Assembly (NCBI RefSeq): GCF_058153355.1 | Contig: NZ_CM177019.1 | Length of the DNA stretch: 64,000 bases | Reading direction: 5' to 3' (one strand) | Shown: positions 1 through 64,000 of the stretch, in pieces | Position numbering within the stretch: the first letter of the stretch is position 1 | How the letters are laid out: each line of letters begins with the position of its first letter | Translations under genes and position numbers: made by a program | Notes under the pieces: generated by a model | What the model was told of the DNA's origin: nothing | Databases searched by the model: none | What the model saw: only the letters and a program-made list of their open reading frames with translations

Positions 1-383
1 GGCTGGGTAAAGCCATCTTTCAGAAGTTTAAAAATCAGCTCATCCGGCTGAACTGCCGCAGAACGGCCCATCTCCTGAAAAATCGGCGCATAAATACCCA
101 GATTGTCATCCTCGAAGTCATCACGGGAAATACCCACGGTGCCTTCAAACGTTTTATTGGCGATAGAGTAGCCATGCGCTTCCATTTGCTGAATGGTTCG
201 CTTACCCACCCATTCTTTCAGGGTCGGGAATTTACCCAGCCAGCCATAGGTATTACTGCGGGTGGAAGAGTTCACCACCATTGCAATTTTGCTGTACTGC
301 GACGGGGCGTCTTCAAGACCGCCCTGAAAATCCTTACGCCAGGAGGTCATCAGGGCTTTAATGGATGCCGGGGTGACAATCAT
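1..383 (-). CDS. T: Mu major head subunit T (gp34), N-terminal 127 codons; 3' end outside window
   Basis: Manual minus-strand translation from the ATG at 383 gives MIVTPASIKALMTSWRKDFQGGLEDAPSQYSKIAMVVNSSTRSNTYGWLGKFPTLKEWVGKRTIQQMEAHGYSIANKTF..., open to the window edge. The start overlaps the stop of I as ATGA. It is absent from the ORF track because no stop lies in the window. Confidence 0.85.
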   Translation of the reverse strand, partial: MIVTPASIKALMTSWRKDFQGGLEDAPSQYSKIAMVVNSSTRSNTYGWLGKFPTLKEWVGKRTIQQMEAHGYSIANKTFEGTVGISRDDFEDDNLGIYAPIFQEMGRSAAVQPDELIFKLLKDGFTQ

Positions 384-1465
384 TTTTCTTGTTCCTGTTT
401 CATTTTCAGATACTCAGCCTCAGTAATGCCGAGCGCCTTCACTGCTGCCTGTTCATCAGCAGACAGCACCGCCACTGCCGGTTTTTCCTGTGACAGGTTT
501 TGTACCGTTGTGGTCTGCATGGCAGATAACGCAGCGATGGGCTGTTTTTTCTCAAGCTGTGCCGACAGTGCCGCCACGCCAATCTGACCGCCAAGCTGTT
601 CCAGATAGGTACGTTCGCTTTTGAAAATGCGGCCTTCCTGTTCCGCCTTGTCCAGAACGGCGCTCAGGCTGGCTGTGGCGCTTTGTGCAGTCGCCTGTGC
701 CAGTTCATCACGCAGGGCGTTGTAGCTTTCCACCGGGACGTATTTCGTCAGGTCAACGGCGGCGTTCTGTGCCTTTTCCAGTTCGGCGGATAACGACGCC
801 ACTTTCCCGGCATTACTTTCCAGCGTGTCCAGTGCGGTCAGTGCCGCTGTTGCCTGTTCATCGGTGATGTCTGCATTTTCGGGGACAGTCACCCCAAGAC
901 GCGCAAGCAGCTTGCGCAGCGTTTCATTCATGGGTTTGTTCTCCTGTTGAAGGATGTCGGGAAGGTCTGCCGCCAGTGCGGTCAGCTTTTTCATGCCGGT
1001 GGCACCGGGGTCATTGGTCAGCGCAGCAAGGCGGATTTGCAGCACCGCACCGGTGGCGGTGTCATACGGAAAAACCGCAGAGAGATAACCAAATTCGCCG
1101 TCATCGATGCGCTGCTGGGCCGCCGCCGTCCAGCGTGGGTGGATAAATAACCCTTCACCTTCACGCCACTGCATTTCATCGGCGTTAAACCAGCCAGCCG
1201 CGACGAGTTGTTCCGGGGGTAATCCTTTGTCCTTACGTAGCTGGTTATGCTCGTAATCAATCAGCACGTCCTGGTTGAGCGCGCGAACGCCTTCAACCAG
1301 ACGCCCGGCAATCTCACCGTCGATGAACCACCCCTGACCGTCTGTCACATCAAACGGACGACCATCACGGGCACTGAAATGACCGGCAGGCAATAGCTGG
1401 CACCAGCCGTCATCGTCAATGGACAGCGCACTCAGTGCGGCAATGCCAATCGCGTGTTTTTTCAT
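380..1465 (-). CDS. I: Mu protease/scaffold protein I (gp32; scaffold Z is nested in-frame in its C-terminal part)
   Basis: 361-aa ORF with an N-terminal prohead-protease-like region and an Ala/Gln/Glu-rich coiled C-terminal half. Its position between G and T matches Mu. Confidence 0.9.
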   Translation of the reverse strand: MKKHAIGIAALSALSIDDDGWCQLLPAGHFSARDGRPFDVTDGQGWFIDGEIAGRLVEGVRALNQDVLIDYEHNQLRKDKGLPPEQLVAAGWFNADEMQWREGEGLFIHPRWTAAAQQRIDDGEFGYLSAVFPYDTATGAVLQIRLAALTNDPGATGMKKLTALAADLPDILQQENKPMNETLRKLLARLGVTVPENADITDEQATAALTALDTLESNAGKVASLSAELEKAQNAAVDLTKYVPVESYNALRDELAQATAQSATASLSAVLDKAEQEGRIFKSERTYLEQLGGQIGVAALSAQLEKKQPIAALSAMQTTTVQNLSQEKPAVAVLSADEQAAVKALGITEAEYLKMKQEQEK

Positions 1466-1661
1466 GTCCTGCTGCTCATCATGGTTTGTGAGCAGTCAGT
1501 TTGCGGGTGGTGCGGGAAAATCTGGGGTTATGCTATTTGAGTAATGGAGAAAGAAAGTGGAAGGAAGATAAAACGGGATTCATACACCGTTAAATACCGG
1601 TTTAAAAATCCCCTGGCGCGTTTTAAAAAATCTGTGCGGCTGATTTCATGTCTGATTCAGT
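1466..1661. other. G-I intergenic region, expected location of the Mu central strong gyrase site (SGS)
   Basis: This is the only sizeable non-coding gap (196 bp) in the late-gene block. It lies ~17.8-18.0 kb from the Mu left end at 19506, and the SGS is described near the genome centre between G and I (recall). I did not identify the cleavage site itself. Confidence 0.55.
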
Positions 1662-2132
1662 TTATTGCCTCAGAGCGGCGCTGACGCGTTTTCTGATGGC
1701 ATCAAAAATTTCCTGTTCCCCGGTCTTATCCAGCCCCATATAAGGACGCGCAGGAACGCCTGCCGGGCGGGGTGCCATATCGGGTGTACCTCCCCACTGA
1801 TGAATGGCAGCATAAATTTTTGGCGAACCAATCAGGGCATAATCCTGTCCATAATCGGTGGTAATGCTGCGTGCCAGATCGCCATGCAGGGTAAGGATAC
1901 TGCCCGGAACAAAACCATGATCCTGACGCCATGCCTGCCACGAATCGCTCCACGCTTCCCAGCCTTTCCCTGTATCCGGGTCTGCCTGCCGTTCAAATGC
2001 CTGTTCCGTGGATGACAGCAGCGCCGCAGCCATCACACGGGGAATGGCGCGGTCACGTGTAACGGTTCCCAGTTCATCCAGTGCAAGCTGAATACGTCGC
2101 ACATCCACGGCAACGTTCATATCAAGACTCAC
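1662..2132 (-). CDS. G: Mu virion morphogenesis protein G (gp31)
   Basis: 156-aa ORF. Its GTG start overlaps the F stop (GTGA). Position is as in Mu. Confidence 0.85.
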   Translation of the reverse strand: MSLDMNVAVDVRRIQLALDELGTVTRDRAIPRVMAAALLSSTEQAFERQADPDTGKGWEAWSDSWQAWRQDHGFVPGSILTLHGDLARSITTDYGQDYALIGSPKIYAAIHQWGGTPDMAPRPAGVPARPYMGLDKTGEQEIFDAIRKRVSAALRQ

Positions 2133-3448
2133 TTATTCACCTCCACATGCCCCTCCAGTACGTCAATCATCCCGTCAGCAATCGCGGTTTCAAGCGACTG
2201 TGCAGATACGCGGCTGATACTGACCAGCACATCCGCACGGTCATTCTGCCTGCCGACTGTCTGTGATGTTCTGACCACAATCCGGGCCATGCCGTCACGG
2301 GTTGCCACAACATACAGCAACTGGTGGTTCTCCCTGTCCCACAATACTGCCTGTGGTTTTGCCATCAGCGACGGCAGATGCTGTAAATCCTCCGGTTTCA
2401 GGGCGGCATCAGCAGTGGTCGCCAGACTTTTCCCGTTCATCACAAGCAGACGGGCTGGCATATTCCCGGTGCGCTGATGTACGGCTTCAGCTACCGATTC
2501 CGTCATAAAACCCAGTGCCCGGATTTCATGACCGGTCTGACGTGATCCTGCCAGGCGTTTAAGCCAGAGGGAAAAAGCAAGCTGACGCTCCCGGCTGTTA
2601 TTCAGCGTCTGAACAACCTGCTCACGCAACTGCGCGTCGCGAATTTCCACCAGTTTTCGAATCAGTGCCTGATCCGTACCAAATGCCGCCGAACCGGGGT
2701 TATATGACCAGCCCACATCCGGCGTCATTTTTACCCGACCGTTGTCAAACGTGGTTGACGATGTGCGGAAAATCTCTCCGGTGCTTTCATCCGTACCGGC
2801 ATCCACTTCGCGGGTATTCATGAATGACGCACCATAACTGACCTGTAGCCCCAGTTCTTTCATGCGGGCCGCAGACAGCGCCCGGACGCGACAGCGGCAG
2901 TTCCAGCCATTGGGCGGGTAATGCGTCTGCCAGAAAATGTCGTCATACCGGAAAACCATATTGTGCAGCCGCGCATGTTCCGGGCGTGTTCTGCCATCCA
3001 TAACGGCAACGTACTGCCAGTACGGGTACAAATCGGCGGTATTCATCATCTGCGCATAACGTCCTGCCCCATACGCCGTACGGGTATTGACGTTATAAAT
3101 GGTTGCCAGACGACGCGGACTGCCCAGCTCGATTACCTTCGCGTTTCCGTCTGCATCCACGATGATTTGTTTTCCCCACCATCCGAGTTTTTGCAGCCGG
3201 GGGGCCAGTGTGCGGGTAAATTCCTCACGGGTGATGCCTTCACTGACAGCCCGCTCCACTTCCTCACGGATTGTGGTCAGGACATCCATCCGGGTGGCTT
3301 TGGCAACGGTAAAGGCGCGGGCGTGCGCGTCTGCCAGTTGTTCGTACCAGTTCCAGGTGATGTTGTAGCCTTTGGCGCGGAAATACGCGACAGCCTCCTT
3401 TGGCGGGAGGCGTGCGGCATACGCCAGATCAATGGTCTGCTGCGGCAT
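2129..3448 (-). CDS. F: Mu F (gp30) head morphogenesis protein
   Basis: The ORF track gives 2129..3484 starting at a GTG. I prefer the ATG at 3448 (MPQQTIDLAYAARLPPKEAV...), which has a G-rich SD-like run upstream. It overlaps the portal gene 3' end. Confidence 0.8.
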   Translation of the reverse strand: MPQQTIDLAYAARLPPKEAVAYFRAKGYNITWNWYEQLADAHARAFTVAKATRMDVLTTIREEVERAVSEGITREEFTRTLAPRLQKLGWWGKQIIVDADGNAKVIELGSPRRLATIYNVNTRTAYGAGRYAQMMNTADLYPYWQYVAVMDGRTRPEHARLHNMVFRYDDIFWQTHYPPNGWNCRCRVRALSAARMKELGLQVSYGASFMNTREVDAGTDESTGEIFRTSSTTFDNGRVKMTPDVGWSYNPGSAAFGTDQALIRKLVEIRDAQLREQVVQTLNNSRERQLAFSLWLKRLAGSRQTGHEIRALGFMTESVAEAVHQRTGNMPARLLVMNGKSLATTADAALKPEDLQHLPSLMAKPQAVLWDRENHQLLYVVATRDGMARIVVRTSQTVGRQNDRADVLVSISRVSAQSLETAIADGMIDVLEGHVEVNK

Positions 3449-4967
3449 CCAGACGCCCCCATATATCGGCAACAAAAATGGCACGGGTCAGCATGTCGAT
3501 AAGTTCTGCATCATCCATCTGCGGATATAATGAAGCAGCTTTGTTCATGGCGGCTTCCGGGCCATCTTTCAGCACAGAAAAAATGACGGGTTTCAGCAGG
3601 GGATCAACCGAACGCTGCCAGTCTTCCGGTGAGACGCCCATCCGGTCGATATCATCCTCCTGCGGGATATCTTCAGCGGATAATGCGGCCTCTTTCTGCG
3701 GACCGTTATCCGGGACAACCGGTTGAGCAGTAAACACGGCTTCATCACCGACCGGCTGTGGAATATGAAGTTTTTCCTGTATCCAGGAGACCGGAATACG
3801 CATTCCCGCCGCCAGTTTCGGAATGGCGTCAGACAGTGCCGTAATATCACCCGCTTCACTGGTATCAAACACAATGCCCGGCAGGCGGTTAATATCAATG
3901 GTGCTGTCACTGTTCAGTGCCAGCAGGGGATAAATCAGGTCACGGTTAATACTGCGGGCAAGCTGGCCCACATCCGCGTTACGGATTTCCCGGCGAACCT
4001 CATCATGCACTTCACCCAGCGACCGTGCACCTTTATCGCCAGCCTCTGTGGTCAGGGTGCCGCCCAGAATGGCTTTTGAAATCGCTTTTTCTGCCCAGCC
4101 AATCATCGCCATAAAGGGGTCTGACTGACCATCTGCGGCGCTCTGAAAATCCAGCGTCATCCCCATCGGAATAATGCCGCCGGCACGTCGCCCGATATCC
4201 ATCACGGCCTGCATCAGCGTGGCTTTCTCGCGGTTCGTTGAGCCGGTCGGATATTTACCGACGCGCATGGGGAGTCCGTAAATTTCCAGAAACTCTGCAA
4301 AATCACGCACGGAATAGTTTTTAAAAATAAAAGGCCAGATAAGCGTGCGCACAAGGCCATTGGTGCCGACATACCCGGTGCGGGATTTGGCCCGGTGCAT
4401 AAACCAGCCGAACGGTTGCAGCTCCAGCCCGTGATAAGACGCATCACGCAGGCGTAATTCGTTCAGATTGTCGGGGTTCGCACAGAACAGCGCCGGATCG
4501 CGATGATGCAGCGCCACCGGCACGCGCATTTTGCCCAGCCAGCCCCATTCAATCTCCTGCATGGAATAACCCTTGAGAATGGCATCACCGGCATCAAACA
4601 GGGCATCTTCAAACCACGCCGCATCATGCAGATATTCATTCAGCATGTCGGCGTCTTTTTTCTCCTGTGCGCTGGCATCACGTGCCGGAGCGATGCGCCA
4701 TTCCAGCGCCTGAATGGCAAGGCGGCGCTTGCTCAGTTCGGAAAAAAGGTGGGTGTCCTTTTCTTCCATATCAAAGGCCAGGTCAGCCTGTGCGGTCAGA
4801 TCACCGCGTTCGGCATCACGCAGCATCTGCGCGGCCCGGTTCGGCGTCACACCACTGGAAGGATGCTCCTGCGTACGCTTCATGACCATTGCCAGCTCAT
4901 CGCTGCGGGTCTGCATTTCATCGTCAAAATCAAACGGCTGCCCGGAAATATCCAGAATACGGCCCAT
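3429..4967 (-). CDS. H: Mu portal protein H (gp29)
   Basis: 512-aa ORF whose start overlaps the terminase stop (TAATG). Size and position match the Mu portal. Confidence 0.9.
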   Translation of the reverse strand: MGRILDISGQPFDFDDEMQTRSDELAMVMKRTQEHPSSGVTPNRAAQMLRDAERGDLTAQADLAFDMEEKDTHLFSELSKRRLAIQALEWRIAPARDASAQEKKDADMLNEYLHDAAWFEDALFDAGDAILKGYSMQEIEWGWLGKMRVPVALHHRDPALFCANPDNLNELRLRDASYHGLELQPFGWFMHRAKSRTGYVGTNGLVRTLIWPFIFKNYSVRDFAEFLEIYGLPMRVGKYPTGSTNREKATLMQAVMDIGRRAGGIIPMGMTLDFQSAADGQSDPFMAMIGWAEKAISKAILGGTLTTEAGDKGARSLGEVHDEVRREIRNADVGQLARSINRDLIYPLLALNSDSTIDINRLPGIVFDTSEAGDITALSDAIPKLAAGMRIPVSWIQEKLHIPQPVGDEAVFTAQPVVPDNGPQKEAALSAEDIPQEDDIDRMGVSPEDWQRSVDPLLKPVIFSVLKDGPEAAMNKAASLYPQMDDAELIDMLTRAIFVADIWGRLDAAADH

Positions 4968-6622
4968 TACCAGCCCCCTCGTTCAAACTGGTGATAATCA
5001 TCAAAATCATCGTTATCAACATCATCACCACGGTGGCGTGGTGGCAGCGCCTGTATGCTGTCCTCGTCGATAACAAAACCATTCATATAAGACGCTCTGA
5101 CAGCCATACAGAGCGCCACGGCAAAGTCGCCATGTCGTCGGCCTTTACCACCTTCATCTTTTGTGCGCCCCTTATCAATCTGCGGAATACCTTTGTCCAC
5201 CTTGATGTGGAGCAGGTCATCAAGAGTGGTCTGGTGCCGGGCAATCGTGATGTTCTGCGCTTCAAACTCGCCTTTCAGTTTTGGCATCCACTCCTGATAC
5301 CAGGATGCGGTCAGATTCACACAGTCGATCATCTCCGGGCCATAAATCAGACGGGCGGCTTCTGCCAGATAACCGCCGTTACCGGTGGCATCAAATGCAG
5401 CGCCGGTAAAACGGGGCAAACGGGACAGAATGAATAAAAGGATTTGTCGCTGCTGGTCATAGGTCACATTACGCAGCTCCACGCGGAAACATTCGCGTTT
5501 GCGTAAGTCAGGAGTGATGGCAAGCGGAACAAACACCGTCAGGTCGCCACGGCGTGCAAAGTCTTCGCCCAGTACGTGTTTATTGAGCGGCGACAGCGCA
5601 TCGAGCAACGGGAGCAGCTCCTGTTCACACCAGTCCTGAACGATGCCGTGGCGCATTTGTGGTGTCAGCGATTCAAAATCGTCCGGGGCTTCAAAACGCA
5701 GAATCGGGATATCCCGCGCTGGCGTCATGGCGGCTTCAATCAGCACGCGTGACAGATAAGCGCCCCCGGATTTTTTAGGAATGCAGCCGTATTCCTCGTC
5801 GGCACTCTCTTTATTCGGCGCATTCCGGTACAGGCCATCACGCCAGGCTTTTTCCGCTTCCGGCGACCACGGCTGATTCGTGACGTAACAGATACGTCGG
5901 TACAACCCGTCAGCGATGGCATCATCCAGCGTGATGCGGTGAACGCTGTAATCCTTGCGCCCCTCGCGCGCATCCTGAATGTACTGGTTAAACAGGTTAT
6001 CGACGCCGTTATGTGTCGATATGATCCGCACGCGGGCACCCCACATGGTGAGAGCAAAGGCCGCTTTCAGGAGTTCGTCCAGGGCTTCATGAAATGCCGC
6101 CTCATCAATCACCACGTCCCCCTGCAAACCACGCAGGTTAGACGGACGGCTTGACAGCGCCTGCACCTTAAATCCGCTGTTAGGGAAACGGATCATATAA
6201 GTGAGGATTTCTTCTTTTTTGTCGCTGTCCCAGAAGGTCTGCTCCCAGACATCAGCCTTTGCCAGCTGGTTAAAGGCGCGGGCAAACAGGGCACAGGCGG
6301 CGATATATTCCAGCGCCATTTCCTGACGGGAACCCACATAAAAGACGTTGCGACCGCCACGGCGGCGCGGCTTTGCTGCCGTCATGACATTGCGGCCCGC
6401 TTCGGCCCATGTCAGACCGGTACGACGGGATTTTTCAGCGATGCAAATCTGGCTTTCATCCTCAAACCAGCGGCGCTGATAGCCCAGAAAAACCGGTTCA
6501 TTGCGGGGCTGTGCTTCCCCGATATCGGTCACGATATTCACGCCGAGCAGTTCGGCTTCCTCACGCAGGTTGATTTTTCGGGGGGCATGAAGGGCTTTAA
6601 GGTTGTTTTCTCTGGTGTTCAT
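4967..6622 (-). CDS. Mu terminase large subunit (gp28)
   Basis: The 615-aa track ORF is trimmed to the internal ATG at 6622 (MNTRENNLKALHAPRK...), which lies 8 nt past the gp27 stop. The upstream extension overlaps gp27 out of frame. Confidence 0.85.
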   Translation of the reverse strand: MNTRENNLKALHAPRKINLREEAELLGVNIVTDIGEAQPRNEPVFLGYQRRWFEDESQICIAEKSRRTGLTWAEAGRNVMTAAKPRRRGGRNVFYVGSRQEMALEYIAACALFARAFNQLAKADVWEQTFWDSDKKEEILTYMIRFPNSGFKVQALSSRPSNLRGLQGDVVIDEAAFHEALDELLKAAFALTMWGARVRIISTHNGVDNLFNQYIQDAREGRKDYSVHRITLDDAIADGLYRRICYVTNQPWSPEAEKAWRDGLYRNAPNKESADEEYGCIPKKSGGAYLSRVLIEAAMTPARDIPILRFEAPDDFESLTPQMRHGIVQDWCEQELLPLLDALSPLNKHVLGEDFARRGDLTVFVPLAITPDLRKRECFRVELRNVTYDQQRQILLFILSRLPRFTGAAFDATGNGGYLAEAARLIYGPEMIDCVNLTASWYQEWMPKLKGEFEAQNITIARHQTTLDDLLHIKVDKGIPQIDKGRTKDEGGKGRRHGDFAVALCMAVRASYMNGFVIDEDSIQALPPRHRGDDVDNDDFDDYHQFERGGW

Positions 6623-6629
6623 AACCCTC

Positions 6630-7205
6630 TCATGCCTTACCCAGCAGCACATCACGGATACGCTGCTCCAGCTCTTCGCTGATGCCATCCTGCCCGCGCA
6701 GTTCTTCACTGACGGCGTTTGCCGCTTCTTCTGCGAATGCCTGGCGGATTTCTTTCTCGCGCCGGTGGCTGGACATTGCCGTGGATTCCAGACGCTGTGC
6801 CGCCAGCATGGCATTTTTCAGCAGGTCAATATCCACGTCAGATTCCGGGTTTTCGATTTGCCGCATCATGGCCTTAAAAAGCTGGCTGCGGGCCATTTCC
6901 AGAATCAGCTTTGTGGTTTCTCCCATTGGCTTGTCGCCAAGTTCTGCGGTCAGTGCTGACGTCATTTCACGCATCTGTCGCAGGTTATGGCCTACCTGCT
7001 CGACGTTCGTCGCGTAACGATTCAGACCGGAACGGGAGAGTTTCATCTCATCCGGCAGGCCAGCGTCTTCAATCAGTGCGTTAATTTCTTCCAGAATGCG
7101 GGCCTGTGGGATCGCCTTATCACGCAGCATTTCATGCAGCGTTTTACGTACGTTTTCCGGCAGTAAATCCACTTTTGAAGCCCGGCCCCGTGTTTTCCTG
7201 TCCAT
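6630..7205 (-). CDS. Mu gp27, putative small terminase / DNA-binding packaging protein
   Basis: Start chosen at the ATG at 7205 (MDRKTRGRASKVDLL...) because AGGAGG sits 5 nt upstream. The track start at 7220 lacks an SD. Confidence 0.7.
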   Translation of the reverse strand: MDRKTRGRASKVDLLPENVRKTLHEMLRDKAIPQARILEEINALIEDAGLPDEMKLSRSGLNRYATNVEQVGHNLRQMREMTSALTAELGDKPMGETTKLILEMARSQLFKAMMRQIENPESDVDIDLLKNAMLAAQRLESTAMSSHRREKEIRQAFAEEAANAVSEELRGQDGISEELEQRIRDVLLGKA

Positions 7206-7216
7206 CACGCCTCCTG

Positions 7217-7507
7217 TCATGCACGGGGACGCGGACGCTTGACACCGGCAACGCGGGCGCGGCCTTCCGCCACATCCTGACCTCGGGAGGTCAGCGTTAC
7301 GACATAAAAGCCGCGCAGGTTTTCCACGGTGACCAGTTGCTGCTCTGCCAGCCAGTCAATCTGGCCGCGAACCACATCGCGGGAAACGTTGTGTCCGTAT
7401 GCATCCAGACAGTCCTGAAGGATGGATTCGTTGGCTTCGTTATTGCAGTCCATCAGGGAACGCAGGATGACCAGACGACGGTCTTCAGTCAGAATATCGT
7501 TAATCAT
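7217..7507 (-). CDS. Mu gp26, unknown function
   Basis: 96-aa ORF tightly packed between gp25 and gp27. The helix-rich sequence has a basic tail. Confidence 0.7.
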   Translation of the reverse strand: MINDILTEDRRLVILRSLMDCNNEANESILQDCLDAYGHNVSRDVVRGQIDWLAEQQLVTVENLRGFYVVTLTSRGQDVAEGRARVAGVKRPRPRA

Positions 7508-7803
7508 GAATTACTCCGGTTTACTGCGTTTTCAAGCAGCAGCTCCAGTTGATGGGAAAATGACTGCACCCGCTGGGACAGCACCCGGATATCGCCGGAC
7601 AGCTCTGCAATACGCAGGCGCATTTCGTGTACATCTTCTGTGCCGGGGATGCTGGCGTAGCGGGTTTCCATTTCGGTCATCCGGTTTTCAAGACGCTCCA
7701 CACGCTCAGTGCTGGCAAAACTACGACGCATTGCCCAGACGGCCCCACCGGCCACAACAGGCAACAGGTAAGGCCATAACGCTAAAACTGAAATCAAATC
7801 CAT
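7504..7803 (-). CDS. Mu gp25, small single-pass membrane protein (lysis-associated)
   Basis: Start chosen at the ATG at 7803 (MDLISVLALWPYLLPVVAGGAVWAM...), which overlaps the gp24 stop as TAATG and has GGAG upstream. It has a hydrophobic N-terminal TMD followed by a coiled region. Confidence 0.65.
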   Translation of the reverse strand: MDLISVLALWPYLLPVVAGGAVWAMRRSFASTERVERLENRMTEMETRYASIPGTEDVHEMRLRIAELSGDIRVLSQRVQSFSHQLELLLENAVNRSNS

Positions 7804-7997
7804 TATTCTGCTCCACGGCACCAGTGGCAGTAGTTCGCCATCGGCTGCTGTCTCAGCACATCAGGCCGCAGCTCACGACCGCAACCGGCACACAATACAG
7901 GCGGGTCATACGCCGCCGGGCGGGGAATATCACGGGTATCCCCCTGCCAGAGTTCAGCGAGCAGCAGCGCCACCGCCCGGTTCTGGTCTTCGTTCAT
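7803..7997 (-). CDS. Mu gp24, small Cys-pair (zinc-ribbon-like) protein
   Basis: 64-aa ORF with CAGC...CHWC cysteine pairs, at the position of Mu gp24. Confidence 0.6.
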   Translation of the reverse strand: MNEDQNRAVALLLAELWQGDTRDIPRPAAYDPPVLCAGCGRELRPDVLRQQPMANYCHWCRGAE

Positions 7998-8295
7998 AAA
8001 TTTCTTTCCTTCGGGTCTCCTGTTCCCGGACTGATGCCTTGTCGCGGTTGCACTGCCCGAGCGCCATCAACAGGTCAGCATTCCAGAGAAGGGATGCTCC
8101 CCACGTCAGGGGCTGTGGCATGGGCGGAACGGGCGTTGCTTCCGTCAGTTCTGCATCAGTTTCGGGCAGGATCACCACCGATGGCACGGGTGCGTTTTTC
8201 GAGTTCCCGCAACCTGTCAGCAGCAACGGCAGGCACAGGACGAGTGCTGCAATTGTCACCGGTAATGGCGGTTGTAATTTTTTGTTTTGCATCAT
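7954..8295 (-). CDS. Outer-membrane spanin lipoprotein (Mu gp23.1-like), overlapping the i-spanin gene in another frame
   Basis: An internal start in track ORF 7954..8430 gives MMQNKKLQPPLPVTIAALVLCLPLLLTGCGNSK, a signal peptide plus the lipobox LLTGC. It begins inside gp23 and extends past it (overlapped spanin architecture). The start codon is uncertain (8292, 8295 or 8310). Confidence 0.65.
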   Translation of the reverse strand: MMQNKKLQPPLPVTIAALVLCLPLLLTGCGNSKNAPVPSVVILPETDAELTEATPVPPMPQPLTWGASLLWNADLLMALGQCNRDKASVREQETRRKEIYERRPEPGGGAAAR

Positions 8296-8542
8296 GATGT
8301 TCTGTCTCATCTTCCAGCCGCGCGGCACGATTTGCGGCACGGATAGCGGAAAATACCTGCATCGTCTGTTCCTGACTGTGTAACAACCATTCAGCAGTGT
8401 GGCGGGCCTGTTGCTCCGTCTGTAATTCACGGCGCAGCGTCTGGTTATCGTGGCGGGTGCTGTCCAGCCTGTGCCACAACACCCCGGACAGAACGGCGGT
8501 AAACACGGCTGCCAGCAGTAAACTTTTACTGGCGAAGGTCAT
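8156..8542 (-). CDS. Inner-membrane spanin (Mu gp23)
   Basis: 128-aa ORF with the N-terminal TMD LLLAAVFTAVLSGVLW and a charged coiled periplasmic domain. It lies immediately after lys. Confidence 0.75.
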   Translation of the reverse strand: MTFASKSLLLAAVFTAVLSGVLWHRLDSTRHDNQTLRRELQTEQQARHTAEWLLHSQEQTMQVFSAIRAANRAARLEDETEHHDAKQKITTAITGDNCSTRPVPAVAADRLRELEKRTRAIGGDPARN

Positions 8543-9044
8543 CCGCCCCCCTGATATTCCAGATTGCCATTTCCACTTCGCGACGGTTCATCAGTCCTTT
8601 CCATTTATGGCCTGCGGCAAACACCCAGCGGGCCATCTGGTCACGTGCTCCGGCGTAATCACCGGCATTGAGTTTTTTCAGCAGCGTTGATTTACTGAAT
8701 GCGGTAACACCGGTGTTGAAAATAAACGTTGCCAGCGCCGTTTTCTGATATGGCGTCAGCGGCACCCTGACAAGACGATCGATTGCCGCATAAACCGGTT
8801 TTAAATCACTGTCGAGGAGAGCCATACACTCCGCATGGCTGTAACGGCGCATTTCAATATCCGGCCCGGTATGTCCCACACAGACCGTAAGCACACCGGC
8901 AATATCGCGGTAAGGCAGATAAGCGATATTTTCCAGATGGATCAGAGACTGACGGGTCATTTCCTGATAACCACCCACACCGCCACCGGCAATTGTTACA
9001 GCCAGCAGTGCGGCTTTCAGTTTTTTTGGGATCTCCGCCATCAT
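8526..9044 (-). CDS. lys: Mu endolysin Lys (gp22), SAR-type lysozyme
   Basis: M(M)AEIPKKLKAALLAVTIAGGGVGGYQEM... has a Gly/Ala-rich signal-anchor-release N-terminus and a T4-lysozyme-like body. It matches my recall of Mu Lys. The start may be the second ATG (9041). Confidence 0.9.
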   Translation of the reverse strand: MMAEIPKKLKAALLAVTIAGGGVGGYQEMTRQSLIHLENIAYLPYRDIAGVLTVCVGHTGPDIEMRRYSHAECMALLDSDLKPVYAAIDRLVRVPLTPYQKTALATFIFNTGVTAFSKSTLLKKLNAGDYAGARDQMARWVFAAGHKWKGLMNRREVEMAIWNIRGADDLRQ

Positions 9045-9135
9045 GCTTCCCTGAAAAAATGCGCTGATGGCAGTCTAAAAAATCAGGTGACAGGTGCGGG
9101 ATTATGGTGACAGGAAATAACCGGCAGGATGCCGG
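9045..9135 (-). promoter_or_regulatory. Region expected to hold the C-dependent late promoter Plys
   Basis: 91-bp gap between the C stop and the lys start. In Mu, Plys is located here (recall). I did not confidently delimit the -10 or the C-binding site. Confidence 0.4.
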
Positions 9136-9140
9136 TTATT
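9116..9140 (-). terminator. Perfect 11-bp stem / 3-nt loop hairpin spanning the C stop codon (possible end of the middle transcript)
   Basis: aataaccggca-gga-tgccggttatt is seen directly in the sequence. No U-run follows on the minus strand, so this is not a canonical intrinsic terminator. Confidence 0.35.
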
Positions 9141-9558
9141 TCTGGCTTTCAGGTGAGAACAGGTCAGGCTGATGACGTCGTGTATGCAGCTTTCTCTGGC
9201 GGGCAATAATCTGGTAGATCTGCGGCTGGGACAGGCGATACTGGCGACGCAGTTCTTCCATGTTACGACCATTGAACTGGCAGTAAAGCAAATCGTCGCG
9301 TAACGCGGTCAGGATCGTATCGCCGCAGGGGATGTAAAACTGCCGCCCGCCCAGAAAACAGGACAGGGCAACGGCCTGTTTACGGGCAAGCTCACGGGGA
9401 TTGCTGACGTTCTGGCGTTTCAGTTCGTTTTCCAGAACATCAATCAGATCAACCACCGAACGGGGCCAGCGTGATTCCAGTTCCGGGGCCGGGATGTTAT
9501 CAATATGTCCGATTAACTGGCGAATTGCCGGATCGTGTTCAAATAAATCATGCTGCAT
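9136..9558 (-). CDS. C: Mu late transcription activator C (gp21)
   Basis: The 140-aa ORF MQHDLFEHDPAIRQLIGHIDNIPAPELE... is a paralogue of Mor in the same window (shared ...GG.Q.YIP.G... and FNG.N..EL motifs). It matches my recall of Mu C. Confidence 0.92.
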   Translation of the reverse strand: MQHDLFEHDPAIRQLIGHIDNIPAPELESRWPRSVVDLIDVLENELKRQNVSNPRELARKQAVALSCFLGGRQFYIPCGDTILTALRDDLLYCQFNGRNMEELRRQYRLSQPQIYQIIARQRKLHTRRHQPDLFSPESQK

Positions 9559-9667
9559 ATTTTCCCCCGGTTAACAGACAGAAAGATACACCACGGCACT
9601 GATGGTTATCAGAACCACAAGGGCAATCACTTTTATCGCACTCATCAGCGTGGACGGACCGAAACAT
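9548..9667 (-). CDS. Tiny Cys-rich 39-aa ORF in the middle operon (gp20-like?)
   Basis: Manual translation gives MFRSVHADECDKSDCPCGSDNHQCRGVSFCLLTGGKYAA. The ATG is 3 nt after the preceding ORF stop, and its own stop overlaps the C start. No clear SD is present, and an alternative overlapping 24-aa hydrophobic ORF exists (9571..9645). Confidence 0.3.
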   Translation of the reverse strand: MFRSVHADECDKSDCPCGSDNHQCRGVSFCLLTGGKYAA

Positions 9668-9670
9668 TCA

Positions 9671-9901
9671 TCACTGAATTTTCTGTACACAATATTTTTC
9701 CTTATAACGTTGGCAGTGGTGAAGAATTTCCGGCATATCAACCGACTGCCAGCCTTTCATGTAATAACTTCCGTGGGTGCCATCATGACCGGTATAGTCG
9801 CGGGGCGAAGGCCGTGGCCCACCGGCGACACGGTGTAAAACCTCCTGACGCAGCCGCTCACGTCTGCCAAGATGAAAGGATGCATTCCAGCCTTTACCCA
9901 T
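9671..9901 (-). CDS. Mu middle-operon 76-aa protein of unknown function
   Basis: ORF-track entry preceded by GGGGGA. It lies between the mor terminator and C, as do the small ORFs of the Mu middle transcript. Confidence 0.55.
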   Translation of the reverse strand: MGKGWNASFHLGRRERLRQEVLHRVAGGPRPSPRDYTGHDGTHGSYYMKGWQSVDMPEILHHCQRYKEKYCVQKIQ

Positions 9902-9946
9902 GATGATTTCCCCCGGTACGGTTATTCATCACAGGATATTGAGGAC

Positions 9947-9973
9947 GTAAAAAAAGCCGGATTAACCGGCTTT
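9947..9973 (-). terminator. Rho-independent terminator just downstream of mor (likely end of the Mu early transcript)
   Basis: The minus strand reads AAGCCGG-ttaat-CCGGCTT followed by a T7 run, starting 6 nt after the mor stop. Confidence 0.7.
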
Positions 9974-9978
9974 ACTGT

Positions 9979-10368
9979 TTACAGTAGTGAGGGCTGGTAC
10001 TGGCGGTATTTCAGCCGTCGCATCCGGCGAATGGCCTTGTAAACCGTATTGAAAGTGACACCATAACGGGTGGTCAGTTCGCTGACGTTGCGACCGTTAA
10101 AATCATTCCAGATACGCAAATCCCGAATCAGCGAGTCCAGAACCTGACCGCGTGGAATGTAGACCTGACCGCCGCCCAGATGCTTACAGATAGCCACAAC
10201 AATCTCCAGTGAATGGGCAGGATCAACACCCAGCCGGGACAATTCCCCGCGCAGTAAATCGTTCAGCTCCGCCAGCAGTGCCGGAAAGCGTGACGTATCC
10301 TCGGCGGGATTGTCAAGATGTGCCAGGATGGTGTCATCCTGCAAATCACCAAATAAATCTTCCGTCAT
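9979..10368 (-). CDS. mor: Mu middle operon regulator Mor (gp17)
   Basis: 129-aa ORF MTEDLFGDLQDDTILAHLDNPAEDTSRFPALLAELNDLL... matching my recall of Mor. Confidence 0.92.
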   Translation of the reverse strand: MTEDLFGDLQDDTILAHLDNPAEDTSRFPALLAELNDLLRGELSRLGVDPAHSLEIVVAICKHLGGGQVYIPRGQVLDSLIRDLRIWNDFNGRNVSELTTRYGVTFNTVYKAIRRMRRLKYRQYQPSLL

Positions 10369-10916
10369 TGTGCCATCCTCCGTGTCTTTCTGGCATGGGC
10401 ATAAGCCGCCGTCATGGCATCATAGCCGCGCAGTTCACGCCCGGACGGACTGACCGGCAACGGAAGCTCGTGACGGGAAAAGGCTTCACGAATACAGCGG
10501 ATGTGCCACTGCTTGAGTGTTTCGAGGACTGTCAGCAGCGTGTCGCCATGACACCACGCCAGTGTGGAAACGCCCTGTCCGCCGTTGCGTTTCGCGGTCA
10601 GGCGCTGAACATATTTATCCAGCGCCACATCACCGCCATCGGTAATAAAACCGTCTTCTGCCATCTGCTGCCAGACTTTGTATACCTTCTCGCGGGGCGT
10701 GACATGCCCCTTAAAGCGGCGACGTGGATGTTTATTCTGCTTCTTAAAGCCGCGTTCTTTCATGGCATCAATCACCTGTTCCAGTTGCGTAACCGTCAGC
10801 TCGCGGCAACTGATTTTGCCCGTTTTCTGCATCAGAAAGGCGCGGTAAGTATCGTCGCCGAGTTGTAGCTCCCGACGGGCGACATGGATTAATTTAATCA
10901 GGGATGTGCGATTCAT
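10365..10916 (-). CDS. gemA: Mu GemA (gp16)
   Basis: 183-aa ORF MNRTSLIKLIHVARRELQLGDDTYRAFLMQKTGKISCREL... with GGAGG upstream. Its stop overlaps the mor start. Confidence 0.9.
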   Translation of the reverse strand: MNRTSLIKLIHVARRELQLGDDTYRAFLMQKTGKISCRELTVTQLEQVIDAMKERGFKKQNKHPRRRFKGHVTPREKVYKVWQQMAEDGFITDGGDVALDKYVQRLTAKRNGGQGVSTLAWCHGDTLLTVLETLKQWHIRCIREAFSRHELPLPVSPSGRELRGYDAMTAAYAHARKTRRMAQ

Positions 10917-10985
10917 GATCGTACCTCCGGAAAGAGGCGGTGCTGCAACACCGCCTGAATTTACACATCAATCAGAGAGGATTTT

Positions 10986-11252
10986 ATGGAAAATAATGTA
11001 CAACCTTATGATGTTGCAGGTTATGCGATTGCATCAGCACTGGTGCGCCTTCTGGTGAAGAAGGCGATCATCACCGCAGAAGAGGGCCAAGCCATTTTCA
11101 GCTCTTCAGCAGAGATTTTAAAAGATGCGCCTGCAATAAGAACAAGCCGCCGCGAAAACATGCAACTGTCAAAGATCATGGAAGACATTATCAGTTCGTT
11201 AGACCCAGATGCTGACGGATCTCAAAAGCCTCAAACACATGAGCGTCAGTAA
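10986..11252 (+). CDS. Hypothetical 88-aa protein encoded antisense to the Mu early operon
   Basis: ORF-track entry with the SD GAGAGG 5 nt before the ATG and a plausible helical, balanced amino-acid composition. It fills a 275-bp gap that has no minus-strand ORF of 60 aa or more, and it overlaps the gp15 3' end convergently. A competing 57-aa minus-strand ORF (11015..11188) exists. Confidence 0.4.
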   Translation: MENNVQPYDVAGYAIASALVRLLVKKAIITAEEGQAIFSSSAEILKDAPAIRTSRRENMQLSKIMEDIISSLDPDADGSQKPQTHERQ

Positions 11253-11493
11253 CAATATCCTGGTCTGATAACCCCAGCCTGCGGCGGATGTACTCCTCGC
11301 GGGCTGTTTCATTTTGCAGTGCCACTACTGTTTCCAGACGATTCATTTCGCGGTTGATAATGTCACGGACTTCTCTGGCGGTGAGATTATGCTTAATACC
11401 ATATTCAACGATAGCGCGAACACGTTCCAGCATCCCTTTTTCAGCCATGACGTTATCAATATTAAGGGGAGTAAATTTATCTTCATTGTTCAT
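11191..11493 (-). CDS. Mu early protein gp15, unknown function
   Basis: 100-aa ORF whose start overlaps the gp14 stop, within the semi-essential early region. Confidence 0.7.
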   Translation of the reverse strand: MNNEDKFTPLNIDNVMAEKGMLERVRAIVEYGIKHNLTAREVRDIINREMNRLETVVALQNETAREEYIRRRLGLSDQDIVTDAHVFEAFEIRQHLGLTN

Positions 11494-11798
11494 TTTGCGG
11501 CCCTCAGAATAAATTCAGGATAAAATTTCAGACTCATTTGCCGTAACACATCCAGTGCAGCAACGGCTGCTGATTTATCGTTGCCATCAGCAATAGCGCG
11601 GAGATTTTCAATAATCCAGTGAGGACTCAGTGACTCAGCAACAATACCGAGTCGGTACGCCATGACCTCATCAATTGCACGGTTATAAGACGGGGCGTAT
11701 ACCGCCGCCACAAAGTTACCGATCACATCTTCAGGAAAACCCGCCGCCGTCAACAACGCTGTCAGTTCCTCGGATTTTGTAAATACGCCATTATTCAT
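11490..11798 (-). CDS. Mu early protein gp14, unknown function
   Basis: The track ORF starts at a GTG (11813). I prefer the ATG at 11798 (MNNGVFTKSEEL...), which has AAGGTG 7 nt upstream. Confidence 0.65.
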   Translation of the reverse strand: MNNGVFTKSEELTALLTAAGFPEDVIGNFVAAVYAPSYNRAIDEVMAYRLGIVAESLSPHWIIENLRAIADGNDKSAAVAALDVLRQMSLKFYPEFILRAAK

Positions 11799-11982
11799 TC
11801 TGTTCACCTTCACAATTCATGCACGCCGTGTCATCGCCCATATCGCAGTGGTTGCATTTCTGCCCGCCACAATGGGGACACTCTTTCAGATATTCAGGGG
11901 ATTCATTACCGCAGGTCGGGCATTCCTGTTTCACCGTGGTGAATTTCCCCAGCCACGAATACGATGTTTCATTGTTTTCCAT
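11791..11982 (-). CDS. Mu early protein gp13, small zinc-ribbon protein
   Basis: Start chosen at the ATG at 11982 (GGAGG 6 nt upstream): MENNETSYSWLGKFTTVKQECPTCGNESPEYLKECPHCGGQKCNHCDMGDDTACMNCEGEQNE. It has four CxxC-type pairs. Confidence 0.65.
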   Translation of the reverse strand: MENNETSYSWLGKFTTVKQECPTCGNESPEYLKECPHCGGQKCNHCDMGDDTACMNCEGEQNE

Positions 11983-12520
11983 TGTTTGCCTCCGCCTGCT
12001 CCAGTGCCATAACTGGTGCGTCAGAACAGTCAAGAATGAGATAGCGCAGTACATGGTCGGTGATATTCCATGCGCTTGAGCTGCAAATAAAACGCCCCAG
12101 CCGGATATCGATATAAGCCATCACAAAACGGGGCATTCCCTGTTTGCACATCTCGTCATCCACTTCTGCAACGATGTGAACGGATTCACAGGTCAGTACG
12201 CCTGTCGCAAACTCTTTTGCCAGCGCGGGGATAGTATTACCTTCCACCCAGGGTAATGAGCGACGCCAGTTGCACCACACCGCATCATCAACGGCAGGCT
12301 GCTCAGTTGCGTTTCGTCTTACAGGCGGCGTCGGACGCGGGCGCGGAACGTCATAAAATCCGTTGCATTCGGTGAGCACTCCGGCATCAACCGCATCCCG
12401 CAGGAAATACACCATTGACGAGGGCAGCATCTTCATTTTTTCAGCCAGAACCCCGCAGGTCAGACGCCCGTAAGCCAGTAATAATGTGCTGACCCCATTC
12501 AGAACTTTTGCATCAATCAC
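11969..12520 (-). CDS. Mu early protein gp12, unknown function
   Basis: 183-aa ORF packed between gp11 and gp13. Confidence 0.7.
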   Translation of the reverse strand: MIDAKVLNGVSTLLLAYGRLTCGVLAEKMKMLPSSMVYFLRDAVDAGVLTECNGFYDVPRPRPTPPVRRNATEQPAVDDAVWCNWRRSLPWVEGNTIPALAKEFATGVLTCESVHIVAEVDDEMCKQGMPRFVMAYIDIRLGRFICSSSAWNITDHVLRYLILDCSDAPVMALEQAEANNGKQ

Positions 12521-12523
12521 CGG

Positions 12524-13078
12524 TTATTCCTCCGTCAGTGCCACAAATTCAGAATGTTTAATACGCTGGCATTCGGAGGGAACTGGTCCTTTAACCTCAC
12601 CGTCCAGAAGGCGCACCTCAAACAAAATGCCGAATCCATCACGGGTGTGGTGCATCTCCCAGAGCGATTTGAAATCCCACATATTGGGTATGACATCAAC
12701 CCCAAGTTCATTGCACAGCCAGCCCGGAAAATCCGGGTATTTACCGAGCTGATTTTCATAGCCCCGGATAAGCTCCGCGTGTTCCCGGCCTGCTGGTGTT
12801 GTCATATCCGGCATCGCTGCCCATAACTGAATATCACCAATAAAAAGTGTCCTTGATTTAATCTCCCATCCTTCCGGTGGTAAACGGTTAAACCAGACAC
12901 GCGTAACCCTCTCAGGCCCTTTGTCACCAGACAAAAACACACCGCTTGCTTTCACTGATTGCTGTAATGACGCAATAATCTCACCACGCTTAACAGAAAC
13001 CTCTTTCAGCCAGCGAATCGTATAACCGTTAGCGGCTGCGTCACTCAGTTTAAAATAAGCACATGCTTTCATTTTCAT
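12524..13078 (-). CDS. Mu early protein gp11, unknown function
   Basis: 184-aa ORF downstream of gam. Confidence 0.7.
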   Translation of the reverse strand: MKMKACAYFKLSDAAANGYTIRWLKEVSVKRGEIIASLQQSVKASGVFLSGDKGPERVTRVWFNRLPPEGWEIKSRTLFIGDIQLWAAMPDMTTPAGREHAELIRGYENQLGKYPDFPGWLCNELGVDVIPNMWDFKSLWEMHHTRDGFGILFEVRLLDGEVKGPVPSECQRIKHSEFVALTEE

Positions 13079-13169
13079 TCTCTCCGGTTCTGATTAAGGC
13101 GCGAGTCGTCCCCTGACGCATCGCGCCATAATTAAACGAATGTGAATTAATTAAATATTAATGGTGGTA

Positions 13170-13694
13170 TTAAATACCGGCTTCCTGTTCAAACGGAATA
13201 ATGGAAAAATCTTCAATTCCCGATTTAACTGTAATTCCGGCAACACCTGCGACCGCTTTCGGTTCCAGTAAAATCGCTTCCTTGTTGATTTCCTGCTTCG
13301 TGCGAATAAAGCGTTGCAGGCCAAGACGCTCCAGCGTTTCCATCACTGCATCCATACCACGAATACTTACTGATGGTGGACGGACCCGCCACGATACATC
13401 ACCGGTGACAAGATTTGCCGTTTTCACTTTGCCGCCGTTTGTCAGTTCGTCGCGGTTCGCTTCACACCATCCCTGAACGCCTTTTGAAAGGGTTTCAATA
13501 TCGGTTTTAATCGGTGCAATCCGGGCTGCAAATTTCTCCGTAATTTCCGCGATGGCATCATTCATTTCCGTTTCCAGACGTGATGCTTCGCGCTGTAAGT
13601 CCCCGATGCGTTTAATATCGGTAATCACCGCATCGCGGTTTTGTGGCACATAAGCCGCTGCGGCACTTTTGATACGTTTTGCTGGTTTAGCCAT
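13170..13694 (-). CDS. gam: Mu Gam, DNA-end-binding (Ku-like) nuclease inhibitor
   Basis: 174-aa ORF MAKPAKRIKSAAAAYVPQNRDAVITDIKRIGDLQREASRLETEMNDAIAEI... matching my recall of Mu Gam. Confidence 0.93.
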   Translation of the reverse strand: MAKPAKRIKSAAAAYVPQNRDAVITDIKRIGDLQREASRLETEMNDAIAEITEKFAARIAPIKTDIETLSKGVQGWCEANRDELTNGGKVKTANLVTGDVSWRVRPPSVSIRGMDAVMETLERLGLQRFIRTKQEINKEAILLEPKAVAGVAGITVKSGIEDFSIIPFEQEAGI

Positions 13695-13713
13695 AAATTA
13701 AAGCTCCTGTTAA

Positions 13714-14013
13714 TTAATATCCGCTGTATACAATGCTGGATACAGCTCGATTGCTTAATTCCATCTTTCGGGCAATGACATGAATATCCAGCCCTTCTTT
13801 ATAAAGTTCACGACATAAATATTTGTCGTGTTCACTGATTCGGTATACACACAATGATATTCCGTGCCTTCTGGCATGTGCCCGGAGGGCGGTTGTGGCG
13901 ACTTTCAGTTTTTCCGCCATTTCTTCAACGGTCATTTTCCCGACGTTGGCTTCGATAAATTCCCGGTCTTCGCGTGACCAGCGCTTACGATTACACTTCA
14001 TGTCAGCCACCAT
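13714..14013 (-). CDS. Mu early protein gp9, helix-turn-helix-like small protein
   Basis: 99-aa ORF whose ATG abuts the gp8 stop (TGAATG). It contains the HTH-like segment MTVEEMAEKLKVATTALRAHARRHGI. An alternative start lies at 14001. Confidence 0.65.
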   Translation of the reverse strand: MVADMKCNRKRWSREDREFIEANVGKMTVEEMAEKLKVATTALRAHARRHGISLCVYRISEHDKYLCRELYKEGLDIHVIARKMELSNRAVSSIVYSGY

Positions 14014-14433
14014 TCAGTACAGCAGAGGCTCGCGCAGTGATGCCGGAATATGCCGCAGCGATAACTGAACCGCTTTCAGGGCAAGCGAGGAATAACAGCA
14101 GCGCGCCCGGCCTTTTGCCATTAACCGGTAATCGCGCCAGATACGCTGCCACATTTCACGGGCTTCAGGGTCTGATGCGCAGATGTATTCCCGGTCCATG
14201 ACGTACTCCCATAAATCCACGTTGAACGCACCGCCAAATGCAATGGCGCGGGATATGCTTTCGCCGCAATAACGCGCACAGATGCTGTAATGGTCGAAAG
14301 CAATCAGGTAAGTCTTTTCACCACAATCATCAACTTTCCGGGCGTAAATAAATCCGCGTAATTCACCACCGTTGTTATTGCGTCCCTGAATTCGGATTAA
14401 TGCCTGAATTTCATTTCGGATTTTGACGTTCAT
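14014..14433 (-). CDS. Mu early protein gp8, unknown function
   Basis: 139-aa ORF in the early operon. Confidence 0.65.
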   Translation of the reverse strand: MNVKIRNEIQALIRIQGRNNNGGELRGFIYARKVDDCGEKTYLIAFDHYSICARYCGESISRAIAFGGAFNVDLWEYVMDREYICASDPEAREMWQRIWRDYRLMAKGRARCCYSSLALKAVQLSLRHIPASLREPLLY

Positions 14434-14453
14434 TGTCAGCGCTCCTTTGCGAA

Positions 14454-14723
14454 TTAATGTTTAACCGCATTCACCGGATGTGGTACTAAATCACATTCAG
14501 CCTCCATACCCACTTTCTTCATAGTGGTCAGCATCTCATCTTTGGCCTTTTTAATAATTTCAGGAGCCATAGTCAGGACGATATTTGCCAGTAAATCATG
14601 AGGCCCGGTATTTTCCGTTGGCGAGATATCTGCAAGACATGCTTTTGCATCCAGAACTTCTCTGCGCCCATTGCAACCTTCACAACTTTCCAGCCATGTA
14701 AACTCAAAGATAACTTTTGCCAT
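14454..14723 (-). CDS. Mu early protein gp7, unknown function
   Basis: 89-aa ORF in the early operon. Confidence 0.65.
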   Translation of the reverse strand: MAKVIFEFTWLESCEGCNGRREVLDAKACLADISPTENTGPHDLLANIVLTMAPEIIKKAKDEMLTTMKKVGMEAECDLVPHPVNAVKH

Positions 14724-14734
14724 TTTGTTTCCCC

Positions 14735-14989
14735 TTATTGATTCTGAATAACTGCGCTGGCTTTTACCTTCGCGCCTTTTACCTGCTTAAAGAAAACCGC
14801 GCTGCACCACGGACAACATGCAAAGGAGTCCCATACTTCATTTTCTGGTGAGCATTGCGTCATAATTTGCTCTTTGCACTTGGGGCAATTAAATGCAGTC
14901 AGAGCCACATTGTTATTCTGTACCCGTTTAACCCATTCAATATATTTTCCAGCTTTAGTACACATCGTTATCTCCAGATAATCTGGCAA
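14735..14989 (-). CDS. Mu early protein gp6, Cys-pair zinc-ribbon-like
   Basis: 84-aa ORF with CPKC and CCPWC motifs. Confidence 0.65.
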
Positions 14990-15195
14990 CCATTAAGACG
15001 GGCCGTCCATACAGAACGGGCCACCCCGGACTTATGCTCCATAATTCTGACCGCGTTTTTTACCAGTTCCACCGGTGGGTAAGTGATTTCAAGAATCGGA
15101 CGCGCCACGCCGAGATATGATTCATTTACATGACTCCCGCGCGCCTGTAACCAGTTCTGCGCATCCGTTGCCATTTTTATATTTCGGGCCATCAT
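14968..15195 (-). CDS. kil: Mu Kil (gp5), host-killing / cell-division-affecting protein
   Basis: 75-aa ORF that is the first gene after B, which is the position of kil in Mu (recall). Confidence 0.7.
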
Positions 15196-15210
15196 AATTT
15201 CTTCTCCTTC

Positions 15211-16149
15211 TTAATTACGCAGCAGCGTTAAAATATCAACGTCCAGGTCTAATTCACGGAAAGCCTGACGCAGATAATCTTCGTTAACACGCTCACCTTT
15301 ACCATGAGCCGTCATGGCGGCAAGGCGAAGCGAATGATTCAGAATGCGAAGCGCACCGGGTTTCTGTGCAATTTGCTGTAACAACTCCAGTTCTTTTTCG
15401 CCGTTAATATGCCAGGCATCCGCAATAGCTTTTACATCGGCTTTTTTGGTTTTATTAATTGCAGTGGGCTTTGCAATACGGGAAAACAGACGGGCAAATT
15501 CAACCGTTCTGTTGCCCCCCGTCATATTTGAATAAACGCGGTGATTGCCCATCAGCACAAGGCCAGTGCGGGTTGATTCCTGTAACAGGCGGAGTTCTTC
15601 CAGAGCTTCAGCACCAAGATGATCAGCTTCGTCGATGATAACCAGCCCCTGTGTACCTTCAAGGCGGCGTCGCAGGGCGCGGGAGAGCGGCCCTTTACGG
15701 CGTGGTGCGTCATTCATTCCCAGCTCAAACGCCAGTTCAGTAAGACATTCCAGAACGCTGGCACAGGATGGCGTAATGGTGATCATCCAGACATTGTTAT
15801 TGGTGCGGCGATATTCACGGGCCGCTTCGGTTTTGCCCACACCAGGATTGCCACATACAACAGCAATACTTTCAGTCAGGCTGGCAAAACGCATACTTGT
15901 CCAGATTTGTTTTACCGTCTGCGTTTCCACAAAGCGGGGCGGTTCCGGTAGTTCTGCGACTGCATGATATTTTTCCAACCAGCGTTGCAGTATTTGTGCA
16001 ACACGTTCGTTATCCCCGTTGTACTTATCATTGATAAAACTACTGATAGTCCCGGTAGAAAGTCCGCTCTCAAGGGCAATTTGTTTAAAGGTGGTTTCTT
16101 CATTTTCTACAAGGGTGCGCAGTCCTGCGCGAATATCTGAAATATTCAT
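15211..16149 (-). CDS. B: MuB, AAA+ ATP-dependent target DNA activator
   Basis: 312-aa ORF MNISDIRAGLRTLVENEETTFKQIALESGLSTGTISSFINDKYNGDNERV... with Walker A GNPGVGKT and Walker B VIIDEADHL. It matches my recall of MuB. Confidence 0.95.
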   Translation of the reverse strand: MNISDIRAGLRTLVENEETTFKQIALESGLSTGTISSFINDKYNGDNERVAQILQRWLEKYHAVAELPEPPRFVETQTVKQIWTSMRFASLTESIAVVCGNPGVGKTEAAREYRRTNNNVWMITITPSCASVLECLTELAFELGMNDAPRRKGPLSRALRRRLEGTQGLVIIDEADHLGAEALEELRLLQESTRTGLVLMGNHRVYSNMTGGNRTVEFARLFSRIAKPTAINKTKKADVKAIADAWHINGEKELELLQQIAQKPGALRILNHSLRLAAMTAHGKGERVNEDYLRQAFRELDLDVDILTLLRN

Positions 16150-16187
16150 CTGAATAACCTCGTAATTAAATTTTGTTAAAACGTTAA

Positions 16188-18179
16188 TTAAATGACTTTT
16201 TTACGTCTGTTCTGTTCCAGAATATCCAGCGAATGATTCAGATATTCATCACGCTCAGTTTCGTATTCATCATCACGCTCCTGATTCTTCACCCGTTCCG
16301 TATTACCGGAAGGCCGGAAAATGCTTACAATTCGTGATTCTGGTGCTTCAGGTTCGGCTATCTGCGGCAGCAGCTCTGCCACTTCCAGTGCATCCATTTG
16401 TTTCTGTGCCTTAATCGCTGCTTTCGTCGCAGATTTCAGTTGTTTCTGGCGGCGGCGATATTCACGGCCTGCCGCAGCATCATTAAACGCAACAGGTGCC
16501 AGACATTCCGCTTCACAGATAAACCGACCGTCCAGGGTGTAGCAATAAACCGTGCTGTGTAACTGCTGTGGATCAAATCTGACCACAACTTTTTTCACTC
16601 CGGCATTCATTAACGCCATGTTGTAATAAACGTTTTTCGCGCCTTTAAGGGAGCCGCCAACTTTAAGCGCGAACTCGCCTTTACGTGAAACGTTCACCGC
16701 CTCGGCAGGCAGTAACAGCATCCGTTTTTGCTCTTCGGTAGGCTTACGCACAATCGTTCTGGCGTATTCACGCTCAAAAACGTCATCAAACGAAAGTTTG
16801 CCCCCGCACATTTCTGTTTCTCGGCCTGTTCTGGCATTGAACATCGCCACACCTTCGGCAAGGGTTTTCAGAAACAGCTCTGCATCAACAGCGCGGTCGC
16901 CATAGTTATCAGGTTTTGCCTGCGGATTAGGCCCCGTATATGCGCCAGCCAGTGCCGGATGTTTATCAACGTATTCCTCAAGGCCACCAACACCGAAAGC
17001 ACGTTCTACAGGTTTTGCCTGGCCCCAGCCTTTACCGGCAACAACGCTTGTCCAGTGCATGGTCGCCCCCATCAGTAAAAACAGCCCCTTTGGATCGTCC
17101 TCTTTCACCTTAAAGCGGTAGCGATTGGGCGCGCCCCCCGTCAGCCATTTATTCGCAGCACCACGGGTGTTATCAATGGTGATGTGAAAATCCTCCGGGA
17201 TGCCGTAGCGTGTCACTACATCCATGAACGAGAGGCGAATTGAATCGATGTTCTCGCTAACATCGCAGCGCCAGCCCAGAATTTTTCGGGTTTTCACATC
17301 CTGCCAGAACCATGTTTTCGGGCGGATCACATCACCGTTAAACCAGCGTACAAAGACGTTATGCAGATAACCGTCGCCGTTGATCCACTGCATGGCGTCC
17401 AGGTGTTCCACAGTTCGTTGCTGTGCCGGTATCAGATGCATCAGTGCATGTTCACCTTCACGGCAGGCAACAACCATTGCCCCGTCCAGTTGCTGAATCC
17501 GGCGAAATGCCGTGGCTCGGGAGGGAATACTCCAGCCATGCTCGCGGGCTGCCAGTTCCAGACGCTCATAACATTTGCGGAAGGCGGGTTTTTCCGGTCG
17601 CAGATAATCTGCAATCAGAAACTGCCAGGCATCCTCGTCAAATTCACTTTTGTGAACATTGCGACGGGATGCTCCACGTCCATCAACAAGTGCAGCCGCC
17701 CAGTCAGGCTTCGCAAACTTCTGTACCTGGTAATACTTGTCCCGCAAAGTGGATGCGCTGACCTGGTAATGCCCTGCAACGGTCGCAAAAGCCGTTTTCG
17801 TTGAAATCCCCTGGTTCAGCATTTCGTCTGCAGCCTGAACCGCAGGCAACCATTTTTCAGCAAGTCTGCGCTGGGAATCGCTGGCGTTATCCCATTTGCT
17901 CCACAGTGCCTCACGATCATAATCATGGGCTTCCAGCGTGGGGCGGGCGATTTCAAAATACCCCTGACTTGTTTCAATCTCTCCTTGTCTCAGCAATAAC
18001 GCCGCTTTCGCTTCAACAGGTAAAGAGTTCGCATTGTATTCAATTGCTTTACCACCTTTGACACCTGCTCTAGTGCGGTTTTGCCATCCTTGCTTTTTAG
18101 CAACATAAATCACACCAGCCGATGTTTTCGGCAAACCAGGAAGATTCGCACACTCTTTCGGTGATACCCAAAGTTCCAT
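16188..18179 (-). CDS. A: MuA DDE transposase
   Basis: The track ORF (666 aa) is trimmed to [48 protein letters not shown]... (663 aa, the MuA length I recall). Confidence 0.95.
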
Positions 18180-18180
18180 G

Positions 18181-18408
18181 TTATTCACCTGCTTGATATC
18201 GGCTAGGCCAGATTACTTCCGGTTTAGTTTCTAAGGCGTTAGCAATAATCTGCTCACCCTTTGGCCAGTGTCGTTCTAGCGCATTAGCTAATGTAGTTGG
18301 CGCATAACCGAACTGCCGGGAAAGAGCTGATAAAGAGAGCTTTCTTTTCTTAAGTCCCGCAATCACATCCGCTCGATGCCAATCACGGGCCTTTTCGTTG
18401 GAACACAT
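18181..18408 (-). CDS. ner: Mu Ner, Cro-like negative regulator of early transcription
   Basis: 75-aa [55 protein letters not shown]... matching my recall of Ner. Confidence 0.93.
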
Positions 18409-18577
18409 TTAAAAACCCTCCTAAGTTTTGTAATCTATAAAGTTAGCAATTTAACTAAGTGTAAAAACTTAGCTAGCTTGCTAAAAAGATAATTACTGAA
18501 AAGCTTTTTGTAAAGTTACTTTTTAGTAAATTTCTTTGATTACTGATTAATGCATTGATAAATAAGGGGTTTAAATT
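18409..18577. promoter_or_regulatory. Mu c-ner divergent control region: operators O1-O3 / transposition enhancer (IAS), with Pe and Pc promoters
   Basis: AT-rich 169-bp gap between divergent ner and c. Inverted copies of the repressor-site motif I recall (CTTTT-Py-AGTAA) are seen at 18492-18503 (attactgaaaag) and 18519-18530 (ctttttagtaaa). Confidence 0.8.
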
Positions 18578-19168
18578 TTGAAAAGTAACTTTATAGAAAA
18601 AGACGATACTGAAAAGTCAATTTGGTGTTCGCCGCAAGAAATTATGGCTGCTGATGGTATGCCTGGATCTGTTGCTGGTGTTCACTATCGAGCAAATGTT
18701 CAAGGCTGGACGAAGCGAAAAAAGGAAGGTGTCAAGGGGGGGAAAGCTGTTGAATACGATGTGATGTCTATGCCCACCAAAGAACGAGAGCAAGTTATTG
18801 CGCACTTGGGGTTATCCACACCGGATACTGGTGTTCAAGCCAATGAGAAACAGGATTCTTCGGAACTGATAAACAAATTAACCACAACCTTAATCAATAT
18901 GATTGAAGAGCTGGAACCAGATGAAGCACGCAAGGCACTGAAACTTTTAAGTAAAGGGGGGTTGTTGGCGTTAATGCCTCTTGTATTTAATGAACAGAAA
19001 CTTTACAGCTTTATAGGATTTTCACAGCAAAGTATTCAGACGTTGATGATGTTAGATGCATTACCTGAAGAAAAACGCAAAGAGATTTTGTCAAAGTATG
19101 GGATTCATGAACAGGAAAGTGTTGTAGTACCTTCACAGGAACCACAGGAGGTAAAAAAAGCCGTATAA
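18578..19168 (+). CDS. c: Mu repressor c (Repc)
   Basis: 196-aa ORF with a TTG start: MKSNFIEK..TEKSIWCSPQEIMAADGMPGSVAGVHYRANVQGWTKRKKEGVKGGKAVEYDV... It matches my recall of Repc, and its N-terminus is paralogous to the MuA N-terminus in the same window. Confidence 0.95.
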   Translation: MKSNFIEKDDTEKSIWCSPQEIMAADGMPGSVAGVHYRANVQGWTKRKKEGVKGGKAVEYDVMSMPTKEREQVIAHLGLSTPDTGVQANEKQDSSELINKLTTTLINMIEELEPDEARKALKLLSKGGLLALMPLVFNEQKLYSFIGFSQQSIQTLMMLDALPEEKRKEILSKYGIHEQESVVVPSQEPQEVKKAV

Positions 19169-19332
19169 CAACCATGAACCAGCTAAAACATACTTCACCT
19201 CACATAATCACACATGTAACATACCTAAACGGCATAAGCTGATTTGTGATATGAGTCATTTGGTGACAGCCTGGTTGTTATCGGTTTTGAACGTTTTTTG
19301 AAGCTGTTATTGAAATGATTTGCAGTGTTTTT

Positions 19333-19506
19333 GTTTTTCGTATTTTGAATGAAACAAAAGCAATTTTTTACTATCTTTCGCGTTTCATTGATTAACGACT
19401 AAAATTTGCGCTACAGGCTTGCAAGCCCCACCAAATCTAATCCCATCAGATCCCGAATAATCCAATGTCCTCCCGGTTTTTTTCGTACTTCAAGTGAATC
19501 AATACA
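19333..19506 (-). repeat. Mu attL: MuA end-binding sites L1 (about 19477-19506), L2 (about 19374-19395) and L3 (about 19333-19356)
   Basis: Three copies of a related motif are seen: ttttcgtacttcaagtgaatca (L1), tttcgcgtttcattgattaa (L2) and tttcgtattttgaatgaaaca (L3). The terminal ...TACA at 19506 is the complement of the Mu 5'-TGTA end. Confidence 0.85.
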
Positions 19507-19511
19507 CCGGG
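19507..19511. repeat. Presumed 5-bp Mu target-site duplication copy (CCGGG)
   Basis: These are the first five host bases after the Mu end. The sequence fits the preferred Mu target pentamer C-Y-S-R-G (recall). The second copy would lie at the right end, outside the window, so the duplication is unverified. Confidence 0.5.
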
Positions 19512-19540
19512 TATGTCGTTATTCAATAAAGGTGCCTCGT

Positions 19541-20443
19541 ATGCAAATCACCAACATGCATTGCAGTGGACAAACCGTTTCACTTGCCGCGGGGGATTAT
19601 CACGCGACTATCGTGACGGTTGGTGCTGGTCTGGCTGAATTAACTTTTCAGGGTTGTCATTTAGTCATCCCGCACAAACCCGAAGAGATGCCGCTGGCGC
19701 ATCTGGGTAAAGTGCTTATTCCGTGGCCGAACCGGATCGCCAACGGCTGTTACCGCTATCAGGGACAGGAATATCAGTTACCCATTAATGAACATAGTTC
19801 AAAAGCCGCTATTCACGGGCTGCTTGCCTGGCGAGACTGGCAAATTAGCGAATTAACCGCCACCAGCGTTACCCTGACAGCTTTTCTACCGCCCAGTTAC
19901 GGCTATCCGTTTATGCTGGCTTCGCAGGTTGTTTATTCGCTCAATGCTCGCACGGGCCTTTCCGTTGAGATCGCAAGCCAGAATATTGGTACTGTGACCG
20001 CACCTTATGGTGTGGGTATTCATCCTTATTTAACCTGCAACTTAACATCTGTTGATGACTATCTTTTCCAGCTTCCGGCAGAACAGGTTTATGCCGTCGA
20101 TGAGCACGCAAATCCGACAACGCTTCACCACGTTGATGAGCTGAATTTAAATTTCACGCGGGCGACAAAAATAGCCGCGACAAAAATAGACCATACCTTT
20201 AAAACCGCTAATGATCTGTGGGAAATGACCATTACCCATCCACAGCAGGCGCTGTCGGTGAGTCTTTGTTCCGATCAACCCTGGGTGCAGGTTTATAGCG
20301 GCGAAAAATTACAGCGTCAGGGACTGGCAGTTGAACCTATGAGTTGCCCGCCTAACGCCTTTAATTCAGGTATCGACTTATTATTACTGGAACCAGGAAA
20401 AACGCACCGCCTGTTTTTTAATATTCACGGGCAGCACAATTAA
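19541..20443 (+). CDS. yihR: Aldose-1-epimerase family protein YihR (sulfoquinovose mutarotase)
   Basis: The track ORF 19406..20443 is trimmed to the first ATG in host DNA (MQITNMHCSGQTVSLAAGDYHATIVTVGAGLAELTF...). It has galactose-mutarotase-like motifs and lies next to yihQ. Confidence 0.85.
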   Translation: MQITNMHCSGQTVSLAAGDYHATIVTVGAGLAELTFQGCHLVIPHKPEEMPLAHLGKVLIPWPNRIANGCYRYQGQEYQLPINEHSSKAAIHGLLAWRDWQISELTATSVTLTAFLPPSYGYPFMLASQVVYSLNARTGLSVEIASQNIGTVTAPYGVGIHPYLTCNLTSVDDYLFQLPAEQVYAVDEHANPTTLHHVDELNLNFTRATKIAATKIDHTFKTANDLWEMTITHPQQALSVSLCSDQPWVQVYSGEKLQRQGLAVEPMSCPPNAFNSGIDLLLLEPGKTHRLFFNIHGQHN

Positions 20444-20503
20444 TTTTATTAAGAAAAGAACGAGATTATTGTTTAGGGTTGTATTTACACAACAGGAAAT
20501 ATT

Positions 20504-21379
20504 ATGGACTTTTTTACGTTATTTTCGCCAGATGGGGCCATGCTGGAAACAAACGTGGTATGTATCGTTATCGCGTTGATGTTTCTTTATACCTTTGTGG
20601 GGATATGCGCGGGATTTGGTGGCGGTTTAACCACCATGCCACTCGTCACGTTAATGCTCCCCGTAAAAATGGCAACACCACTTTCGGTAATTGTCGGCAC
20701 CGCAACCGCCTTGTACGCCACCTGGCTATCACGCAAAGAAACGGATTGGCGCTCGGCAATGGTGCTGATTATTTTCTCATTTTTGGGAATACCCGTCGGT
20801 TTATATGCGCTGTCATATTTACCCGACCATTTTATGAAAGTGGGCTTAGGTGGATTTCTTATCCTCTACTCCTTTTACAGCATGTTTATTCCTCGCTTGC
20901 CGATTTATGACCGTAACTGGATCGCCGCACCTATCGGCGCAGTAGCTGGCGCATTAGGCGCGGCGTTCTCAACCAACGGGCCGCCGATGGTTATCTACGG
21001 GATGCTGCGTAACTTAGGTCCGGCGGCATTTCGCGGCACTCTGAACGCTTTCTTCACCGCAAACAACATCGCGGTGATCGGCGGGCTGGCGACCAGCGGA
21101 ATTTTGACTGTTTCTATCTTTAAACTGGTGCTGTTTTGTATTCCCACCATGATCCTCGGTTCACTGATTGGACAATATGTGCATAAACGCATTTCGGTCA
21201 AAGTGTTTCGTGTGATGGTCTTTTTATTGTTGATTGCCTCCGGTTCTATGTTGATAAAAGGTGCGTTGGGAATTCCCGCCGCTGCCGCACTTCTGCCTCC
21301 GTTTACCTTGTTAGTTATACTGCAACTGGCATTTGGTAAAAAAGTGGCGGCAATCCGCCGGGCTGAAGAAAGTAAATAA
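20504..21379 (+). CDS. TSUP (TauE/SafE) family anion permease
   Basis: 291-aa polytopic membrane protein with the Gly-rich motif GICAGFGGGLTTMPL and an internal repeat (second half ...APIGAVAGALGAAFSTNGPPMV). AGGAAA lies upstream of the ATG. Confidence 0.8.
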   Translation: MDFFTLFSPDGAMLETNVVCIVIALMFLYTFVGICAGFGGGLTTMPLVTLMLPVKMATPLSVIVGTATALYATWLSRKETDWRSAMVLIIFSFLGIPVGLYALSYLPDHFMKVGLGGFLILYSFYSMFIPRLPIYDRNWIAAPIGAVAGALGAAFSTNGPPMVIYGMLRNLGPAAFRGTLNAFFTANNIAVIGGLATSGILTVSIFKLVLFCIPTMILGSLIGQYVHKRISVKVFRVMVFLLLIASGSMLIKGALGIPAAAALLPPFTLLVILQLAFGKKVAAIRRAEESK

Positions 21380-21485
21380 TCATTATGCGGGTTTTAATTT
21401 ATACCTTCACACATTCTTTAATTAATGAAACCTGTAATAACAGGATGGCATGAAATATTAGTTTTATACTCTATGGAGATTATTT

Positions 21486-23522
21486 ATGGATACGCCACGC
21501 CCACAGTTATTAGATTTTCAATTTCATCAGAATAACGACAGTTTTACTCTACGTTTTCAAGACCGTCTTATTTTAATCCATAGCAAAGATAATCCTTGCT
21601 TATCGATTGGCTCAGGTATAGCGGATATCGATATGTTCCGCGGTAATTTCAGCATTAAAGATAAATTGCAGGAGAAGATTGCGCTCACCGACGCCATCGT
21701 CAGCCAGTCACCGGATGGCTGGTTAATCCATTTCAGCCGTGGTTCTGACATTAGCGCCACGCTGCGTATCTCTGCCGACGATCAGGGCCGTTTATTGCTG
21801 GAACTACAAAACGACAACCATCACCACAACCGCATCTGGCTGCGTCTTGCCGCACAACCAGAGGACCATATCTACGGCTGCGGCGAACAATTCTCCTACT
21901 TTGATCTGCGCGGCAAACCGTTCCCGCTATGGACCAGTGAACAAGGCGTTGGTCGCAACAAACAAACCTATGTCACCTGGCAGGCCGACTGCAAAGAGAA
22001 CGCGGGCGGCGACTATTACTGGACTTTCTTCCCGCAGCCTACTTTTGTCAGCACGCAGAAGTATTACTGCCATGTCGATAACAGCTGCTATATGAACTTC
22101 GACTTCAGTGCTCCGGAATACCATGAACTGGCATTGTGGGAAGACAATGCCACCCTGCGTTTTGAATGTGCGGACACATACATCTCCCTGTTGGAAAAAT
22201 TAACCGCCCTGCTGGGACGTCAGCCAGAACTGCCCGACTGGATTTATGACGGGGTAACGCTAGGTATTCAGGGCGGGACAGATGTATGCCAGAAGAAACT
22301 GGATACCATGCGTAACGCGGGTGTGAAGGTCAACGGCATCTGGGCGCAGGACTGGTCCGGGATCCGCATGACCTCGTTTGGCAAACGTGTGATGTGGAAC
22401 TGGAAGTGGAACAGTGAAAACTACCCACAGTTAGATTCCCGCATCAAGCAATGGAAAGAAGAAGGCGTGCAGTTCCTCGCCTACATCAACCCGTATGTTG
22501 CCAGCGATAAGGACCTCTGCGCCGAGGCGGCTTCACATGGCTATCTGGCAAAAGATGCCTCTGGCGGTGACTATCTGGTGGAATTTGGGGAGTTTTACGG
22601 CGGCGTTGTCGATTTGACCAATCCTGAAGCATATTCCTGGTTCAAAGAAGTCATCAAGAAAAACATGATCGAATTGGGCTGCGGCGGCTGGATGGCAGAT
22701 TTTGGCGAATACTTGCCGACCGATACGTATCTGCATAACGGCGTTAGCGCCGAAATTATGCATAACGCCTGGCCCGCACTGTGGGCGAAATGTAACTACG
22801 AAGCCCTTGAAGAAACGGGCAAGCTTGGCGAGATCCTTTTCTTTATGCGCGCCGGTTCTACCGGTAGCCAGAAATACTCCACCATGATGTGGGCGGGCGA
22901 CCAGAACGTCGACTGGAGTCTGGACGATGGCCTGGCGTCGGTTGTTCCGGCGGCGCTCTCGCTGGCGATGACCGGGCATGGCCTGCATCACAGTGACATT
23001 GGCGGTTACACCACCCTGTTTGAGATGAAGCGCAGCAAAGAGCTGCTGCTGCGCTGGTGCGATTTCAGCGCCTTCACGCCGATGATGCGCACCCACGAAG
23101 GTAACCGTCCTGGCGACAACTGGCAGTTTGACGGCGACGCGGAAACCATCGCCCATTTTGCCCGTATGACCACCGTCTTCACCACCCTGAAACCTTACCT
23201 CAAAGACGCCGTCGCGCTGAATGCGAAGTCCGGCCTGCCGGTTATGCGCCCGCTGTTCCTGCATTACGAAGACGACGCGCAGACCTACACCCTGAAATAT
23301 CAGTACCTGTTAGGCCGCGACATTCTGGTCGCTCCGGTGCATGAACAAGGCCGTAGCGACTGGACGCTCTATCTGCCGGAGGATAACTGGGTCCACGCCT
23401 GGACAGGTGAAGCGTTCCGGGGCGGGGAAGTTACCGTTAATGCGCCCATCGGTAAACCGCCGGTCTTTTATCGCGCCGATAGCGAATGGGCGGCACTGTT
23501 CGCGTCGTTAAAAAGCATCTAA
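21486..23522 (+). CDS. yihQ: GH31 sulfoquinovosidase YihQ
   Basis: 678-aa ORF with GH31 motifs (GIWAQDWSG, GWMADFGEYLP, WAGDQNVDW). Length and context match E. coli YihQ. Confidence 0.93.
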   Translation: MDTPRPQLLDFQFHQNNDSFTLRFQDRLILIHSKDNPCLSIGSGIADIDMFRGNFSIKDKLQEKIALTDAIVSQSPDGWLIHFSRGSDISATLRISADDQGRLLLELQNDNHHHNRIWLRLAAQPEDHIYGCGEQFSYFDLRGKPFPLWTSEQGVGRNKQTYVTWQADCKENAGGDYYWTFFPQPTFVSTQKYYCHVDNSCYMNFDFSAPEYHELALWEDNATLRFECADTYISLLEKLTALLGRQPELPDWIYDGVTLGIQGGTDVCQKKLDTMRNAGVKVNGIWAQDWSGIRMTSFGKRVMWNWKWNSENYPQLDSRIKQWKEEGVQFLAYINPYVASDKDLCAEAASHGYLAKDASGGDYLVEFGEFYGGVVDLTNPEAYSWFKEVIKKNMIELGCGGWMADFGEYLPTDTYLHNGVSAEIMHNAWPALWAKCNYEALEETGKLGEILFFMRAGSTGSQKYSTMMWAGDQNVDWSLDDGLASVVPAALSLAMTGHGLHHSDIGGYTTLFEMKRSKELLLRWCDFSAFTPMMRTHEGNRPGDNWQFDGDAETIAHFARMTTVFTTLKPYLKDAVALNAKSGLPVMRPLFLHYEDDAQTYTLKYQYLLGRDILVAPVHEQGRSDWTLYLPEDNWVHAWTGEAFRGGEVTVNAPIGKPPVFYRADSEWAALFASLKSI

Positions 23523-23567
23523 TCACGTCCGCCCGTGGGGAAACTCACGGGCAAAGGGAGAACAACG

Positions 23568-24953
23568 ATGAGTCACATCACAACGGAAGATCCGGCTACT
23601 TTACGTCTGCCCTTTAAAGAGAAACTCTCTTACGGTATCGGCGATCTGGCCTCTAACATCCTGCTGGATATCGGCACGCTTTATCTTTTGAAGTTTTATA
23701 CCGACGTTCTGGGGCTGCCCGGTACCTATGGCGGCATTATCTTTTTGATTTCGAAGTTCTTTACTGCGTTTACCGATATGGGTACCGGCATCATGCTCGA
23801 TTCCCGACGCAAGATCGGTCCAAAAGGTAAGTTCCGTCCTTTTATTCTGTATGCGTCATTCCCGGTCACCTTACTGGCGATCGCCAACTTTGTCGGCACA
23901 CCGTTTGATGTCACCGGTAAAACGGTGATGGCCACTATCCTGTTTATGCTCTACGGGCTGTTTTTCAGCATGATGAACTGCTCTTATGGCGCAATGGTCC
24001 CCGCTATTACCAAAAACCCCAACGAACGCGCATCACTGGCGGCATGGCGTCAGGGTGGCGCTACATTGGGCCTGCTGCTTTGTACGGTGGGATTCGTGCC
24101 GGTTATGAATCTTATCGAGGGTAATCAGCAACTTGGCTATATCTTCGCCGCCACGCTGTTTTCACTGTTCGGCCTGCTGTTTATGTGGATCTGCTATTCG
24201 GGCGTGAAAGAGCGTTATGTCGAAACGCAACCTGCAAATCCGGCGCAAAAGCCTGGCTTGTTGCAGTCTTTCCGCGCAATTGCGGGTAACCGCCCACTGT
24301 TCATTCTGTGTATTGCCAACCTCTGCACCTTAGGGGCGTTTAACGTCAAGCTCGCCATCCAGGTCTATTACACCCAGTACGTACTTAACGATCCCATCCT
24401 GTTGTCGTATATGGGATTTTTCAGCATGGGCTGTATTTTCATCGGCGTGTTCCTGATGCCTGGCGCAGTCAGACGTTTTGGTAAGAAGAAGGTCTATATC
24501 GGCGGTCTGCTGATCTGGGTGCTGGGCGATCTGCTCAACTATTTCTTCGGCGGCGGCTCGGTTAGCTTTGTGGCGTTCTCCTGCCTGGCATTCTTCGGCT
24601 CGGCGTTTGTTAACAGCCTGAACTGGGCACTGGTTTCTGACACCGTCGAGTACGGCGAGTGGCGCACCGGTGTGCGTTCGGAAGGTACGGTCTACACCGG
24701 CTTCACCTTCTTTCGCAAAGTTTCTCAGGCGCTGGCAGGCTTCTTCCCTGGCTGGATGCTGACGCAAATCGGCTATGTACCAAACGTCGCCCAGGCTGAC
24801 CACACCATTGAAGGGTTGCGCCAGCTGATCTTCATCTACCCAAGCGCACTGGCGGTAGTCACCATTGTTGCGATGGGTTGCTTCTACAGCCTGAACGAGA
24901 AGATGTACGTCCGCATTGTAGAAGAAATAGAAGCCCGTAAACGCACGGCATAA
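23568..24953 (+). CDS. yihP: GPH-family (glycoside-pentoside-hexuronide) transporter YihP
   Basis: Start chosen at the ATG at 23568 (AGGGAG upstream), giving 461 aa. It is a paralogue of the next gene. Confidence 0.9.
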   Translation: MSHITTEDPATLRLPFKEKLSYGIGDLASNILLDIGTLYLLKFYTDVLGLPGTYGGIIFLISKFFTAFTDMGTGIMLDSRRKIGPKGKFRPFILYASFPVTLLAIANFVGTPFDVTGKTVMATILFMLYGLFFSMMNCSYGAMVPAITKNPNERASLAAWRQGGATLGLLLCTVGFVPVMNLIEGNQQLGYIFAATLFSLFGLLFMWICYSGVKERYVETQPANPAQKPGLLQSFRAIAGNRPLFILCIANLCTLGAFNVKLAIQVYYTQYVLNDPILLSYMGFFSMGCIFIGVFLMPGAVRRFGKKKVYIGGLLIWVLGDLLNYFFGGGSVSFVAFSCLAFFGSAFVNSLNWALVSDTVEYGEWRTGVRSEGTVYTGFTFFRKVSQALAGFFPGWMLTQIGYVPNVAQADHTIEGLRQLIFIYPSALAVVTIVAMGCFYSLNEKMYVRIVEEIEARKRTA

Positions 24954-24993
24954 ATAATAAACAACGCCCTGCGGGGCGTTATAAGGAGTGATT

Positions 24994-26397
24994 ATGTCTG
25001 ACCATAATCCACTGACATTAAAACTGAATCTGCGGGAAAAAATCGCTTATGGCATGGGCGACGTCGGTTCGAATTTAATGCTTAGCATCGGCACTCTGTA
25101 TCTCCTCAAATTTTATACCGATGAATTAGGGATGCCTGCTTACTATGGCGGGATTATCTTTCTGGTGGCGAAATTCTTTACCGCGTTTACCGATATGCTC
25201 ACCGGATTTTTACTCGACTCGCGGAAAAATATTGGGCCTAAAGGCAAATTTCGTCCCTTTATTTTATATGCAGCGGTTCCGGCGGCGTTAATTGCAACGC
25301 TCCAGTTTATCGCCACCACTTTTAGTTTGCCGATTAAAACGACGATTGCCACCGCGCTGTTTATGATGTTTGGACTTTCATACAGTCTGATGAACTGCTC
25401 GTATGGCGCGATGATCCCAGCAATTACCAAAAACCCCAATGAGCGCGCGCAGCTTGCGGCTTACCGCCAGGGTGGTGCAACCATAGGGCTATTGATTTGT
25501 ACCGTAGCATTTATTCCATTGCAGTCGCTTTTTTCTGACTCCACTGTCGGTTATGCCTGCGCGGCACTGATGTTCTCCATTGGTGGCTTTATTTTTATGA
25601 TGCTGTGCTACAGAGGCGTCAAAGAGCATTATGTGGACACGACGCCAACCGGACATAAAGCCAGTATTCTCAAATCTTTTTGCGCGATATTTCGTAATCC
25701 GCCATTGCTGGTTTTATGCATTGCTAACCTGTGTACCCTGGCGGCATTTAATATCAAACTGGCAATTCAGGTCTATTACACCCAGTATGTGCTGAATGAT
25801 ATTAATTTATTGTCGTGGATGGGATTCTTCAGTATGGGATGCATCCTCATCGGCGTATTGCTGGTGCCATTAACTGTAAAATATTTTGGTAAAAAACAGG
25901 TTTATTTAGCTGGCATGGTGCTGTGGGCGGTGGGGGATATCCTGAATTATTTCTGGGGCAGTAACTCTTTCACTTTCGTCATGTTCTCTTGTGTCGCCTT
26001 TTTTGGTACGGCCTTTGTAAACAGCCTGAACTGGGCGCTGGTACCGGATACCGTAGATTATGGTGAATGGAAAACAGGTATACGTGCCGAAGGTTCTGTT
26101 TATACCGGTTATACCTTCTTTCGTAAAATTTCAGCCGCACTTGCTGGCTTCTTGCCAGGCATTATGCTGACGCAAATCGGTTATGTTCCCAACATCGCGC
26201 AAAGCGATGCAACATTACAGGGTTTGCGTCAGCTCATTTTTATTTGGCCTTGTGCGCTGGCGATAATTGCTGCATTGACGATGGGATTCTTTTACACGCT
26301 CAATGAAAAACGTTTTGCGATGATTATTGAGGAAGTTAACCAACGCAAAAATAAAGAAATTAAGACAGAAGAAAAAACGGCTTCCGTAACGTTATAA
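24994..26397 (+). CDS. yihO: GPH-family sulfoquinovose importer YihO
   Basis: Start chosen at the ATG at 24994 (AAGGAG 5 nt upstream), giving 467 aa. It shares long identical blocks with YihP (LYLLKFYTD, GKFRPFILYA, MNCSYGAM.PAITKNPNERA). Confidence 0.9.
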   Translation: MSDHNPLTLKLNLREKIAYGMGDVGSNLMLSIGTLYLLKFYTDELGMPAYYGGIIFLVAKFFTAFTDMLTGFLLDSRKNIGPKGKFRPFILYAAVPAALIATLQFIATTFSLPIKTTIATALFMMFGLSYSLMNCSYGAMIPAITKNPNERAQLAAYRQGGATIGLLICTVAFIPLQSLFSDSTVGYACAALMFSIGGFIFMMLCYRGVKEHYVDTTPTGHKASILKSFCAIFRNPPLLVLCIANLCTLAAFNIKLAIQVYYTQYVLNDINLLSWMGFFSMGCILIGVLLVPLTVKYFGKKQVYLAGMVLWAVGDILNYFWGSNSFTFVMFSCVAFFGTAFVNSLNWALVPDTVDYGEWKTGIRAEGSVYTGYTFFRKISAALAGFLPGIMLTQIGYVPNIAQSDATLQGLRQLIFIWPCALAIIAALTMGFFYTLNEKRFAMIIEEVNQRKNKEIKTEEKTASVTL

Positions 26398-26463
26398 AAA
26401 CAATAGCCGCTATGACCATCTACAGGGATGGCGGCCTTCCTACATATAAAAAATGGATTTAAT

Positions 26464-27156
26464 ATGAAAAAGTTAAATGCAATAATTTTATTATCCTCTC
26501 TGACTTCCGCATCGGTATTCGCAGGCGCATACGTCGAAAACAGGGAGGCATATAATCTCGCCTCCGATCAGGGCGAGGTTATGCTACGTGTGGGTTATAA
26601 CTTCGATATGGGCGCGGGTATCATGTTAACCAATACCTACAACTTTCAGCGAGAAGATGAACTAAAACATGGATATAACGAAATCGAAGGTTGGTATCCT
26701 TTATTTAAACCAACCGATAAATTAACCATCCAGCCCGGTGGCTTAATTAATGATAAGAGCGCCGGTTCCGGTGGTGCTGTTTATCTGGATGTTAACTACA
26801 AATTTGCCCCGTGGTTTAACCTGACGGTACGCAACCGTTTTAACCATAATAACTACAGCACAACCGATTTAAACGGTGATCTGGATAATAATGACAGCTA
26901 CGAGATTGGTAACTACTGGAACTTTATTATTACCGATAAGTTCTCATATACCTTTGAACCGCATTATTTTTATAATATTAATGATTTCAACAGCAGCAAT
27001 GGCACCAAGCATCACTGGGAAATCACTAACACCTTCCGTTACCGAATTAATGAGCACTGGCTGCCCTATATTGAATTGCGCTGGTTAGACCGCAACGTCG
27101 AGCCGTACCACCGCGAGCAAAACCAGATCCGTATCGGGACGAAGTATTTCTTCTGA
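26464..27156 (+). CDS. ompL: Outer membrane porin OmpL
   Basis: Start chosen at MKKLNAIILLSSLTSASVFA (signal peptide), giving 230 aa. It has the terminal aromatic ...GTKYFF typical of a beta-barrel. Confidence 0.9.
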   Translation: MKKLNAIILLSSLTSASVFAGAYVENREAYNLASDQGEVMLRVGYNFDMGAGIMLTNTYNFQREDELKHGYNEIEGWYPLFKPTDKLTIQPGGLINDKSAGSGGAVYLDVNYKFAPWFNLTVRNRFNHNNYSTTDLNGDLDNNDSYEIGNYWNFIITDKFSYTFEPHYFYNINDFNSSNGTKHHWEITNTFRYRINEHWLPYIELRWLDRNVEPYHREQNQIRIGTKYFF

Positions 27157-27165
27157 TGTAAAAAT

Positions 27166-27199
27166 GTAAAAAGCCGCTGATATTTAAGCGGCTTTTTAC
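27166..27199 (+). terminator. Rho-independent terminator after ompL
   Basis: AAAAAGCCGCT-gatattta-AGCGGCTTTTT hairpin with a T-run, seen directly in the sequence. Confidence 0.8.
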
Positions 27200-27336
27200 A
27201 CAGATATTCACAATATAAATAACTCCCCATAATTATATAACCGCGTTGATTATAAAATATTCCTCGTCCTCTCTATCAAAGTCATTGACTACCAGGTAAG
27301 ATCTTTTCCACTGCAACACTCACAAGGAATGAGAAA

Positions 27337-28185
27337 ATGGAAAAGAAATTTTTTATGGATTGGGATAATGAAATCCCGCAAGAAGAGTTTATTAACAATA
27401 TTTTAGCCGATGAAGACCTGCCTAAAATCCGCTCTCTGATTATTGGTCGTTGGGGGGAGTGCTGGGATGAGGAAAGTTGCCAACCAATAATCGACATGTT
27501 TGTTGAACATGCCGAACGCTTTGCTCATCTCGAATCCCTATTTATCGGCGATATGGAAAGCGAAGAGTGTGAAATTTCGTGGATAAAACAAGGGGATTAT
27601 TCTCGTCTGTATGCTGCGCTGCCGAACCTGAAAAAGCTGACAATTAAAGGTACTCAGGGCCTGGAACTGGGAGAAATCGCCCATGACAAACTGGAGCATC
27701 TGGAAATTATCTCTGGCGGTACGCCGTGTGACGTGTTCGCCTCATTGCAAAATGCCCAACTGCCTGCGTTAAAAACACTTATCGTTTATATTGGCGTTGA
27801 GAATTATGGTTTTGATGCATCGCTGGATATCGTAATGAAGCTGGCGTCGAAATCCCTCTTCCCGAGCCTGACGCATCTTGGCCTGGTGAACAGCGAAGAG
27901 CAAAACGAAATCGTCCGCCGCGTGCTGGAAAGCGACATTCTGCCGCAACTGGAAGTGCTGGCACTCTCCTGCGGTACGCTTACCGACGAAGGTGCAGAGC
28001 ATCTTCTCAAACATGCCGATCGCCTTAGCCATCTGAAACTGCTGGATTTGTACCATCATTACCTGACAGAAGAGATGCAGAAAAAACTGCAAAAAACACT
28101 GACATGTACTCTCGAATTATCAGAAGCGCTAACGCCTGAAGTCTATGATGACGAAATTTATATGCATGCGATGTATACCGAATAA
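27337..28185 (+). CDS. Leucine-rich-repeat (RNI-like) protein; STM4015-family-like
   Basis: 282 aa with periodic L..L.L/I units (LESLFIGD, LKKLTIKG, LEHLEIISG, LKTLIVYIG, LTHLGLVNS, LEVLALSCGTLTDEGAEHLL, LKLLDLYHHYL). AAGGAA lies 7 nt upstream. The family name is from memory of NCBI family naming. Confidence 0.75.
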   Translation: MEKKFFMDWDNEIPQEEFINNILADEDLPKIRSLIIGRWGECWDEESCQPIIDMFVEHAERFAHLESLFIGDMESEECEISWIKQGDYSRLYAALPNLKKLTIKGTQGLELGEIAHDKLEHLEIISGGTPCDVFASLQNAQLPALKTLIVYIGVENYGFDASLDIVMKLASKSLFPSLTHLGLVNSEEQNEIVRRVLESDILPQLEVLALSCGTLTDEGAEHLLKHADRLSHLKLLDLYHHYLTEEMQKKLQKTLTCTLELSEALTPEVYDDEIYMHAMYTE

Positions 28186-29232
28186 ATGACATTTATTGGG
28201 AGAGAGTCATCTCTCCCATTATTTATCACAGAAAAGGAATTCTTCGTGATTACGCTAATTGGTCATCCTGAAAGCAAACGCACATTTTATTTTTGCCAGG
28301 CAGCGTCACGCTTACAGGAACATATCAACGTAGTGAGCTATGATCAAGCACTTACCCTGCTCTTAAATAAAGGCATGGTAAAAATCGATCCCCCCTTACA
28401 TCAGGAAACAGATATTCGCTTAATTAATACGGTTAGCCAAAACTATATTACTTTTTTACAAAAAATGGCTACCAGAAGGGAGATCCGTTTTATTAACTCA
28501 CCAGAAGGTATTATTCATCTTCTGGATAAACGCCACTGTAAGCAACGATTAGTCGAACACGCGATCCCGACACCGCCAATATTAGCGGATGATATCCGTA
28601 GCTACGATCAACTGATCGCCTGTATGCGCAGCGAAAAGGTTTATCGCGTGTTTATTAAGCCGAATTTCGGATCAGGGGCCGCCGGGGTGCTGGCTTTGAG
28701 TCTACATCCCGGCGATAACCGTCAGGCGCTTTATTGCGCCATCCAGGTTGCAGGTGACAGGCTGGTGAACAGTAAACATATTATCCGCTATGAAAACAGC
28801 GGTGATATTACGTTGATTGTGAATGCTATTTTACAACAAGACAATATTATCGAACGCTGGCTGGCAAAAGCCAGAGTGGGCAATAAAAGCTACGATTTAC
28901 GCATAGTGTACGTTAATGGTGAAATCGTCTGGCGGGTTGTCAGAACATCATCACAGCCGATCACCAATTTGCATCTGCAAAATGAAGCCATTCGTTTTGC
29001 CGATCTTAATTTACCCGCAGAAAAAGTGGCTGACATTGACACGCTTTGTCTCAACGCCATGAAACTCTACCCGGACGTACACATTGCCGGGCTTGATGTA
29101 TTACTCACGCAAAACTTAACCCCCTATATTATCGAAATTAACGGCCAGGGCGATCTTATTTATCAGGACACCTGCGAACAAAATATGATTTATCAACGCC
29201 AGATTCAGGTAATGAGAGAACACCATGTATAA
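28186..29232 (+). CDS. ATP-grasp (RimK/GshB-like) ligase; STM4014-family-like
   Basis: Motifs VFIKPNFGSGAAGV, YDLRIVYVNGEIV and AGLDVLLTQNLTPYIIEINGQGDL are present. The ATG abuts the upstream stop (TAAATG). An alternative GTG start at 28246 has AAGGAA upstream. Confidence 0.75.
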   Translation: MTFIGRESSLPLFITEKEFFVITLIGHPESKRTFYFCQAASRLQEHINVVSYDQALTLLLNKGMVKIDPPLHQETDIRLINTVSQNYITFLQKMATRREIRFINSPEGIIHLLDKRHCKQRLVEHAIPTPPILADDIRSYDQLIACMRSEKVYRVFIKPNFGSGAAGVLALSLHPGDNRQALYCAIQVAGDRLVNSKHIIRYENSGDITLIVNAILQQDNIIERWLAKARVGNKSYDLRIVYVNGEIVWRVVRTSSQPITNLHLQNEAIRFADLNLPAEKVADIDTLCLNAMKLYPDVHIAGLDVLLTQNLTPYIIEINGQGDLIYQDTCEQNMIYQRQIQVMREHHV

Positions 29233-30097
29233 CGTAACAGACGAAGTCCCGGAAAATACCCGCACGGCAATCCATTCCTGCGATGGCGAAATCAATATGA
29301 ATGATTTGATAGCCAGGGAGGCGAATGTTCTGTTTGTAGTGCTTGATTCCCTGCGTTTTGATATTGCGTTTCAGGAACAAGAGGCGGGCAATACGCCGAA
29401 CATTAACCGCTATGGTCGCTGGATAAAGTGCGAAGCCGCTGGCAATTTTACCTGGCCTTCGCATCATTCGATGTTTTCTGGTTTTATGCCTAAGCCGCTG
29501 GAAGCCGCACCGGGCCATTCAATGCTCTTTTTTCCCAAAGATATTGGCTTAGGGCGTTTAGGGCCAAAAAATGCATTCGCATTCAGCGAAGAGACGTGGA
29601 TTAAAGGGCTGGAAAACAAAGGTTACCGCACTATCTGCGTGGGTGGCATCTCCTTTTTTAATAACCGCTCAGGGATGGGAAAAGTGTTCCCGGCGATGTT
29701 TAAAGAGAGTTACTGGTATCCTAATTTCTCCTGCACGGTGAAAGAGAGCATGGATAATCAGCTCACCTTAATTAACAAAAAGGTGAACGCTGAACAGCCG
29801 CTGATGATGTATATCAATATCGACACCATTCATTATCCGAATCATTTTTATATTGAAAATGCCAAACCTGGCGATACGGTAGAAACTCACGCCGCTGCCC
29901 TGCATTATATTGATGCCAGAATCGAAAAACTTTTCGATATCTTTCGGCAAACCGGGCGGGAAACGTTAGTTATTCTCTGTTCCGATCATGGCACCTGCTA
30001 CGGGGAAGACGGTAAATATTTCCACAGTTTTAACCATCCGATTGTGAATACCGTACCCTATTTTCACTTTGTGTTAGACGGCAAAGACCATGAATAA
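29225..30097 (+). CDS. Alkaline-phosphatase-superfamily hydrolase (nucleotide pyrophosphatase/phosphodiesterase-like); STM4013-family-like
   Basis: VVLDSLRFD, FTWPSHHSMFSG and LCSDHGTCYGEDG resemble the NPP/AlkP metal-ligand and nucleophile motifs. The gene overlaps the upstream gene by 8 nt. Confidence 0.7.
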   Translation: MYNVTDEVPENTRTAIHSCDGEINMNDLIAREANVLFVVLDSLRFDIAFQEQEAGNTPNINRYGRWIKCEAAGNFTWPSHHSMFSGFMPKPLEAAPGHSMLFFPKDIGLGRLGPKNAFAFSEETWIKGLENKGYRTICVGGISFFNNRSGMGKVFPAMFKESYWYPNFSCTVKESMDNQLTLINKKVNAEQPLMMYINIDTIHYPNHFYIENAKPGDTVETHAAALHYIDARIEKLFDIFRQTGRETLVILCSDHGTCYGEDGKYFHSFNHPIVNTVPYFHFVLDGKDHE

Positions 30098-31232
30098 TGA
30101 ATCGATTTATCAGCAATATATGTACAGTTACCCGCATAAGACCGCTTATCGGGAATTAAACAATATTGCTTTTGCGGATGTGAAATCGCGTATTTACGAG
30201 CATAAAACACATCTCTATATTCATATGCCTTTTTGCCAGAGCCGCTGCGGGTTTTGTAATCTCTTTACCTGCACGGGGGCAGACAATGCCTTTATCGACA
30301 ACTACATAGAAGCAATTATTATCCAGGCCCGGCAAATGCAACTTGCGCCTGTAGACTGGGCCAGTTTTACCATTGGCGGCGGTACGCCACTACTGCTTAA
30401 TACCGGGCAACTGTCACGGTTGTTTCGCGGGGTGTTTGACGAATTACAGGTCGATGCGCAGATTTTTAAGGCAATTGAAACATCGCCTTCCGATACCACC
30501 GCCGAAAAGGTCGCGTTATTGCGCCAGCTTGCGGTAAGCCGCGGCAGGGGTAATTTCCCGATAATCAATATTGATATTATTTACGGTATTCCTGGTCAAA
30601 CAGCCGCAAGTTTAATGGCGTCGCTTAATCAGGCATTAGATTATCAGCCTGACGAACTTTTTTTGTACCCGCTGTATAACATGCCGCGCCAGCCGGATAT
30701 GTATAGCCTCTATATTGAAGCCCGCGATCGCTTATTGCATGAAGGTTATACGCAAACGTCAATGCGCCGTTTTGTGCGGGTGAATAATGAGTCGACGGCT
30801 GAAAGTTGTGGCTTTGAAAATTCGCTGGCGCTTGGCGCGGGCGGGCGCAGTTATCTTGGCAATTTACATTACTGCACGCCGTGGTCGCAAAACCAGCCCG
30901 CATCGCGGCAAATTGTCACGGATTTTATCGCCCGGCCAGATAAGACCCAGATTCACCACGGCTATGTACTTTCACAAGCAGAAATGAAGCGGCGTTTTAT
31001 TATCAAGAATCTCTTTTTCTATAAGGGGCTTTCGTTACGGGATTATCAGCATCAGTTCTTCTCTGAGGTATTAAGCGATTTTCCCCTGCTGGGAGATTTC
31101 ATCAAACAAGATTACTGCCACCAGCAGGATAATCGTATTCTGCTCACCGCGCAGGGTTTAGCGCTTTCGGACCAGCTTGGCCCGCTGTTTATCTCCCCGG
31201 AAGTTCGCAGGCTGGAGACGCATAAACGATGA
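30090..31232 (+). CDS. HemN-like radical SAM protein; STM4012-family-like
   Basis: HMPFCQSRCGFCNLF (CxxxCxxC), IGGGTPLLL and NIDIIYGIPGQT parallel the HemN motifs found in the same window. It overlaps the upstream gene by 8 nt. Confidence 0.8.
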   Translation: MNNESIYQQYMYSYPHKTAYRELNNIAFADVKSRIYEHKTHLYIHMPFCQSRCGFCNLFTCTGADNAFIDNYIEAIIIQARQMQLAPVDWASFTIGGGTPLLLNTGQLSRLFRGVFDELQVDAQIFKAIETSPSDTTAEKVALLRQLAVSRGRGNFPIINIDIIYGIPGQTAASLMASLNQALDYQPDELFLYPLYNMPRQPDMYSLYIEARDRLLHEGYTQTSMRRFVRVNNESTAESCGFENSLALGAGGRSYLGNLHYCTPWSQNQPASRQIVTDFIARPDKTQIHHGYVLSQAEMKRRFIIKNLFFYKGLSLRDYQHQFFSEVLSDFPLLGDFIKQDYCHQQDNRILLTAQGLALSDQLGPLFISPEVRRLETHKR

Positions 31233-32086
31233 CGCTCAAGCAGATCCAGACGCTGATTTATCGCGGCGAGATAAAGTCGTGTAATTATCGCTGTGGTTAT
31301 TGCCCTTTTCATAAACAAGACCGCAATGATAAACAGCAGGATGAAGTGGCATTATGGCGCATGGTTGAACATTTACCGGCGCTGGGTTCACCATTAAATG
31401 TATTTATTACGCCCTACGGCGAAGCATTGCGTTATCGTTATTATATGGCGGCGATGGCGGAAATCAGCCGCTATTCCCATGTGCAGGCGGTGGGTATTCA
31501 GACCAACGCCTCTTTTAATTTATCCACCTTAGTCGCGACTTTTCAGCACTCTCAGGGCGATTTAGCAAAGCTGCGGCTGTGGTGTTCGTTTCATCCTTCC
31601 CAGGTCAGTAAAGAAGTTTTCCTTAAACAGTTACTGGCAATTAAGGACACGGGGATTACCTGTTCTGTGGGGGCCGTCGCCAGCGTAGCCGACTATGACG
31701 AATTACAGTGGTTACGCGCGCATCTTCCTCCCGATATCTATTTCTGGCTAAACGCCAATGAGCGCGATAAAAGGCCCACCAGCGACGAAAGAAATAGCCA
31801 GTTTCAGTTGCTGGACCCGCTTTATTATCTGGAAACCAGCCTCTGGCCTGCCAATGTCGAGTTTTGTCTGGGCGGCAAAAAGAGCGTGTTTATGAATGCT
31901 GATGGCGATCTCTTCGCCTGTAATATCAGCAAAATTAAGATTGGCAATTTATATCAACAGCAACTTTCATCTCCGGCTTGTATGTCCAGGCACTGTCACT
32001 GTTATCTGGCTTATCACCTGCGTGAGGATATTCCGGCCCTCTCACAATTTGATGCTGAACGCTGCTTTCGGATCTTCTCGTTATGA
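31229..32086 (+). CDS. Small radical SAM protein; STM4011-family-like
   Basis: N-terminal SCNYRCGYCPF (CxxxCxxC) and a Cys-rich C-terminal region. ATGA overlap with the upstream gene. Confidence 0.75.
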   Translation: MTLKQIQTLIYRGEIKSCNYRCGYCPFHKQDRNDKQQDEVALWRMVEHLPALGSPLNVFITPYGEALRYRYYMAAMAEISRYSHVQAVGIQTNASFNLSTLVATFQHSQGDLAKLRLWCSFHPSQVSKEVFLKQLLAIKDTGITCSVGAVASVADYDELQWLRAHLPPDIYFWLNANERDKRPTSDERNSQFQLLDPLYYLETSLWPANVEFCLGGKKSVFMNADGDLFACNISKIKIGNLYQQQLSSPACMSRHCHCYLAYHLREDIPALSQFDAERCFRIFSL

Positions 32087-32778
32087 TCTGGCGGTTAATC
32101 GCGCTCGATTTAGACGGCACATTGCTGAACAGCAAGAAGATGATTTCCCCTGCGTCTGTTTCGGCACTGCAAAGCGCACAACAGGCAGGTGTGAAGATTA
32201 TCCTTGCCACCGGACGTTCGCACAGCAAAGCCCTGCCTTATTACCAACAATTGCAGTTAACCGAGCCGATGATTTGCTGTAACGGCAGCTATCTTTATCA
32301 TCCGCGCCAGCGGCAAATATTGCGTCCGCTGGCGCTTGATATCCACAAGGTGGAACAACTACGACTCTGGTTTTCACAACAAATATTGCAGCCAAATATT
32401 TATACGTACGATGATTTTGTTTTGCAGATTAGCCTGATACACCGCAAGACTTCGTTATTGCGCCAGACAGAGGAATTTGCCCGGCAAGAATTATCGCTGG
32501 CCTGTAGCTGGTCCTGGCATCATCAACTGGATATTACTCAGGCGGGGTGCGATAAAGGCAAAAGTCTGCTCTGGTATGCCCAGCAGCAAAATATCGCGCT
32601 GGATGAAATTATTGCCTTTGGCGACAACGATAATGATGCGGGGATGCTGCGGATGGTAGGCAAAGGGATTGCGATGGGCAATGGCAGTTCGCTGGCAAAA
32701 GTCAGTGCTGACCGCGTTATTGGTCACAACAACACAGATGCTATTGCGGATTTTCTTGATGCGCAGGGTTTCAGATGA
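32083..32778 (+). CDS. Cof-type HAD-IIB phosphatase
   Basis: Motif I (IALDLDGTLLN), ILATGRS, KGKSL and FGDNDNDAGML are present. ATGA overlap with the upstream gene. Confidence 0.8.
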   Translation: MIWRLIALDLDGTLLNSKKMISPASVSALQSAQQAGVKIILATGRSHSKALPYYQQLQLTEPMICCNGSYLYHPRQRQILRPLALDIHKVEQLRLWFSQQILQPNIYTYDDFVLQISLIHRKTSLLRQTEEFARQELSLACSWSWHHQLDITQAGCDKGKSLLWYAQQQNIALDEIIAFGDNDNDAGMLRMVGKGIAMGNGSSLAKVSADRVIGHNNTDAIADFLDAQGFR

Positions 32779-32779
32779 C

Positions 32780-32816
32780 GCCTGATGCGATGCTGGCGCA
32801 TCTTATCAGGCCTACA
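32780..32816. repeat. REP (repetitive extragenic palindromic) element
   Basis: gcctgatgcgatgctggcgcatcttatcaggcctac is a typical REP palindrome. Confidence 0.8.
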
Positions 32817-32821
32817 AAAGC

Positions 32822-32852
32822 AAAAAACCTGCCATCGCTGGCAGGTTTTTTA
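32822..32852. terminator. Bidirectional rho-independent terminator between the HAD gene and typA
   Basis: AAAAAACCTGCCA-tcgc-TGGCAGGTTTTTT has an A-run and a T-run flanking a 9-bp stem. Confidence 0.85.
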
Positions 32853-32868
32853 TGACTAAAAAACGAAA

Positions 32869-34692
32869 TTAATCGTCTTTCGGTGCGCGGTTGGCGCGAC
32901 GACGATCGTTTTCCGTCAGGTGACGTTTACGAATACGGATAGAGGTCGGAGTCACTTCTACCAGTTCGTCATCATCGATGAACTCCAGAGCTTGTTCCAG
33001 AGTCATGCGGATAGGCGGAACCAGAACAACGGCTTCGTCAGTACCGGAAGCACGCATGTTGGTCAGTTTCTTACCGGTCAGACAGTTTACAGTCAGGTCG
33101 TTAGAGCGGCTATGAATACCGATAATCTGACCTTCGTAAACTTCTGCACCGTGACCGAGGAACAGCTTACCGCGATCCTGCAGACCGAACAGCGCGAACG
33201 CGACCGCTTTACCCTGACCGTTAGAGATCAGTACACCGTTCTGACGCTGTCCCACTTCGCCCGGACGTACGTCGTCGTAGTGGCTGAAGGTGGAGTACAG
33301 CAGACCAGTACCGGAAGTCATGGTCATGAACTCAGAACGGAAGCCAATCAGACCACGGCTTGGGATCACGTAGTCGAGACGTACGCGGCCTTTACCGTCT
33401 GGATTCATGTTTTTCAGGTCGCCTTTACGTTCGCCCAGCGCCTGCATCACAGAACCCTGATGCTGTTCTTCAACGTCCAGAGTCACGTTTTCATACGGCT
33501 CTTGTTTACGACCGTCGATTTCACGGAAGATAACTTTCGGACGGGATACCGCCAGTTCGAAACCTTCACGACGCATGTTTTCGATCAGAACAGACAGGTG
33601 CAGTTCGCCACGACCAGAAACGCGGAACGCATCGGCGTCTTCAGTTTCTTCTACGCGCAGCGCAACGTTGTGTACCAGTTCTTTGTTCAGACGATCCAGG
33701 ATCTGACGAGACGTTACGAACTTACCTTCTTTACCGCAGAACGGCGAGGTGTTAACGCAGAAGAACATAGAAACGGTCGGCTCATCAACGGAGAGTGCCG
33801 GCAGCGCTTCAACGTTTTGCGTGTCGCAAACGGTGTCAGAAATGTTCAGTTCGCCCAGGCCCGTGATCGCCACGATATCGCCAGCTTCCGCCAGATCGGT
33901 TTCGATACGTTCCAGACCGAGGTGGCCCAGCACTTTACCGACTTTCGCGTTGCGGGTTTTGCCTTCGCTATCGATGATAGTAACTTGCTGGTTCGGCTTC
34001 ACTTTACCGCGCTTGATGCGGCCAATGCCGATAACGCCAACATAGCTGTTGTAATCGAGCTGAGAAATCTGCATCTGGAACGGACCGTCAAGGTCAACGT
34101 CCGGCGCAGGAACGTGGTCAACAATTGCCTGATACAGCGGGGTCATGTCTTCCGCCATATCTTCGTGGTCCAGACCGGCGATACCGTTCAGCGCAGAAGC
34201 GTAAACGATCGGGAAGTCCAGCTGCTCGTCGGTCGCGTCGAGGTTAACGAACAGGTCGAATACCTGATCCACAACCCAGTCAGGACGCGCGCCAGGGCGG
34301 TCAACTTTGTTGATAACAACAATCGGCTTCAGGCCATAAGCAAACGCTTTTTTGGTTACGAAGCGCGTTTGCGGCATCGGGCCGTCAAATGCGTCAACCA
34401 CCAGCAGCACTGAGTCTACCATGGACATTACACGTTCAACTTCACCACCGAAGTCGGCGTGCCCCGGGGTATCAACGATGTTGATACGGTAATCATTCCA
34501 TTTGATAGCGGTGTTTTTCGCGAGGATGGTAATCCCACGCTCTTTCTCCAAATCGTTGGAGTCCATCACGCGCTCTTGGGTTTCGGCACGAGAGTCGAAC
34601 GTACCAGATTGTTGGAGCAGCTTGTCTACCAGGGTGGTTTTACCATGGTCTACGTGCGCGATGATGGCGATATTACGCAATTTTTCGATCAC
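32869..34692 (-). CDS. typA: Ribosome-dependent translational GTPase TypA/BipA
   Basis: 607-aa [35 protein letters not shown]... with G1-G4 GTPase motifs, matching E. coli BipA. Confidence 0.97.
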
Positions 34693-34843
34693 AACTTTGC
34701 CTCAGGCATTAGAAATAGCGCGTTATTGTACACGGATTAATCGCACTACAAAACAGGATCACAAACATCCTCCGCAAACAAGTATTGCAGAGTCCCTTTG
34801 TGATCGCTTTCACGGAGCATAAAAAGGGTTATCCAAAGGTCAT

Positions 34844-34925
34844 TGCACCAATATGGTGCTTAATGTTTCCATTGAAGCACTATATTGGTGCAACATTCAC
34901 ATCATGGTGCAGCCCTTTTGCACGA
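34844..34925 (+). promoter_or_regulatory. glnA upstream enhancer: NtrC-binding sites
   Basis: TGCACCAatatGGTGCT (34844-34860) and GCACtatattGGTGC (34877-34891), plus weaker copies, match the NtrC dyad TGCACC-N5-GGTGCA. Confidence 0.85.
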
Positions 34926-34965
34926 TGTTAAGCATGATAACGCCTTTTAGGGGCAATTTAAAAGT

Positions 34966-34981
34966 TGGCACAGTTTTCGCT
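34966..34981 (+). promoter_or_regulatory. glnAp2 sigma-54 promoter (-24/-12)
   Basis: TGGCACagtttTCGCT has the GG and GC elements spaced as in sigma-54 promoters, ~85 bp before the glnA ATG. Confidence 0.85.
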
Positions 34982-35064
34982 TTATCTTTTTTACGGCGAC
35001 ACGGCCAAAATAATTGCAGATTTCGTTACCACGACGACCATGACCAATCCAGGAGAGTTAAAGT

Positions 35065-36474
35065 ATGTCCGCTGAACACGTACTGACGATGCTGAACGAG
35101 CACGAAGTGAAGTTTGTTGATTTGCGCTTCACCGATACCAAAGGTAAAGAACAGCACGTCACTATCCCTGCTCATCAGGTGAATGCTGAATTCTTCGAAG
35201 AAGGCAAAATGTTTGACGGCTCCTCGATTGGCGGCTGGAAAGGCATTAACGAATCCGACATGGTGCTGATGCCAGACGCATCCACCGCAGTGATTGACCC
35301 GTTCTTCGCGGACTCTACCCTGATTATCCGTTGCGATATCCTTGAACCAGGCACCCTGCAAGGCTATGACCGTGACCCGCGTTCCATCGCGAAGCGCGCT
35401 GAAGATTACCTGCGTTCTACTGGCATTGCCGACACCGTACTGTTCGGGCCAGAACCTGAATTCTTCCTGTTCGATGACATCCGTTTCGGCGCGTCTATCT
35501 CCGGTTCTCATGTTGCCATCGACGATATCGAAGGTGCATGGAACTCCTCCACCAAATATGAAGGTGGTAACAAAGGTCACCGTCCGGCAGTGAAAGGCGG
35601 TTACTTCCCGGTTCCGCCGGTAGACTCTGCTCAGGATATCCGTTCTGAAATGTGTCTGGTGATGGAACAGATGGGCCTGGTAGTTGAAGCCCATCACCAC
35701 GAAGTAGCGACTGCTGGTCAGAACGAAGTGGCAACCCGCTTCAATACCATGACCAAAAAAGCTGACGAAATTCAGATCTACAAATATGTTGTGCACAACG
35801 TGGCGCACCGCTTCGGTAAAACCGCGACCTTTATGCCAAAACCGATGTTCGGTGATAACGGCTCCGGTATGCACTGCCACATGTCACTGTCTAAAAACGG
35901 CGTCAACCTGTTCGCGGGCGACAAATATGCAGGTCTGTCTGAGCAGGCGTTGTACTACATTGGCGGCGTAATCAAACACGCTAAAGCAATTAACGCCCTG
36001 GCAAACCCGACCACCAACTCTTACAAGCGTCTGGTCCCGGGCTACGAAGCACCAGTAATGCTGGCTTACTCTGCGCGTAACCGTTCTGCGTCTATCCGTA
36101 TTCCAGTGGTTTCTTCTCCGAAAGCACGTCGTATCGAAGTACGTTTCCCGGATCCGGCGGCTAACCCGTACCTGTGCTTTGCTGCCCTGCTGATGGCCGG
36201 TCTTGATGGTATCAAGAACAAGATCCACCCAGGCGAAGCCATGGACAAAAACCTGTATGACCTGCCGCCAGAAGAAGCGAAAGAGATCCCACAGGTTGCT
36301 GGTTCTCTGGAAGAAGCACTGAACGAACTGGATCTGGACCGCGAGTTCCTGAAAGCCGGTGGTGTGTTCACTGATGAAGCGATCGATGCGTACATCGCTC
36401 TGCGTCGCGAAGAAAATGACCGCGTGCGTATGACTCCGCATCCGGTAGAGTTTGAGCTGTACTACAGCGTCTAA
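35065..36474 (+). CDS. glnA: Glutamine synthetase GlnA
   Basis: 469-aa [38 protein letters not shown]... matching E. coli GlnA, including the adenylylation-site region NLYDLPPEE. Confidence 0.98.
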
Positions 36475-36534
36475 TAGTTGAAGTTGTACTACCCGGTGCA
36501 AAGAAGGCCGGGATTTAGTTGCCGTGGAAACTTT

Positions 36535-36561
36535 CAGCCCATCTCTGCATGGGCTTTTTTC
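36535..36561 (+). terminator. glnA terminator
   Basis: AGCCCAT-ctctgc-ATGGGCT followed by T6. Confidence 0.8.
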
Positions 36562-36604
36562 TCCGTAACTTCTTTGATGCTTCGCGCTTTTTATCCGTAA
36601 AAAG

Positions 36605-36627
36605 CTATAATGCACTAAAATGGTGCA
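36605..36627 (+). promoter_or_regulatory. glnL promoter -10 (TATAAT) overlapped by an NtrC operator
   Basis: tataat at 36605-36610 is immediately followed by TGCACtaaaaTGGTGCA (36611-36627). Confidence 0.75.
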
Positions 36628-36648
36628 ACCTGTTCAGGAGACTGCTTT

Positions 36649-37698
36649 ATGGCAACAGGCACGCAGCCCGATGCTGGGCAGATCCTCAACTCGCTGATTA
36701 ACAGTATTTTGTTAATTGATGACAACCTGGCGATCCATTACGCCAACCCCGCCGCACAACAACTGCTCGCTCAAAGCTCCCGCAAATTGTTTGGTACACC
36801 GTTACCGGAACTGTTGAGCTACTTCTCATTAAATATCGAGCTGATGCAAGAAAGTCTTGAGGCGGGGCAAGGTTTTACCGATAACGAAGTGACGCTGGTC
36901 ATCGACGGGCGCTCGCATATCCTTTCTGTGACGGCCCAGCGTATGCCGGACGGCATGATCCTGCTGGAGATGGCACCGATGGATAACCAGCGCCGCTTAA
37001 GTCAGGAACAGCTACAGCACGCCCAGCAGGTTGCTGCCCGTGATTTAGTGCGCGGCCTGGCACATGAGATTAAAAATCCGCTTGGCGGTTTACGTGGCGC
37101 GGCCCAGTTGCTCAGCAAAGCATTACCTGACCCGTCACTACTCGAATATACCAAAGTGATTATCGAACAGGCGGACCGGCTGCGAAATCTGGTCGACCGT
37201 CTGTTGGGGCCGCAACTGCCCGGTACGCGCGTTACCGAAAGTATTCACAAAGTGGCTGAACGCGTGGTGACGCTGGTGTCGATGGAACTGCCGGACAACG
37301 TGCGGTTGATTCGTGATTACGACCCCAGCCTGCCGGAACTGGCGCACGACCCGGATCAAATTGAACAGGTATTGCTGAATATTGTGCGCAATGCGCTACA
37401 GGCACTGGGGCCGGAAGGTGGTGAAATCATTCTGCGTACCCGCACCGCGTTTCAACTGACCTTACACGGCGAGCGCTATCGGCTGGCGGCGCGGATTGAT
37501 GTGGAAGATAACGGGCCAGGCATTCCGCCTCATTTGCAGGATACGCTGTTTTACCCGATGGTCAGCGGCCGCGAAGGTGGCACCGGGCTTGGCTTATCCA
37601 TCGCCCGTAATTTGATTGATCAGCATTCAGGCAAAATTGAATTTACCAGTTGGCCAGGTCATACCGAGTTCTCGGTTTACCTGCCTATCAGGAAATAA
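36649..37698 (+). CDS. glnL: Nitrogen-regulation sensor kinase NtrB (GlnL)
   Basis: 349 aa with the H-box [11 protein letters not shown] and N/G boxes, matching E. coli NtrB. Confidence 0.97.
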
Positions 37699-37709
37699 AG
37701 GTGACGTTT

Positions 37710-39119
37710 ATGCAACGAGGGATAGTCTGGGTAGTCGATGACGATAGTTCCATCCGTTGGGTGCTTGAACGTGCGCTCGCTGGAGCGGGTTTAACCTGTA
37801 CGACATTTGAGAACGGCGCGGAAGTACTGGAGGCGCTGGCGAGCAAAACGCCGGATGTGCTGCTTTCAGATATCCGTATGCCGGGAATGGACGGGCTTGC
37901 GCTGCTCAAGCAGATTAAACAGCGCCATCCGATGCTTCCGGTCATCATTATGACCGCACATTCCGATCTGGATGCTGCCGTCAGCGCCTATCAACAAGGG
38001 GCGTTTGATTATCTGCCCAAACCGTTTGATATCGACGAAGCCGTGGCGCTGGTTGAGCGCGCCATCAGCCATTATCAGGAACAGCAGCAACCGCGTAATG
38101 TTCAGCTTAACGGCCCGACGACCGATATCATCGGCGAAGCGCCAGCCATGCAGGACGTGTTCCGGATTATCGGTCGGCTTTCACGTTCTTCTATTAGCGT
38201 GCTGATTAACGGCGAATCCGGCACCGGTAAAGAACTGGTCGCTCATGCCCTGCATCGCCACAGTCCTCGAGCCAAAGCGCCGTTTATCGCGCTGAATATG
38301 GCGGCTATCCCGAAGGATTTGATCGAATCAGAACTGTTCGGTCACGAGAAAGGCGCGTTTACCGGCGCGAATACTATTCGTCAGGGGCGTTTTGAACAGG
38401 CCGATGGCGGCACGTTATTCCTCGATGAAATTGGCGATATGCCGCTCGATGTACAGACGCGTTTGCTGCGCGTGCTGGCAGACGGTCAGTTTTATCGCGT
38501 TGGCGGCTATGCGCCGGTGAAAGTGGATGTGCGGATTATCGCTGCAACCCATCAGAATCTCGAACAGCGGGTACAGGAAGGCAAGTTCCGTGAGGATTTG
38601 TTCCACCGCCTGAACGTTATCCGCGTTCATCTGCCGCCGCTGCGTGAGCGTCGGGAAGATATTCCCCGTCTGGCACGCCATTTTTTACAGGTTGCCGCGC
38701 GCGAACTGGGCGTAGAAGCGAAGTTGCTGCATCCGGAAACCGAAGCCGCGCTGACGCGTCTGGCATGGCCGGGTAACGTGCGCCAGCTGGAAAACACCTG
38801 CCGTTGGTTAACGGTGATGGCCGCCGGGCAGGAAGTGTTGATTCAGGATTTGCCTGGCGAACTGTTTGAATCAACGGTTGCGGAGAGTACTCCGCAAATG
38901 CAACCGGACAGTTGGGCAACGCTGTTAGCGCAGTGGGCAGACAGAGCGCTGCGTTCCGGTCATCAAAATTTGCTTTCCGAAGCGCAGCCTGAGCTTGAGC
39001 GGACGTTACTGACGACCGCGTTGCGACATACGCAGGGGCATAAACAGGAAGCGGCGCGGCTACTTGGCTGGGGGCGTAACACCCTGACGCGGAAGTTAAA
39101 AGAGCTGGGGATGGAGTGA
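37710..39119 (+). CDS. glnG: Sigma-54 enhancer-binding response regulator NtrC (GlnG)
   Basis: The track ORF is trimmed to [23 protein letters not shown] (469 aa). It has receiver, AAA+ ([14 protein letters not shown]) and Fis-type HTH domains. Confidence 0.97.
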
Positions 39120-39230
39120 TTCACAGCTTGTGTGTAAAGATTGATTATTGAGCGCAAATTGCTGGTATTTTGCGCTTTACTGTTCCGATAAGTTCAGTAT
39201 GATCTTGCCCGGAAAACGGGGAGAGTCATT

Positions 39231-39341
39231 ATGCTGGAATCAATAATTAATCTGGTATCGAGTGGCGCAGTTGACAGCCACACACCGCAAACTGCCGTTG
39301 CTGCCGTGCTGTGTGCTGCGATGATTGGGCTGTTTAGCTGA
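39231..39341 (+). CDS. yshB: Small membrane protein YshB (36 aa)
   Basis: Manual translation gives MLESIINLVSSGAVDSHTPQTAVAAVLCAAMIGLFS, with GGAG upstream. Its position between glnG and hemN matches my recall of yshB. Confidence 0.7.
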   Translation: MLESIINLVSSGAVDSHTPQTAVAAVLCAAMIGLFS

Positions 39342-39354
39342 AGCTCGTTGTTTA

Positions 39355-39468
39355 TGCCGGATGCGGAGAAAGTCGTAGGCCTGATAAGACGCGACCAGCG
39401 TCGCATCAGGCATCATGCTCAGATGCCGGATGCAGCGTAAACGCCTTATCCGGCCTACAAAAGCAATA
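39355..39468. repeat. BIME / cluster of REP elements
   Basis: gccggatgcgg..., gtaggcctgataagacgcg...cgtcgcatcaggc and gatgccggatgcagcgtaaacgccttatccggcctac are typical REP palindromes. Confidence 0.85.
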
Positions 39469-39569
39469 ATTTCAACAGGTTTTCTTAACCAGCGCATCAA
39501 GCAATCTTGTTCTCAGCACATTGATGGCGCTTTCGTTTTCTACTTTGTAAACGAAGCGCCATTCACCAT

Positions 39570-40943
39570 TTAAATCACCCGTGAGAACTGCTGCATCCGC
39601 GCTTTCTGGCGCAGATAGGTATCAAAGCACATGCAAATGTTGCGGATCAGCAGGCGACCTTTCGCCGTTACCTGAATCCCCTTCTCATCCACATCCACCA
39701 GCCCATCTTTTGCTAACGGGGCAAGCAGCTTGAGATCTTCTGCAAAGTAGTCAGCGAAGAGCAAATCCCACTGTTGCTCAATAGGGGCGTAATCCAGACG
39801 GAAGTTGCAGATGAGCGACTTAATCACATCGCGGCGAATACAGTCATCACGCGTTAGCGCAATACCACGCCACAGCGCATTGCCTTGTTCATCCACTTGC
39901 TGATAGTACTGCTTCAACTCTTTCTGGTTCTGCGCGTAGCAGTCGCCAATCATGCTGATGGCGGAAACGCCCATCCCCAGCAGATCGGTATCGCCCTGAG
40001 TGGTGTAGCCCTGGAAGTTACGATGCAGCACGCCTTCACGCTGGGCCACCGCCAGCTCGTCATCCGGACGGGCAAAGTGATCCATACCGATAAACTGATA
40101 GCCCGATTGTGTCAGGAAGGCGATGGTTTCCTGCAGGATATCCAGTTTTTGCTGTGGACTCGGCAGGTCAGCATCTTTGATTTTTCGCTGAGCAGCAAAA
40201 ATGGTCGGCAGATGCGCATAGTTAAAGACGCTCAGACGATCGGGGTTCAGCTCCGCCACGCGTTTCAGGGTAAAAGCGAAACTCTCCGGCGTCTGTTTCG
40301 GCAGGCCGTAAATCAGGTCGATGTTGGTGGAGGTAAAGCCAATCTCACGCGCATGGTTAAGCAGTGCAAAGATGAACTCTTCATCCTGCTCGCGGTTAAC
40401 CAGACGTTGCACTTCTTTATTGAAGTCCTGCACGCCCATGCTCAGGCGATTAAAGCCTTCGGCGCGTAAATGATCGAGTACATCCAGTTCGATTTCCCGC
40501 GGATCGACTTCGATCGAAATCTCCGCATCGGCATTGAACTGGAAGTTTTCGCGCAGCAGCTTCATCAGGCGGCTGATTTGCGCTTTGTTCAGATACGTCG
40601 GCGTACCACCGCCCCAGTGCAATTGGCTGACGTGACGCCCGGCGAACAGCGGTGCACGATGGACGATTTCTTGCTCCAGTGCGTCCAGATACTGATCGGC
40701 CTTGTGCTGCTGGCGAGTAACAATCTTATTGCAACCGCAGAAGTAACAAAGCTTATGGCAGAACGGGATATGTACGTAGAGAGATAATGGACGCTCAGGA
40801 TAGCGCGCCACGGCTTGTAAAAACGCCTGTTCGCCGAAGTCTTCTGAAAACTCCAGCGCGGTTGGGTACGAGGTGTATCGTGGCCCGGAATAGTTATATT
40901 TCTGGATCAGGGCCAGATCCCAGTCGATTTGCTGTACAGACAT
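39570..40943 (-). CDS. hemN: Oxygen-independent coproporphyrinogen III dehydrogenase HemN (radical SAM)
   Basis: Trimmed to MSVQQIDWDLALIQKYNYSGPRYTSYPTALEF (457 aa). It contains HIPFCHKLCYFCGC. Confidence 0.97.
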   Translation of the reverse strand: MSVQQIDWDLALIQKYNYSGPRYTSYPTALEFSEDFGEQAFLQAVARYPERPLSLYVHIPFCHKLCYFCGCNKIVTRQQHKADQYLDALEQEIVHRAPLFAGRHVSQLHWGGGTPTYLNKAQISRLMKLLRENFQFNADAEISIEVDPREIELDVLDHLRAEGFNRLSMGVQDFNKEVQRLVNREQDEEFIFALLNHAREIGFTSTNIDLIYGLPKQTPESFAFTLKRVAELNPDRLSVFNYAHLPTIFAAQRKIKDADLPSPQQKLDILQETIAFLTQSGYQFIGMDHFARPDDELAVAQREGVLHRNFQGYTTQGDTDLLGMGVSAISMIGDCYAQNQKELKQYYQQVDEQGNALWRGIALTRDDCIRRDVIKSLICNFRLDYAPIEQQWDLLFADYFAEDLKLLAPLAKDGLVDVDEKGIQVTAKGRLLIRNICMCFDTYLRQKARMQQFSRVI

Positions 40944-41131
40944 GCTCACTCCTTCCGATGGCGTCTCTGGCGGCTACGGCGTACCGGCGGATGCCCGTTT
41001 CGAGTCATCAGCCGGTTGCGCAGCCACTTTTGTCGCCGCGACAACCGCTGTAGTTTAACGAATAACCACACCAGATAACATATAACCGGAAGGGTTATCA
41101 GCAGAACGGGAAGGCCCACGGCGGCAATCCG

Positions 41132-41641
41132 TTAGTTGCCCCGCAGCAGACGCATCATGTCTTCTTGCTTCTCGTCTTCTTCCTCTTCTTCGTCATCGTC
41201 ATAAGAGAGGCCGAGTTTCTGCATCAACTCATCAATACGATCCAGTTTGGCATCCACCCAGGATTGCTCTTCGGCGCTCAGGGTTTCGCCTGCCTCCAGA
41301 CGTTCCAGCAGCGCATCCAGACGCTCATCCGTTTCCAGTAACTCCAACTCCGCCTGCGGTGAAAGCATAGGTTTCTCACTCTTCGGTTTGTGCTGTTTGG
41401 TGACTTTTTCAGTCACGCCCAATGGAATAGGGGTTTTACTGCCAATACGTGGATCTTTCGGTGCGTTCTGGCCTTTGCTGCCTGACGTGGTGTTACCGCC
41501 CGCTGCGCGGCTGCCCGGCGCATGACCACGACGTTTTTTCTGACGCTTGCGGTCACGAGCTTCCTGATCCAGCTCCTCGCGTGTTTTTCGACGCGCTTTT
41601 GCATGACCTTTGCTGCGTGAGTTTGAAGATGATGGTTTCAT
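41132..41641 (-). CDS. yihI: Der GTPase-activating protein YihI
   Basis: Trimmed to [40 protein letters not shown]... (169 aa), with an acidic C-terminus. Confidence 0.93.
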
Positions 41642-41705
41642 AATGGTTCGTCTTTTAGCCGTTTTATTCAGTATAGATTTGCGGCGGAATCTAACAGAAA
41701 GCAAG

Positions 41706-41952
41706 CAAAGAAAAAAGGCGACAGATTACTCTGTCGCCTTTTTTCCTGACTCATAACCCTTAACGGGTCTTACAATCCTTGCAGGCCGCCAACACACCCT
41801 GTTTTTCCATTAGCCGGAACAATCCGTGTTGATTCCATTTCCGTTTAATTACGTCTCCGGACGTTTGTCTTCCTGACAATCCTCTGTCTTCGCCTCCTGG
41901 CGCTCCTGACCCTCATCCTGAGTCATTGTTCCTGTTAGCGTCCTCGCTCTAT
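41706..41952 (-). ncRNA. csrC: CsrC small RNA (CsrA-sequestering)
   Basis: The minus strand begins ATAGAGCGAGGACGCTAACAGGAAC, carries many (C)AGGA(N)G CsrA-binding motifs, and ends in the terminator AAAAAAGGCGACAG-agtaat-CTGTCGCCTTTTTT. It lies between engB and yihI, as in K-12 (recall). Confidence 0.88.
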
Positions 41953-42222
41953 GGGTGCTACTTTACGCCTTTGCTTTAAACAAACAATCAACCGCCATCA
42001 GTATTTGCACATTTTCAGAGTTTTATATAAAAGCAATTAACTGATTTATATAGCTTATTTGACATGCATCGCAGAATTTTCTCTGCTATTTCGCATAAAG
42101 ACTATCGGCAATGTCTCACAAAGCGTATGGCTTTTACTTACAACGCTCACGCCGAAAAATCCGCCTTTTATTATGGTTCAGGTATAATCGCCGCAAAGCT
42201 TTGACTGACGGAGACGACCGCT

Positions 42223-42855
42223 TTGACTAATTTGAATTATCAACAGACGCATTTTGTGATGAGTGCGCCTGATATTCGCCACCTACCTTCCGATACCGGA
42301 ATTGAAGTGGCTTTTGCAGGCCGTTCCAACGCAGGTAAATCCAGCGCGCTGAACACGCTGACTAACCAGAAAAGCCTGGCGCGGACCTCAAAAACCCCAG
42401 GGCGCACCCAGCTTATCAACCTGTTTGAAGTGGCTGACGGCAAGCGTCTGGTTGACCTGCCCGGCTATGGCTACGCGGAAGTCCCGGAAGAGATGAAGCG
42501 CAAATGGCAACGCGCGCTCGGCGAGTACCTCGAAAAACGTCAGAGCCTGCAAGGCCTGGTGGTACTCATGGATATTCGCCATCCGTTGAAAGACCTCGAT
42601 CAGCAGATGATTGAGTGGGCGGTAGACAGTAATATCGCCGTACTGGTGCTGCTGACCAAAGCGGACAAACTGGCAAGCGGCGCACGTAAAGCACAATTGA
42701 ATATGGTGCGTGAAGCAGTGCTGGCGTTTAACGGTGATGTGCAGGTTGAAACGTTCTCTTCGCTGAAGAAGCAAGGCGTGGACAAGCTGCGGCAGAAACT
42801 GGATACCTGGTTTAGCGAGATGCAGCCTGTAGAAGAAACGCAGGACGGCGAATAA
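42223..42855 (+). CDS. engB: Ribosome-biogenesis GTPase EngB (YihA)
   Basis: 210 aa with a TTG start: [41 protein letters not shown]... Confidence 0.95.
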
Positions 42856-42875
42856 TTTTCTTGCCTTAATGCTTG

Positions 42876-42956
42876 TGCCGGATGTGGCGTATCCGGCCCG
42901 TAAATTCAATAGATTACACTTCTACCGTTGGCCTGATAATCAGTGCGCATCAGGCA
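42876..42956. repeat. REP-like palindromes downstream of engB
   Basis: tgccggatgtggcgtatccggcc and ggcctgataatcagtgcgcatcaggc. Confidence 0.7.
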
Positions 42957-42980
42957 TTACAGATCTTTTCTTTCGCCCAA

Positions 42981-43089
42981 TAAAAAACGCCCCAGTCATT
43001 ACTGACTGGGGCGGCTAAAATATTCAGCCAAATCCGATTACGTGAAGTAAAAGGTCTGAAAGATAGAACATCTTACCTCTGTACCCTAC
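42981..43089 (-). ncRNA. spf: Spot 42 small RNA
   Basis: The reverse complement reads GTAGGGTACAGAGGTAAGATGTTCTATCTTTCAGACCTTTTACTTCACGTAATCGGATTTGGCTGAATATTTTAGCCGCCCCAGTCAGTAATGACTGGGGCGTTTTTTA (109 nt), the Spot 42 sequence as I recall it. It lies downstream of polA. Confidence 0.95.
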
Positions 43090-43236
43090 GCGACTAACTT
43101 TACTCTTTTTTGTTCAGTTCAGAAAGCATTTTTTGTAATTTTTTTTCAGTTGTTGCATAGGAATTTCTAATAGCCATCACAAAACGTGACAGCTTATGTT
43201 GCTTACTTACGAAAAAAGGGCATGTTCAGGCGAATC

Positions 43237-46023
43237 TTAGTGCGCCTGATCCCAGTTTTCGCCACTCCCCACTTCCACCAGCAACGGCACATCCAGACGG
43301 GTACAGTTTTCCATCAGTTGATGAATCTGTTTCGCGACGGCATCGACATCATCTTTATGAACTTCAAATACCAGTTCATCGTGTACCTGCATAATCATAC
43401 GCACACGCGGTTGCTCAGCTTGTAACCACGCATCAACGGCAATCATCGCTCGTTTGATAATGTCGGCGGCGGTTCCCTGCATTGGCGCGTTAATGGCTGC
43501 ACGTTCAGCCGCTGCACGACGAGCACCATTGCTGGATTTGATATCCGGCAGATACAGACGGCGTCCGTCCAGCGTTTCAACGTAGCCCTGTTCTTTCGCC
43601 TGCGCACGGGTGCGCTCCATATACTCCAGCACGCCTGGGTAGCGTTCGAAGTAAAGGTCCATGTACTTCTGCGCTTCTTTACGTGGAATGTTCAATTGTC
43701 GCGCCAGACCGAAAGCACTCATGCCATAAATCAGACCAAAGTTGATCGCTTTCGCGCTACGACGTTGCTCGCTGGTGACGGTTTCCAGTGGCAAACCAAA
43801 CACTTCTGCCGCCGTAGCCCGGTGGATATCTTTTCCTTCCGCGAATGCGGTCAGCAAGCCTTTGTCACGCGAGAGATGCGCCATAATGCGCAGTTCAATC
43901 TGCGAGTAGTCCGCCGAGACAATCACATAATCCTCTGGCGCAATAAACGCCTGGCGGATACGACGACCTTCTTCGTTACGCACCGGAATGTTTTGCAGGT
44001 TAGGATCGGTTGACGATAAACGTCCCGTTGCGGTTACTGCCTGGTGATAAGAGGTATGTACACGCCCGGTTTTCGGGTTGATCATCAGCGGCAGCTTGTC
44101 GGTGTAGGTCGATTTCAGCTTCGCCAGACCACGATACTCCAGAATCACTTTTGGCAACGGATAGTCCAGCGCCAGTTCTTCCAGTACCTCTTCCGACGTT
44201 GACGGCGCACCACCCGGCGTTTTCTTCAGCGGTTTAATGCCCTGTTTTTCAAACAGAATGGTTTGTAACTGCTTGGTGGAAGAAAGGTTAAATTCTTCAC
44301 CTGCAATTTCATGCGCTTTCTTTTCCAGCTCAGCCAGACGTAGAGTGAGCTCTTCAGAATGATTATGAAGCACTTTCGGATCGATCTTCACACCGTTACG
44401 TTCAATGCGTGAAAGCACCGGCACCAGCGGCATTTCGATGTTCTCGAAGACGTTCAACGGCCCTTTGTGTTTTTGCAGATCCGGCCACATTTTCAGATGC
44501 AGCTGCAAGGTGACATCGGCATCTTCGGCTGCGTAACGTCCGGCCTCTTCGAGGGCAATCTGGTTAAAGGTCAGTTGATTTTTGCCTTTACCGGCAATCT
44601 CTTCAAAAGTGATGGTTTTGTGCTTCAACCAACGTTCCGCGAGGCTGTCCATATCGTGACGCCCGGCAACGCTATTGAGAATGTAGGATTCAAGCATGGT
44701 ATCAAACGCAATCCCACGCAGCTCAATGCCGTAATTCGCCAGAATACCGCGATCGTATTTTAGGTTTTGCCCAACCTTCAGCGCCTTTTCATCTTCCAGC
44801 AGCGGTTTTAGCAACTCGAGTGCACGCCCGCGAGAGATTTGATCGGGCGCATCAAGATAATCATGAGCAACCGGAATATATGCCGCTACGCCTGGCTCGA
44901 TAGCAAAAGAAAGCCCGACCAGGTTGGCAGAGATGTTATCGAGGCTGTCGGTTTCGGTATCAAATGCAAATACCGGCGCTTTTTCCAGCTTCGCAATCCA
45001 CGCTTTCAGTATTTCTTCATCAAGGATGGTGACGTAGTTGTCATAAGAAATCACCGTTGCCGTCACTTCTGGCGCTTCGTCTGCAACACTGGTTTCCTGC
45101 GGCTTCGCGGCTGGTTTTTCCCCTTTAGCCTGTAACCATTTGCCCGCTTCGACATCAGCAGTCCAGCGTTTGAACTCATACTTTTTGAACAGCCCCAACA
45201 ACTCTTCCGCCGCCGGTTGCTGCACTTCCAGTTGTTCACAGGTCAGCTCCAGTTCAACGTCGGTTTTAATCGTCGCCAGCTGGTAAGAGAGATAAGCCAC
45301 TTCTTTGTTTTGCTCGAGCTTCGCTGCCATTGTTTTCGCGCCACGGAAGCTCAACCCAGCAATTTTTTCTGGCTCGGCATACAGCGTATCCAGTCCGCCA
45401 AGACCTTGCAGCAATGCCTGCGCGGTTTTTTCACCAACGCCCGGTACGCCAGGGATGTTATCGGAGGAGTCACCCATCAGCGCCAGGAAATCGATGATCA
45501 GTTCTGGCGGCACGCCGTACTTATTCACCACCTCTTCCGGTCCGAGGATGGTATTCGTCATGGTATTGATAAGCGTAATATTTGGCGTCACCAGCTGCGC
45601 CATATCTTTATCGCCAGTGCTGATCAGCACCGGACGCCCGGCTTTTTCGGCTTCGCGCGCCAGAGTACCGATAACGTCGTCCGCTTCTACGCCAGAAACC
45701 GCCAGCAGCGGCAGTCCCATCGCTTTGACCATCGCGTGCAGAGGTTCGATTTGTGCTCGCAGATCGTCCGGCATTGGCGGGCGATGTGATTTGTAATGTT
45801 CAAACAGTTCATCACGAAAGGTTTTTCCCTTGGCGTCAAAGACCACCGCTGCATGCGTCGGTTTATATTGCATGATTAGACTGCGCAGCATGTTGAGGAC
45901 ACCATACATCGCACCGGTCGGCTCGCCTGCGCTGTTAGTCAGCGGGGGAAACGCGTGATATGCGCGATAAAGATAAGATGAACCATCTACAAGGATAAGT
46001 GGATTTTGGGGGATCTGAACCAT
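43237..46023 (-). CDS. polA: DNA polymerase I
   Basis: 928-aa [44 protein letters not shown]... ending ...[11 protein letters not shown]. Confidence 0.98.
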
Positions 46024-46146
46024 AATGTCCGTGCCTGTTTATCAGATTATGGGTAAAGGATGCCACAGACAGGATGAAAACATGAGTTTTTCACCGCTTT
46101 TCGTGAAAATCTTTTGTAGATCTTCTGGATCGCTCGCAAATCGTCA

Positions 46147-46155
46147 TGTGGATAA
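46147..46155. promoter_or_regulatory. Consensus DnaA box in the polA-yihG divergent promoter region
   Basis: tgtggataa is the complement of TTATCCACA. A near-consensus copy (tgtggatag) lies at 46288-46296. Confidence 0.6.
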
Positions 46156-46386
46156 CTTTGTGCATAAATTATTTACATCACTTTTAATTTATTATCATGC
46201 TTTTTACAGCATGATGTTTGTCTTTGCTTTTCATACAGTTAAATATAAAGCCATCCCTAATAATTGTGATAATGGGATTTTTTCTAATGTGGATAGATAT
46301 GAATTATTTTTCTCCTTAAGGATCATCCGTTATTTGGGGCGTTTTCTGCTAAAATCGGCGCCTTGCGCTTCTTTAGCGCACTGTCT

Positions 46387-47319
46387 ATGGCTAACCTTTT
46401 GAATAAATTCATTATGACGAGAATACTCGCTGCGATAACCCTTTTGCTGAGTATCGTATTGACCATTTTGGTCACTATTTTTTGCTCCGTCCCGATCATC
46501 ATTGCCGGGATTGTAAAACTATTGCTACCTGTGCCAGTCATTTGGCGAAAGGTTTCGCGTTTTTGTGATTTTATGATGTATTGCTGGTGTGAAAGTCTGG
46601 CGGTATTACTGCATCTGAACCCACACCTGCAATGGGAAGTTCACGGGCTGGAAGGGTTAAGTAAGAAGAACTGGTATCTGCTTATTTGTAACCACCGTAG
46701 TTGGGCAGATATTGTCGTACTGTGCGTGCTGTTTCGTAAGCACATTCCGATGAATAAATATTTCCTCAAGCAGCAGCTTGCCTGGGTGCCATTTCTTGGC
46801 CTGGCATGCTGGGCGCTGGATATGCCGTTTATGAAGCGTTATTCCCGCGCTTATTTATTACGTCATCCGGAACGACGTGGTAAAGATGTTGAAACCACCC
46901 GGCGTTCTTGTGAAAAGTTTCGCCTGCACCCCACCACCATTGTCAATTTCGTTGAAGGCTCCCGTTTCACGCAAGAAAAACATCAGCAAACCCACTCCAC
47001 TTTTCAAAACTTGTTGCCACCAAAGGCGGCAGGCATTGCGATGGCGCTAAATGTACTGGGTAAACAATTCGATAAACTGCTTAATGTTACGCTGTGTTAT
47101 CCGGACAATAACCGTCAGCCGTTCTTCGATATGTTAAGCGGTAAACTGACGCGAATTGTCGTACATGTGGATTTGCAGCCTATTTCCGATGAGTTACATG
47201 GCGACTACATCAATGACAAAAGCTTTAAGCGCCATTTTCAGCAATGGCTGAACTCACTGTGGCAGGAAAAAGACCGGCTTCTGACGTCGTTGATGTCATC
47301 ACAGCGGCAGGACAAGTAA
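46387..47319 (+). CDS. yihG: PlsC-family acyltransferase YihG
   Basis: Trimmed to [21 protein letters not shown]... (310 aa), with the acyltransferase HX4D motif (NHRSWAD). Confidence 0.92.
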
Positions 47320-47359
47320 ATTTTGCTCGCCTCTGAATGAGCAGAGGCGAGTGAGTATT

Positions 47360-48790
47360 TTAATGAACAAAACGTCCGGCACGAGACATAAATTCTTCTT
47401 CGCTCATCTCCTGTCCGTTAAAAACAACTTTACCCGGTGTATAACGCAGTTGCAGCGAGGCGGTATTGTTGTCAATCGTGATTAACTGAAACATCTGACC
47501 TAATGTCATCATCCCGCTGATTTGTTTATCAGCCTGCTTTTGCGCTTTTTCCGCATCCATGCCTTCAGATAAATTAAGCTGTTTTGCGGTTTCTGTGACA
47601 ACATTAAGCGGTAACTTCACGTCAAAATTGAGCGATTTAATATCTTTGTTTGTGGATGATGAAGATTTGGCTGGGTCGGCAATACTGATATCCAGATTGG
47701 CATTTAGTTCGCCGAGTGCGTTCTTCCATCTTACCGGTTGTTTAATGGTCGGCTCACTTTTTTGTAATAACGGTAAATACTCTTTGAACAATGCAGCATT
47801 CACTTCTTGCAGAGCAACTTCATCGTTTGCTAACTCAGGGTGTGCAGCAAGCTGCTTCTGCATCGCAATGTTATACTGAATGATAAATTGGCGCACCGCT
47901 GAGGGATCAATAGATTCCGCAATCAAGGACCACTCACCACTACCGAGTTGCTGATTCCCTTTTGTTAACTTATCAAGTTCGTAGGTCAGATTGACATTGA
48001 TATAATCTTTGTCTTTAACGCGATCCAGCCTGGTTTTTGCAACGAAAGCATCGATTTGGGCAACGTCTTCTCCCTGATTGATAATGTTAATCTTGTTAAA
48101 TTTCGACTCGCTTTCGCCAACCGGAAATTTCTTTTCTTCTAATCGCGTCAGAGAATCAATGGTAAAACTTTTCGCTGTTACTTTGTTCAATGGCGATAAT
48201 TCCAGAACAAGATCTTCGACTTTGCCTTCAATATCCAGATTAAACAATGAACTACCATCACCATTAAAAGTAAACTGGCCTTCACCAAAAGAAAAATTTC
48301 CATATTTTGCAGGGGCAACATCTAATGTCGTGGAGAATGAGCCACCAAACGCGAATCGCAATGTCGCTTCCACGGGCGATTTATTTTTTGCGGCGATAAA
48401 TAGCGGTTGTGTCAGTTCATTATTCACTAAGTTCACTTTTGCCGCTGCCAGTACGGGGATGACATTACCACGCATTAACATTGTGATGGGCAACGGACCG
48501 TGCTCAACATCCACATCAAATGCAACTTTCTGGCCTGGCTTGATATTGAGATCGGGTGCACCGTTATCAAATGTCATTTGCATTTGAAAATGAGAATTAA
48601 AAAAGCCTTTGTCAAAGTTTTTATAACTTAACGTCATATCGTAGGCATGTTCACCTTTCTTTTTAGCATCGTTAAAATCTTTAATAAACTTTTCGACACC
48701 AGGCTGAATTTGCGTACCTGTGTACCATGTGCCACCACCCCAGATTACGGCTAACGCAACAATAACACCTGTAGCTGACTTACGTATCAT
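47360..48790 (-). CDS. yihF: DUF945-family protein YihF
   Basis: Trimmed to MIRKSATGVIVALAVIWGGGTWYTG... (476 aa), with an N-terminal signal/anchor. Confidence 0.9.
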   Translation of the reverse strand: MIRKSATGVIVALAVIWGGGTWYTGTQIQPGVEKFIKDFNDAKKKGEHAYDMTLSYKNFDKGFFNSHFQMQMTFDNGAPDLNIKPGQKVAFDVDVEHGPLPITMLMRGNVIPVLAAAKVNLVNNELTQPLFIAAKNKSPVEATLRFAFGGSFSTTLDVAPAKYGNFSFGEGQFTFNGDGSSLFNLDIEGKVEDLVLELSPLNKVTAKSFTIDSLTRLEEKKFPVGESESKFNKINIINQGEDVAQIDAFVAKTRLDRVKDKDYINVNLTYELDKLTKGNQQLGSGEWSLIAESIDPSAVRQFIIQYNIAMQKQLAAHPELANDEVALQEVNAALFKEYLPLLQKSEPTIKQPVRWKNALGELNANLDISIADPAKSSSSTNKDIKSLNFDVKLPLNVVTETAKQLNLSEGMDAEKAQKQADKQISGMMTLGQMFQLITIDNNTASLQLRYTPGKVVFNGQEMSEEEFMSRAGRFVH

Positions 48791-48944
48791 ATAAATATTC
48801 CCTGATAAAACAGCAAAACTTTGAATATCCACTTATGCTGAAATAATGTCCAGCGGCAGGACGCATTATCAGAATGTATTTATATTTATTAAATAATAAA
48901 AAAAGCCCGTGAATATTCACGGGCTTTATGTAATTTACATTGAA

Positions 48945-49571
48945 TTATTTTTTCTCGGACAGATATTTCACAGTATCAGCATACTGCTGAACAAAAACAT
49001 CCATATTGCTGGTATCCATACCCTGCGGATTCAGCTGATATTTACCGTTAACAAACATCGCCGGAACGCCACGCAATTGCACGTCAGCTGCAGCTTTTTC
49101 CTGCTGAGCGACCAGGGATTTCACCACGAAGCTGTTCCACGCCGCGTCGTACTCTTCACCTTTAATACCTGCGTTGATAAATACATCGCGGATATCAGAT
49201 GCTGAACGAATGGTCTGGGTTTTCTGTACGCCTTCAAACAGCGGAACAGTGACTTTGTCTTCCACGCCCAGTGCCATCGCCACTGCCCATGCCTGAGTCA
49301 GATCTTTGCCCAGGTCACCCCCCATGAAGTTGACGTGGTATTTAGTCATCTTCACGCCTTCCGGCAGTTTTTTCTTCACGTTATCAGAAATATGCAGAAC
49401 TTCTTCAAACTGATAGCAGTGCGGGCAGAAGAAAGAGAAAAACTCCAGCACTTGCGGCGCGCCAGCTACCGGTTTTTCCAGGGTAGTGTACTGTTTACCA
49501 TCTTCATACTGCGCCGCCGATGCGCTAAACGCTAAAACTAAACCAGCCAGCGCCAGCCAAATCTTTTTCAT
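48945..49571 (-). CDS. dsbA: Periplasmic thiol:disulfide oxidoreductase DsbA
   Basis: 208 aa with a signal peptide and the active site FFCPHCYQF. Confidence 0.98.
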
Positions 49572-49587
49572 GATCTACTCTCTCCGA

Positions 49588-50574
49588 TTAATACATAGGT
49601 GTTAATTGCAAAGGGGGTTCTTGTAGAACTTTTGCCTGTTCTATAAAAGTCGCCGTCTGTCGCAGCCAGTAATCTTCCCCGGTTAACCACGGGAAATTTT
49701 TCGGGAACGCGGGATCAGCCCAACGCCGCATTAGCCAGGCAAGATAATAAACCAAACGCATGGCGCGTAAAGGTTCAATCAGTCCGATTTCAGCGGTGTC
49801 GAACTCGCTAAATTCTTCATAAGCCTCAATAATAGTTTCCAGTTGCATCCGCTGCTCGGCTTTATCGCCATTGAGCAACATCCACAAATCCTGAATAGCC
49901 GGACCATTACGTGCATCATCCAGATCAACAAACATTGGACCATCGCGCCAGAGGATATTCCCGGCGTGGCAGTCTCCATGTAGCCGCAGAACGGTGAAAT
50001 CTTCCCGCCAATGTGCTGTAACGGCGGCGATCAGCTCATCTGTCGCTTTCAGGAATGCCGCTTTCAACCCGGAAGGTATCAGTGTAGCGTCCTCAAACAG
50101 CTTGCGTGGCTCAATGAGATATTCATTCAGACCGATGGTCGGGCGATGGATAAAAAGCTGTTTGCGCCCCGTCTGGTGCATACGCCCTAAATAACGCCCA
50201 ACAGCTTCCATCTGATCGATATTATCAGCTTCGAACTGGCGACCACCGACGCTTGGAAAAACAGCGAAATAAAATCCCTGATGATTCAATAAAGTCTGAC
50301 CGTTAAAGGCCACAGGCGCTGCGACCGGAACTTCATCGTTAACCAGCTGCAACGCAAATTGATGTTCTTCGAGGATTTGATCGGCTGTCCAACGTTCAGG
50401 GCGATAAAATTTGACGACAAAACGTCGACGATCTTCGTCCTGAAATTGATAGACACGGTTTTCATAGCTGTTAAGCGGGGTAAGACCGGAATCCACCCGG
50501 ATCCCATGCTCAAACAGAGCGTCCATGATGGTATCCGGGTGTAGTGTCTGGAAAGTAAAAGCGCTGTTGTTCAT
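49588..50574 (-). CDS. srkA: Stress-response Ser/Thr kinase SrkA (YihE)
   Basis: 328 aa with the kinase-like motifs LHGDCHAGNILW and VDLDD. Confidence 0.95.
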   Translation of the reverse strand: MNNSAFTFQTLHPDTIMDALFEHGIRVDSGLTPLNSYENRVYQFQDEDRRRFVVKFYRPERWTADQILEEHQFALQLVNDEVPVAAPVAFNGQTLLNHQGFYFAVFPSVGGRQFEADNIDQMEAVGRYLGRMHQTGRKQLFIHRPTIGLNEYLIEPRKLFEDATLIPSGLKAAFLKATDELIAAVTAHWREDFTVLRLHGDCHAGNILWRDGPMFVDLDDARNGPAIQDLWMLLNGDKAEQRMQLETIIEAYEEFSEFDTAEIGLIEPLRAMRLVYYLAWLMRRWADPAFPKNFPWLTGEDYWLRQTATFIEQAKVLQEPPLQLTPMY

Positions 50575-50650
50575 CCCATCATCCGGAAAACATTACGAAT
50601 GATGAAGGATATCATTTCACGATGATTTTGGTGGCACCGCTTACAAGCTT

Positions 50651-50920
50651 TTACTCTTTAATTACGCCGCGAGCGCGTAACAGCGCCGTTTTGAAATCTT
50701 CTTCATAATCTTTCTGCAAACCCGGGATCACCGCATCTTTCGCGGAATCACGCATTTTCAGGTGATAGATCAGAATGTCATCCGTCAAATCCGCCAGTTC
50801 GCCGTCAAAACCTGACTCTTTCGCCAGTTTCTGCAAAAATTGCAGCAGGTTAAGGTCTGGCTCTTTTTGCCAGGCTGGCTGGAGGAGTTCAATAACTTCA
50901 TTCAGACGTTTACATTTCAT
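50651..50920 (-). CDS. yihD: YihD (DUF1040)
   Basis: Trimmed to [33 protein letters not shown]... (89 aa). Confidence 0.9.
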
Positions 50921-50989
50921 AGTAATGCTCCTTACTCTTGAGACAGACACGTTAGCAGGGTCAATCCCACAATAAAAGAGGCGATATCG

Positions 50990-51574
50990 GTGAATCTGAT
51001 GACGACGATAACAGGCGTTGTGCTGGCGGGCGGTAAAGCCAGACGAATGGGCGGCGTAGATAAAGGATTGCTTGAATTAAACGGCAAACCATTATGGCAA
51101 CATGTCGCTGACGCGCTTATGACGCAGCTCTCTCACGTCATGGTTAATGCTAATCGTCATCAGGAAATCTATCAGGCAAGCGGTCTGAAAGTGATTGAAG
51201 ATACACTGGCGGATTACCCAGGCCCTCTGGCAGGAATGCTTTCAGTAATGCAGCAGGAAGCGGGGGAGTGGTTTTTGTTTTGCCCATGCGATACGCCTTA
51301 CATTCCCCCTGATTTAGCTGCCCGGCTTAATCATCAGCGCAAAGATGCGCCTGTCGTGTGGGTCCACGACGGTGAACGCGATCACCCGACTATTGCTCTG
51401 GTAAACCGCGCAATTGAGCCTTTATTACTGGAATATCTGCAAGCAGGAGAACGCCGGGTAATGGCATTTATGCGTCTGGCTGGCGGTCACGCGGTCGATT
51501 TCAGCGATCATAAAGATGCATTTGTAAACGTGAATACGCCAGAGGAGCTTGCCCGATGGCAGGAAAAACGATGA
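50990..51574 (+). CDS. mobA: Molybdenum cofactor guanylyltransferase MobA
   Basis: 194 aa with a GTG start and the motif [16 protein letters not shown]. Confidence 0.95.
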
Positions 51575-52083
51575 TACCGTTACTCGCCTTTGCCGCGTGG
51601 AGCGGCACTGGAAAAACTACGCTGCTGAAAAAACTGATCCCGGCATTATGCGCCAGAGGGATCCGTCCAGGGCTGATTAAGCATACGCACCATGATATGG
51701 ATGTTGATAAACCGGGCAAAGATAGCTATGAGCTGCGCAAGGCTGGCGCGGCACAAACCATCGTTGCCAGCCAGCAGCGATGGGCCTTGATGACGGAAAC
51801 ACCAGACGAAGAAGAGCTGGATCTACATTTTCTCGCAAGTCGAATGGATACCTCAAAACTGGATTTGATTCTGGTCGAAGGGTTTAAGCATGAAGAGATC
51901 GCAAAGATTGTGCTGTTTCGCGATGGAGCCGGACATCGACCGGAAGAATTAGTGATAGACAGACATGTTATTGCTGTAGCCAGTGATGTGCCGCTTAATC
52001 TTGATGTCGCGTTACTGGATATTAATGATGTTGAGGGGCTGGCTGATTTTGTGGTGGAGTGGATGCAAAATCAGGACGGATAA
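51556..52083 (+). CDS. mobB: Molybdopterin-guanine dinucleotide biosynthesis adapter MobB
   Basis: 175 aa with the P-loop GTGKTT. It overlaps the mobA 3' end. An alternative start lies at 51571 (MIPLLAF). Confidence 0.93.
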
Positions 52084-52141
52084 GCAAGAGTAGGCTGGAT
52101 AAAACGCGCCATGCGTCGCACCCGGCATTTTTTTCTGCACC

Positions 52142-52173
52142 AACGCAAAAAGGCCATCCGTCAGGATGGCCTT
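52142..52173 (-). terminator. rrnA terminator T1
   Basis: The minus strand reads AAGGCCATCC-tgac-GGATGGCCTT followed by a T-run, immediately downstream of the 5S gene. Confidence 0.85.
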
Positions 52174-52185
52174 CTGCTTGATTTG

Positions 52186-52305
52186 ATGCCTGGCAGTTCC
52201 CTACTCTCGCATGGGGAGACCCCACACTACCATCGGCGCTACGGCGTTTCACTTCTGAGTTCGGCATGGGGTCAGGTGGGACCACCGCGCTAAGGCCGCC
52301 AGGCA
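52186..52305 (-). rRNA. rrfA: 5S ribosomal RNA (rrnA operon)
   Basis: The reverse complement reads TGCCTGGCGGCCTTAGCGCGGTGGTCCCACCTGACCCCATGCCGAACTCAGAAGTGAAACGCCGTAGCGCCGATGGTAGTGTGGGGTCTCCCCATGCGAGAGTAGGGAACTGCCAGGCAT (120 nt). Confidence 0.97.
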
Positions 52306-52398
52306 AATTCTGTTTCATCAGACCGCTTCTGCGTTCTGATTTAATCTGTATCAGGCTGAAAATCTTCTCTCAATCCGCCAAAACACCTTCGGCGTTGT

Positions 52399-55303
<2,905 letters not shown>

Positions 55304-55486
55304 TCACAACCCGAAGATGTTTCTTGCGATTCATCATCGTGTTGCGAAAATTTGAGAGACTCACGAACAACTTTCGTTGTTCAGTGTTTCAATTTTCAGC
55401 TTGATCCAGATTTTTAAAGAGCAAAACTTCGCAGTGAACCTTTGCAGGTACACTCTGAAGTATTTTTTATTTAATCACTACAGAGA

Positions 55487-55562
55487 TGGTGGAGCTATGC
55501 GGGATCGAACCGCAGACCTCCTGCGTGCAAAGCAGGCGCTCTCCCAGCTGAGCTATAGCCCC
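55487..55562 (-). tRNA. alaT: tRNA-Ala (UGC), spacer tRNA
   Basis: The reverse complement reads GGGGCTATAGCTCAGCTGGGAGAGCGCCTGCTTTGCACGCAGGAGGTCTGCGGTTCGATCCCGCATAGCTCCACCA (76 nt). Confidence 0.97.
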
Positions 55563-55604
55563 ATAACATGTAGTTAAAACCTCTTCAAATTTGCGGTGCA
55601 AATT

Positions 55605-55681
<77 letters not shown>

Positions 55682-55749
55682 GTAGAGGTTTTACTGCTCA
55701 TTTTCATCAGACAATCTGTGTGAGCACTGCAAAGCACAGTTCTTTAAGG

Positions 55750-57291
<1,542 letters not shown>

Positions 57292-57469
57292 AAAAGTTTG
57301 ATGCTCAAAGAATTAAACTTCGTAATGAATTACGTGTTCACTCTTGAGACTTGGTATTCATTTTTCGTCTTGCGACGTTAAGAATCCGTATCTTCGAGTG
57401 CCCACACAGATTGTCTGATAAATTGTTAAAGAGCAGTGCCGCTTCGCTTTTTCTCAGCGGCGCGGGGTG

Positions 57470-57502
57470 TGCATAATACGCTTTCCCGCTACAGAGTCAA
57501 GC
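57470..57502 (-). promoter_or_regulatory. rrnA P2 promoter
   Basis: The minus strand reads TTGACT-N17-TATTAT (gcttgactctgtagcgggaaagcgtattatgcacaccccgcg) with a GC-rich discriminator. Confidence 0.8.
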
Positions 57503-57587
57503 ATTTTTTGCTTTTCTCTGTCGAGATTCTCAGGAGAATCTCGCTGACCCGGCGGCGTGTTTGCCGTTGTTCCGTGTCAGTGGTGGC

Positions 57588-57645
57588 GCATTATAGGGAG
57601 TTATTCCGGCCTGACAAGAGGAAATTTAAAATAATTTTCCGACCG
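57588..57645 (-). promoter_or_regulatory. rrnA P1 promoter with UP element
   Basis: The minus strand reads ggaaaattattttaaatttcct-CTTGTCA-ggccggaataactccc-TATAAT-gcgccacca: an A/T-rich UP element, -35, -10 and a GC discriminator. Confidence 0.88.
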
Positions 57646-57666
57646 CGCATTTTTTACTCTTTATGC

Positions 57667-58212
57667 TTATTTCAGCGTCGGTTTGTCGGTTAAATGGGCG
57701 ATTTCTCGGGCGAAATTCGCCACCTGCTGCCAATCGGTATAGACAACTTCTTTGCGCGTATCCGTTTCACCGCCTGACATCTTCATAATCAGCTTGATCA
57801 TAAAGCGGTCGTACCAGCGGTAACGTGGATAACGTAGCGCCCCGGCAATGACGGCACAGCGATCGGGACGCCATTGTGAACTCATCAGAAACTTCCGCGC
57901 GTAGCTGTTGGTCTGTGGAGTACGCTTCTCCGGTTTACGCGCCACCAGGTTTACGGAGTAAAAGGCGCTCGGCATCGAATTCAGCCGCGTCGCATGCTTT
58001 TTGACAAATTCCTGGAACGCAGAGTGGTAGTGACCATAGCGAATAGAAGCACCAATGACCACGCGATCGTAGTTTTCCCACTGGGGTTCTTCAATGCGAT
58101 GCACATTAGCGACATCTGCCTGGATCCCCAGTTCTTTCAGTTCCGAAGCCAGGTAGGCGGCAATCTCGCGCGTTTGTCCGTCCCTTGTTGAGAAAAGAAT
58201 TAATGTTTTCAC
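57667..58212 (-). CDS. hemG: Protoporphyrinogen IX dehydrogenase HemG (flavodoxin-like)
   Basis: 181-aa [37 protein letters not shown]... Confidence 0.96.
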
Positions 58213-58223
58213 GTATTACTCCA

Positions 58224-59675
58224 TCATTCACGCCAGAAAGTCGGGGTAAAGAGCACCAGCAATGTAAAGACCTCGAGACGACCAAACAGCATATTGGCAA
58301 TCAGGATCCATTTAGCCACCGGGTTCATACTGGTAAAGTTATCAGCAACCACGCCAAGCCCTGGCCCCAGGTTATTCAATGTCGCAACAACCGAGGCAAA
58401 GGCAGAAAAGTCATCCACACCCGTGGCGATAATCGCCAGCATACTGACAATAAACACCAATGCATAGGCAGAGAAAAATCCCCAAACAGCTTCGAGGATA
58501 CGTTCCGGCAGTGCGCGATTCCCCAGCTTAATGCTGTAAACGGCGTTCGGATGCACCAGTCGTTTCAGCTCACGGTTCCCCTGCTTAAACAGCAGCAGAA
58601 TGCGGATCACTTTCAGGCCACCGCCCGTAGACCCGGCGCAACCGCCAATAAATGCTGAACATAAAAGCAGTACCGGCAAAAAGAGCGGCCAGCGGGCAAT
58701 GCTGTCAGTCGTAAACCCGGCGGTTGTCGCCATCGACACCACCTGGAAAAACGCCTGGTTAATTGTCATCAGCGCCGAACTATAGACATTATGAAACCAC
58801 AGCACGAGGGTACAAATAACCACCAGCGTAAACTGTACGCCGATAAACATGCGAAATTCCGGATCGCGCCAATAAACCTTCAGACTACGCCCACTTAACA
58901 GCGAAAAGTGCAGACCGTAGTTACAGCCGGAGATCAGCAGGAAGATAGCAATGATAGTGTTAATAGTCGGGCTGTCGAAATAACCGATACTGGCATCATG
59001 TGTCGAGAAGCCGCCAATAGCGATAGTCGCAAAGCTATGGCCGATGGCATCAAAGGCATCCATTCCGGCAAACCACAACGCCAGCGCACAGGCGACGGTC
59101 AGCAAGACATAAATCAACCACAGGGTTTTCGCCGTTTCCGCAATTCGCGGGCGCATTTTGTTATCTTTCAGCGGGCCGGGCATTTCCGCGCGATAGAGCT
59201 GCATCCCACCCACGCCGAGGATAGGCAGTATCGCAACCGCCAAAACGATGATCCCCATCCCGCCAAACCATTGCAGCATCTGGCGATAAAAGAGGATTGC
59301 GTGAGGAAGTGTATCCAGTCCCACCAGCGTAGTGGCCCCCGTGGTAGTCAGACCGGAGAAAGATTCAAAAAACGCATCGGTAATCGTGAGGTTTGGGCTT
59401 TCCGAAAAGATAAAAGGGAGCGCACCGACGCTACCCAACACGGTCCAGAACAGCACCACTATCAGAAACCCTTCACGGGATTTCAGTTCGCCCTTTTCTT
59501 TACGGTTCGGCCACCACAGCATAGAACCAATGGCAAGGGCGACAAAAAAGGTCTGGGTAAAGGCGCGGCCCGCACCATCCCGGTAGATGAGTGCTACCAG
59601 CCCAGGGATAATCATGGTCCCTGAAAATAAGATGACCAGTAGTCCAACAATTCGGGTAATGGCGCGAAAATGCAT
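58224..59675 (-). CDS. trkH: Trk-system potassium uptake protein TrkH
   Basis: 483-aa polytopic membrane protein MHFRAITRIVGLLVILFSGTMIIPGLVALIYRDG... Confidence 0.96.
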   Translation of the reverse strand: MHFRAITRIVGLLVILFSGTMIIPGLVALIYRDGAGRAFTQTFFVALAIGSMLWWPNRKEKGELKSREGFLIVVLFWTVLGSVGALPFIFSESPNLTITDAFFESFSGLTTTGATTLVGLDTLPHAILFYRQMLQWFGGMGIIVLAVAILPILGVGGMQLYRAEMPGPLKDNKMRPRIAETAKTLWLIYVLLTVACALALWFAGMDAFDAIGHSFATIAIGGFSTHDASIGYFDSPTINTIIAIFLLISGCNYGLHFSLLSGRSLKVYWRDPEFRMFIGVQFTLVVICTLVLWFHNVYSSALMTINQAFFQVVSMATTAGFTTDSIARWPLFLPVLLLCSAFIGGCAGSTGGGLKVIRILLLFKQGNRELKRLVHPNAVYSIKLGNRALPERILEAVWGFFSAYALVFIVSMLAIIATGVDDFSAFASVVATLNNLGPGLGVVADNFTSMNPVAKWILIANMLFGRLEVFTLLVLFTPTFWRE

Positions 59676-59713
59676 CTCTGCCGCTTCCTTAGTTCTGCAA
59701 AATGAAGTGGGGA

Positions 59714-60328
59714 TTATTCTTCAATCGCTAACAATTGCAATGAACCACGGCTAAAATCCGCCAGTTTTGCGGAAAATTCAGCCACTTTCGCCGCCGGAAG
59801 CGCCACCCGCAGCAGAACGAATGCCTGATAATCACTGTTGATAATTTTGCCGCCACACTGCCCCAGCAACGCTTCAATGCCGGTTAACTGACTATATTCA
59901 CATTGCAAAGTATATTCGGTTAATGGCGTCTTGCGTTGGGTCGTTAGCTGGCGCAGTGCCTGATTCACGCCGCCGCCATACGCTTTCACTAACCCACCGG
60001 TGCCCAGCAATATGCCGCCGTAGTAGCGCACCACCACGGCGGTAATTTCCCCGACGCCGCTGCCCATAAGTTGGGCGAGCATCGGTTTACCTGCCGTTCC
60101 CGCCGGTTCCCCGTCATCAGAGAAACCCAGTTGTTGAGAATCATCCGGTGCGCCAGCTACCCACGCCACACAATGGTGGCGAGCATCGGGATGCTCTGCC
60201 CGCACCGATTCAACAAACGCTTTCGCCGCCTCAACGCCATCGGTATGCGCCAACAGCGTAATGAAGCGGCTCTTTTTGATCTCTTCAACGACCGTGACCG
60301 GTGCCGCAGGGATTAACCAGCTTTCCAT
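59714..60328 (-). CDS. yigZ: IMPACT-family protein YigZ
   Basis: Trimmed to the ATG at 60328 ([22 protein letters not shown]..., 204 aa), which overlaps the pepQ stop by 1 nt. Confidence 0.93.
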   Translation of the reverse strand: MESWLIPAAPVTVVEEIKKSRFITLLAHTDGVEAAKAFVESVRAEHPDARHHCVAWVAGAPDDSQQLGFSDDGEPAGTAGKPMLAQLMGSGVGEITAVVVRYYGGILLGTGGLVKAYGGGVNQALRQLTTQRKTPLTEYTLQCEYSQLTGIEALLGQCGGKIINSDYQAFVLLRVALPAAKVAEFSAKLADFSRGSLQLLAIEE

Positions 60329-61659
60329 CACGCCAGTTTCAGATCCCGGGTCATGTTTTCCACGTTGTTTTCGTGGATCACCACGTTGTCTTCGATACGA
60401 ATGCCACCAAACGGTTTCAGTGCTTCAATTTTCTGCCAGTTGAAGTGTTTGCTGAACTGCCCTTCACGCCACGGCGCCAGCAGCGATTCGATGAAGTAGA
60501 TACCCGGTTCGATGGTTAACACCATGCCCGGCTGGAGAATACGAGTGCAGCGCAGGTACGGATATTTTGCCGGTGCCGCGAGGTGCGTACCGCTATCATC
60601 CTGCATAAAACCAGCGACGTCATGCACCTGCAGGCCCAGCGGATGGCCGATACCATGCGGCATAAACGGTCCGGTAAGATCATTTTCGACCATCGCCTCT
60701 TCACTCATATCGGTGATGATTTGATGTTTACGCAGCAGTTTGGCGATACGCTGATGGAACTGGATGTGGTAATCCACATAGCTGACGCCTGCTTTCATGG
60801 TAGCGATCAGCGCCAGTTGTTCATCATTTACGTCTTTCACCAGCTGTGCGTAGTCGTTGTCGCTTTTTGCCGACCAGGTACGGGTCAAGTCAGCCGCATA
60901 GCCGTTATATTCTGCCCCGGCATCCAGCAGGAAGCTGCGCATCTCTTCCGGAGCCTGATGGTCCAGTTTGGTGTAATGCAGTACCGCAGCGTGTTCGTTG
61001 AGCGCCACAATGTTGCTGTAAGGCACGTCGGTATCACGATGACCGGTCGCGGTCAGATAGGCAATGTTGATATCGAACTCGCTCATGCCAGAACGGAACG
61101 CTTCTTCTGCCGCGCGATGACCGTTGACCGCCATTTTCTGCGCTTCACGCATACAGGCCAGTTCGTACTCGGTTTTGAAGGAGCGATAGTAATGCAGGTA
61201 GTCGATCACCCCTTTCGGGTTGATATTGCTGGCCTCAATGCCCAGTTGCAGCGCTCGTTCCGGCACCGGGCCGATATACCCGATATTGCCGCGCGCAGCA
61301 GGCAACAGACTACCAATACCATCGGCTTTCGGCAGCGCGATCACTTCTACATCTTCAGTCCAGAAGGAGGTCGGCAGTGGTTCGACGTTGTGCCAGTAAT
61401 CAACCGGCAGATAAAACCACAGTTTCGGCTTGTTCACGCCATCTACCAGCAGCCAGCAGTTTGGCACCTGAGTTACCGGCACCCACGCTTTGAATTGCGG
61501 GTTCACTTTAAACGGATAGGGATGATCGTCGAGAAAAACGTTGAACAGTTCGCCGGAGTGAATAAGTAACGCATCCAGCTTGAAGCGCGCCAGCGCATCG
61601 CGAGTCCGTTCCTGTAAGGTAGCTATATGATTTTTATAGAGCGAGGCCAGTGATTCCAT
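60328..61659 (-). CDS. pepQ: Xaa-Pro dipeptidase PepQ
   Basis: 443-aa [39 protein letters not shown]... with prolidase metal-ligand motifs. Confidence 0.97.
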
Positions 61660-61805
61660 TTTTTACCCTTCTGTTTTTTGACCTTAAGTCTCCGCATCTT
61701 AGCACAACGTTAATACAGAGCGTGATTTCTGCCGAGCGTGATCAGATTGGCATTTCTTTAATCTTTTATTTGCATATTTTTAACACAAAATACACACTTC
61801 GTTTC

Positions 61806-61822
61806 ATCTGGTACGACCAGAT
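61806..61822. promoter_or_regulatory. FadR operator in the fadBA promoter
   Basis: The perfect palindrome ATCTGGTACGACCAGAT lies 26 bp upstream of the fadB ATG and matches the FadR site of fadB as I recall it. Confidence 0.8.
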
Positions 61823-61847
61823 CACCTTGCGGATTCAGGAGACTGAC

Positions 61848-64000
61848 ATGCTTTACAAAGGCGACACCCTGTACCTTGACTGGCTGGAAGATGGCATTGC
61901 CGAACTGGTATTTGATGCCCCAGGTTCAGTTAATAAACTCGACACTGCGACCGTCGCCAGCCTCGGCGAGGCCATCGGCGTGCTGGAACAGCAATCAGAT
62001 TTAAAAGGGCTGCTGCTGCGTTCGAATAAAGCAGCCTTTATCGTCGGTGCTGATATCACCGAATTCTTGTCCCTGTTCCTCGTTCCTGAAGAACAGTTAA
62101 GCCAGTGGCTGCATTTTGCCAATAGCGTGTTTAATCGCCTGGAAGATCTGCCGGTGCCGACCATTGCTGCCGTCAACGGCTATGCGCTGGGCGGTGGCTG
62201 CGAATGTGTGCTGGCGACCGATTATCGTCTGGCGACGCCAGATCTGCGCATCGGTCTACCGGAAACCAAACTGGGCATCATGCCGGGCTTTGGCGGTTCT
62301 GTACGTATGCCACGTATGCTCGGTGCTGATAGTGCGCTGGAAATCATTGCCGCCGGTAAAGATGTCGGCGCGGATCAGGCGCTGAAAATCGGTCTGGTGG
62401 ATGGCGTAGTCAAAGCAGAAAAACTGGTTGAAGGCGCGAAGGCAATTTTACGTCAGGCCATTAACGGCGACCTCGACTGGAAAGCGAAACGTCAGCCGAA
62501 GCTGGAACCGCTAAAACTGAGCAAGATTGAAGCCACCATGAGCTTCACCATCGCTAAAGGAATGGTCGCACAAACAGCAGGGAAACATTACCCCGCACCC
62601 ATCACCGCAGTAAAAACCATTGAAGCGGCTGCCCGTTTTGGTCGTGAAGAAGCATTAAATCTGGAAAACAAAAGTTTTGTCCCGCTGGCGCATACCAACG
62701 AAGCTCGCGCACTGGTCGGCATTTTCCTTAACGATCAATATGTAAAAGGTAAAGCGAAGAAACTCACCAAAGATGTTGAAACCCCGAAACAGGCCGCTGT
62801 GCTGGGCGCAGGCATTATGGGCGGCGGCATCGCTTACCAGTCTGCGTGGAAAGGCGTGCCGGTTGTCATGAAAGATATCAACGACAAGTCGTTAACCCTC
62901 GGCATGACCGAAGCCGCGAAACTGCTGAACAAGCAGCTTGAGCGCGGCAAGATCGACGGTCTGAAACTGGCTGGCGTGATCTCCACGATTCATCCAACGC
63001 TCGACTACGCCGGGTTTGATCGCGTGGACGTTGTGGTAGAAGCGGTTGTCGAAAACCCGAAAGTGAAAAAAGCCGTGCTGGCAGAAACCGAGCAGAAAGT
63101 ACGCCCGGATACCGTGCTGGCTTCCAATACTTCAACCATTCCTATCAGCGAACTGGCCAACGCGCTGGAACGCCCGGAAAACTTCTGCGGGATGCATTTC
63201 TTTAACCCAGTGCACCGGATGCCGTTGGTGGAAATTATTCGCGGTGAGAAAAGCTCCGACGAAACCATCGCGAAAGTTGTCGCATGGGCGAGCAAGATGG
63301 GTAAAACGCCAATTGTGGTTAATGACTGCCCCGGCTTCTTTGTTAACCGCGTGCTGTTCCCCTATTTCGCCGGTTTCAGTCAGCTGCTGCGCGACGGCGC
63401 GGATTTTCGCAAGATCGACAAAGTGATGGAAAAACAGTTCGGCTGGCCGATGGGTCCGGCATACCTGCTGGATGTCGTGGGCATTGATACCGCGCATCAC
63501 GCCCAGGCAGTGATGGCAGCAGGTTTCCCGCAGCGGATGCAGAAAGATTATCGCGATGCCATCGACGCACTGTTTGATGCCAACCGTTTTGGTCAGAAGA
63601 ACGGCCTCGGTTTCTGGCGTTATAAAGAAGACAGCAAAGGTAAGCCGAAGAAAGAAGAAGACGCCGCCGTTGACGACCTGCTGGCAGAAGTCAGCCAGCC
63701 GAAGCGCGATTTCAGCGAAGAAGAGATTATCGCCCGCATGATGATCCCGATGGTCAACGAAGTGGTGCGTTGTCTGGAGGAAGGCATTATCGCCACTCCG
63801 GCAGAAGCCGATATGGCGCTGGTCTACGGCCTGGGCTTCCCTCCGTTCCACGGCGGCGCGTTCCGCTGGCTGGACACCCTCGGTAGCGCAAAATACCTCG
63901 ATATGGCACAACAATATCAGCACCTCGGCCCGCTGTATGAAGTGCCGGAAGGTCTGCGTAATAAAGCGCGTCATAACGAACCGTACTATCCCCCGGTTGA
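61848..64000 (+). CDS. fadB: Fatty-acid oxidation complex alpha subunit FadB (enoyl-CoA hydratase / 3-hydroxyacyl-CoA dehydrogenase), 3' end cut by the window
   Basis: Manual translation from the ATG at 61848 gives [73 protein letters not shown]..., open to position 64000. It is missing from the ORF track because no stop lies in the window. Confidence 0.95.

What the first reader, a model, noticed from the sequence alone, without database searches (positions are those of the whole stretch)
10917..11252. SD-preceded 88-aa ORF antisense to the Mu early operon, in a gap between gp15 and gemA
The Mu early operon is otherwise packed, with overlapping stops and starts. Between the gp15 stop (11191) and the gemA start (10916), however, there is a 275-bp stretch with no minus-strand ORF of 60 aa or more.

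On the opposite strand, which is the strand of the repressor gene, an 88-aa ORF (10986..11252) is preceded by GAGAGG-N5-ATG. It encodes a plausible helical protein (MENNVQPYDVAGYAIASALVRLLVKKAIITAEEGQAIF...) and overlaps the gp15 3' end convergently by 62 nt.

A competing reading is a 57-aa minus-strand ORF (11188..11015, MSSMIFDSCMFSRRLVLIAGASFK...) starting 2 nt after the gp15 stop. Published Mu maps, as I recall them, show no leftward gene here.

If the plus-strand ORF is real, it would be transcribed against early transcription. It could therefore be a lysogen-expressed moron (exclusion or defence function) or part of an antisense regulatory arrangement.
Basis: seen in the sequence. Interest (0 to 1): 0.55.

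Follow-up and report, generated by a model that had tools for sequence, protein, structure and literature searches.

The report
Phage Mu gene 15, leftward ORF
The 88-codon reading frame that runs against the Mu early operon is a real but already catalogued gene (Mu gene 15, function unknown), and comparison with distant Mu-like prophages shows that it, and not the competing frame on the other strand, is the one evolution preserves.

Summary
It is not unmapped. It is Mu gene 15 (Mup15, NP_050619.1) and orf16 of SfMu.

Public annotation is split. RefSeq and PGAP call the plus ORF. The updated GenBank Mu record replaced it with the 55-aa minus ORF (Mu_54).

The two frames share wobble positions, so dN/dS cannot separate them. 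Other evidence favours the plus frame:
- Homologues of 41-51% identity in other E. coli and Salmonella Mu-like prophages sit at the same place and orientation, intact at 86-90 aa, with a conserved SD and start.
- The minus frame there has an internal stop or no ATG.
- Substitutions are more conservative in the plus frame.
- A plus-strand intrinsic terminator lies 23 nt after the stop, inside gp14. It is kept in D108 and in a third allele by different sequence, with G·U pairs that work only on the plus strand.

The site is polymorphic, with at least four alleles or none.

No promoter, expression data or function were found. Lysogen-expressed moron is plausible but untested.

Verdict: a real gene, already known, of modest interest.

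The parts
10986..11252 (+). Gene 15 (Mup15 homologue) CDS, 88 aa. Predicted as three helices (residues 10-25, 31-46, 61-72) with a disordered C-terminal tail encoded antisense to the 3' end of gp14.
   Evidence: ORF. It is 95.5% identical to Mu and 100% to SfMu by tblastn. Mup15 annotation. phrog_8747, E 1.3e-60. Distant syntenic homologues of 41-51% identity (identities). AlphaFold2 model with mean pLDDT 65.
10975..10980 (+). Shine-Dalgarno sequence GAGAGG, 5 nt before the ATG.
   Evidence: Sequence. A purine-rich equivalent (AGAGGA, AGAAGG) sits at the same spacing in the divergent lineages L018, L022 and L023.
11275..11316 (+). Intrinsic terminator of the gene 15 transcript: a 13-pair interrupted GC-rich stem (11275-11306) followed by TTTCATTTTG. 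It is embedded antisense in the gp14 coding sequence.
   Evidence: RNA fold. The same hairpin plus T-tract follows the stop in L018, L028, L023, L027, type C L031 and, with different sequence, D108. In the alignment, 94% of cells are paired, 3 pairs show compensatory changes, and 11 of 72 cells are G·U or U·G pairs that would be A·C mismatches on the minus strand. The Mu record lists a TransTermHP terminator at this place.
10936..10955 (.). Conserved palindrome GGCGGTG-N6-CACCGCC in the 69-nt spacer between the divergent gemA and gene 15 start codons. Its role is unknown. On the minus strand it is followed by a T-rich tract just before the gemA SD.
   Evidence: The arms are invariant and the loop variable across Mu, D108, YpM3, L018, L028, L022 and L023 and L031. 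It is a stable hairpin on either strand and occurs once in the window.
10932..10997 (-). Stretch corresponding to the 'semi-early promoter' (gem promoter) annotated in the updated Mu record. It overlaps the gene 15 SD and start codon.
   Evidence: Feature at Mu 8151-8217 in AF083977, mapped to the window. Sigma70-like matches with a -10 ending 41-52 nt upstream of the gemA ATG occur in D108, L022, L023 and L031. The window and Mu show only a weak match there, read by eye (TAAATT at 10958-10963).
11021..11188 (-). 55-aa minus-strand ORF (Mu_54 of the updated AF083977), judged to be a shadow ORF of gene 15.
   Evidence: It shares wobble positions with gene 15. It has an in-frame stop in L022, L023-L026 and L027, and no ATG at the equivalent start there. 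Its BLOSUM sums are 65-88 against 102-128 for the plus frame. It has no family match.
11191..11493 (-). gp14 (Mup14, old E15), 100 aa. It is the convergent partner whose last 62 nt overlap gene 15 and whose coding sequence carries the gene 15 terminator.
   Evidence: Annotations. Homologues of 33-71% identity accompany every gene 15 allele.
10365..10916 (-). gemA (gp16), transcribed divergently from gene 15.
   Evidence: Pfam GemA, E 1.5e-30. Annotations.

Best explanation
The plus-strand ORF 10986..11252 is the window's copy of phage Mu gene 15 (Mup15). It is a genuine protein-coding gene transcribed leftward, on the repressor strand, inside the rightward early operon.

Shown:
- It encodes a small soluble, mostly helical protein of 88 aa.
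- Its N-terminal two-helix core (YDVAGY...LLV.KgIIT.eEG..I) is under purifying selection.
- It has its own ribosome-binding site.
- It has its own Rho-independent terminator, written antisense into the coding sequence of the convergent gene gp14.
- It occupies a polymorphic site next to gemA that in related phages holds diverged alleles, a different gene, or nothing.
- The 55-aa minus-strand ORF now annotated as Mu_54 in GenBank AF083977 is its shadow frame.

Inferred:
- Gene 15 is a dispensable accessory (moron-like) unit.
- It converges on Pe-driven early transcription and abuts the gem promoter. It is therefore most likely expressed when Pe is repressed, that is in the lysogen, and silenced by transcriptional interference after induction.
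- Its product most likely acts as a small oligomerising, SHOCT-like adaptor or regulator and not as an enzyme.

Its biochemical target is unknown.
For: Identity and synteny:
- It is 95.5% identical to Mu and 100% to SfMu.
- It is annotated as Mup15 in NC_000929, gp16 in SfMu and WP_021578945.1 by PGAP.

Distant homologues from a full HMMER scan of 1.8 billion representatives:
- P0007, 51% identity, E 7e-18; P0008, E 5e-12; P0009, E 1e-11. P0010 and P0011 were added by a profile search.
- All are 86-90 aa.
- Where gemA is on the contig, the gene starts about 70 nt upstream of it on the opposite strand. Where the 104-108-aa gp14 homologue is intact, the two 3' ends overlap.

Frame discrimination:
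- Differences per codon position are 25, 18 and 35 of 66 for window versus L018. My chi-square on these counts is about 9.3 with 2 df.
- In the YDVAGY codons, which lie almost entirely outside the minus ORF, the only changes are at third positions.
- BLOSUM sums are 102-128 for the plus frame and 65-88 for the minus frame over the same bases.
- The minus frame has an in-frame stop and lacks a start in the Salmonella lineages.
- SD and ATG are conserved.
- GC and AT skew turn positive locally over about 10800-11200 (GC) and 10800-11300 (AT), as expected for plus-strand coding.

Transcription unit:
- A hairpin plus T-tract lies 23 nt after the stop on the plus strand only.
- It recurs in every lineage, including D108 and type C, with different sequence.
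- It shows compensatory changes and plus-strand-only G·U pairs.

Accessory nature:
- Gene 15 is precisely absent in vB_YpM_3 and E. coli JCKP02.
- It is replaced by a 119-aa ORF in D108, a 79-aa ORF in L031 and L033, and a 138-aa ORF in eight IMG/VR loci.
- gp14 and gp15 are deleted together in FDA1058 and L042.
- It is present in 26 of about 72 E. coli complete genomes that carry this gemA type.
- Profile comparison aligns the same core between the Mu type and type C (E 2.9e-4) and the D108 type (E 6.8e-3).
- There are weak SHOCT and SHOCT-like Pfam hits.
Against: - No sigma70-like promoter was found upstream on the plus strand, so autonomy of transcription is not shown.
- No expression, proteomic or phenotypic data were found in the searchable literature.
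- Among close relatives (9 variable sites) the plus frame shows 4 amino-acid changes against 1 synonymous change in the region shared with Mu_54. There is thus no sign of purifying selection at short range.
- dN/dS does not separate the two frames.
- In L018 and L028 the minus frame also stays open.
- Curators of the updated Mu GenBank record chose the minus ORF.
- The structure model has only moderate confidence, and no structural or family relative gives a function.
- The SHOCT matches are below Pfam cut-offs.
Confidence: 0.8

Rival explanations
1. The minus-strand 55-aa ORF (Mu_54 of the updated AF083977) is the real gene. It would be translated by coupling 2 nt after the gp14 stop as part of the early operon, and the plus ORF would be its antisense shadow.
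For: - It keeps the operon co-directional and starts 2 nt after the gp14 stop.
- The roughly 220-bp segment missing in vB_YpM_3 and JCKP02 begins right at the gp14 stop and contains the whole minus ORF, but only the first 68 codons of the plus ORF.
- The frame is open in Mu, SfMu, L018 and L028.
- Expert curators chose it.
Against: - It has an in-frame stop and no ATG in the Salmonella lineages, where the plus ORF is intact.
- Its substitutions are radical (W/L, M/S) and its BLOSUM sums are roughly a fifth to two-fifths lower in all but one of the distant comparisons.
- Protein-level conservation extends about 12 codons beyond its stop.
- The annotated RBS is only 3 nt.
- It has no PHROG, Pfam or NCBIfam relative.
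- D108 and type C alleles have no equivalent minus ORF other than shadow frames.
- It does not explain the plus-strand-specific terminator.
Confidence: 0.06
2. Neither frame is translated. The gap would be regulatory DNA only: the gem ('semi-early') promoter, the palindrome, and possibly an antisense RNA that ends at the terminator and modulates gp14 and gemA expression.
For: - A promoter for gemA is annotated in this stretch.
- The literature reports constitutive gem operon expression in lysogens (PMC3820752, citing Paolozzi and Ghelardini 1992).
- The palindrome and terminator are conserved RNA-level features.
- There is no short-range purifying selection.
Against: - Codon-position periodicity is present: 18 differences at second positions against 35 at third.
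- Amino-acid identity is 41-51% at about 61% nucleotide identity, with conservative replacements.
- ORF length, ATG and SD are preserved in five lineages.
- Three allelic types all keep a long plus-strand ORF with a shared core motif.
Confidence: 0.05
3. Gene 15 is not a lysogenic-conversion moron but a dedicated regulator of the divergently transcribed gem operon. The small helical protein would bind the invariant palindrome (or RNA polymerase at the overlapping gem promoter) and set gemA and mor expression.
For: - The arrangement is divergent, with only 69 nt between the start codons, and an invariant 7-bp-arm palindrome lies between them.
- Predicted gem-promoter elements overlap the gene 15 SD and ATG.
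- The conserved part of the protein is a helix-turn-helix-like pair.
- Allele types A, B and C all co-occur with the palindrome, whereas the unrelated type D lacks it.
Against: - The palindrome is retained in phages that have lost gene 15.
- The helices, at 16 residues each, are long for a classical HTH, and no DNA-binding family matches.
- The palindrome followed by a T-tract reads equally well as a terminator or an RNA hairpin.
Confidence: 0.15

Closest known systems
Phage Mu gene 15 (Mup15, NP_050619.1; 'F-134' in M64097; SfMu orf16, YP_009152202.1; phrog_8747)
   Same: It is the same gene: 95.5-100% amino-acid identity, with the same position, strand, length and 62-nt overlap with the neighbouring gene.
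   Different: Nothing of substance differs. There are four conservative substitutions relative to Mu. No function has ever been assigned. The updated GenBank Mu record no longer lists it and annotates the opposite strand instead.
Morons of temperate phages (autonomous promoter-gene-terminator units inserted between phage genes and often expressed from the prophage; concept from lambdoid phages, from my own knowledge)
   Same: It is a small gene of unrelated function inside an operon of different orientation. It has its own terminator, shows presence/absence and allelic polymorphism among close relatives, and is dispensable.
   Different: No own promoter has been demonstrated. Base composition is not distinct from the flanks. 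The terminator and the last 20 codons are overprinted on the neighbouring gene instead of lying in intergenic DNA. Expression in the lysogen is untested.
Opposite-strand and overlapping accessory genes of Pseudomonas Mu-like phage Fc02 (olg1 and gene 10; PMC9936078)
   Same: This is a transposable-phage early region with small genes on opposite strands that overlap each other. One set there is transcribed with the repressor in the lysogen and gives superinfection exclusion.
   Different: The location differs (next to repressor and ner, not next to gemA), no sequence similarity was found, and expression and exclusion were measured there but not here.
SHOCT / SHOCT-like domains (PF20612, PF22746)
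   Same: They share the motif L..LV.kGiIT.eE...I on a helix-loop-helix, and members of the family give weak hits (best E 0.0014 and 0.046).
   Different: The hits are below curated thresholds and occur in only 2-3 of 9 members. The window protein itself has no hit. SHOCT is usually a C-terminal module, whereas here the motif is N-terminal.

Membership tests
Mu gene 15 (Mup15) / phrog_8747 | Sequence similarity over the full length | tested here: met
   tblastn gives 95.5% identity to Mu and 100% to SfMu over residues 1-88. phrog_8747 matches at E 1.3e-60 over 1-88 of 88.
Mu gene 15 (Mup15) / phrog_8747 | Position and orientation: divergent from gemA and convergent with gp14, overlapping it | tested here: met
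   The layout matches NC_000929 (complement 7896..8162, between Mup14 and Mup16) and SfMu. The overlap is 62 nt, as published for SfMu.
Protein-coding gene (as opposed to a shadow ORF) | ORF, start codon and RBS kept in divergent relatives while the alternative frame decays | tested here: met
   The plus ORF is intact at 86-90 aa with a conserved SD and ATG in five lineages. The minus frame has an in-frame stop in L022, L023-26 and L027.
Protein-coding gene (as opposed to a shadow ORF) | dN/dS below 1 specifically in this frame | tested here: inconclusive
   The distant pairs give 0.21-0.60 in the plus frame and 0.19-0.60 in the minus frame, because the frames share wobble positions. Close relatives have too few changes to judge.
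Moron | Own transcription terminator | tested here: met
   A plus-strand hairpin plus T-tract lies at 11275-11316. It is conserved by structure across alleles and has plus-only G·U pairs.
Moron | Own promoter | tested here: inconclusive
   The consensus scan found 0 sites. A relaxed scan found only weak, poorly conserved matches, such as TTAATC-17-GATCGT over the gemA start.
Moron | Present or absent between otherwise collinear relatives | tested here: met
   It is absent in vB_YpM_3, JCKP02, L050 and L053, and replaced by other alleles in D108, L031 and L035.
Moron | Expressed from the repressed prophage; confers a host phenotype | not testable with these tools
   No transcriptome, proteome or phenotype data for this gene were found in the searchable literature.
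Known anti-phage defence systems (PADLOC) | Match to a defence-protein model | tested here: not met
   No hit for the Mu-type protein or for allele types B, C and D at E up to 1.
SHOCT domain (Pfam) | Score above the Pfam gathering threshold | tested here: not met
   The window protein has no hit. The best family members reach E 0.0014 (SHOCT-like_DUF2089-C, 2 of 9) and 0.046 (SHOCT_2, 3 of 9).
Mu_54 (AAF01092.2) as a conserved gene | ORF conserved in related phages | tested here: not met
   The ORF is interrupted or lacks a start in the Salmonella lineages. D108 and type C alleles have no counterpart. No family matches it.

The most novel reading that the evidence does not exclude
gp14 and gene 15 may form one fast-evolving, convergently overlapping accessory module. 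Its leftward member would be fired from a promoter facing the gem promoter across the invariant palindrome. RNA polymerase traffic from Pe or Pgem and from gene 15 would then be mutually exclusive. Gene 15 would be a lysogeny-only product, such as a superinfection-exclusion or anti-defence factor, or a modulator of the gem operon. Its allelic diversity (types A, B and C share only a 30-residue core) would reflect an arms race.
Probability: 0.2. Interest if true: 0.55.

Novelty: already known. Interest (0 to 1): 0.28.

Why it matters
Mu is a reference phage, yet its two main public records disagree about which strand codes here. RefSeq NC_000929 has leftward gene 15, and the updated GenBank AF083977 has rightward Mu_54. 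The comparative evidence gathered here settles that in favour of gene 15. It also shows that the 'terminator' listed inside gene 14 belongs to the leftward transcript.

The analysis identifies the site beside gemA as a hot spot that holds at least four different opposite-strand genes. That gives anyone studying the poorly understood semi-essential region, or lysogenic conversion by Mu-like prophages, a concrete and testable candidate. It does not reveal a new kind of system.

Tried and rejected
- **dN/dS per frame.** Uninformative, because the two frames share wobble positions.
- **Variation among close relatives.** Only 9 variable sites, so it cannot decide.
- **BLASTP between the Mu-type and D108-type proteins.** Not significant. 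Only profile comparison aligns the core, and that remains suggestive.
- **P0006, a 1438-aa repeat protein (E 1e-23 summed over 12 repeats).** Rejected as a compositional or repeat artefact.
- **Scan of GTDB species genomes with the 88-aa protein.** No relative found, so the family is narrow (E. coli, Shigella, Salmonella).
- **Function searches.** PDB sequence search, Foldseek against PDB and BFVD, NCBIfam and PADLOC gave nothing informative. BFVD returned only the old Mu F-134 entry.
- **afdb50.** The library was unavailable.
- **Promoter scans.** No convincing plus-strand promoter.
- **PMID 9454718, cited for the semi-early promoter.** Not held, so the exact gem promoter elements could not be checked.
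- **Literature searches for Mup15 or gp15 of Mu.** Nothing relevant beyond the SfMu paper.
- **The palindrome as a Mor or C activator site.** Considered and set aside on geometry alone, from my own knowledge of the roughly -43 position of those sites. This was not tested.

Full report
**What is there**

The window carries a Mu-like prophage with its early operon on the minus strand.
- Transposase A lies at 16188-18188, B at 15211-16149 and ner at 18181-18408.
- The 196-aa repressor frame is on the plus strand at 18578-19168.
- gemA is 10365..10916 (-) (Pfam GemA, E 1.5e-30).
- The next minus-strand gene upstream is 11191..11493.

Between these two lies a 274-nt stretch with no minus ORF of 60 aa or more. 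The competing minus ORF is 55 aa (11188..11021), not 57.

ORF length alone means little here. The same listing shows a 219-aa ORF antisense to gemA. In addition, the plus and minus candidate frames share their third-codon positions. That geometry lets a real gene cast a long open shadow frame on the other strand.

**It is already on the map**

- RefSeq Mu (NC_000929) annotates exactly this ORF as Mup15 / gp15, complement(7896..8162).
- The 1991 left-end record M64097 already listed a putative reverse-strand ORF, 'F-134', here.
- SfMu annotates it as gp16, and its paper states that 'the maximum overlap of 62 bp was detected between orfs15-16' (PMC4406740).
- PGAP calls it in E. coli prophages as WP_021578945.1.
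- It defines phrog_8747 (E 1.3e-60).

Against this, the updated GenBank Mu record AF083977 annotates the minus 55-aa ORF as Mu_54. It also lists a 'semi-early promoter' upstream of gemA and a TransTermHP terminator inside gene 14. Mu_54 carries protein id AAF01092.2, a second version of the id that sits between those of gp14 and gemA. So the public record is split on which strand codes.

**Which strand codes**

A full HMMER scan of 1.8 billion representative proteins with the 88-aa sequence found three diverged relatives:
- P0007: 88 aa, 51% identity, E 7e-18.
- P0008: 90 aa, E 5e-12.
- P0009: 86 aa, E 1e-11.

A profile search added P0010 and P0011. They come from E. coli and Salmonella enterica. 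In the aligned set these five proteins are 41-50% identical to the window protein.

On the contigs that include gemA, the gene starts about 70 nt upstream of it on the opposite strand. It overlaps the 3' end of a 104-108-aa gp14 homologue, except in L022, where an IS has replaced that end. The gp14 homologues are 33-71% identical to the window's.

The evidence for the plus frame:
- **Periodicity.** At about 61% nucleotide identity, differences fall 25, 18 and 35 on plus-frame codon positions 1, 2 and 3 of 66 codons. My chi-square on these counts is about 9.3 with 2 df. This shows coding periodicity.
- **Position 1 versus 2.** Second positions change less than first positions in the plus frame. 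This would be reversed if the minus frame were the coding one.
- **Substitution quality.** Over identical bases, the plus translations score BLOSUM sums of 102-128 against 65-88 for the minus translations.
- **Frame integrity.** The minus frame carries an in-frame stop and no ATG at the equivalent start in L022, L023-26 and L027. The plus ORF, its ATG and a purine-rich SD are kept everywhere.
- **Conservation beyond the minus ORF.** The most conserved peptide (YDVAGY) lies almost entirely outside the minus ORF and differs only at third positions.
- **Skew.** GC and AT skew turn positive locally over about 10800-11200 (GC) and 10800-11300 (AT).

Limits of this evidence:
- dN/dS does not discriminate: for the distant pairs it is 0.21-0.60 in the plus frame and 0.19-0.60 in the minus frame.
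- Close relatives offer only 9 variable sites.
- The minus frame remains open in L018 and L028.

**A transcription unit of its own**

Twenty-three nucleotides after the stop, the plus strand folds into a 13-pair GC-rich stem (11275-11306) followed by TTTCATTTTG. The minus strand folds less well and has no T-tract.

The same stop-hairpin-T-tract layout follows the homologues in L018, L028, L023 and L027. With diverged or different sequence, it also follows the corresponding ORFs of D108 and of a third allele, L031.

In an alignment of six versions:
- 94% of cells pair.
- Three pairs show compensatory changes.
- Eleven of 72 cells are G·U or U·G pairs, which would be A·C mismatches in the minus-strand RNA.

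The hairpin sits inside the gp14 coding sequence, in the codons for A-R...R-R-L. The TransTermHP terminator listed in the Mu record at Mu 7839-7873 is this element. It makes sense as the terminator of the leftward transcript, not of the early operon.

I could not find a convincing plus-strand promoter.

**The site is a polymorphic accessory locus**

- vB_YpM_3 and E. coli JCKP02 lack about 10968-11188 precisely, which puts the gp14 stop 51 nt from gemA.
- D108 has unrelated DNA there, with an unannotated 119-aa plus-strand ORF that starts at the same place.
- Among 24 IMG/VR loci retrieved with GemA, the opposite-strand slot holds:
  - the Mu type (10 loci);
  - the D108 type (2 loci);
  - a 79-aa type C (2 loci);
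  - a 138-aa weakly DUF2513-like type D without the palindrome (8 loci);
  - a deletion remnant (L042);
  - nothing (2 loci).
- FDA1058 and L042 have lost gp14 and gene 15 together.
- In complete E. coli genomes, 26 carry full-length Mu-type gene 15 and about 72 carry this gemA type.

Profile comparison aligns the same core (hydrophobic helix, K/N-G-I-I-T/N, second helix) between the Mu family and type C (E 2.9e-4) and the D108 type (E 6.8e-3). This suggests one fast-evolving family, though BLASTP alone sees nothing.

**The protein**

- AlphaFold2 with the nine-sequence alignment gives three helices (10-25, 31-46, 61-72) with mean pLDDT 65 and about 80 in the core. The tail, which is the part encoded antisense to gp14, is disordered.
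- The protein has no Pfam, NCBIfam or PADLOC family.
- Some members give weak SHOCT or SHOCT-like hits.
- No informative structural neighbour was found.

**Neighbouring signals**

The 69-nt spacer between the divergent gemA and gene 15 start codons holds a palindrome, GGCGGTG-N6-CACCGCC (10936-10955).
- Its arms are invariant in every lineage that has it, while the loop varies.
- It occurs once in the window.
- On the minus strand it is followed by a T-rich tract (T8 in Salmonella prophages) just before the gemA SD.

The annotated semi-early (gem) promoter maps to about 10932-10997, overlapping the gene 15 SD and ATG. In D108, L022, L023 and L031, sigma70-like elements place a -10 just upstream of the palindrome. 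The literature reports constitutive gem expression in lysogens. How these elements interact with gene 15 is open.

**Mechanism**

Shown: a conserved, translatable leftward gene with its own terminator, dispensable and allelically variable.

Inferred: it is an accessory unit expressed mainly when rightward early transcription is off, because it converges on Pe transcripts and its 5' end interlocks with the gem promoter. Its product would be a small oligomerising helical protein that acts by binding a partner.

The main functional rival is a local regulator of the gem operon acting at the palindrome. The strand rival (Mu_54) and the 'non-coding' rival are each unlikely.

**Verdict**

However, the gene is Mu gene 15, known and unnamed since at least 2002, and the arrangement has been published for SfMu.

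What is new is modest:
- a resolution of conflicting annotations;
- reassignment of a terminator to the leftward transcript;
- a picture of the locus as a hot spot of opposite-strand alleles.

Function and expression remain unknown.

Noticed in passing
window 10936-10955: There is a perfect palindrome, GGCGGTG-N6-CACCGCC, between gemA and gene 15. Its arms are invariant across Mu, D108, SfMu, and other E. coli and Salmonella Mu-like prophages, while the loop varies. On the early (minus) strand it is followed by a T-rich tract right before the gemA SD, so it looks like a terminator or attenuator, or an operator, in front of the gem operon. It occurs once in the window.
   Followed up: partly
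L004 (D108, NC_013594) 2187-2546 +: D108 has an unannotated 119-aa opposite-strand ORF in the 377-bp 'empty' gap between gemA and gene 14. It has its own strong hairpin plus T6 terminator, and it is the D108 counterpart of Mu gene 15. LR595867 annotates a hypothetical protein under it.
   Followed up: partly
L031/L033 and L035-L037, L046, L047, L051, L052, L054 (IMG/VR), upstream of gemA: Two further opposite-strand alleles occupy the same slot. One is a 79-aa protein (MSVENNASITFNLVSGLMVKLVRNK...) sharing the gene 15 core. The other is a 138-aa (134 aa in L054), weakly DUF2513-like protein that starts 30 nt from gemA in loci lacking the palindrome.
   Followed up: partly
L008 (E. coli FDAARGOS_1058) about 2060-2110; L042: A deletion joins the first 5 codons of gene 15 to the first few codons of gp14 head to head, removing both gene bodies. 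gp14 and gene 15 thus behave as one removable module. The resulting 82-aa 'ORF' is antisense to gene 13 and probably meaningless.
   Followed up: partly
L023/L024 (Salmonella enterica Mu-like prophages) 3052-3387 +: A second opposite-strand ORF (111 aa, weak DUF3256 hit) is inserted between mor and gemA. This suggests that leftward accessory genes recur in this part of Mu-like early regions.
   Followed up: no
L022 4236-5444: An IS256-family transposase (Transposase_mut) is inserted at the 3' end of the gene 15 homologue in a Salmonella Aberdeen prophage. It replaces the C-terminal tail of that protein and disrupts the gp14 homologue.
   Followed up: no
window 11490-11813 (-): The window, like SfMu and the FDAARGOS_1059 prophage, has an extra 107-aa (102 aa as annotated in those records) early gene between Mu genes 13 and 14 that Mu itself lacks. 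This explains why Mu covers only 82% of the 1.6-kb query.
   Followed up: no
window 10986-10998 (+) and 11961-11973 (-): Gene 15 and gene 13 (E14) both begin ATGGAAAATAATG (Met-Glu-Asn-Asn), in inverted orientation about 1 kb apart, so the sequence forms a 13-nt inverted repeat flanking the variable gp14/gp15 module. This was read from the translations and not verified by a repeat search.
   Followed up: no

What the first reader, a model, noticed from the sequence alone, without database searches (positions are those of the whole stretch)
19477..19545. Mu prophage inserted 34 bp upstream of yihR, splitting the sulfoquinovose catabolic cluster
Seen in sequence:
- The Mu left terminus (...gtgaatcaataca) ends at 19506.
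- Host DNA resumes with CCGGG, which fits the preferred Mu target pentamer CYSRG.
- The yihR ATG follows at 19541.

In the K-12 order yihS precedes yihR on the same strand, so ~37 kb of phage now separates yihS (beyond the window) from yihR, the TSUP gene, yihQ, yihP and yihO. This would be expected to be polar on any co-transcription.

All Mu ORFs in the window are intact. The repressor has Arg at residue 47, the residue I recall being changed in the thermo-inducible cts62 lab allele. This looks like a wild-type, potentially inducible prophage rather than a mini-Mu tool.
Basis: partly seen in the sequence, partly recalled or inferred. Interest (0 to 1): 0.6.

Follow-up and report, generated by a model that had tools for sequence, protein, structure and literature searches.

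The report
Wild Mu-type prophage beside yihR
A natural relative of the transposing phage Mu has landed in the 67-bp gap between two sulfoquinovose-utilisation genes (yihS and yihR) of a wild E. coli; this is an ordinary example of what Mu-type phages do.

Summary
Window 1-19506, read on the minus strand, is the left 19.5 kb of a Mu-family prophage. Its terminus TGTATTGATTCAC... ends exactly at 19506. E. coli DNA resumes at 19507 with CCGGG, one of the eight CYSRG consensus target pentamers, and the yihR ATG lies 34 bp further on at 19541.

In uninterrupted E. coli genomes this point lies in a 67-bp yihS-yihR spacer. No complete E. coli genome carries this junction.

The element is not laboratory Mu:
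- It is 97.5% identical to Mu cts62 over 94% of the left half.
- Three semi-essential genes are swapped or missing.
- It has Mu-type immunity, with the wild-type Arg47 repressor.
- Every recognisable Mu gene in the window is full length.

An independent Logan assembly (SRR31441161) reproduces the junction at 100% identity. It carries the prophage a further 12.45 kb, up to the G-segment boundary.

The right junction could not be retrieved, so neither the 5-bp duplication nor adjacency to yihS was seen. Four of four related prophages have perfect duplications, which makes a simple insertion very likely.

A polar effect on yihR-TauE-yihQPO-ompL is plausible but untested. The kind of event is already well known, so interest is low.

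The parts
1..19506 (-). Left 19.5 kb of a Mu-family (Muvirus) prophage, from inside major head gene T to the left terminus. Gene order is c, ner, A, B, kil, the semi-essential region, gemA, mor, C, lys, then head genes through I.
   Evidence: It is 97.5% identical to Mu over 94% of its length, and the best phage hits are Yersinia phages vB_YpM_23 and vB_YpM_3 at 98.1% identity over 98%. Full-length tblastn matches without stops were found for 29 Mu proteins. Collinear blastn blocks are listed.
19307..19506 (-). Mu left end (attL), ending in the terminal 5'-TG. By my own knowledge of Mu, not tested here, this stretch holds the MuA-binding sites L1-L3.
   Evidence: 198 of 200 nt are identical to the Mu reference left end.
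18578..19168 (+). c repressor, 196 aa, Mu immunity type, with wild-type Arg47. It is transcribed towards the left end, in the same direction as yihR.
   Evidence: It is 98% identical at the amino-acid level to Mu c, differing at residues 9, 10, 47 and 86. Mu cts62 has Q47, and the E. coli W prophage has R47. Pfam assigns HTH_Tnp_Mu_1.
18181..18408 (-). ner, the negative regulator of early transcription
   Evidence: 100% amino-acid identity to Mu Ner.
16188..18179 (-). MuA DDE transposase, 663 aa
   Evidence: 98.9% amino-acid identity over the full length. Pfam assigns DDE_2 and Mu-transpos_C. This exact allele was found on only one public contig.
15211..16149 (-). MuB target-capture ATPase, 312 aa
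   Evidence: 97.8% amino-acid identity over the full length. Pfam assigns Phage-MuB_C.
11490..14723 (-). Mosaic part of the semi-essential early region. Mu gp7 and gp12 are replaced by other phage ORFs (window 14454-14723, 12524-13078 and about 11490-11798). Mu gp19 is absent further right.
   Evidence: tblastn finds no match for gp7, gp12 or gp19, and blastn shows gaps between the collinear blocks. The replacement ORFs match PHROGs 2230, 2260 and 1988, all of unknown function.
19507..19511 (.). CCGGG, the target pentamer next to the left end. It is presumed to be one copy of the 5-bp target-site duplication.
   Evidence: It is present once at the empty site. It matches 5'-CYSRG, the Mu consensus, which is preferred 7-fold in vivo (PMC7350765).
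19512..19540 (+). The remaining 29 bp of the native yihS-yihR spacer, including the ribosome-binding region of yihR
   Evidence: Identical to the empty site in Z0117EC0005.
19541..20443 (+). yihR, sulfoquinovose mutarotase (aldose 1-epimerase), 300 aa, intact
   Evidence: RefSeq annotation of the collinear genome. Pfam Aldose_epim, E = 3.5e-59.
20504..21379 (+). TauE/SafE (TSUP) family transporter gene, 291 aa. It is absent from K-12.
   Evidence: Pfam TauE, E = 2.4e-35. It is present in 1,287 of 5,426 complete E. coli genomes. K-12 has only a 198-bp gap at this position.
21486..23522 (+). yihQ, sulfoquinovosidase (GH31), 678 aa, intact
23568..27156 (+). yihP (23568-24953), yihO (24994-26397) and ompL (26464-27156), all at full length
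   Evidence: Gene calls on the 100%-identical Logan contig L004, mapped as window = 28180 minus the L004 coordinate. The lengths equal the RefSeq annotation.

Best explanation
A temperate transposable phage of the Mu species group infected a wild E. coli. It has Mu-type c/ner immunity and a mosaic semi-essential region.

It integrated by MuA-catalysed transposition into the pentamer CCGGG, in the 67-bp spacer between yihS and yihR of the sulfo-EMP (yih) cluster. The phage lies with its left (c) end towards yihR. It is about 37 kb long, and its early and late genes run antisense to the yih genes.

It is maintained as a repressed prophage by a wild-type (Arg47) repressor. Its immediate effect is physical: yihR-TauE-yihQ-yihP-yihO-ompL are separated from yihUTS, and from the only known CsqR-controlled promoter region, the yihU/V spacer.

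What is shown:
- the left junction;
- the target site;
- intact phage genes across 19.5 kb;
- continuation of the prophage to at least 31.96 kb.

What is inferred:
- the right junction, with a CCGGG duplication next to yihS;
- loss of sulfoquinovose-inducible read-through into yihR and the genes downstream;
- the ability of the prophage to be induced.
For: - Left junction and empty site.
- Mu identity and full-length genes.
- Mu-type rather than D108/SfMu-type immunity: D108 and SfMu align only from about 1508 onward, while c is 98% and ner 100% identical to Mu.
- Not laboratory Mu: 97.5% identity, mosaic blocks, and R47 against Q47 in Mu cts62 = NC_000929 (PMC4406740).
- Independent assembly: Logan SRR31441161 contig 60 is 100% identical to window 6188-28179. 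It runs 12,452 bp beyond the window start, to prophage coordinate 31,958. The Mu G-segment boundary is at 31,966.
- Late genes: a nearly identical prophage (3 mismatches in 11,465 bp) has all late genes from T to gp45 at Mu-like lengths. The SRR31441161 contig was collapsed with it as a 'similar place'.
- Target: CCGGG is a CYSRG consensus site (PMC7350765).
- Precedent: 4 of 4 related full-length prophages in complete E. coli genomes are simple insertions of 36.7-37.2 kb with perfect 5-bp duplications.
- Regulation in K-12: CsqR binds only the yihU/V spacer (PMC8249747). Yet yihR, yihQ, yihP, yihO and ompL are induced on sulfoquinovose (yihQ by qRT-PCR, the others at log2 fold change of 5 or more by RNA-seq) (PMC12608037), which fits read-through.
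- No sigma-70-like promoter was found by consensus scan in the native 67-bp spacer.
Against: - The right end and the yihS flank are not in the window and could not be retrieved. A Mu-mediated deletion, inversion or other rearrangement is therefore not excluded.
- The G segment, gin, com, mom and attR were not seen.
- Kaznadzey et al. 2018 (PMC5816610) report RNA polymerase binding in the K-12 yihS/R spacer and carbon-source-independent yihR expression. yihR may therefore not depend on upstream transcription, although the K-12 spacer carries an extra insert with a TTGACA that this lineage lacks.
- The native spacer has a hairpin after yihS that might already limit read-through.
- Strains with a short cassette still grow on sulfoquinovose (PMC12608037), so any phenotype could be small.
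Confidence: 0.85

Rival explanations
1. The Mu left end abuts yihR because of a Mu-mediated rearrangement (adjacent deletion, inversion or replicon fusion after transposition). In that case yihS is not at the other end, or there is no matching 5-bp duplication.
For: Only one junction is visible. By general knowledge, replicative Mu transposition can produce such rearrangements. The right junction was not found in any searchable collection.
Against: Four of four related natural prophages are simple insertions with perfect duplications. The host side is fully collinear with other E. coli genomes for 44.5 kb. The prophage is continuous to the G segment on the Logan contig. The break falls exactly at a consensus target inside an otherwise unaltered spacer.
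Confidence: 0.07
2. It is a laboratory construct or laboratory lysogen, such as Mu cts62, a Mud/mini-Mu derivative, or S17-1-type integrated Mu, rather than a natural prophage.
For: Mu is a common genetic tool. Laboratory strains such as S17-1 appear among the hits.
Against: Identity to the Mu cts62 reference is only 97.5%, with three replaced or absent genes. The repressor has Arg47, not the Gln47 of cts62. The left 19.5 kb carries no marker genes. The host is a non-K-12 E. coli, carrying the TauE gene and an STM4011-4015-type cluster.
Confidence: 0.03
3. The junction is an assembly chimera that joins a Mu prophage located elsewhere to the yih locus.
For: Mobile elements are frequent sites of misassembly. 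The Logan contig may derive from the same reads as the window, so the data may not be independent.
Against: A different assembler reproduces 22 kb across the junction at 100% identity. The breakpoint is base-exact at the Mu terminus and at a consensus target pentamer, which a chimera would not produce.
Confidence: 0.02
4. The insertion is real but functionally neutral. Under this reading, yihR and the downstream genes have their own promoters, or receive outward transcription from the repressor gene, so sulfoquinovose use is unaffected.
For: RNA polymerase binds the K-12 yihS/R spacer and yihR was reported to be independently transcribed (PMC5816610). The c gene points towards yihR, with no terminator-like site in the 372 bp between its stop codon and the yihR ATG. 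All downstream yih genes are intact.
Against: The insertion lies 34 bp from the ATG, so any spacer promoter would lose its upstream half. No promoter-like site was found in this lineage's spacer. CsqR has a single binding region, at yihU/V (PMC8249747). From my own recollection, classical genetics found Mu insertions strongly polar in both orientations.
Confidence: 0.3

Closest known systems
Escherichia phage Mu (Muvirus mu; reference NC_000929 / AF083977 = Mu cts62)
   Same: - The left terminus is the same: 198 of 200 nt.
- It has the same c/ner immunity type, with c 98% and ner 100% identical at the amino-acid level.
- MuA is 98.9% and MuB 97.8% identical.
- Gene order is the same through the head genes.
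- The target pentamer fits the consensus.

   Different: - Nucleotide identity is 97.5% over 94% of the left half.
- gp7 and gp12 are replaced, gp19 is absent and gp6 is only 76% identical.
- The repressor has Arg47 (wild type) instead of Gln47, plus N9D, N10D and A86V.

Natural Mu-like prophages of E. coli (E. coli W, Z0117EC0098, APEC E19057 and isolate 30602_1#64) and Yersinia phages vB_YpM_23 and vB_YpM_3
   Same: They are 97-98% identical over 94-98% of the left half. They are the same kind of element, scattered at unrelated chromosomal sites as simple insertions of 36.7-37.2 kb with 5-bp duplications.
   Different: None sits in the yih cluster. None of the four inspected shares this particular combination of semi-essential ORFs. 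The exact MuA allele occurs on only one public contig.
D108 and SfMu, the other Muvirus immunity type
   Same: The late genes and most early genes are 96-97% identical from about 1.5 kb onward.
   Different: Their repressor, ner and operator region does not align with this prophage. SfMu's repressor is only 24% identical to Mu c (PMC4406740).
Structural variants of the E. coli yih (sulfo-EMP) cassette (Kaznadzey et al. 2025, PMC12608037)
   Same: This is another way in which the long cassette ompL-yihOPQRSTUVW is disrupted in a natural strain. That paper already describes the locus as evolutionarily labile.
   Different: Here the change is a prophage insertion between yihS and yihR, not the recombinational short form (yihTUVW). 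This cassette also carries a TauE gene, which the paper does not mention.

Membership tests
Muvirus (transposable phage Mu group) | Left terminal sequence beginning 5'-TG, with the MuA-binding end region | tested here: met
   198 of 200 nt are identical to the Mu left end, and the terminus lies at window 19506.
Muvirus (transposable phage Mu group) | DDE transposase MuA together with the MuB ATPase | tested here: met
   Both are full length, at 98.9% and 97.8% amino-acid identity. The Pfam domains are DDE_2, Mu-transpos_C and Phage-MuB_C.
Muvirus (transposable phage Mu group) | Mu-type immunity region (c repressor and ner), as opposed to the D108/SfMu type | tested here: met
   c is 98% and ner 100% identical to Mu. 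D108 and SfMu align only from about 1508 onward.
Muvirus (transposable phage Mu group) | Mu gene order: early, semi-essential, mor, C, lysis, head, tail | tested here: met
   This holds for the 19.5 kb in the window. The tail genes are supported indirectly by a near-identical contig and by the length of the Logan contig.
Muvirus (transposable phage Mu group) | 5-bp target-site duplication flanking both ends | not testable with these tools
   Only the left junction is in the window, and the right junction was not found in any collection. The target CCGGG fits CYSRG. Four of four relatives have perfect duplications.
Muvirus (transposable phage Mu group) | Right end with the invertible G segment, gin, com/mom and attR | not testable with these tools
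   This lies outside the window. The only hint is that the Logan contig stops at prophage coordinate 31,958, the G-segment boundary.
Laboratory Mu cts62 and its mini-Mu / Mud derivatives | Gln47 (cts62) in the repressor and essentially 100% identity to AF083977 | tested here: not met
   The repressor has Arg47. Identity is 97.5% with mosaic replacements.
E. coli sulfo-EMP (yih) long cassette | Intact ompL, yihO, yihP, yihQ and yihR on one strand | tested here: met
   Gene calls give 230, 467, 461, 678 and 300 aa, equal to the RefSeq lengths. Pfam assigns Aldose_epim to yihR.
E. coli sulfo-EMP (yih) long cassette | yihS, yihT, yihU, yihV and csqR adjacent and upstream of yihR | not testable with these tools
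   These would lie beyond the prophage, outside the window. They are present in that position in collinear genomes.
E. coli sulfo-EMP (yih) long cassette | Exact K-12 gene order, with yihR directly followed by yihQ | tested here: not met
   A TauE/SafE gene lies between yihR and yihQ. This variant is found in 1,287 of 5,426 complete genomes but not in K-12.

The most novel reading that the evidence does not exclude
Because the constitutively expressed repressor gene points out of the left end towards yihR, and no terminator-like site intervenes, the lysogen may express yihR-TauE-yihQPO-ompL at a low level that is independent of CsqR and coupled to phage immunity. That would make the prophage rewire the regulation of sulfoquinovose uptake and hydrolysis, rather than simply silence it.
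Probability: 0.08. Interest if true: 0.35.

Novelty: new member of a known kind. Interest (0 to 1): 0.15.

Why it matters
It matters little beyond the strain itself. The window documents a natural, apparently complete Mu-immunity prophage with a wild-type repressor. It also shows one more way in which the already labile yih cluster is broken up in wild E. coli.

The strain could serve as a source of a wild Mu variant, or as a natural polar-insertion test of whether yihR through ompL are co-transcribed with yihUTS. The kind of event is textbook: near-random Mu insertion at a CYSRG site.

Tried and rejected
1. Predicted right junction (host …ACATGCCGGG joined to TGAAGCGGCGCA…):
- The scan of GTDB species representatives gave one hit, in Phaeovulum sp. 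The flanking sequence shows it is a chance match, not Mu.
- IMG/VR and JGI metagenomes gave none.

2. Left junction pattern: absent from IMG/VR and from JGI metagenomes.

3. Walking along the Logan assembly:
- Look-ups are limited to proteins encoded in the window, so the contig holding gin, mom, attR and yihS could not be reached.
- The exact gp30 allele proved too common to isolate the sample. It is listed in 316 blocks and the look-up returned ten other genomes.
- I decided against search for homologous proteins for Mom, Com or YihS. Cluster representatives would either not be this strain's allele or be too common to be read.

4. Papers: Shimada et al. 2019 (CsqR) and Vogel et al. 1991 (cts mutations) are not held. 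The operon structure is therefore taken from papers that cite them. That cts62 is R47Q rests on NC_000929 being Mu cts62 (PMC4406740) plus my own recollection.

5. Terminators: a scan between c and yihR found none. This is weak negative evidence only.

6. Scripts: the first ones failed because several loci are stored per file. This was resolved.

Full report
**Observation**

Read on the minus strand from 19506, the window gives TGTATTGATTCACTTGAAGTACGAAAAAAACCGGGAGG..., which matches 198 of the first 200 nt of the Mu left end.

A 451-bp query across the junction was run against 5,426 complete E. coli genomes. It matched host DNA only from window 19507 onward, in 3,926 genomes, and no record covered the junction.

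In strain Z0117EC0005, which is 100% identical over those 244 bp, the uninterrupted site reads yihS-TAA, 33 bp, CCGGG, 29 bp, ATG-yihR. The spacer is therefore 67 bp. The Mu terminus abuts CCGGG and the yihR ATG is at 19541, 34 bp from the phage end.

CCGGG is one of the eight 5'-CYSRG pentamers. Deep sequencing found these to be preferred about 7-fold in vivo (PMC7350765).

**What the element is**

Window 1-19506 is 97.5% identical to Escherichia phage Mu over 94% of its length. The best phage matches are Yersinia phages vB_YpM_23 and vB_YpM_3, at 98.1% identity over 98%. D108 and SfMu align only from about 1.5 kb inward, so the immunity region is of the Mu type.

Translated searches with the Mu reference proteins gave end-to-end matches without stop codons for these genes:
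- c (98%), ner (100%), A (98.9%), B (97.8%) and kil;
- gp6 (76%), gp8, gp9, gam, gp11 and gp13-gp18;
- gp20, C, lys, gp23-gp30, G and I.

T is cut by the window edge. Mu gp7, gp12 and gp19 have no counterpart. The nucleotide alignment shows replaced blocks there, and the substitute ORFs belong to phage families of unknown function. This is mosaicism typical of the semi-essential region, not decay.

The repressor has Arg47. The reference genome NC_000929, which is Mu cts62 (PMC4406740), has Gln47, and the natural E. coli W prophage has Arg47.

**Beyond the window**

The exact MuA protein occurs on one public contig only, Logan SRR31441161_60, which is 45,261 bp long. Its fetched 21,992 bp are 100% identical to window 6188-28179.

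From the coordinate mapping, that contig runs 12,452 bp upstream of the window start. It ends at prophage coordinate 31,958, and the Mu G-segment boundary is at 31,966. That is where a short-read assembler would be expected to break.

The gene I protein is found on that contig and on SRR28786219_211. The latter differs from the window by 3 mismatches in 11,465 bp. It carries T through gp45 with Mu-like lengths, up to coordinate 29.1 kb.

So the right half is not deleted, at least up to the G segment. The G segment, gin, com, mom, attR and the yihS flank were not seen.

**The right junction**

I predicted it as …CTACATGCCGGG|TGAAGCGGCGCACG… The results were:
- one chance hit among the GTDB representatives, in Phaeovulum, with a non-Mu flank;
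- nothing in IMG/VR or in JGI metagenomes;
- the left junction is also absent from those two collections.

As a substitute I measured the base rate. Four related full-length prophages in complete genomes (E. coli W, Z0117EC0098, 30602_1#64 and APEC E19057) are all 36.7-37.2 kb. All have perfect 5-bp duplications that fit N-Y-S-R-N, and in three of them RefSeq annotates the two halves of the same host gene on either side of the prophage.

Together with 44.5 kb of uninterrupted collinearity on the host side, this makes a simple insertion very likely, at about 0.85-0.9. It is not proof.

**Host and cluster**

The host part is ordinary E. coli. It is 97-99% identical to and collinear with Z0117EC0005: yihR, TauE, yihQ, yihP, yihO, ompL, an STM4015-4011-type cluster, typA, glnALG and so on, through an rrn operon to fadB. 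All downstream yih genes are at full length.

yihS precedes yihR on the same strand in K-12 and in the relatives. K-12 lacks the TauE gene, which is present in 1,287 of 5,426 complete genomes. K-12 also has a longer yihS-yihR spacer, 113 bp against 67 bp, with an extra repeat-like insert.

**Consequences (inferred)**

The prophage lies with c towards yihR, so the phage lytic genes are antisense to the yih genes.

Evidence bearing on polarity:
- In K-12, CsqR binds only the yihU/V spacer (PMC8249747, PMC8006165).
- Nevertheless yihR, yihQ, yihP, yihO and ompL are induced on sulfoquinovose; yihQ by qRT-PCR, the others at log2 fold change of 5 or more by RNA-seq (PMC12608037). This fits read-through from the yihU promoter.
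- Kaznadzey et al. 2018 report RNA polymerase binding in the K-12 yihS/R spacer and carbon-source-independent yihR expression (PMC5816610).
- In this lineage the spacer lacks the K-12 insert and its TTGACA. A consensus scan shows no promoter-like site there. It does contain a hairpin, CGGCAT-N10-ATGCCG, whose 3' arm overlaps the target pentamer.

Thirty-seven kilobases of antisense phage DNA should stop any transcription arriving from yihS. The insertion would also remove the upstream half of any spacer promoter. Loss of sulfoquinovose-inducible expression of yihR through ompL is therefore plausible but untested.

No terminator-like site lies between the c stop codon (19168) and yihR. Weak outward transcription from the repressor gene is therefore conceivable. 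I rate this as unlikely to matter, because from recollection classical work found Mu insertions strongly polar in both orientations.

Strains with the short cassette still grow on sulfoquinovose (PMC12608037), so the phenotype may be mild. Mu avoids actively transcribed DNA (PMC7350765), which fits insertion into a repressed cluster.

**Comparison and verdict**

This is a new member of a well-known kind: a natural Muvirus prophage with Mu immunity, at a new and apparently strain-private site. About 36 of 5,426 complete E. coli genomes carry a prophage matching at least 80% of this left half. One head-protein allele occurs in hundreds of assemblies. The yih locus is already known to be labile (PMC12608037).

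Its interpretation is supported, with the caveats that the right junction is unseen, that the phage is a Mu variant rather than Mu itself, and that polarity is conditional. Interest is low.

Noticed in passing
window 20504-21379: A TauE/SafE (TSUP) transporter gene sits between yihR and yihQ. K-12 has only a 198-bp gap there. The gene is present in 1,287 of 5,426 complete E. coli genomes, including O157:H7. The 2025 paper on yih cassette variants (PMC12608037) does not mention TauE at all. It could be a sulfonate or sulfite exporter belonging to the pathway.
   Followed up: partly
L005 (K-12) 10403-10515 compared with L001 5968-6034 and window 19507-19540: The yihS-yihR spacer differs between lineages. 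In K-12 it is 113 bp and carries a repeat-like insert (…CCCCTCTCCCTAACCCTCTCCCCAAAGGGGCGAGGGG…) and a TTGACA. In this lineage it is 67 bp. Published K-12 promoter data for this spacer therefore may not transfer.
   Followed up: partly
L001 5982-6003, the empty site; its 3' end corresponds to window 19507-19509: The native spacer contains an inverted repeat, CGGCAT-N10-ATGCCG, just after yihS. The Mu target pentamer overlaps its 3' arm. The scan flags it as terminator-like only on the opposite strand.
   Followed up: no
window 11490-14723 and about 9559-9690: The semi-essential region of the prophage is mosaic relative to Mu. gp7 and gp12 are replaced by ORFs of PHROGs 2230 and 2260, an extra ORF of PHROG 1988 is present, gp19 is absent, and gp6 is only 76% identical. 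All the replacement ORFs are of unknown function.
   Followed up: partly
L007 (Logan SRR28786219 contig 211): A second public sample carries a prophage with only 3 mismatches in 11,465 bp to the window. One mismatch changes gp30 S412R and two lie in the G-I intergenic region. That contig breaks at prophage coordinate about 7,361, and the exact MuA allele is not found there. Its early region or its insertion site is therefore probably different.
   Followed up: partly
window about 27,340-32,780: Between ompL and typA this strain has a five-gene cluster of the STM4015-STM4011 family (two radical SAM proteins, hydrolases and a Cof-type HAD) where K-12 has yihL, yihM and yihN. This is inferred from collinearity with Z0117EC0005. 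The Logan contig ends just after the cluster, at window 32,809.
   Followed up: no
window about 52,170-57,270: An rRNA operon (5S, 23S, tRNA-Ala, tRNA-Ile, 16S on the minus strand) lies near the end of the window, followed by hemG, trkH, yigZ, pepQ and the start of fadB. Positions come from mapping onto the annotated relative.
   Followed up: no
L006 (E. coli W, NC_017635.1 about 292,800-329,516): The E. coli W prophage is exactly 36,717 bp long, the same length as the Mu reference. It scores the same as Mu against the window, has the wild-type Arg47 repressor, and is flanked by a GCCGC duplication.
   Followed up: partly

What the first reader, a model, noticed from the sequence alone, without database searches (positions are those of the whole stretch)
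20504..21379. TSUP/TauE-like permease gene embedded in the sulfoquinovose cluster between yihR and yihQ
A 291-aa polytopic membrane protein with TauE/SafE-type Gly-rich motifs sits co-directionally between the mutarotase and the sulfoquinovosidase genes. As I recall, K-12 has yihR directly adjacent to yihQ (consecutive b-numbers).

TauE/SafE-family proteins are implicated in exporting sulfite and organosulfonates. The sulfo-EMP pathway excretes 2,3-dihydroxypropane-1-sulfonate, and its exporter in E. coli is not firmly assigned.

Inference: this gene is a candidate product exporter, present in only some lineages.
Basis: partly seen in the sequence, partly recalled or inferred. Interest (0 to 1): 0.5.

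Follow-up and report, generated by a model that had tools for sequence, protein, structure and literature searches.

The report
Candidate sulfonate exporter in sulfoquinovose cluster
A conserved membrane-transporter gene lies inside the sulfoquinovose (plant sulfosugar) gene cluster of this Escherichia genome, of Salmonella and of about a third of E. coli that carry the full cluster. K-12 lacks it, and it is most likely an exporter for the sulfonate waste product, which is useful but not surprising.

Summary
Window 20504-21379 (+) encodes an intact 291-aa TauE/SafE (TSUP) protein (Pfam E 2.4e-35) between yihR and yihQ. K-12 has 151 bp of unrelated DNA in place of this 993-bp segment.

The gene is common. 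It occurs in 1295 of 5426 complete E. coli genomes, about 33% of those with yihQ. It has the same position in Salmonella, Citrobacter and E. whittamii, and RefSeq already annotates it generically.

It is under purifying selection (dN/dS 0.04) and has diverged in step with its neighbours. It therefore looks like an old cassette component that K-12-type haplotypes lack.

Orthologues (77-85% aa) in Vibrio, Hafnia, Kluyvera, Raoultella and others end a non-homologous sulfo-ED cluster. A 2026 paper shows that this cluster type excretes DHPS in Vibrio. All 19 orthologue loci fetched from other genomes were sulfoglycolysis clusters. Two yih clusters that carry tauE lack yihP.

This supports a C3-sulfonate (DHPS) exporter role, by inference only. 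K-12 exports DHPS without the gene.

It separates yihR-tauE-yihQPO-ompL from yihS, which in related genomes precedes yihR.

Verdict: a new member of a known kind, of moderate interest.

The parts
20504..21379 (+). tauE-like gene: 291-aa TSUP/TauE-SafE family polytopic membrane protein, candidate C3-sulfonate (DHPS) exporter
   Evidence: ORF. Pfam PF01925, E 2.4e-35. The exact protein is seen on at least 1000 public contigs and named 'sulfite exporter TauE/SafE family protein [Escherichia]'. dN/dS is 0.042 against the O157:H7 allele.
20435..21427 (.). 993-bp segment replaced by 151 bp of unrelated DNA in K-12/BL21-type cassettes: last ~9 nt of yihR, 60-bp spacer, tauE, and 48 bp downstream
   Evidence: blastn of the K-12 locus L004 against the window. 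O157:H7 has the same breakpoints. The K-12 filler holds no tauE remnant (tblastn best E 0.9).
20444..20503 (+). yihR-tauE spacer with an AGGA ribosome-binding site 7 nt before the ATG; no +strand terminator-like site lies in it
   Evidence: Sequence; promoter/terminator scan.
19541..20443 (+). yihR, sulfoquinovose mutarotase (aldose 1-epimerase)
   Evidence: Pfam PF01263 and NCBIfam NF011719, 616 bits. Matches the 903-nt yihR annotated in E. coli.
21431..21444 (.). perfect palindrome CCTGTAATAACAGG, 42 nt upstream of yihQ, just inside the point where homology to K-12 resumes (21428); possible operator, function unknown
   Evidence: Sequence. It is the only exact copy in the O157 locus.
21486..23522 (+). 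yihQ, sulfoquinovosidase (GH31)
   Evidence: Pfam PF01055 and NCBIfam NF007746, 1239 bits.
23568..24953 (+). yihP, GPH-family MFS transporter, the literature's presumed DHPS exporter; the longest ORF starts at GTG 23535
   Evidence: Pfam PF13347 and TIGR00792. E. coli annotation gives 1386 nt.
24994..26397 (+). yihO, GPH-family MFS transporter (SQ importer in K-12); the longest ORF starts at 24988
   Evidence: A K-12 delta-yihO mutant fails to grow on SQ (PMC6278857).
26464..27156 (+). ompL porin
   Evidence: NCBIfam NF007434, 469 bits.
1..19506 (-). left ~19.5 kb of a phage Mu-type prophage (c repressor 18578-19168 +, transposase A 16188-18188 -, B 15211-16149 -); base 1 of Mu corresponds to window 19506, 34 bp upstream of the yihR ATG
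   Evidence: 98.3% identity to Escherichia phage Mu NC_000929 from its base 1. 94-97% coverage by Mu-like prophages at other sites in E. coli genomes. End sequence read directly.

Best explanation
The gene encodes a TSUP/TauE-type inner-membrane anion permease that belongs to the enterobacterial sulfoquinovose (SQ) catabolic module. Its most likely job is to export the C3-sulfonate end product, 2,3-dihydroxypropane-1-sulfonate (DHPS), made from sulfolactaldehyde by YihU. It would act alongside, or redundantly with, the MFS protein YihP.

It is read in the same direction as yihR and yihQ, with its own ribosome-binding site and no terminator between the genes, so it is probably co-expressed with them.

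Shown here:
- family membership;
- position and intactness;
- purifying selection;
- presence/absence polymorphism in E. coli;
- exclusive association of the orthologue group with two enzymatically unrelated SQ pathways.

Inferred:
- substrate (DHPS) and direction (export);
- SQ induction;
- that K-12-type cassettes lost the gene rather than others gaining it.
For: 1. Pfam TauE match at E 2.4e-35.

2. All 19 orthologue loci fetched from other genomes are sulfoglycolysis clusters.
- Nine are yih (sulfo-EMP) clusters. The gene lies between yihR and yihQ in E. coli, E. whittamii, Enterobacteriaceae G50, Salmonella and Citrobacter. It lies between yihQ and the MFS gene in RIT691 and K. quasipneumoniae.
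- Ten have it as the last gene of a cluster with an SSF symporter, IlvD/Edd dehydratase (PF00920), HpcH aldolase (PF03328), epimerase, SGL lactonase, YihU-like reductase and an SDR. These are from Leminorella, Raoultella, Edwardsiella, Hafnia, Kluyvera, Mixta, Enterobacter and Vibrio.

3. That SDR is a close homologue of P. putida SQ 1-dehydrogenase (PDB 9gwu, E 4.9e-98). The catalytic residues S147/Y160/K164 and the sulfonate-binding residues R152/R154 are conserved (residues from PMC12133307). The PF00920 and PF03328 enzymes are the sulfo-ED dehydratase and aldolase families (PMC9594981).

4. A Vibrio cluster with this gene content was shown to convert SQ to DHPS nearly stoichiometrically (PMC13372026). 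The compounds common to both cluster types are therefore SQ, sulfolactaldehyde and DHPS. Each type already has its own importer candidate.

5. Where both pathways sit side by side (L011, L020) there is a single tauE and a single mutarotase.

6. Two yih clusters with tauE have lost yihP but kept yihO (L006, L019).

7. dN/dS is 0.042 and dS is 0.22, similar to the neighbours. dN against Salmonella is 0.09, like yihQ, yihP and yihO.

8. TauE-type proteins are the proposed SL/DHPS exporters in sulfo-TAL and actinobacterial sulfo-EMP clusters (PMC7491151, PMC8873060).

9. YihP's exporter role in K-12 is only presumed (PMC6278857, PMC12890257).
Against: - No transport, expression or knockout data exist for this gene or any orthologue.
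- K-12 and about two thirds of E. coli with the long cassette lack it, yet K-12 excretes DHPS stoichiometrically, so it is not required.
- No TSUP family member has a solved structure, and the family includes proposed importers as well as exporters, so direction cannot be read from sequence.
- The AlphaFold model was too poor to use (pLDDT 44.5).
- The yihP-loss correlation rests on two loci.
- No +strand sigma-70-like promoter or SQ-responsive operator was identified next to the gene.
Confidence: 0.55

Rival explanations
1. TauE is an importer, for SQ, SQ-glycerol or another sulfonate, and not an exporter. It would add an uptake route to the cluster.
For: The TSUP family is named after a proposed 4-toluenesulfonate uptake permease (PMC8873060). 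SQ is also common to both cluster types. Direction cannot be inferred from sequence.
Against: Every cluster type already encodes dedicated importer candidates: YihO/YihP GPH symporters, or an SSF symporter. YihO is genetically required for SQ growth in K-12 (PMC6278857). No other exporter candidate exists in the sulfo-ED-type clusters, which excrete DHPS (PMC13372026).
Confidence: 0.13
2. TauE is a sulfite (or general small-anion) exporter, as the database name says. It would protect the cell from sulfite released from sulfonates.
For: PGAP/RefSeq name. C. necator TauE was proposed as a sulfite exporter (Weinitschke 2007, cited in PMC8873060).
Against: Neither the sulfo-EMP pathway nor the modified sulfo-ED pathway cleaves the C-S bond. 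The sulfonate leaves as DHPS, so no sulfite is made (PMC6278857, PMC13372026). No desulfonating enzyme is encoded in any of the clusters examined.
Confidence: 0.1
3. TauE is a dispensable passenger of the cassette with no role in SQ metabolism, or with a role unrelated to pathway metabolites. The polymorphism in E. coli would be neutral.
For: About 67% of yihQ-bearing E. coli lack it. K-12 grows on SQ without it. IS1-mediated truncation occurs (BE2-5).
Against: Strong purifying selection (dN/dS 0.042). At least 77% aa identity from Vibrio to Escherichia. The gene is retained in two different cluster architectures and at three different positions, always within SQ clusters. It is near full length in 1287 of the 1295 genomes that carry it.
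Confidence: 0.12

Closest known systems
SftE and other TauE-type 'SL/DHPS exporters' of sulfo-TAL clusters (Bacillus aryabhattai SOS1, Enterococcus gilvus, Clostridium symbiosum; PMC7491151)
   Same: Same Pfam family. Encoded inside an SQ catabolic cluster. Proposed to export the C3-sulfonate end product. Also assigned only by context or proteomics.
   Different: Different pathway (transaldolase) and phylum. Sequence relationship to the window protein was not tested here. SftE-cluster proteins were shown to be SQ-induced, whereas no expression data exist for the enterobacterial gene.
TauE of Cupriavidus necator H16 (DUF81/TSUP; Weinitschke et al. 2007, cited in PMC8873060)
   Same: Founding member of Pfam PF01925, which the window protein matches.
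   Different: Linked to C2-sulfonate (taurine/sulfoacetate) degradation and proposed to export sulfite or sulfolactate. The sulfo-EMP pathway releases no sulfite.
YihP of E. coli K-12 (GPH/MFS), the presumed DHPS exporter
   Same: Encoded in the same cassette. Same presumed function. Neither has been tested biochemically.
   Different: Unrelated fold and family, and about 64% identical to the importer YihO. It is present in K-12, whereas tauE is not. It is absent from two tauE-bearing clusters.
TauE permease in the Arthrobacter sp. AK04 sulfo-EMP cluster (PMC8873060)
   Same: A TauE-family gene inside a sulfo-EMP cluster, proposed as the end-product exporter.
   Different: Actinobacterial. The pathway ends in sulfolactate through a dehydrogenase, and the importer is an ABC system.
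Unnamed last gene of the DHPS-forming 'modified sulfo-ED' cluster of Vibrio (pathway shown in V. splendidus JLJ25; PMC13372026)
   Same: True orthologue: 77% aa identity in V. owensii L012/L013, with the gene order dehydratase-aldolase-epimerase-lactonase-reductase-SQ dehydrogenase-TauE.
   Different: Different core enzymes (ED type rather than EMP type). The paper does not discuss the transporter. Equivalence of L012 to the JLJ25 cluster is inferred from gene content, not from JLJ25 sequence.

Membership tests
TSUP / TauE-SafE family (Pfam PF01925) | Significant match to the family HMM above the curated gathering score | tested here: met
   E 2.4e-35, 122.8 bits against a cut-off of 32.6; residues 23-248 cover profile positions 2-235 of 237. 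No NCBIfam model matches.
TSUP / TauE-SafE family (Pfam PF01925) | Polytopic all-helical membrane protein (typically 7-9 TMS) | tested here: met
   Hydropathy peaks run along the whole sequence. DSSP on the AlphaFold model gives 9-10 long helices, but the model is low confidence (pLDDT 44.5), so the exact topology is unsettled.
TSUP / TauE-SafE family (Pfam PF01925) | Internal 4+4 TMS duplication | tested here: inconclusive
   blastp of the N-terminal half against the C-terminal half aligns only the Gly-rich helix, at E 0.82.
TSUP / TauE-SafE family (Pfam PF01925) | Conserved Gly-rich helix motifs | tested here: met
   G37-F-G-G-(G/A)41, G145...G149-A-L-G152 and G193-G194. All but position 41 are invariant across the 20 orthologues aligned; position 41 is Ala in 6 of them.
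TSUP / TauE-SafE family (Pfam PF01925) | Transport of sulfite or organosulfonates | not testable with these tools
   Needs transport assays. There is no solved structure of any relative.
End-product exporters encoded in sulfoglycolysis clusters | Encoded within, and co-oriented with, SQ catabolic genes | tested here: met
   Window: yihR-tauE-yihQ-yihP-yihO-ompL. All 19 orthologue loci fetched from other genomes lie in sulfo-EMP or sulfo-ED-type clusters.
End-product exporters encoded in sulfoglycolysis clusters | Induced by SQ, or co-transcribed with pathway genes | not testable with these tools
   The only indirect evidence is a 60-bp and a 106-bp spacer with no +strand terminator-like site in them. 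K-12 RNA-seq (PMC12608037) cannot include this gene.
End-product exporters encoded in sulfoglycolysis clusters | Loss impairs DHPS/SL efflux | not testable with these tools
   No mutant data were found.
Long yih cassette (ompL-yihOPQRSTUVW; PMC12608037) | All ten canonical genes contiguous | tested here: not met
   yihR, yihQ, yihP, yihO and ompL are present. A Mu-type prophage replaces the sequence upstream of yihR within the window, so yihS-yihW are not contiguous and are presumably beyond the window start.

The most novel reading that the evidence does not exclude
TauE, not YihP, is the dedicated DHPS exporter of enterobacterial and Vibrio sulfoglycolysis. It would be a pathway-independent export module shared by sulfo-EMP and DHPS-forming sulfo-ED clusters. 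The intensively studied K-12 cassette would then be a derived variant that lost it and gets by with YihP or a housekeeping permease. That would give the first functional assignment for a DHPS exporter, reopen the role of YihP (perhaps a second importer for SQ glycosides), and explain a natural polymorphism in E. coli.
Probability: 0.3. Interest if true: 0.55.

Novelty: new member of a known kind. Interest (0 to 1): 0.38.

Why it matters
DHPS excreted by SQ-degrading enterobacteria feeds sulfite-respiring, H2S-producing gut bacteria, and no DHPS exporter has been demonstrated.

This gene is a concrete candidate, and nature has already set up the experiment:
- cassettes with YihP only (K-12);
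- cassettes with TauE and YihP (Salmonella, O157:H7, this genome);
- cassettes with TauE only (K. quasipneumoniae, Enterobacteriaceae G50).

The result also shows that the K-12 model cassette does not represent Salmonella or about a third of E. coli long cassettes. A 2025 survey of yih cassette diversity (PMC12608037) does not mention this.

Tried and rejected
- Structure: the AlphaFold2 run on a 20-sequence orthologue alignment gave pLDDT 44.5 and pTM 0.41. That is too poor for a fold search, so none was run.
- PDB sequence search with the protein found nothing at E <= 1.
- Deletion scar in K-12: the 151-bp filler has no DNA or translated similarity to tauE. Among the loci held it occurs only in K-12 and BL21. 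Gain versus loss therefore rests on distribution and co-divergence, not on a scar.
- Regulatory sites: no +strand sigma-70-like promoter lies near tauE. The palindrome CCTGTAATAACAGG does not recur in the yihU/V or yihV/W regulatory regions, so it cannot be tied to CsqR.
- Literature searches by presumed locus tags (STM4020, Z5414-Z5416, ECs4800-4802) found no paper. Denger et al. 2014 is not held.
- Internal-repeat test of the protein was not significant.
- Phylogroup assignment of the 1295 tauE+ genomes could not be done with the tools. Only strain names in sampled rows are available: O157:H7, ST1193 and others carry it; K-12 and BL21 lack it.
- I considered that the second cluster type might be a pentose/Dahms pathway, because its dehydratase passes the L-arabinonate dehydratase cut-off. 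I rejected this for three reasons: the SDR is a close SQ-dehydrogenase homologue with the sulfonate-binding arginines; CsqR-like regulators or yih genes adjoin it in three of the ten loci (L009, L011, L020); and the Vibrio pathway has been shown experimentally (PMC13372026).

Full report
OBSERVATION

Window 20504-21379 (+) is an ATG-started ORF of 291 codons. The product matches Pfam PF01925 (TauE/SafE) over residues 23-248 at E 2.4e-35, 122.8 bits against a gathering score of 32.6. No NCBIfam model matches it.

The protein is hydrophobic throughout. It carries Gly-rich motifs (GFGGG 37-41; G145..GALG152; GG 193-194) that are invariant, apart from a Gly/Ala change at position 41, in 20 orthologues.

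The flanking genes on the same strand are:
- yihR, true start 19541, 300 aa (NF011719);
- yihQ, 21486-23522 (NF007746);
- yihP, yihO and ompL.

The spacers are 60 bp (with an AGGA ribosome-binding site) and 106 bp, with no +strand terminator-like site in them.

A K-12-type genome has yihR and yihQ 198 bp apart with no gene between them. Homology to the window stops about 9 nt before the yihR stop codon and resumes 58 nt before the yihQ ATG. K-12 therefore has 151 bp of unrelated DNA where the window has 993 bp. That filler holds no trace of tauE. The observation and the K-12 recollection are both confirmed.

Window 1-19506 is the left ~19.5 kb of a prophage 98.3% identical to phage Mu at its left end. 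Base 1 of Mu corresponds to window 19506, which is 34 bp upstream of the yihR ATG.

In E. coli, Salmonella and E. whittamii, yihS ends about 70-120 bp upstream of yihR. Here the cassette is split. yihR-tauE-yihQPO-ompL is separated from yihSTUVW, which is presumably beyond the window start.

RNA polymerase binds the yihS/R spacer in K-12 (PMC5816610). Most of that spacer is now about 37 kb away. Any expression or SQ-growth test in this particular strain is therefore confounded.

DISTRIBUTION

- Megablast finds tauE in 1295 of 5426 complete E. coli genomes, and 1287 of these have at least 80% coverage. It is chromosomal in every case and is annotated 'sulfite exporter TauE/SafE family protein'.
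- yihQ is found in 3909 genomes. About 33% of 'long' cassettes therefore carry tauE.
- Most of the remaining ~28% of genomes, which lack yihQ, presumably carry the published 'short' yihTUVW cassette (PMC12608037).
- Carriers in the sampled rows include O157:H7 and ST1193. K-12 and BL21 lack the gene.
- The collection is biased, for example toward O157:H7, and phylogroups could not be assigned.
- The exact window protein is on at least 1000 public contigs.
- Salmonella enterica (86% aa), Citrobacter, E. whittamii (99%) and 'Enterobacteriaceae G50' have the same yihR-tauE-yihQ order.
- A 2025 survey of yih cassette variation does not mention the gene. Searches by gene name or presumed locus tags found no paper that treats it.

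EVOLUTION

Between the window and O157:H7, tauE has dN/dS 0.042 and dS 0.22. This is within the range of yihR, yihQ, yihP and yihO (dN/dS 0.01-0.07; dS 0.17-0.36). Against Salmonella its dN (0.09) equals that of yihQ, yihP and yihO. It has therefore evolved under purifying selection as a long-standing part of the cassette.

K-12 and O157 flanks are only 94.5-95.5% identical. The tauE+ and tauE- cassettes are thus old, diverged haplotypes. Because Salmonella and Citrobacter share the position, loss (replacement) in the K-12-type haplotype is more likely than repeated gain, but this is inference.

FUNCTION FROM CONTEXT

Nineteen orthologue loci (at least 77% aa) from other genomes were examined. 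All are sulfoglycolysis clusters.

Nine are yih clusters:
- seven have the gene between yihR and yihQ;
- RIT691 and K. quasipneumoniae have it between yihQ and the MFS gene.

Ten have it as the last gene of a different cluster. These come from Leminorella, Raoultella, Edwardsiella, Hafnia, Kluyvera, Mixta, two Enterobacter and two Vibrio. The cluster comprises:
- a LacI regulator and an SSF symporter, transcribed divergently;
- an IlvD/Edd dehydratase (PF00920);
- an HpcH/HpaI aldolase (PF03328);
- an aldose epimerase;
- an SMP-30 lactonase;
- a YihU-like beta-hydroxyacid reductase;
- an SDR;
- TauE.

PF00920 and PF03328 are the sulfo-ED dehydratase and aldolase families (PMC9594981). The SDR hits P. 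putida SQ 1-dehydrogenase (9gwu) at E 4.9e-98, against 1.8e-60 for the next structure. It keeps S147/Y160/K164 and the sulfonate-binding residues R152/R154 (PMC12133307).

A 2026 study showed by proteomics and knockout that V. splendidus uses such a 'modified sulfo-ED' cluster, with a reductase in place of the dehydrogenase, and excretes DHPS nearly stoichiometrically. It does not discuss a transporter.

The same transporter orthologue therefore accompanies two enzymatically unrelated routes. What they share is SQ going in, sulfolactaldehyde as intermediate and DHPS going out. Each route has its own importer family.

Two further observations fit this:
- Where both clusters are adjacent (L011, L020) there is one tauE and one mutarotase for both.
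- Two yih clusters with tauE retain only the YihO-type MFS and lack YihP (L006, L019).

Together these favour export of DHPS (or SL). TauE and YihP may overlap in function.

LIMITS

- Nothing here shows transport, direction or induction.
- K-12 excretes DHPS without tauE, so the gene is not essential.
- YihP's exporter role is itself only 'most likely' (PMC6278857; repeated in PMC12890257).
- No relative has a solved structure, and the AlphaFold model was unusable.
- The family name 'sulfite exporter' is unlikely to describe this protein, because neither pathway releases sulfite.

COMPARISON AND VERDICT

TauE-type exporters have been proposed, equally by context, for sulfo-TAL clusters (SftE, PMC7491151) and for actinobacterial sulfo-EMP clusters (PMC8873060). 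The R. leguminosarum preprint also describes an SL exporter gene in the P. putida sulfo-ED operon, without naming its family.

This is therefore a new member of a known kind, and the gene is already annotated generically in RefSeq.

What appears undescribed in the literature I could search:
- it is a regular component of Salmonella, Citrobacter and many Escherichia yih cassettes;
- it defines a third E. coli cassette variant;
- the same orthologue closes the DHPS-forming sulfo-ED cluster.

Interest is moderate (0.38). The finding is not surprising to a specialist, but it makes the open question 'who exports DHPS?' directly testable with natural variants.

Noticed in passing
window 1-19506: Phage Mu-type prophage, 98.3% identical to Mu at its left end. 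Mu base 1 corresponds to window 19506, 34 bp upstream of the yihR start codon, inside the yihS-yihR spacer where K-12 has an RNA-polymerase-binding site (PMC5816610). The c repressor gene (18578-19168, +) points toward yihR, so read-out transcription into yihR-tauE is conceivable. The right end and the 5-bp target duplication are outside the window.
   Followed up: partly
window 27337-32778: A six-gene operon of the STM4011-STM4015 family (two radical SAM proteins, an ATP-grasp protein, a sulfatase-like hydrolase and others) lies between ompL and typA, where K-12 and O157 have yihN-yihM-yihL. Only 157 of 5426 E. coli genomes cover at least 80% of this stretch. Some Salmonella have the same arrangement (L015). 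Function unknown.
   Followed up: partly
L018 1068-10885 (Kluyvera); L011 and L020 (Enterobacter): A DHPS-type sulfo-ED cluster is widespread in Enterobacterales. In Kluyvera it occupies the same chromosomal slot (yihX ... typA-glnA) as the E. coli yih cassette. In Enterobacter it sits next to a yih cluster that lacks yihR and tauE. This locus appears to be an exchange site for SQ-catabolic modules.
   Followed up: partly
L006 13010-13245; L019 10943-12439: In Enterobacteriaceae G50 and K. quasipneumoniae the tauE-bearing yih cluster has a single GPH transporter of the YihO type, and yihP is absent. In this small sample, transport sets are YihO+YihP, YihO+YihP+TauE or YihO+TauE.
   Followed up: partly
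window 21431-21444: Perfect 14-bp palindrome CCTGTAATAACAGG, 42 nt upstream of yihQ. It is conserved in K-12 and O157 and lies just inside the point where tauE+ and tauE- cassettes regain homology. It has no second copy in the cassette's known regulatory regions.
   Followed up: partly
L004 vs L002 (yihR, yihQ): K-12 and O157:H7 yihR and yihQ are only 94.5-95.5% identical in DNA. The window's yih genes are 92-94% identical to most E. coli, while its typA-glnALG is at best 98.6% identical to any complete E. coli genome. The cassette exists as deeply diverged haplotypes, and the window comes from a somewhat divergent Escherichia lineage.
   Followed up: partly
L017 3001-3803 (E. coli BE2-5); L003 11083-13047 (BL21): Further cassette decay. 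In BE2-5 an IS1 truncates tauE after 90 nt and the sequence from there through part of yihN is deleted. In BL21 yihQ is annotated as a pseudogene lacking its N-terminus.
   Followed up: no
protein collection, cluster 2: The 90% cluster that holds the window's TauE also lists several 299-300-aa entries named 'aldose-1-epimerase [Escherichia coli]'. This is probably a clustering or labelling artefact involving the adjacent yihR.
   Followed up: no
window 52083-57667: A stretch of about 5.6 kb has no ORF of 150 aa or more, between a 175-aa ORF and a 181-aa ORF. It could be a ribosomal RNA operon. Not checked.
   Followed up: no

What the first reader, a model, noticed from the sequence alone, without database searches (positions are those of the whole stretch)
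27157..32868. Variable locus: the cassette occupies the ompL-typA interval where K-12 carries yihN-yihM-yihL
Gene order on both sides is exactly that of K-12. As I recall, K-12 has yihL (GntR-type regulator), yihM and yihN (MFS transporter) between typA and ompL. None of those is present here, and a completely different six-gene block is.

By eye, without computation, the block looks more AT-rich than the neighbouring typA and glnA. There is no integrase, transposase, tRNA or direct repeat at its edges; only a terminator and a REP element are present. This looks like an allelic replacement island at a fixed chromosomal slot, which is the kind of place where accessory or defence-type cargo accumulates.
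Basis: partly seen in the sequence, partly recalled or inferred. Interest (0 to 1): 0.55.

Follow-up and report, generated by a model that had tools for sequence, protein, structure and literature searches.

The report
Ancestral radical-SAM operon beside typA
The six genes between ompL and typA are the uncharacterised STM4010-STM4015 operon that Salmonella carries at the same spot, so this is an old resident that most E. coli (including K-12) have swapped for yihLMN or deleted, not an incoming defence island, and this window's copy is probably broken.

Summary
K-12 has typA-yihL-yihM-yihN-ompL; this window has six co-oriented, overlapping genes there, bounded only by a terminator, a REP element and the typA terminator.

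The slot has at least three states in 5,426 complete E. coli genomes: yihLMN in 4,238, this cassette in 157, empty on the ompL background in 216. But the cassette is the older occupant. Salmonella and Superficieibacter carry it in the same ompL-cassette-typA order. Its synonymous divergence matches its flanks, and dN/dS is 0.08-0.23. It matches no PADLOC defence model and has no mobility genes.

All six proteins match named but uncharacterised NCBIfam families. The five-gene core is colinear in Clostridia, Deinococcus and Streptomyces. In most Clostridia the sixth gene (a HAD phosphatase) is fused to the STM4011 radical SAM enzyme.

New lead: every STM4015 leucine-rich-repeat protein examined ends in a C-terminal glutamate, and the adjacent ATP-grasp enzyme folds most like ArgX/LysX/RimK. 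Those enzymes ligate onto a partner protein's C-terminal Glu. I infer a scaffold-protein-tethered radical-SAM pathway; this is untested.

The window's STM4012 has a private 96-bp in-frame deletion that removes the conserved RxSxGxQ core.

The parts
26464..27156 (+). ompL (KdgM-family porin), the left anchor of the slot. The longest ORF starts at 26428; the start matching the 230-aa RefSeq gene is 26464.
   Evidence: Pfam KdgM, E 4.7e-85. Annotated ompL in L001 and K-12. Two stretches are only 80-85% identical to three other E. coli alleles.
27164..27201 (.). Bidirectional terminator-like hairpin just after ompL. The left boundary of the cassette allele lies 9 nt after the ompL stop.
   Evidence: 14-nt perfect arms with flanking A/T runs. 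Alleles diverge after 'TGAtgtaaaaat'.
27337..28185 (+). STM4015-family leucine-rich-repeat protein (282 aa) with an invariant C-terminal ...T-E. Proposed scaffold or carrier protein.
   Evidence: NF038076, 323 bits against a cutoff of 275. AF2 model with pLDDT 92 is an LRR solenoid. PDB 2RA8 matches at 44% identity, TM 0.88. All 82 homologues examined end in [LIM]TE; the Deinococcus and Streptomyces paralogues end in GE.
28246..29232 (+). STM4014-family ATP-grasp ligase. The ORF is open from 28186; 28246 is the start used in RefSeq homologues.
   Evidence: NF038074, 335 bits against a cutoff of 175. Weak hits to MptN, RimK, LysX and CofF. Pfam ATPgrasp_ST. AF2 model with pLDDT 92; best PDB folds are ArgX-LysW 3VPB, LysX/ArgX 5K2M and RimK-RpsF 5ZK6.
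29225..30097 (+). STM4013/SEN3800 alkaline-phosphatase-superfamily hydrolase, with Thr at the nucleophile position.
   Evidence: NF038075, 350 bits against a cutoff of 250. Pfam Sulfatase and Phosphodiest. Conserved D41, N74-F75-T76-x-P78-S79-H80 and D254-H255.
30090..31232 (+). STM4012 HemN-like radical SAM protein. In this window it is 380 aa instead of 412.
   Evidence: NF006067, 425 bits against a cutoff of 380, in two stretches. The full-length copy aligns to HemN 1OLT, E 1.3e-26. CxxxCxxC and GGGTP are conserved.
30544..30547 (+). Junction of a 96-bp in-frame deletion in STM4012 (aa 152-183 of the intact protein).
   Evidence: Alignment to L001 and L086-L088. The deletion removes S153, G155, Q157, S158, F159, E163, L164, R169, H171, A179 and L180, all at least 95% conserved. 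None of 156 complete E. coli genomes shares it.
31229..32086 (+). STM4011 radical SAM protein with a C-terminal Cys-rich (SPASM/twitch-like) region.
   Evidence: NF038073, 299 bits against a cutoff of 200. Conserved C18/C22/C25 plus C213, C231, C251, C256 and C258. Pfam SPASM hit in a Clostridium homologue.
32083..32778 (+). Cof-type HAD-IIB phosphatase (the STM4010 position). Its start overlaps the STM4011 stop by 4 nt.
   Evidence: Pfam Hydrolase_3, E 2.9e-55. TIGR00099, 183 bits against a cutoff of 137. The same domain is fused to STM4011 in 41 of 55 Clostridial homologues.
32780..32816 (.). REP element at the right end of the cassette. The same REP is retained in the empty allele.
   Evidence: Sequence read. 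Junction alignment. Sub-threshold Rfam match to naRNA4.
32821..32852 (-). typA terminator hairpin. This is the first sequence shared by all slot alleles on the right side.
   Evidence: Rfam STnc370 at 32816-32884, 53.2 bits against a gathering score of 54.
32869..34692 (-). typA/bipA, the right anchor of the slot.
   Evidence: Pfam GTP_EFTU and BipA_C. Annotated typA in all compared loci.

Best explanation
The interval is one allele of a three-state polymorphic slot at the 3' end of typA.

Shown:
- The allele here is the STM4015-STM4014-STM4013-STM4012-STM4011-Cof operon, six genes with overlapping or abutting reading frames.
- It occupies the same ompL-typA position in Salmonella and Superficieibacter, and it has diverged in step with its flanks under purifying selection.
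- So it predates the Escherichia-Salmonella split. Most E. coli have since replaced it with yihLMN or deleted it.

Shown:
- The five-gene core is a self-contained module, kept in the same gene order across bacterial phyla.
- The HAD phosphatase belongs to the module, because in most Clostridia it is fused to STM4011.

Inferred mechanism:
- The leucine-rich-repeat protein STM4015 serves as a scaffold or carrier.
- The LysX/ArgX/RimK-like ATP-grasp enzyme STM4014 activates its invariant C-terminal glutamate as an acyl-phosphate and ligates an amine (an amino acid or other metabolite) onto it.
- The tethered group or tail is then remodelled by the HemN-like and SPASM-like radical SAM enzymes.
- The Thr-nucleophile alkaline-phosphatase-family enzyme and the HAD phosphatase handle the phosphoester steps.

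Inferred: in this particular window the pathway is probably dead. STM4012 has lost 32 residues of its radical-SAM core.
For: Identity: all six proteins exceed the curated NCBIfam cutoffs. RefSeq annotates the same six genes in 157 E. coli genomes.

Ancestry:
- Gene order is identical in Salmonella L085 and Superficieibacter L005.
- The cassette lies next to typA in the E. marmotae-named L090 and in L092, despite different left flanks.
- Window versus ST648: cassette dS 0.10-0.26, against 0.14-0.26 for yihQ/P/O, ompL, glnA and glnG; dN/dS 0.08-0.23.
- Window versus Salmonella: dS is saturated, as for yihP/yihO/ompL.
- The empty allele retains the cassette's REP.

Module:
- 55 of 80 species-representative loci have all five core genes in the same order.
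- 7 loci have only the STM4015+STM4014 pair.
- No other gene is conserved in the neighbourhood.
- The order is the same in Deinococcus and Streptomyces.
- STM4011 is fused to a HAD domain in 41 of 55 homologues.

Mechanism:
- The terminal Glu is invariant in 82 of 82 homologues, and also in the distant GE-ending paralogues preceded by acidic residues and a Trp.
- The top fold matches of STM4014 are ArgX-LysW, LysX/ArgX-LysW and RimK-RpsF.
- Its only named sequence relatives are MptN, RimK, LysX and CofF, all ligases acting on a terminal glutamate.
- Catalytic motifs are conserved in STM4013, STM4012 and STM4011.

Defect.
Against: No experiment bears on the chemistry.
- The fold match to LysX/RimK is only modestly better than to D-Ala-D-Ala ligases (E 1e-15 to 1e-13 against 1e-12, TM about 0.6). 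The profile search of PDB sequences gave nothing significant.
- In the AF2 model the STM4015 tail is mostly ordered, and only the last two residues are lower-confidence. It is not a long flexible arm.
- The cluster has no amidase or protease to release a product.
- Cassette proteins are much more diverged from Salmonella (56-76% aa identity) than the flanks (85-98%). An older or separate origin of the two enterobacterial copies cannot be fully excluded while dS is saturated.
- About 815 E. coli genomes were not individually classified.
Confidence: 0.6

Rival explanations
1. The cassette is a horizontally acquired island that entered this lineage, and separately Salmonella, at a recombination-prone slot. 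K-12's yihLMN would then be the original content.
For: The block has lower GC than typA-glnG. Homologues at 45-56% identity are abundant in gut Clostridia, so an ancient transfer between phyla did happen. The slot clearly exchanges alleles.
Against: Exact position and gene order are the same in three genera. dS equals flank dS within Escherichia. yihLMN is equally AT-rich, at GC 0.450. The empty allele keeps the cassette's REP. There is no integrase, tRNA or flanking repeat. Plasmid and phage hits are chromosome-sized replicons, records of 100-560 kb typed non-mobilizable, or host fragments, so nothing points to a mobile vector.
Confidence: 0.1
2. The cassette is an anti-phage or innate-immunity-like system in which the LRR protein senses an invader and the enzymes are effectors.
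For: LRR domains are sensors in NLR-type immunity, and Foldseek lists NLRC4 and NLRP3 LRRs among weak matches. The locus is variable. Some homologues carry an N-terminal WGR domain.
Against: None of the six proteins hits a PADLOC model. There is no nuclease, protease, pore-forming or NADase effector. The module is vertically stable for a whole genus and sits among housekeeping genes in Clostridia. It is under ordinary purifying selection.
Confidence: 0.05
3. The enzymes make or salvage a small phosphorylated metabolite or cofactor without any covalent role for STM4015. On this view the LRR protein is a regulator or assembly chaperone, and its conserved C-terminus is structural or a docking motif.
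For: The ATP-grasp relatives MptN and CofF act on cofactor tails. The alkaline-phosphatase-family enzyme and the HAD phosphatase suggest phosphoester metabolites. There is no releasing amidase. The tail is largely ordered in the model.
Against: STM4015 and STM4014 are the most tightly linked pair, and they occur alone in 7 loci. A structural role does not explain why the very last residue stays Glu while the residue before it switches from T to G between phyla. The best fold matches are protein-C-terminus ligases.
Confidence: 0.25

Closest known systems
NCBIfam STM4011, STM4012, STM4013/SEN3800, STM4014 and STM4015 families (NF038073, NF006067, NF038075, NF038074, NF038076) in Salmonella Typhimurium LT2 numbering
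   Same: All five core proteins score above the curated cutoffs. Gene order and chromosomal position are as in Salmonella.
   Different: These are names only ('hypoth_equivalog'). No function is attached. The three papers found merely list the genes in tables. The window's STM4012 carries a private 32-aa deletion.
Amino-group carrier protein systems: LysW with LysX/ArgX (lysine and arginine biosynthesis in Thermus and archaea, and AmCP-dependent secondary metabolism)
   Same: An ATP-grasp enzyme whose best structural matches are ArgX/LysX is encoded next to a protein whose last residue is an invariant Glu. In the Actinobacteria and Deinococcus paralogues the ending is ...W-R-x-V-A-x-G-E, preceded by acidic residues. 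From memory, LysW ends ...EDWGE.
   Different: The partner is a 282-aa LRR solenoid, not a 54-aa zinc-ribbon protein. There is no kinase, reductase, aminotransferase or deacylase. Instead there are two radical SAM enzymes, an alkaline-phosphatase-family enzyme and a HAD phosphatase. Ligation itself is untested.
RimK and ribosomal protein S6 (C-terminal poly-glutamylation)
   Same: RimK-RpsF (5ZK6) and RimK structures are among the top fold hits. The RimK-family HMM is a weak sequence hit. The substrate carboxylate is a protein's C-terminal Glu.
   Different: The score is far below the RimK family cutoff (38 against 143 bits). The partner is a dedicated co-encoded protein. Extra enzymes are present.
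Radical SAM/SPASM maturation of a conserved C-terminal core (PQQ PqqA/PqqE, mycofactocin MftA/MftC)
   Same: A Cys-rich SPASM/twitch-like radical SAM enzyme is encoded with a protein whose conserved C-terminal motif contains Tyr and Glu.
   Different: The 'precursor' is a large folded protein. There is no small-peptide ORF. No RRE/PqqD domain, protease or family-specific HMM hit was found.
HemN (oxygen-independent coproporphyrinogen III oxidase) and HemN-like class C radical SAM methyltransferases
   Same: STM4012 aligns with HemN 1OLT over residues 7-231 and with NocN 9P2U. It shares the CxxxCxxC, GGGTP and RxSxGxQ motifs.
   Different: It scores 82 bits against the 325-bit hemN cutoff. The genuine hemN lies elsewhere in the window's right flank.

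Membership tests
STM4011-STM4015 conserved gene cassette (NCBIfam) | Each protein scores above the curated family cutoff. | tested here: met
   (bits against cutoff): STM4015 323 vs 275; STM4014 335 vs 175; STM4013 350 vs 250; STM4012 425 vs 380; STM4011 299 vs 200.
STM4011-STM4015 conserved gene cassette (NCBIfam) | Colinear order 4015-4014-4013-4012-4011. | tested here: met
   Window. Salmonella. 55 of 80 species-representative loci. Deinococcus and Streptomyces.
Integrative genomic island / mobile element | Integrase or transposase, tRNA or other att site, flanking direct repeats. | tested here: not met
   No tRNA within 22 kb. Only chance-level repeats. The six ORFs are all enzymes or the LRR protein. 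The Mu prophage ending at 19506 is unrelated: the same junctions occur in genomes without it.
Known anti-phage defence systems (PADLOC-DB v2) | Any component matches a defence-system HMM. | tested here: not met
   Zero hits at E<=0.01 for all six proteins.
LysW/LysX-type amino-group carrier system | LysX/ArgX-like ATP-grasp ligase. | tested here: inconclusive
   The top Foldseek hits are ArgX and LysX complexes (E 1e-15 to 1e-13, TM about 0.65). The LysX HMM scores 31 bits against a 276-bit cutoff. The PDB profile search found nothing significant.
LysW/LysX-type amino-group carrier system | Partner protein with a conserved C-terminal Glu. | tested here: met
   The terminal E is invariant in 82 of 82 homologues and in the distant GE-ending paralogues.
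LysW/LysX-type amino-group carrier system | Small zinc-ribbon LysW fold, and downstream LysZ/Y/J/K-type enzymes. | tested here: not met
   STM4015 is a 282-aa LRR solenoid. No kinase, reductase, aminotransferase or deacylase is in the cassette.
LysW/LysX-type amino-group carrier system | Isopeptide or peptide ligation onto the C-terminal Glu, demonstrated. | not testable with these tools
   This needs mass spectrometry or an in vitro assay.
Formylglycine sulfatase with an anaerobic sulfatase-maturing radical SAM enzyme | C/S-x-P-x-R signature at the nucleophile position. | tested here: not met
   The conserved motif is N-F-T76-W-P-S-H80. Thr takes the place of Cys/Ser and His the place of Arg.
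RiPP-type radical SAM/SPASM system | Short precursor peptide gene, RRE domain and a protease. | tested here: not met
   No plausible small ORF lies in 27157-27336. No protease or PqqD-like domain was found. Only the SPASM-like Cys cluster is present.
HemN coproporphyrinogen dehydrogenase | Score above the TIGR00538 cutoff. | tested here: not met
   81.9 bits against a cutoff of 324.95.

The most novel reading that the evidence does not exclude
The cassette encodes an undescribed kind of carrier-protein-dependent radical-SAM pathway. A leucine-rich-repeat protein's invariant C-terminal glutamate would be the covalent attachment point, loaded by a LysX/RimK-like ATP-grasp ligase. The group built or remodelled on it would be processed by a HemN-like radical SAM enzyme, a SPASM-like radical SAM enzyme and two phosphoesterases. 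The module is shared by Salmonella, some E. coli, gut Clostridia, Bacteroides, Deinococcus and Streptomyces.
Probability: 0.35. Interest if true: 0.7.

Novelty: new variant of a known kind. Interest (0 to 1): 0.42.

Why it matters
As a pangenome observation this is ordinary. It is one more slot where E. coli lineages differ, and here K-12 is the derived state rather than the reference.

The value lies in the cargo. It is a compact operon that is catalogued but functionally blank. It is conserved in Salmonella, in clinically important E. coli clones such as ST648, and in hundreds of species-representative genomes, mostly Lachnospiraceae and other Clostridia (many of them mouse-gut MAGs).

The invariant C-terminal Glu, next to a LysX/RimK-like ligase, gives a concrete and cheap experiment: mass spectrometry of STM4015 with and without STM4014. 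That could open up the function. A positive result would extend carrier-protein-tethered biosynthesis to a new scaffold fold and to radical-SAM chemistry.

The window's own copy also serves as a natural loss-of-function allele of STM4012.

Tried and rejected
- Sulfatase plus maturase idea. STM4013 hits Pfam Sulfatase, and a radical SAM enzyme sits next to it. Rejected because the nucleophile motif is T-W-P-S-H, not C/S-x-P-x-R.
- Defence island. Rejected on zero PADLOC hits and on the gene context.
- Mobile island. Rejected: no tRNA, integrase or repeats. The plasmid and phage protein hits are not evidence of a mobile vector: several 'plasmids' are chromosome-sized (0.9-11.8 Mb), the others (100-560 kb) are typed non-mobilizable, and the phage hits are 1.4-2.8 kb 'phage' fragments, a 156-kb Salmonella genome contig and a phage genome end.
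- Small precursor peptide upstream of STM4015. No credible ORF.
- A structured RNA in the intergenic regions. Only sub-threshold REP/naRNA4 and STnc370-like matches at the typA terminator.
- A functional link to the adjacent sulfoquinovose genes. Rejected because the module occurs without them in E. marmotae, in L092 and in all non-enterobacterial loci.

Dead ends:
The Salmonella and Escherichia loci had to be fetched through the look-up of encoding contigs.
- The paper I recalled on ATP-grasp amidoligases was not held under the id I tried.
- A profile search of the ATP-grasp family against PDB sequences gave only E>0.01 hits.

Full report
**What is there**

Between ompL (ends 27156) and typA (32869-34692, minus strand) lie six plus-strand ORFs:
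- 27337-28185
- 28186/28246-29232
- 29225-30097
- 30090-31232
- 31229-32086
- 32083-32778

Successive frames abut or overlap by 4-8 nt, so the six genes are laid out as an operon. Pfam and NCBIfam identify them as follows:
- an STM4015-family protein
- an STM4014-family ATP-grasp enzyme
- an STM4013/SEN3800 alkaline-phosphatase-superfamily hydrolase
- an STM4012 HemN-like radical SAM protein
- an STM4011 radical SAM protein
- a Cof-type HAD-IIB phosphatase

Every one of them scores above the curated NCBIfam cutoff.

The block is bounded on the left by a perfect 14-nt-arm hairpin at 27164-27201. On the right it is bounded by a REP element (about 32780-32816) and the typA terminator hairpin at 32821-32852.

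**Checking the observation**

There is no tRNA nearer than 55.5 kb. There are no meaningful flanking repeats and no mobility gene in the block.

The compositional claim is half true:
- The block has GC 0.459, against 0.531 for typA-glnG and 0.503 for the window.
- ompL (0.418) and yihO (0.445) are equally AT-rich or more so.
- The block is at the 10th percentile of same-size windows.
- K-12's yihLMN insert has GC 0.450, so composition marks neither allele as foreign.

**A three-state slot**

Among 5,426 complete E. coli genomes:
- 4,238 hold at least 80% of K-12's yihLMN interval.
- 157 hold this cassette.
- 216 have ompL and typA separated by about 100 nt.
- The remaining roughly 815 were not classified one by one. 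They include ST131-type genomes, where typA directly abuts a DeoR-family regulator of a different, B2-type sugar cluster.

That B2-type left flank also occurs with yihLMN (ATCC 25922). It occurs with the cassette in a genome whose STM4015 cluster NCBI names E. marmotae.

The junction alignment shows that alleles diverge 9 nt after the ompL stop and rejoin at the typA terminator. The empty allele is exactly ompL-TGAtgtaaaaat, followed by the same REP that ends the cassette, followed by the typA terminator. It therefore looks like a clean deletion of the cassette.

**Which allele is old**

Salmonella enterica (L085) has yihQ-yihP-yihO-ompL-STM4015...STM4011-Cof-typA-glnA-glnL in exactly the window's order. 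Superficieibacter electus has ompL-cassette-typA-glnA as well.

Synonymous divergence:

| Comparison | Cassette dS | Flank dS |
|---|---|---|
| Window vs ST648 E. coli | 0.10-0.26 | 0.14-0.26 (yihQ, yihP, yihO, ompL, glnA, glnG) |
| Window vs E. marmotae-type genome | 0.15-0.35 | 0.14-0.38 (typA, glnA, glnL) |
| Window vs Salmonella | saturated | saturated for yihP, yihO, ompL |

dN/dS within E. coli is 0.08-0.23. The cassette has therefore co-diverged with its surroundings under purifying selection. It is the older occupant, and yihLMN in K-12 is the replacement.

One caveat applies. Cassette proteins are only 56-76% identical to Salmonella's, against 85-98% for the flanks. With saturated dS, a deeper or separate origin cannot be strictly excluded.

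The window's 38-58 kb flank is 99.2% identical to the same small group of E. coli genomes that carry the closest cassette (98.5%).

**The cassette as a module**

An alignment of STM4015 homologues pulled 80 species-representative loci, almost all Lachnospiraceae or other Clostridia.
- 55 carry all five core genes in the same order.
- Most of the rest are cut by contig ends.
- 7 have only the STM4015+STM4014 pair.
- No other gene is conserved nearby.

In 41 of 55 of these genomes STM4011 is 478-594 aa long, because a Cof-like HAD domain is fused to its C-terminus. This shows that the sixth enterobacterial gene belongs to the system.

The same order, with two tandem STM4015 paralogues, occurs in Deinococcus and Streptomyces. 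Bacteroides finegoldii has a reduced form: WGR-LRR, ATP-grasp and the radical SAM-HAD fusion.

No PADLOC model matches any of the six proteins. Hits in the plasmid and phage collections give no sign of a mobile vector. Several 'plasmid' records are chromosome-sized replicons, the rest are typed non-mobilizable, and the phage hits are host fragments.

**How it may work (inference)**

STM4015 models confidently as a leucine-rich-repeat solenoid (pLDDT 92). Its only close solved relative is a function-less structural-genomics entry, 2RA8 from Bacteroides fragilis.

Its very last residue is Glu in all 82 homologues collected; these end in [L/I/M]-T-E. The distant Deinococcus and Streptomyces paralogues end ...W-R-x-V-A-x-G-E, preceded by acidic residues. 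So the terminal Glu survives while its neighbour changes.

The adjacent ATP-grasp enzyme also models confidently (pLDDT 92).
- Its best structural matches are ArgX-LysW, LysX/ArgX-LysW-gamma-AAA and RimK-RpsF.
- Its only named sequence relatives are MptN, RimK, LysX and CofF.
- By established knowledge of those families, all of these enzymes activate the carboxylate of a terminal glutamate.

I therefore propose that STM4014 loads something onto Glu282 of STM4015, and that the two radical SAM enzymes then act on the tethered group or tail. Supporting features:
- STM4012 has the HemN motifs CxxxCxxC, GGGTP and RxSxGxQ.
- STM4011 has CxxxCxxC plus five conserved C-terminal cysteines.
- STM4013 keeps the alkaline-phosphatase metal ligands and a Thr at the nucleophile position (N-F-T-W-P-S-H). 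It is not a formylglycine sulfatase.

Weak points:
- D-Ala-D-Ala ligases follow closely in the fold ranking.
- The tail is mostly ordered in the model.
- No releasing amidase is encoded.
- Nothing here has been tested experimentally.

**This window's copy**

STM4012 is 380 aa here, against 412 aa in every other copy examined. A 96-bp in-frame deletion at 30544-30547, between short similar sequences, removes residues 152-183.

The lost segment aligns to the RLSMGVQ...region of HemN 1OLT. It contains 11 residues that are at least 95% conserved in the family. None of the 156 complete E. coli genomes matching this stretch has the deletion. The pathway is probably inactive in this strain.

**Comparison with what is known, and verdict**

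The cassette is already named in NCBIfam and RefSeq, but no function is attached. The only three papers that mention the locus tags list them in tables, and two further literature searches found nothing relevant.

The variable-slot observation is correct but ordinary. The 'incoming accessory or defence island' reading is not supported.

The most useful result is a testable lead: an LRR protein with an invariant C-terminal Glu, paired with a LysX/RimK-like ligase and two radical SAM enzymes. That would be a new variant of carrier-protein or C-terminal-ligation chemistry.

Noticed in passing
window 15211-19506 (extending left, possibly to the window start): A Mu prophage end. The 23-nt Mu left-end sequence, recalled from memory, matches exactly at 19484-19506 (minus strand). 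A Mu repressor-like ORF lies at 18578-19168, MuA transposase at 16188-18188 and MuB at 15211-16149. Host sequence resumes at 19507, about 34 nt upstream of yihR. The phage therefore sits between yihS and yihR of the sulfoquinovose cluster.
   Followed up: partly
window 20504-21379: A TauE/SafE sulfite-exporter gene lies between yihR and yihQ. It is present in the cassette-bearing E. coli and in Salmonella, but absent from K-12, where yihR and yihQ are adjacent. The left flank is therefore not exactly K-12's.
   Followed up: partly
window 26464-27156 (ompL): The window's ompL has two stretches (about 26338-26487 and 26788-27087) that are only 80-85% identical to the alleles of K-12, Ecol_743 and the closest cassette-bearing genome, while neighbouring yihO is 98-99% identical to the latter (dS 0.58 against 0.06). 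This suggests a recombined or diversifying porin allele at the slot's edge.
   Followed up: partly
window 32816-32884 (minus strand): The typA 3' end and terminator match the Salmonella sRNA family STnc370 at 53.2 bits, just under the gathering score of 54. The adjacent REP gives a weak naRNA4 match.
   Followed up: no
window 28197-28218: A 9-bp-stem hairpin lies between the STM4015 stop and the likely STM4014 start at 28246. It could attenuate read-through, so that the LRR protein is made in excess over the enzymes. It is not conserved in Salmonella, where the gap is 12 nt.
   Followed up: no
L096 10948-11949 and L097 3228-4295: A DUF6745 protein is encoded on the opposite strand beside the cassette in both Deinococcus sp. 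QL22 and Streptomyces fungicidicus. Both of these loci also have two tandem STM4015 paralogues. DUF6745 may be an extra partner in those phyla.
   Followed up: no
L087 10910-11888: Another E. coli assembly has a 1-nt gap that shortens STM4014 to 321 aa, with the next gene no longer overlapping it. This suggests the cassette is also decaying independently in other strains.
   Followed up: no
L003 and L093 (E. coli B2 genomes), L090: B2-type genomes lack ompL-yihOPQ. In its place they carry a different cluster (DeoR regulator, sugar kinase, yihU, aldolase, alcohol dehydrogenase, two MFS transporters, epimerase) next to the same typA slot. The neighbouring sulfoquinovose region is therefore itself a second polymorphic locus.
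   Followed up: partly
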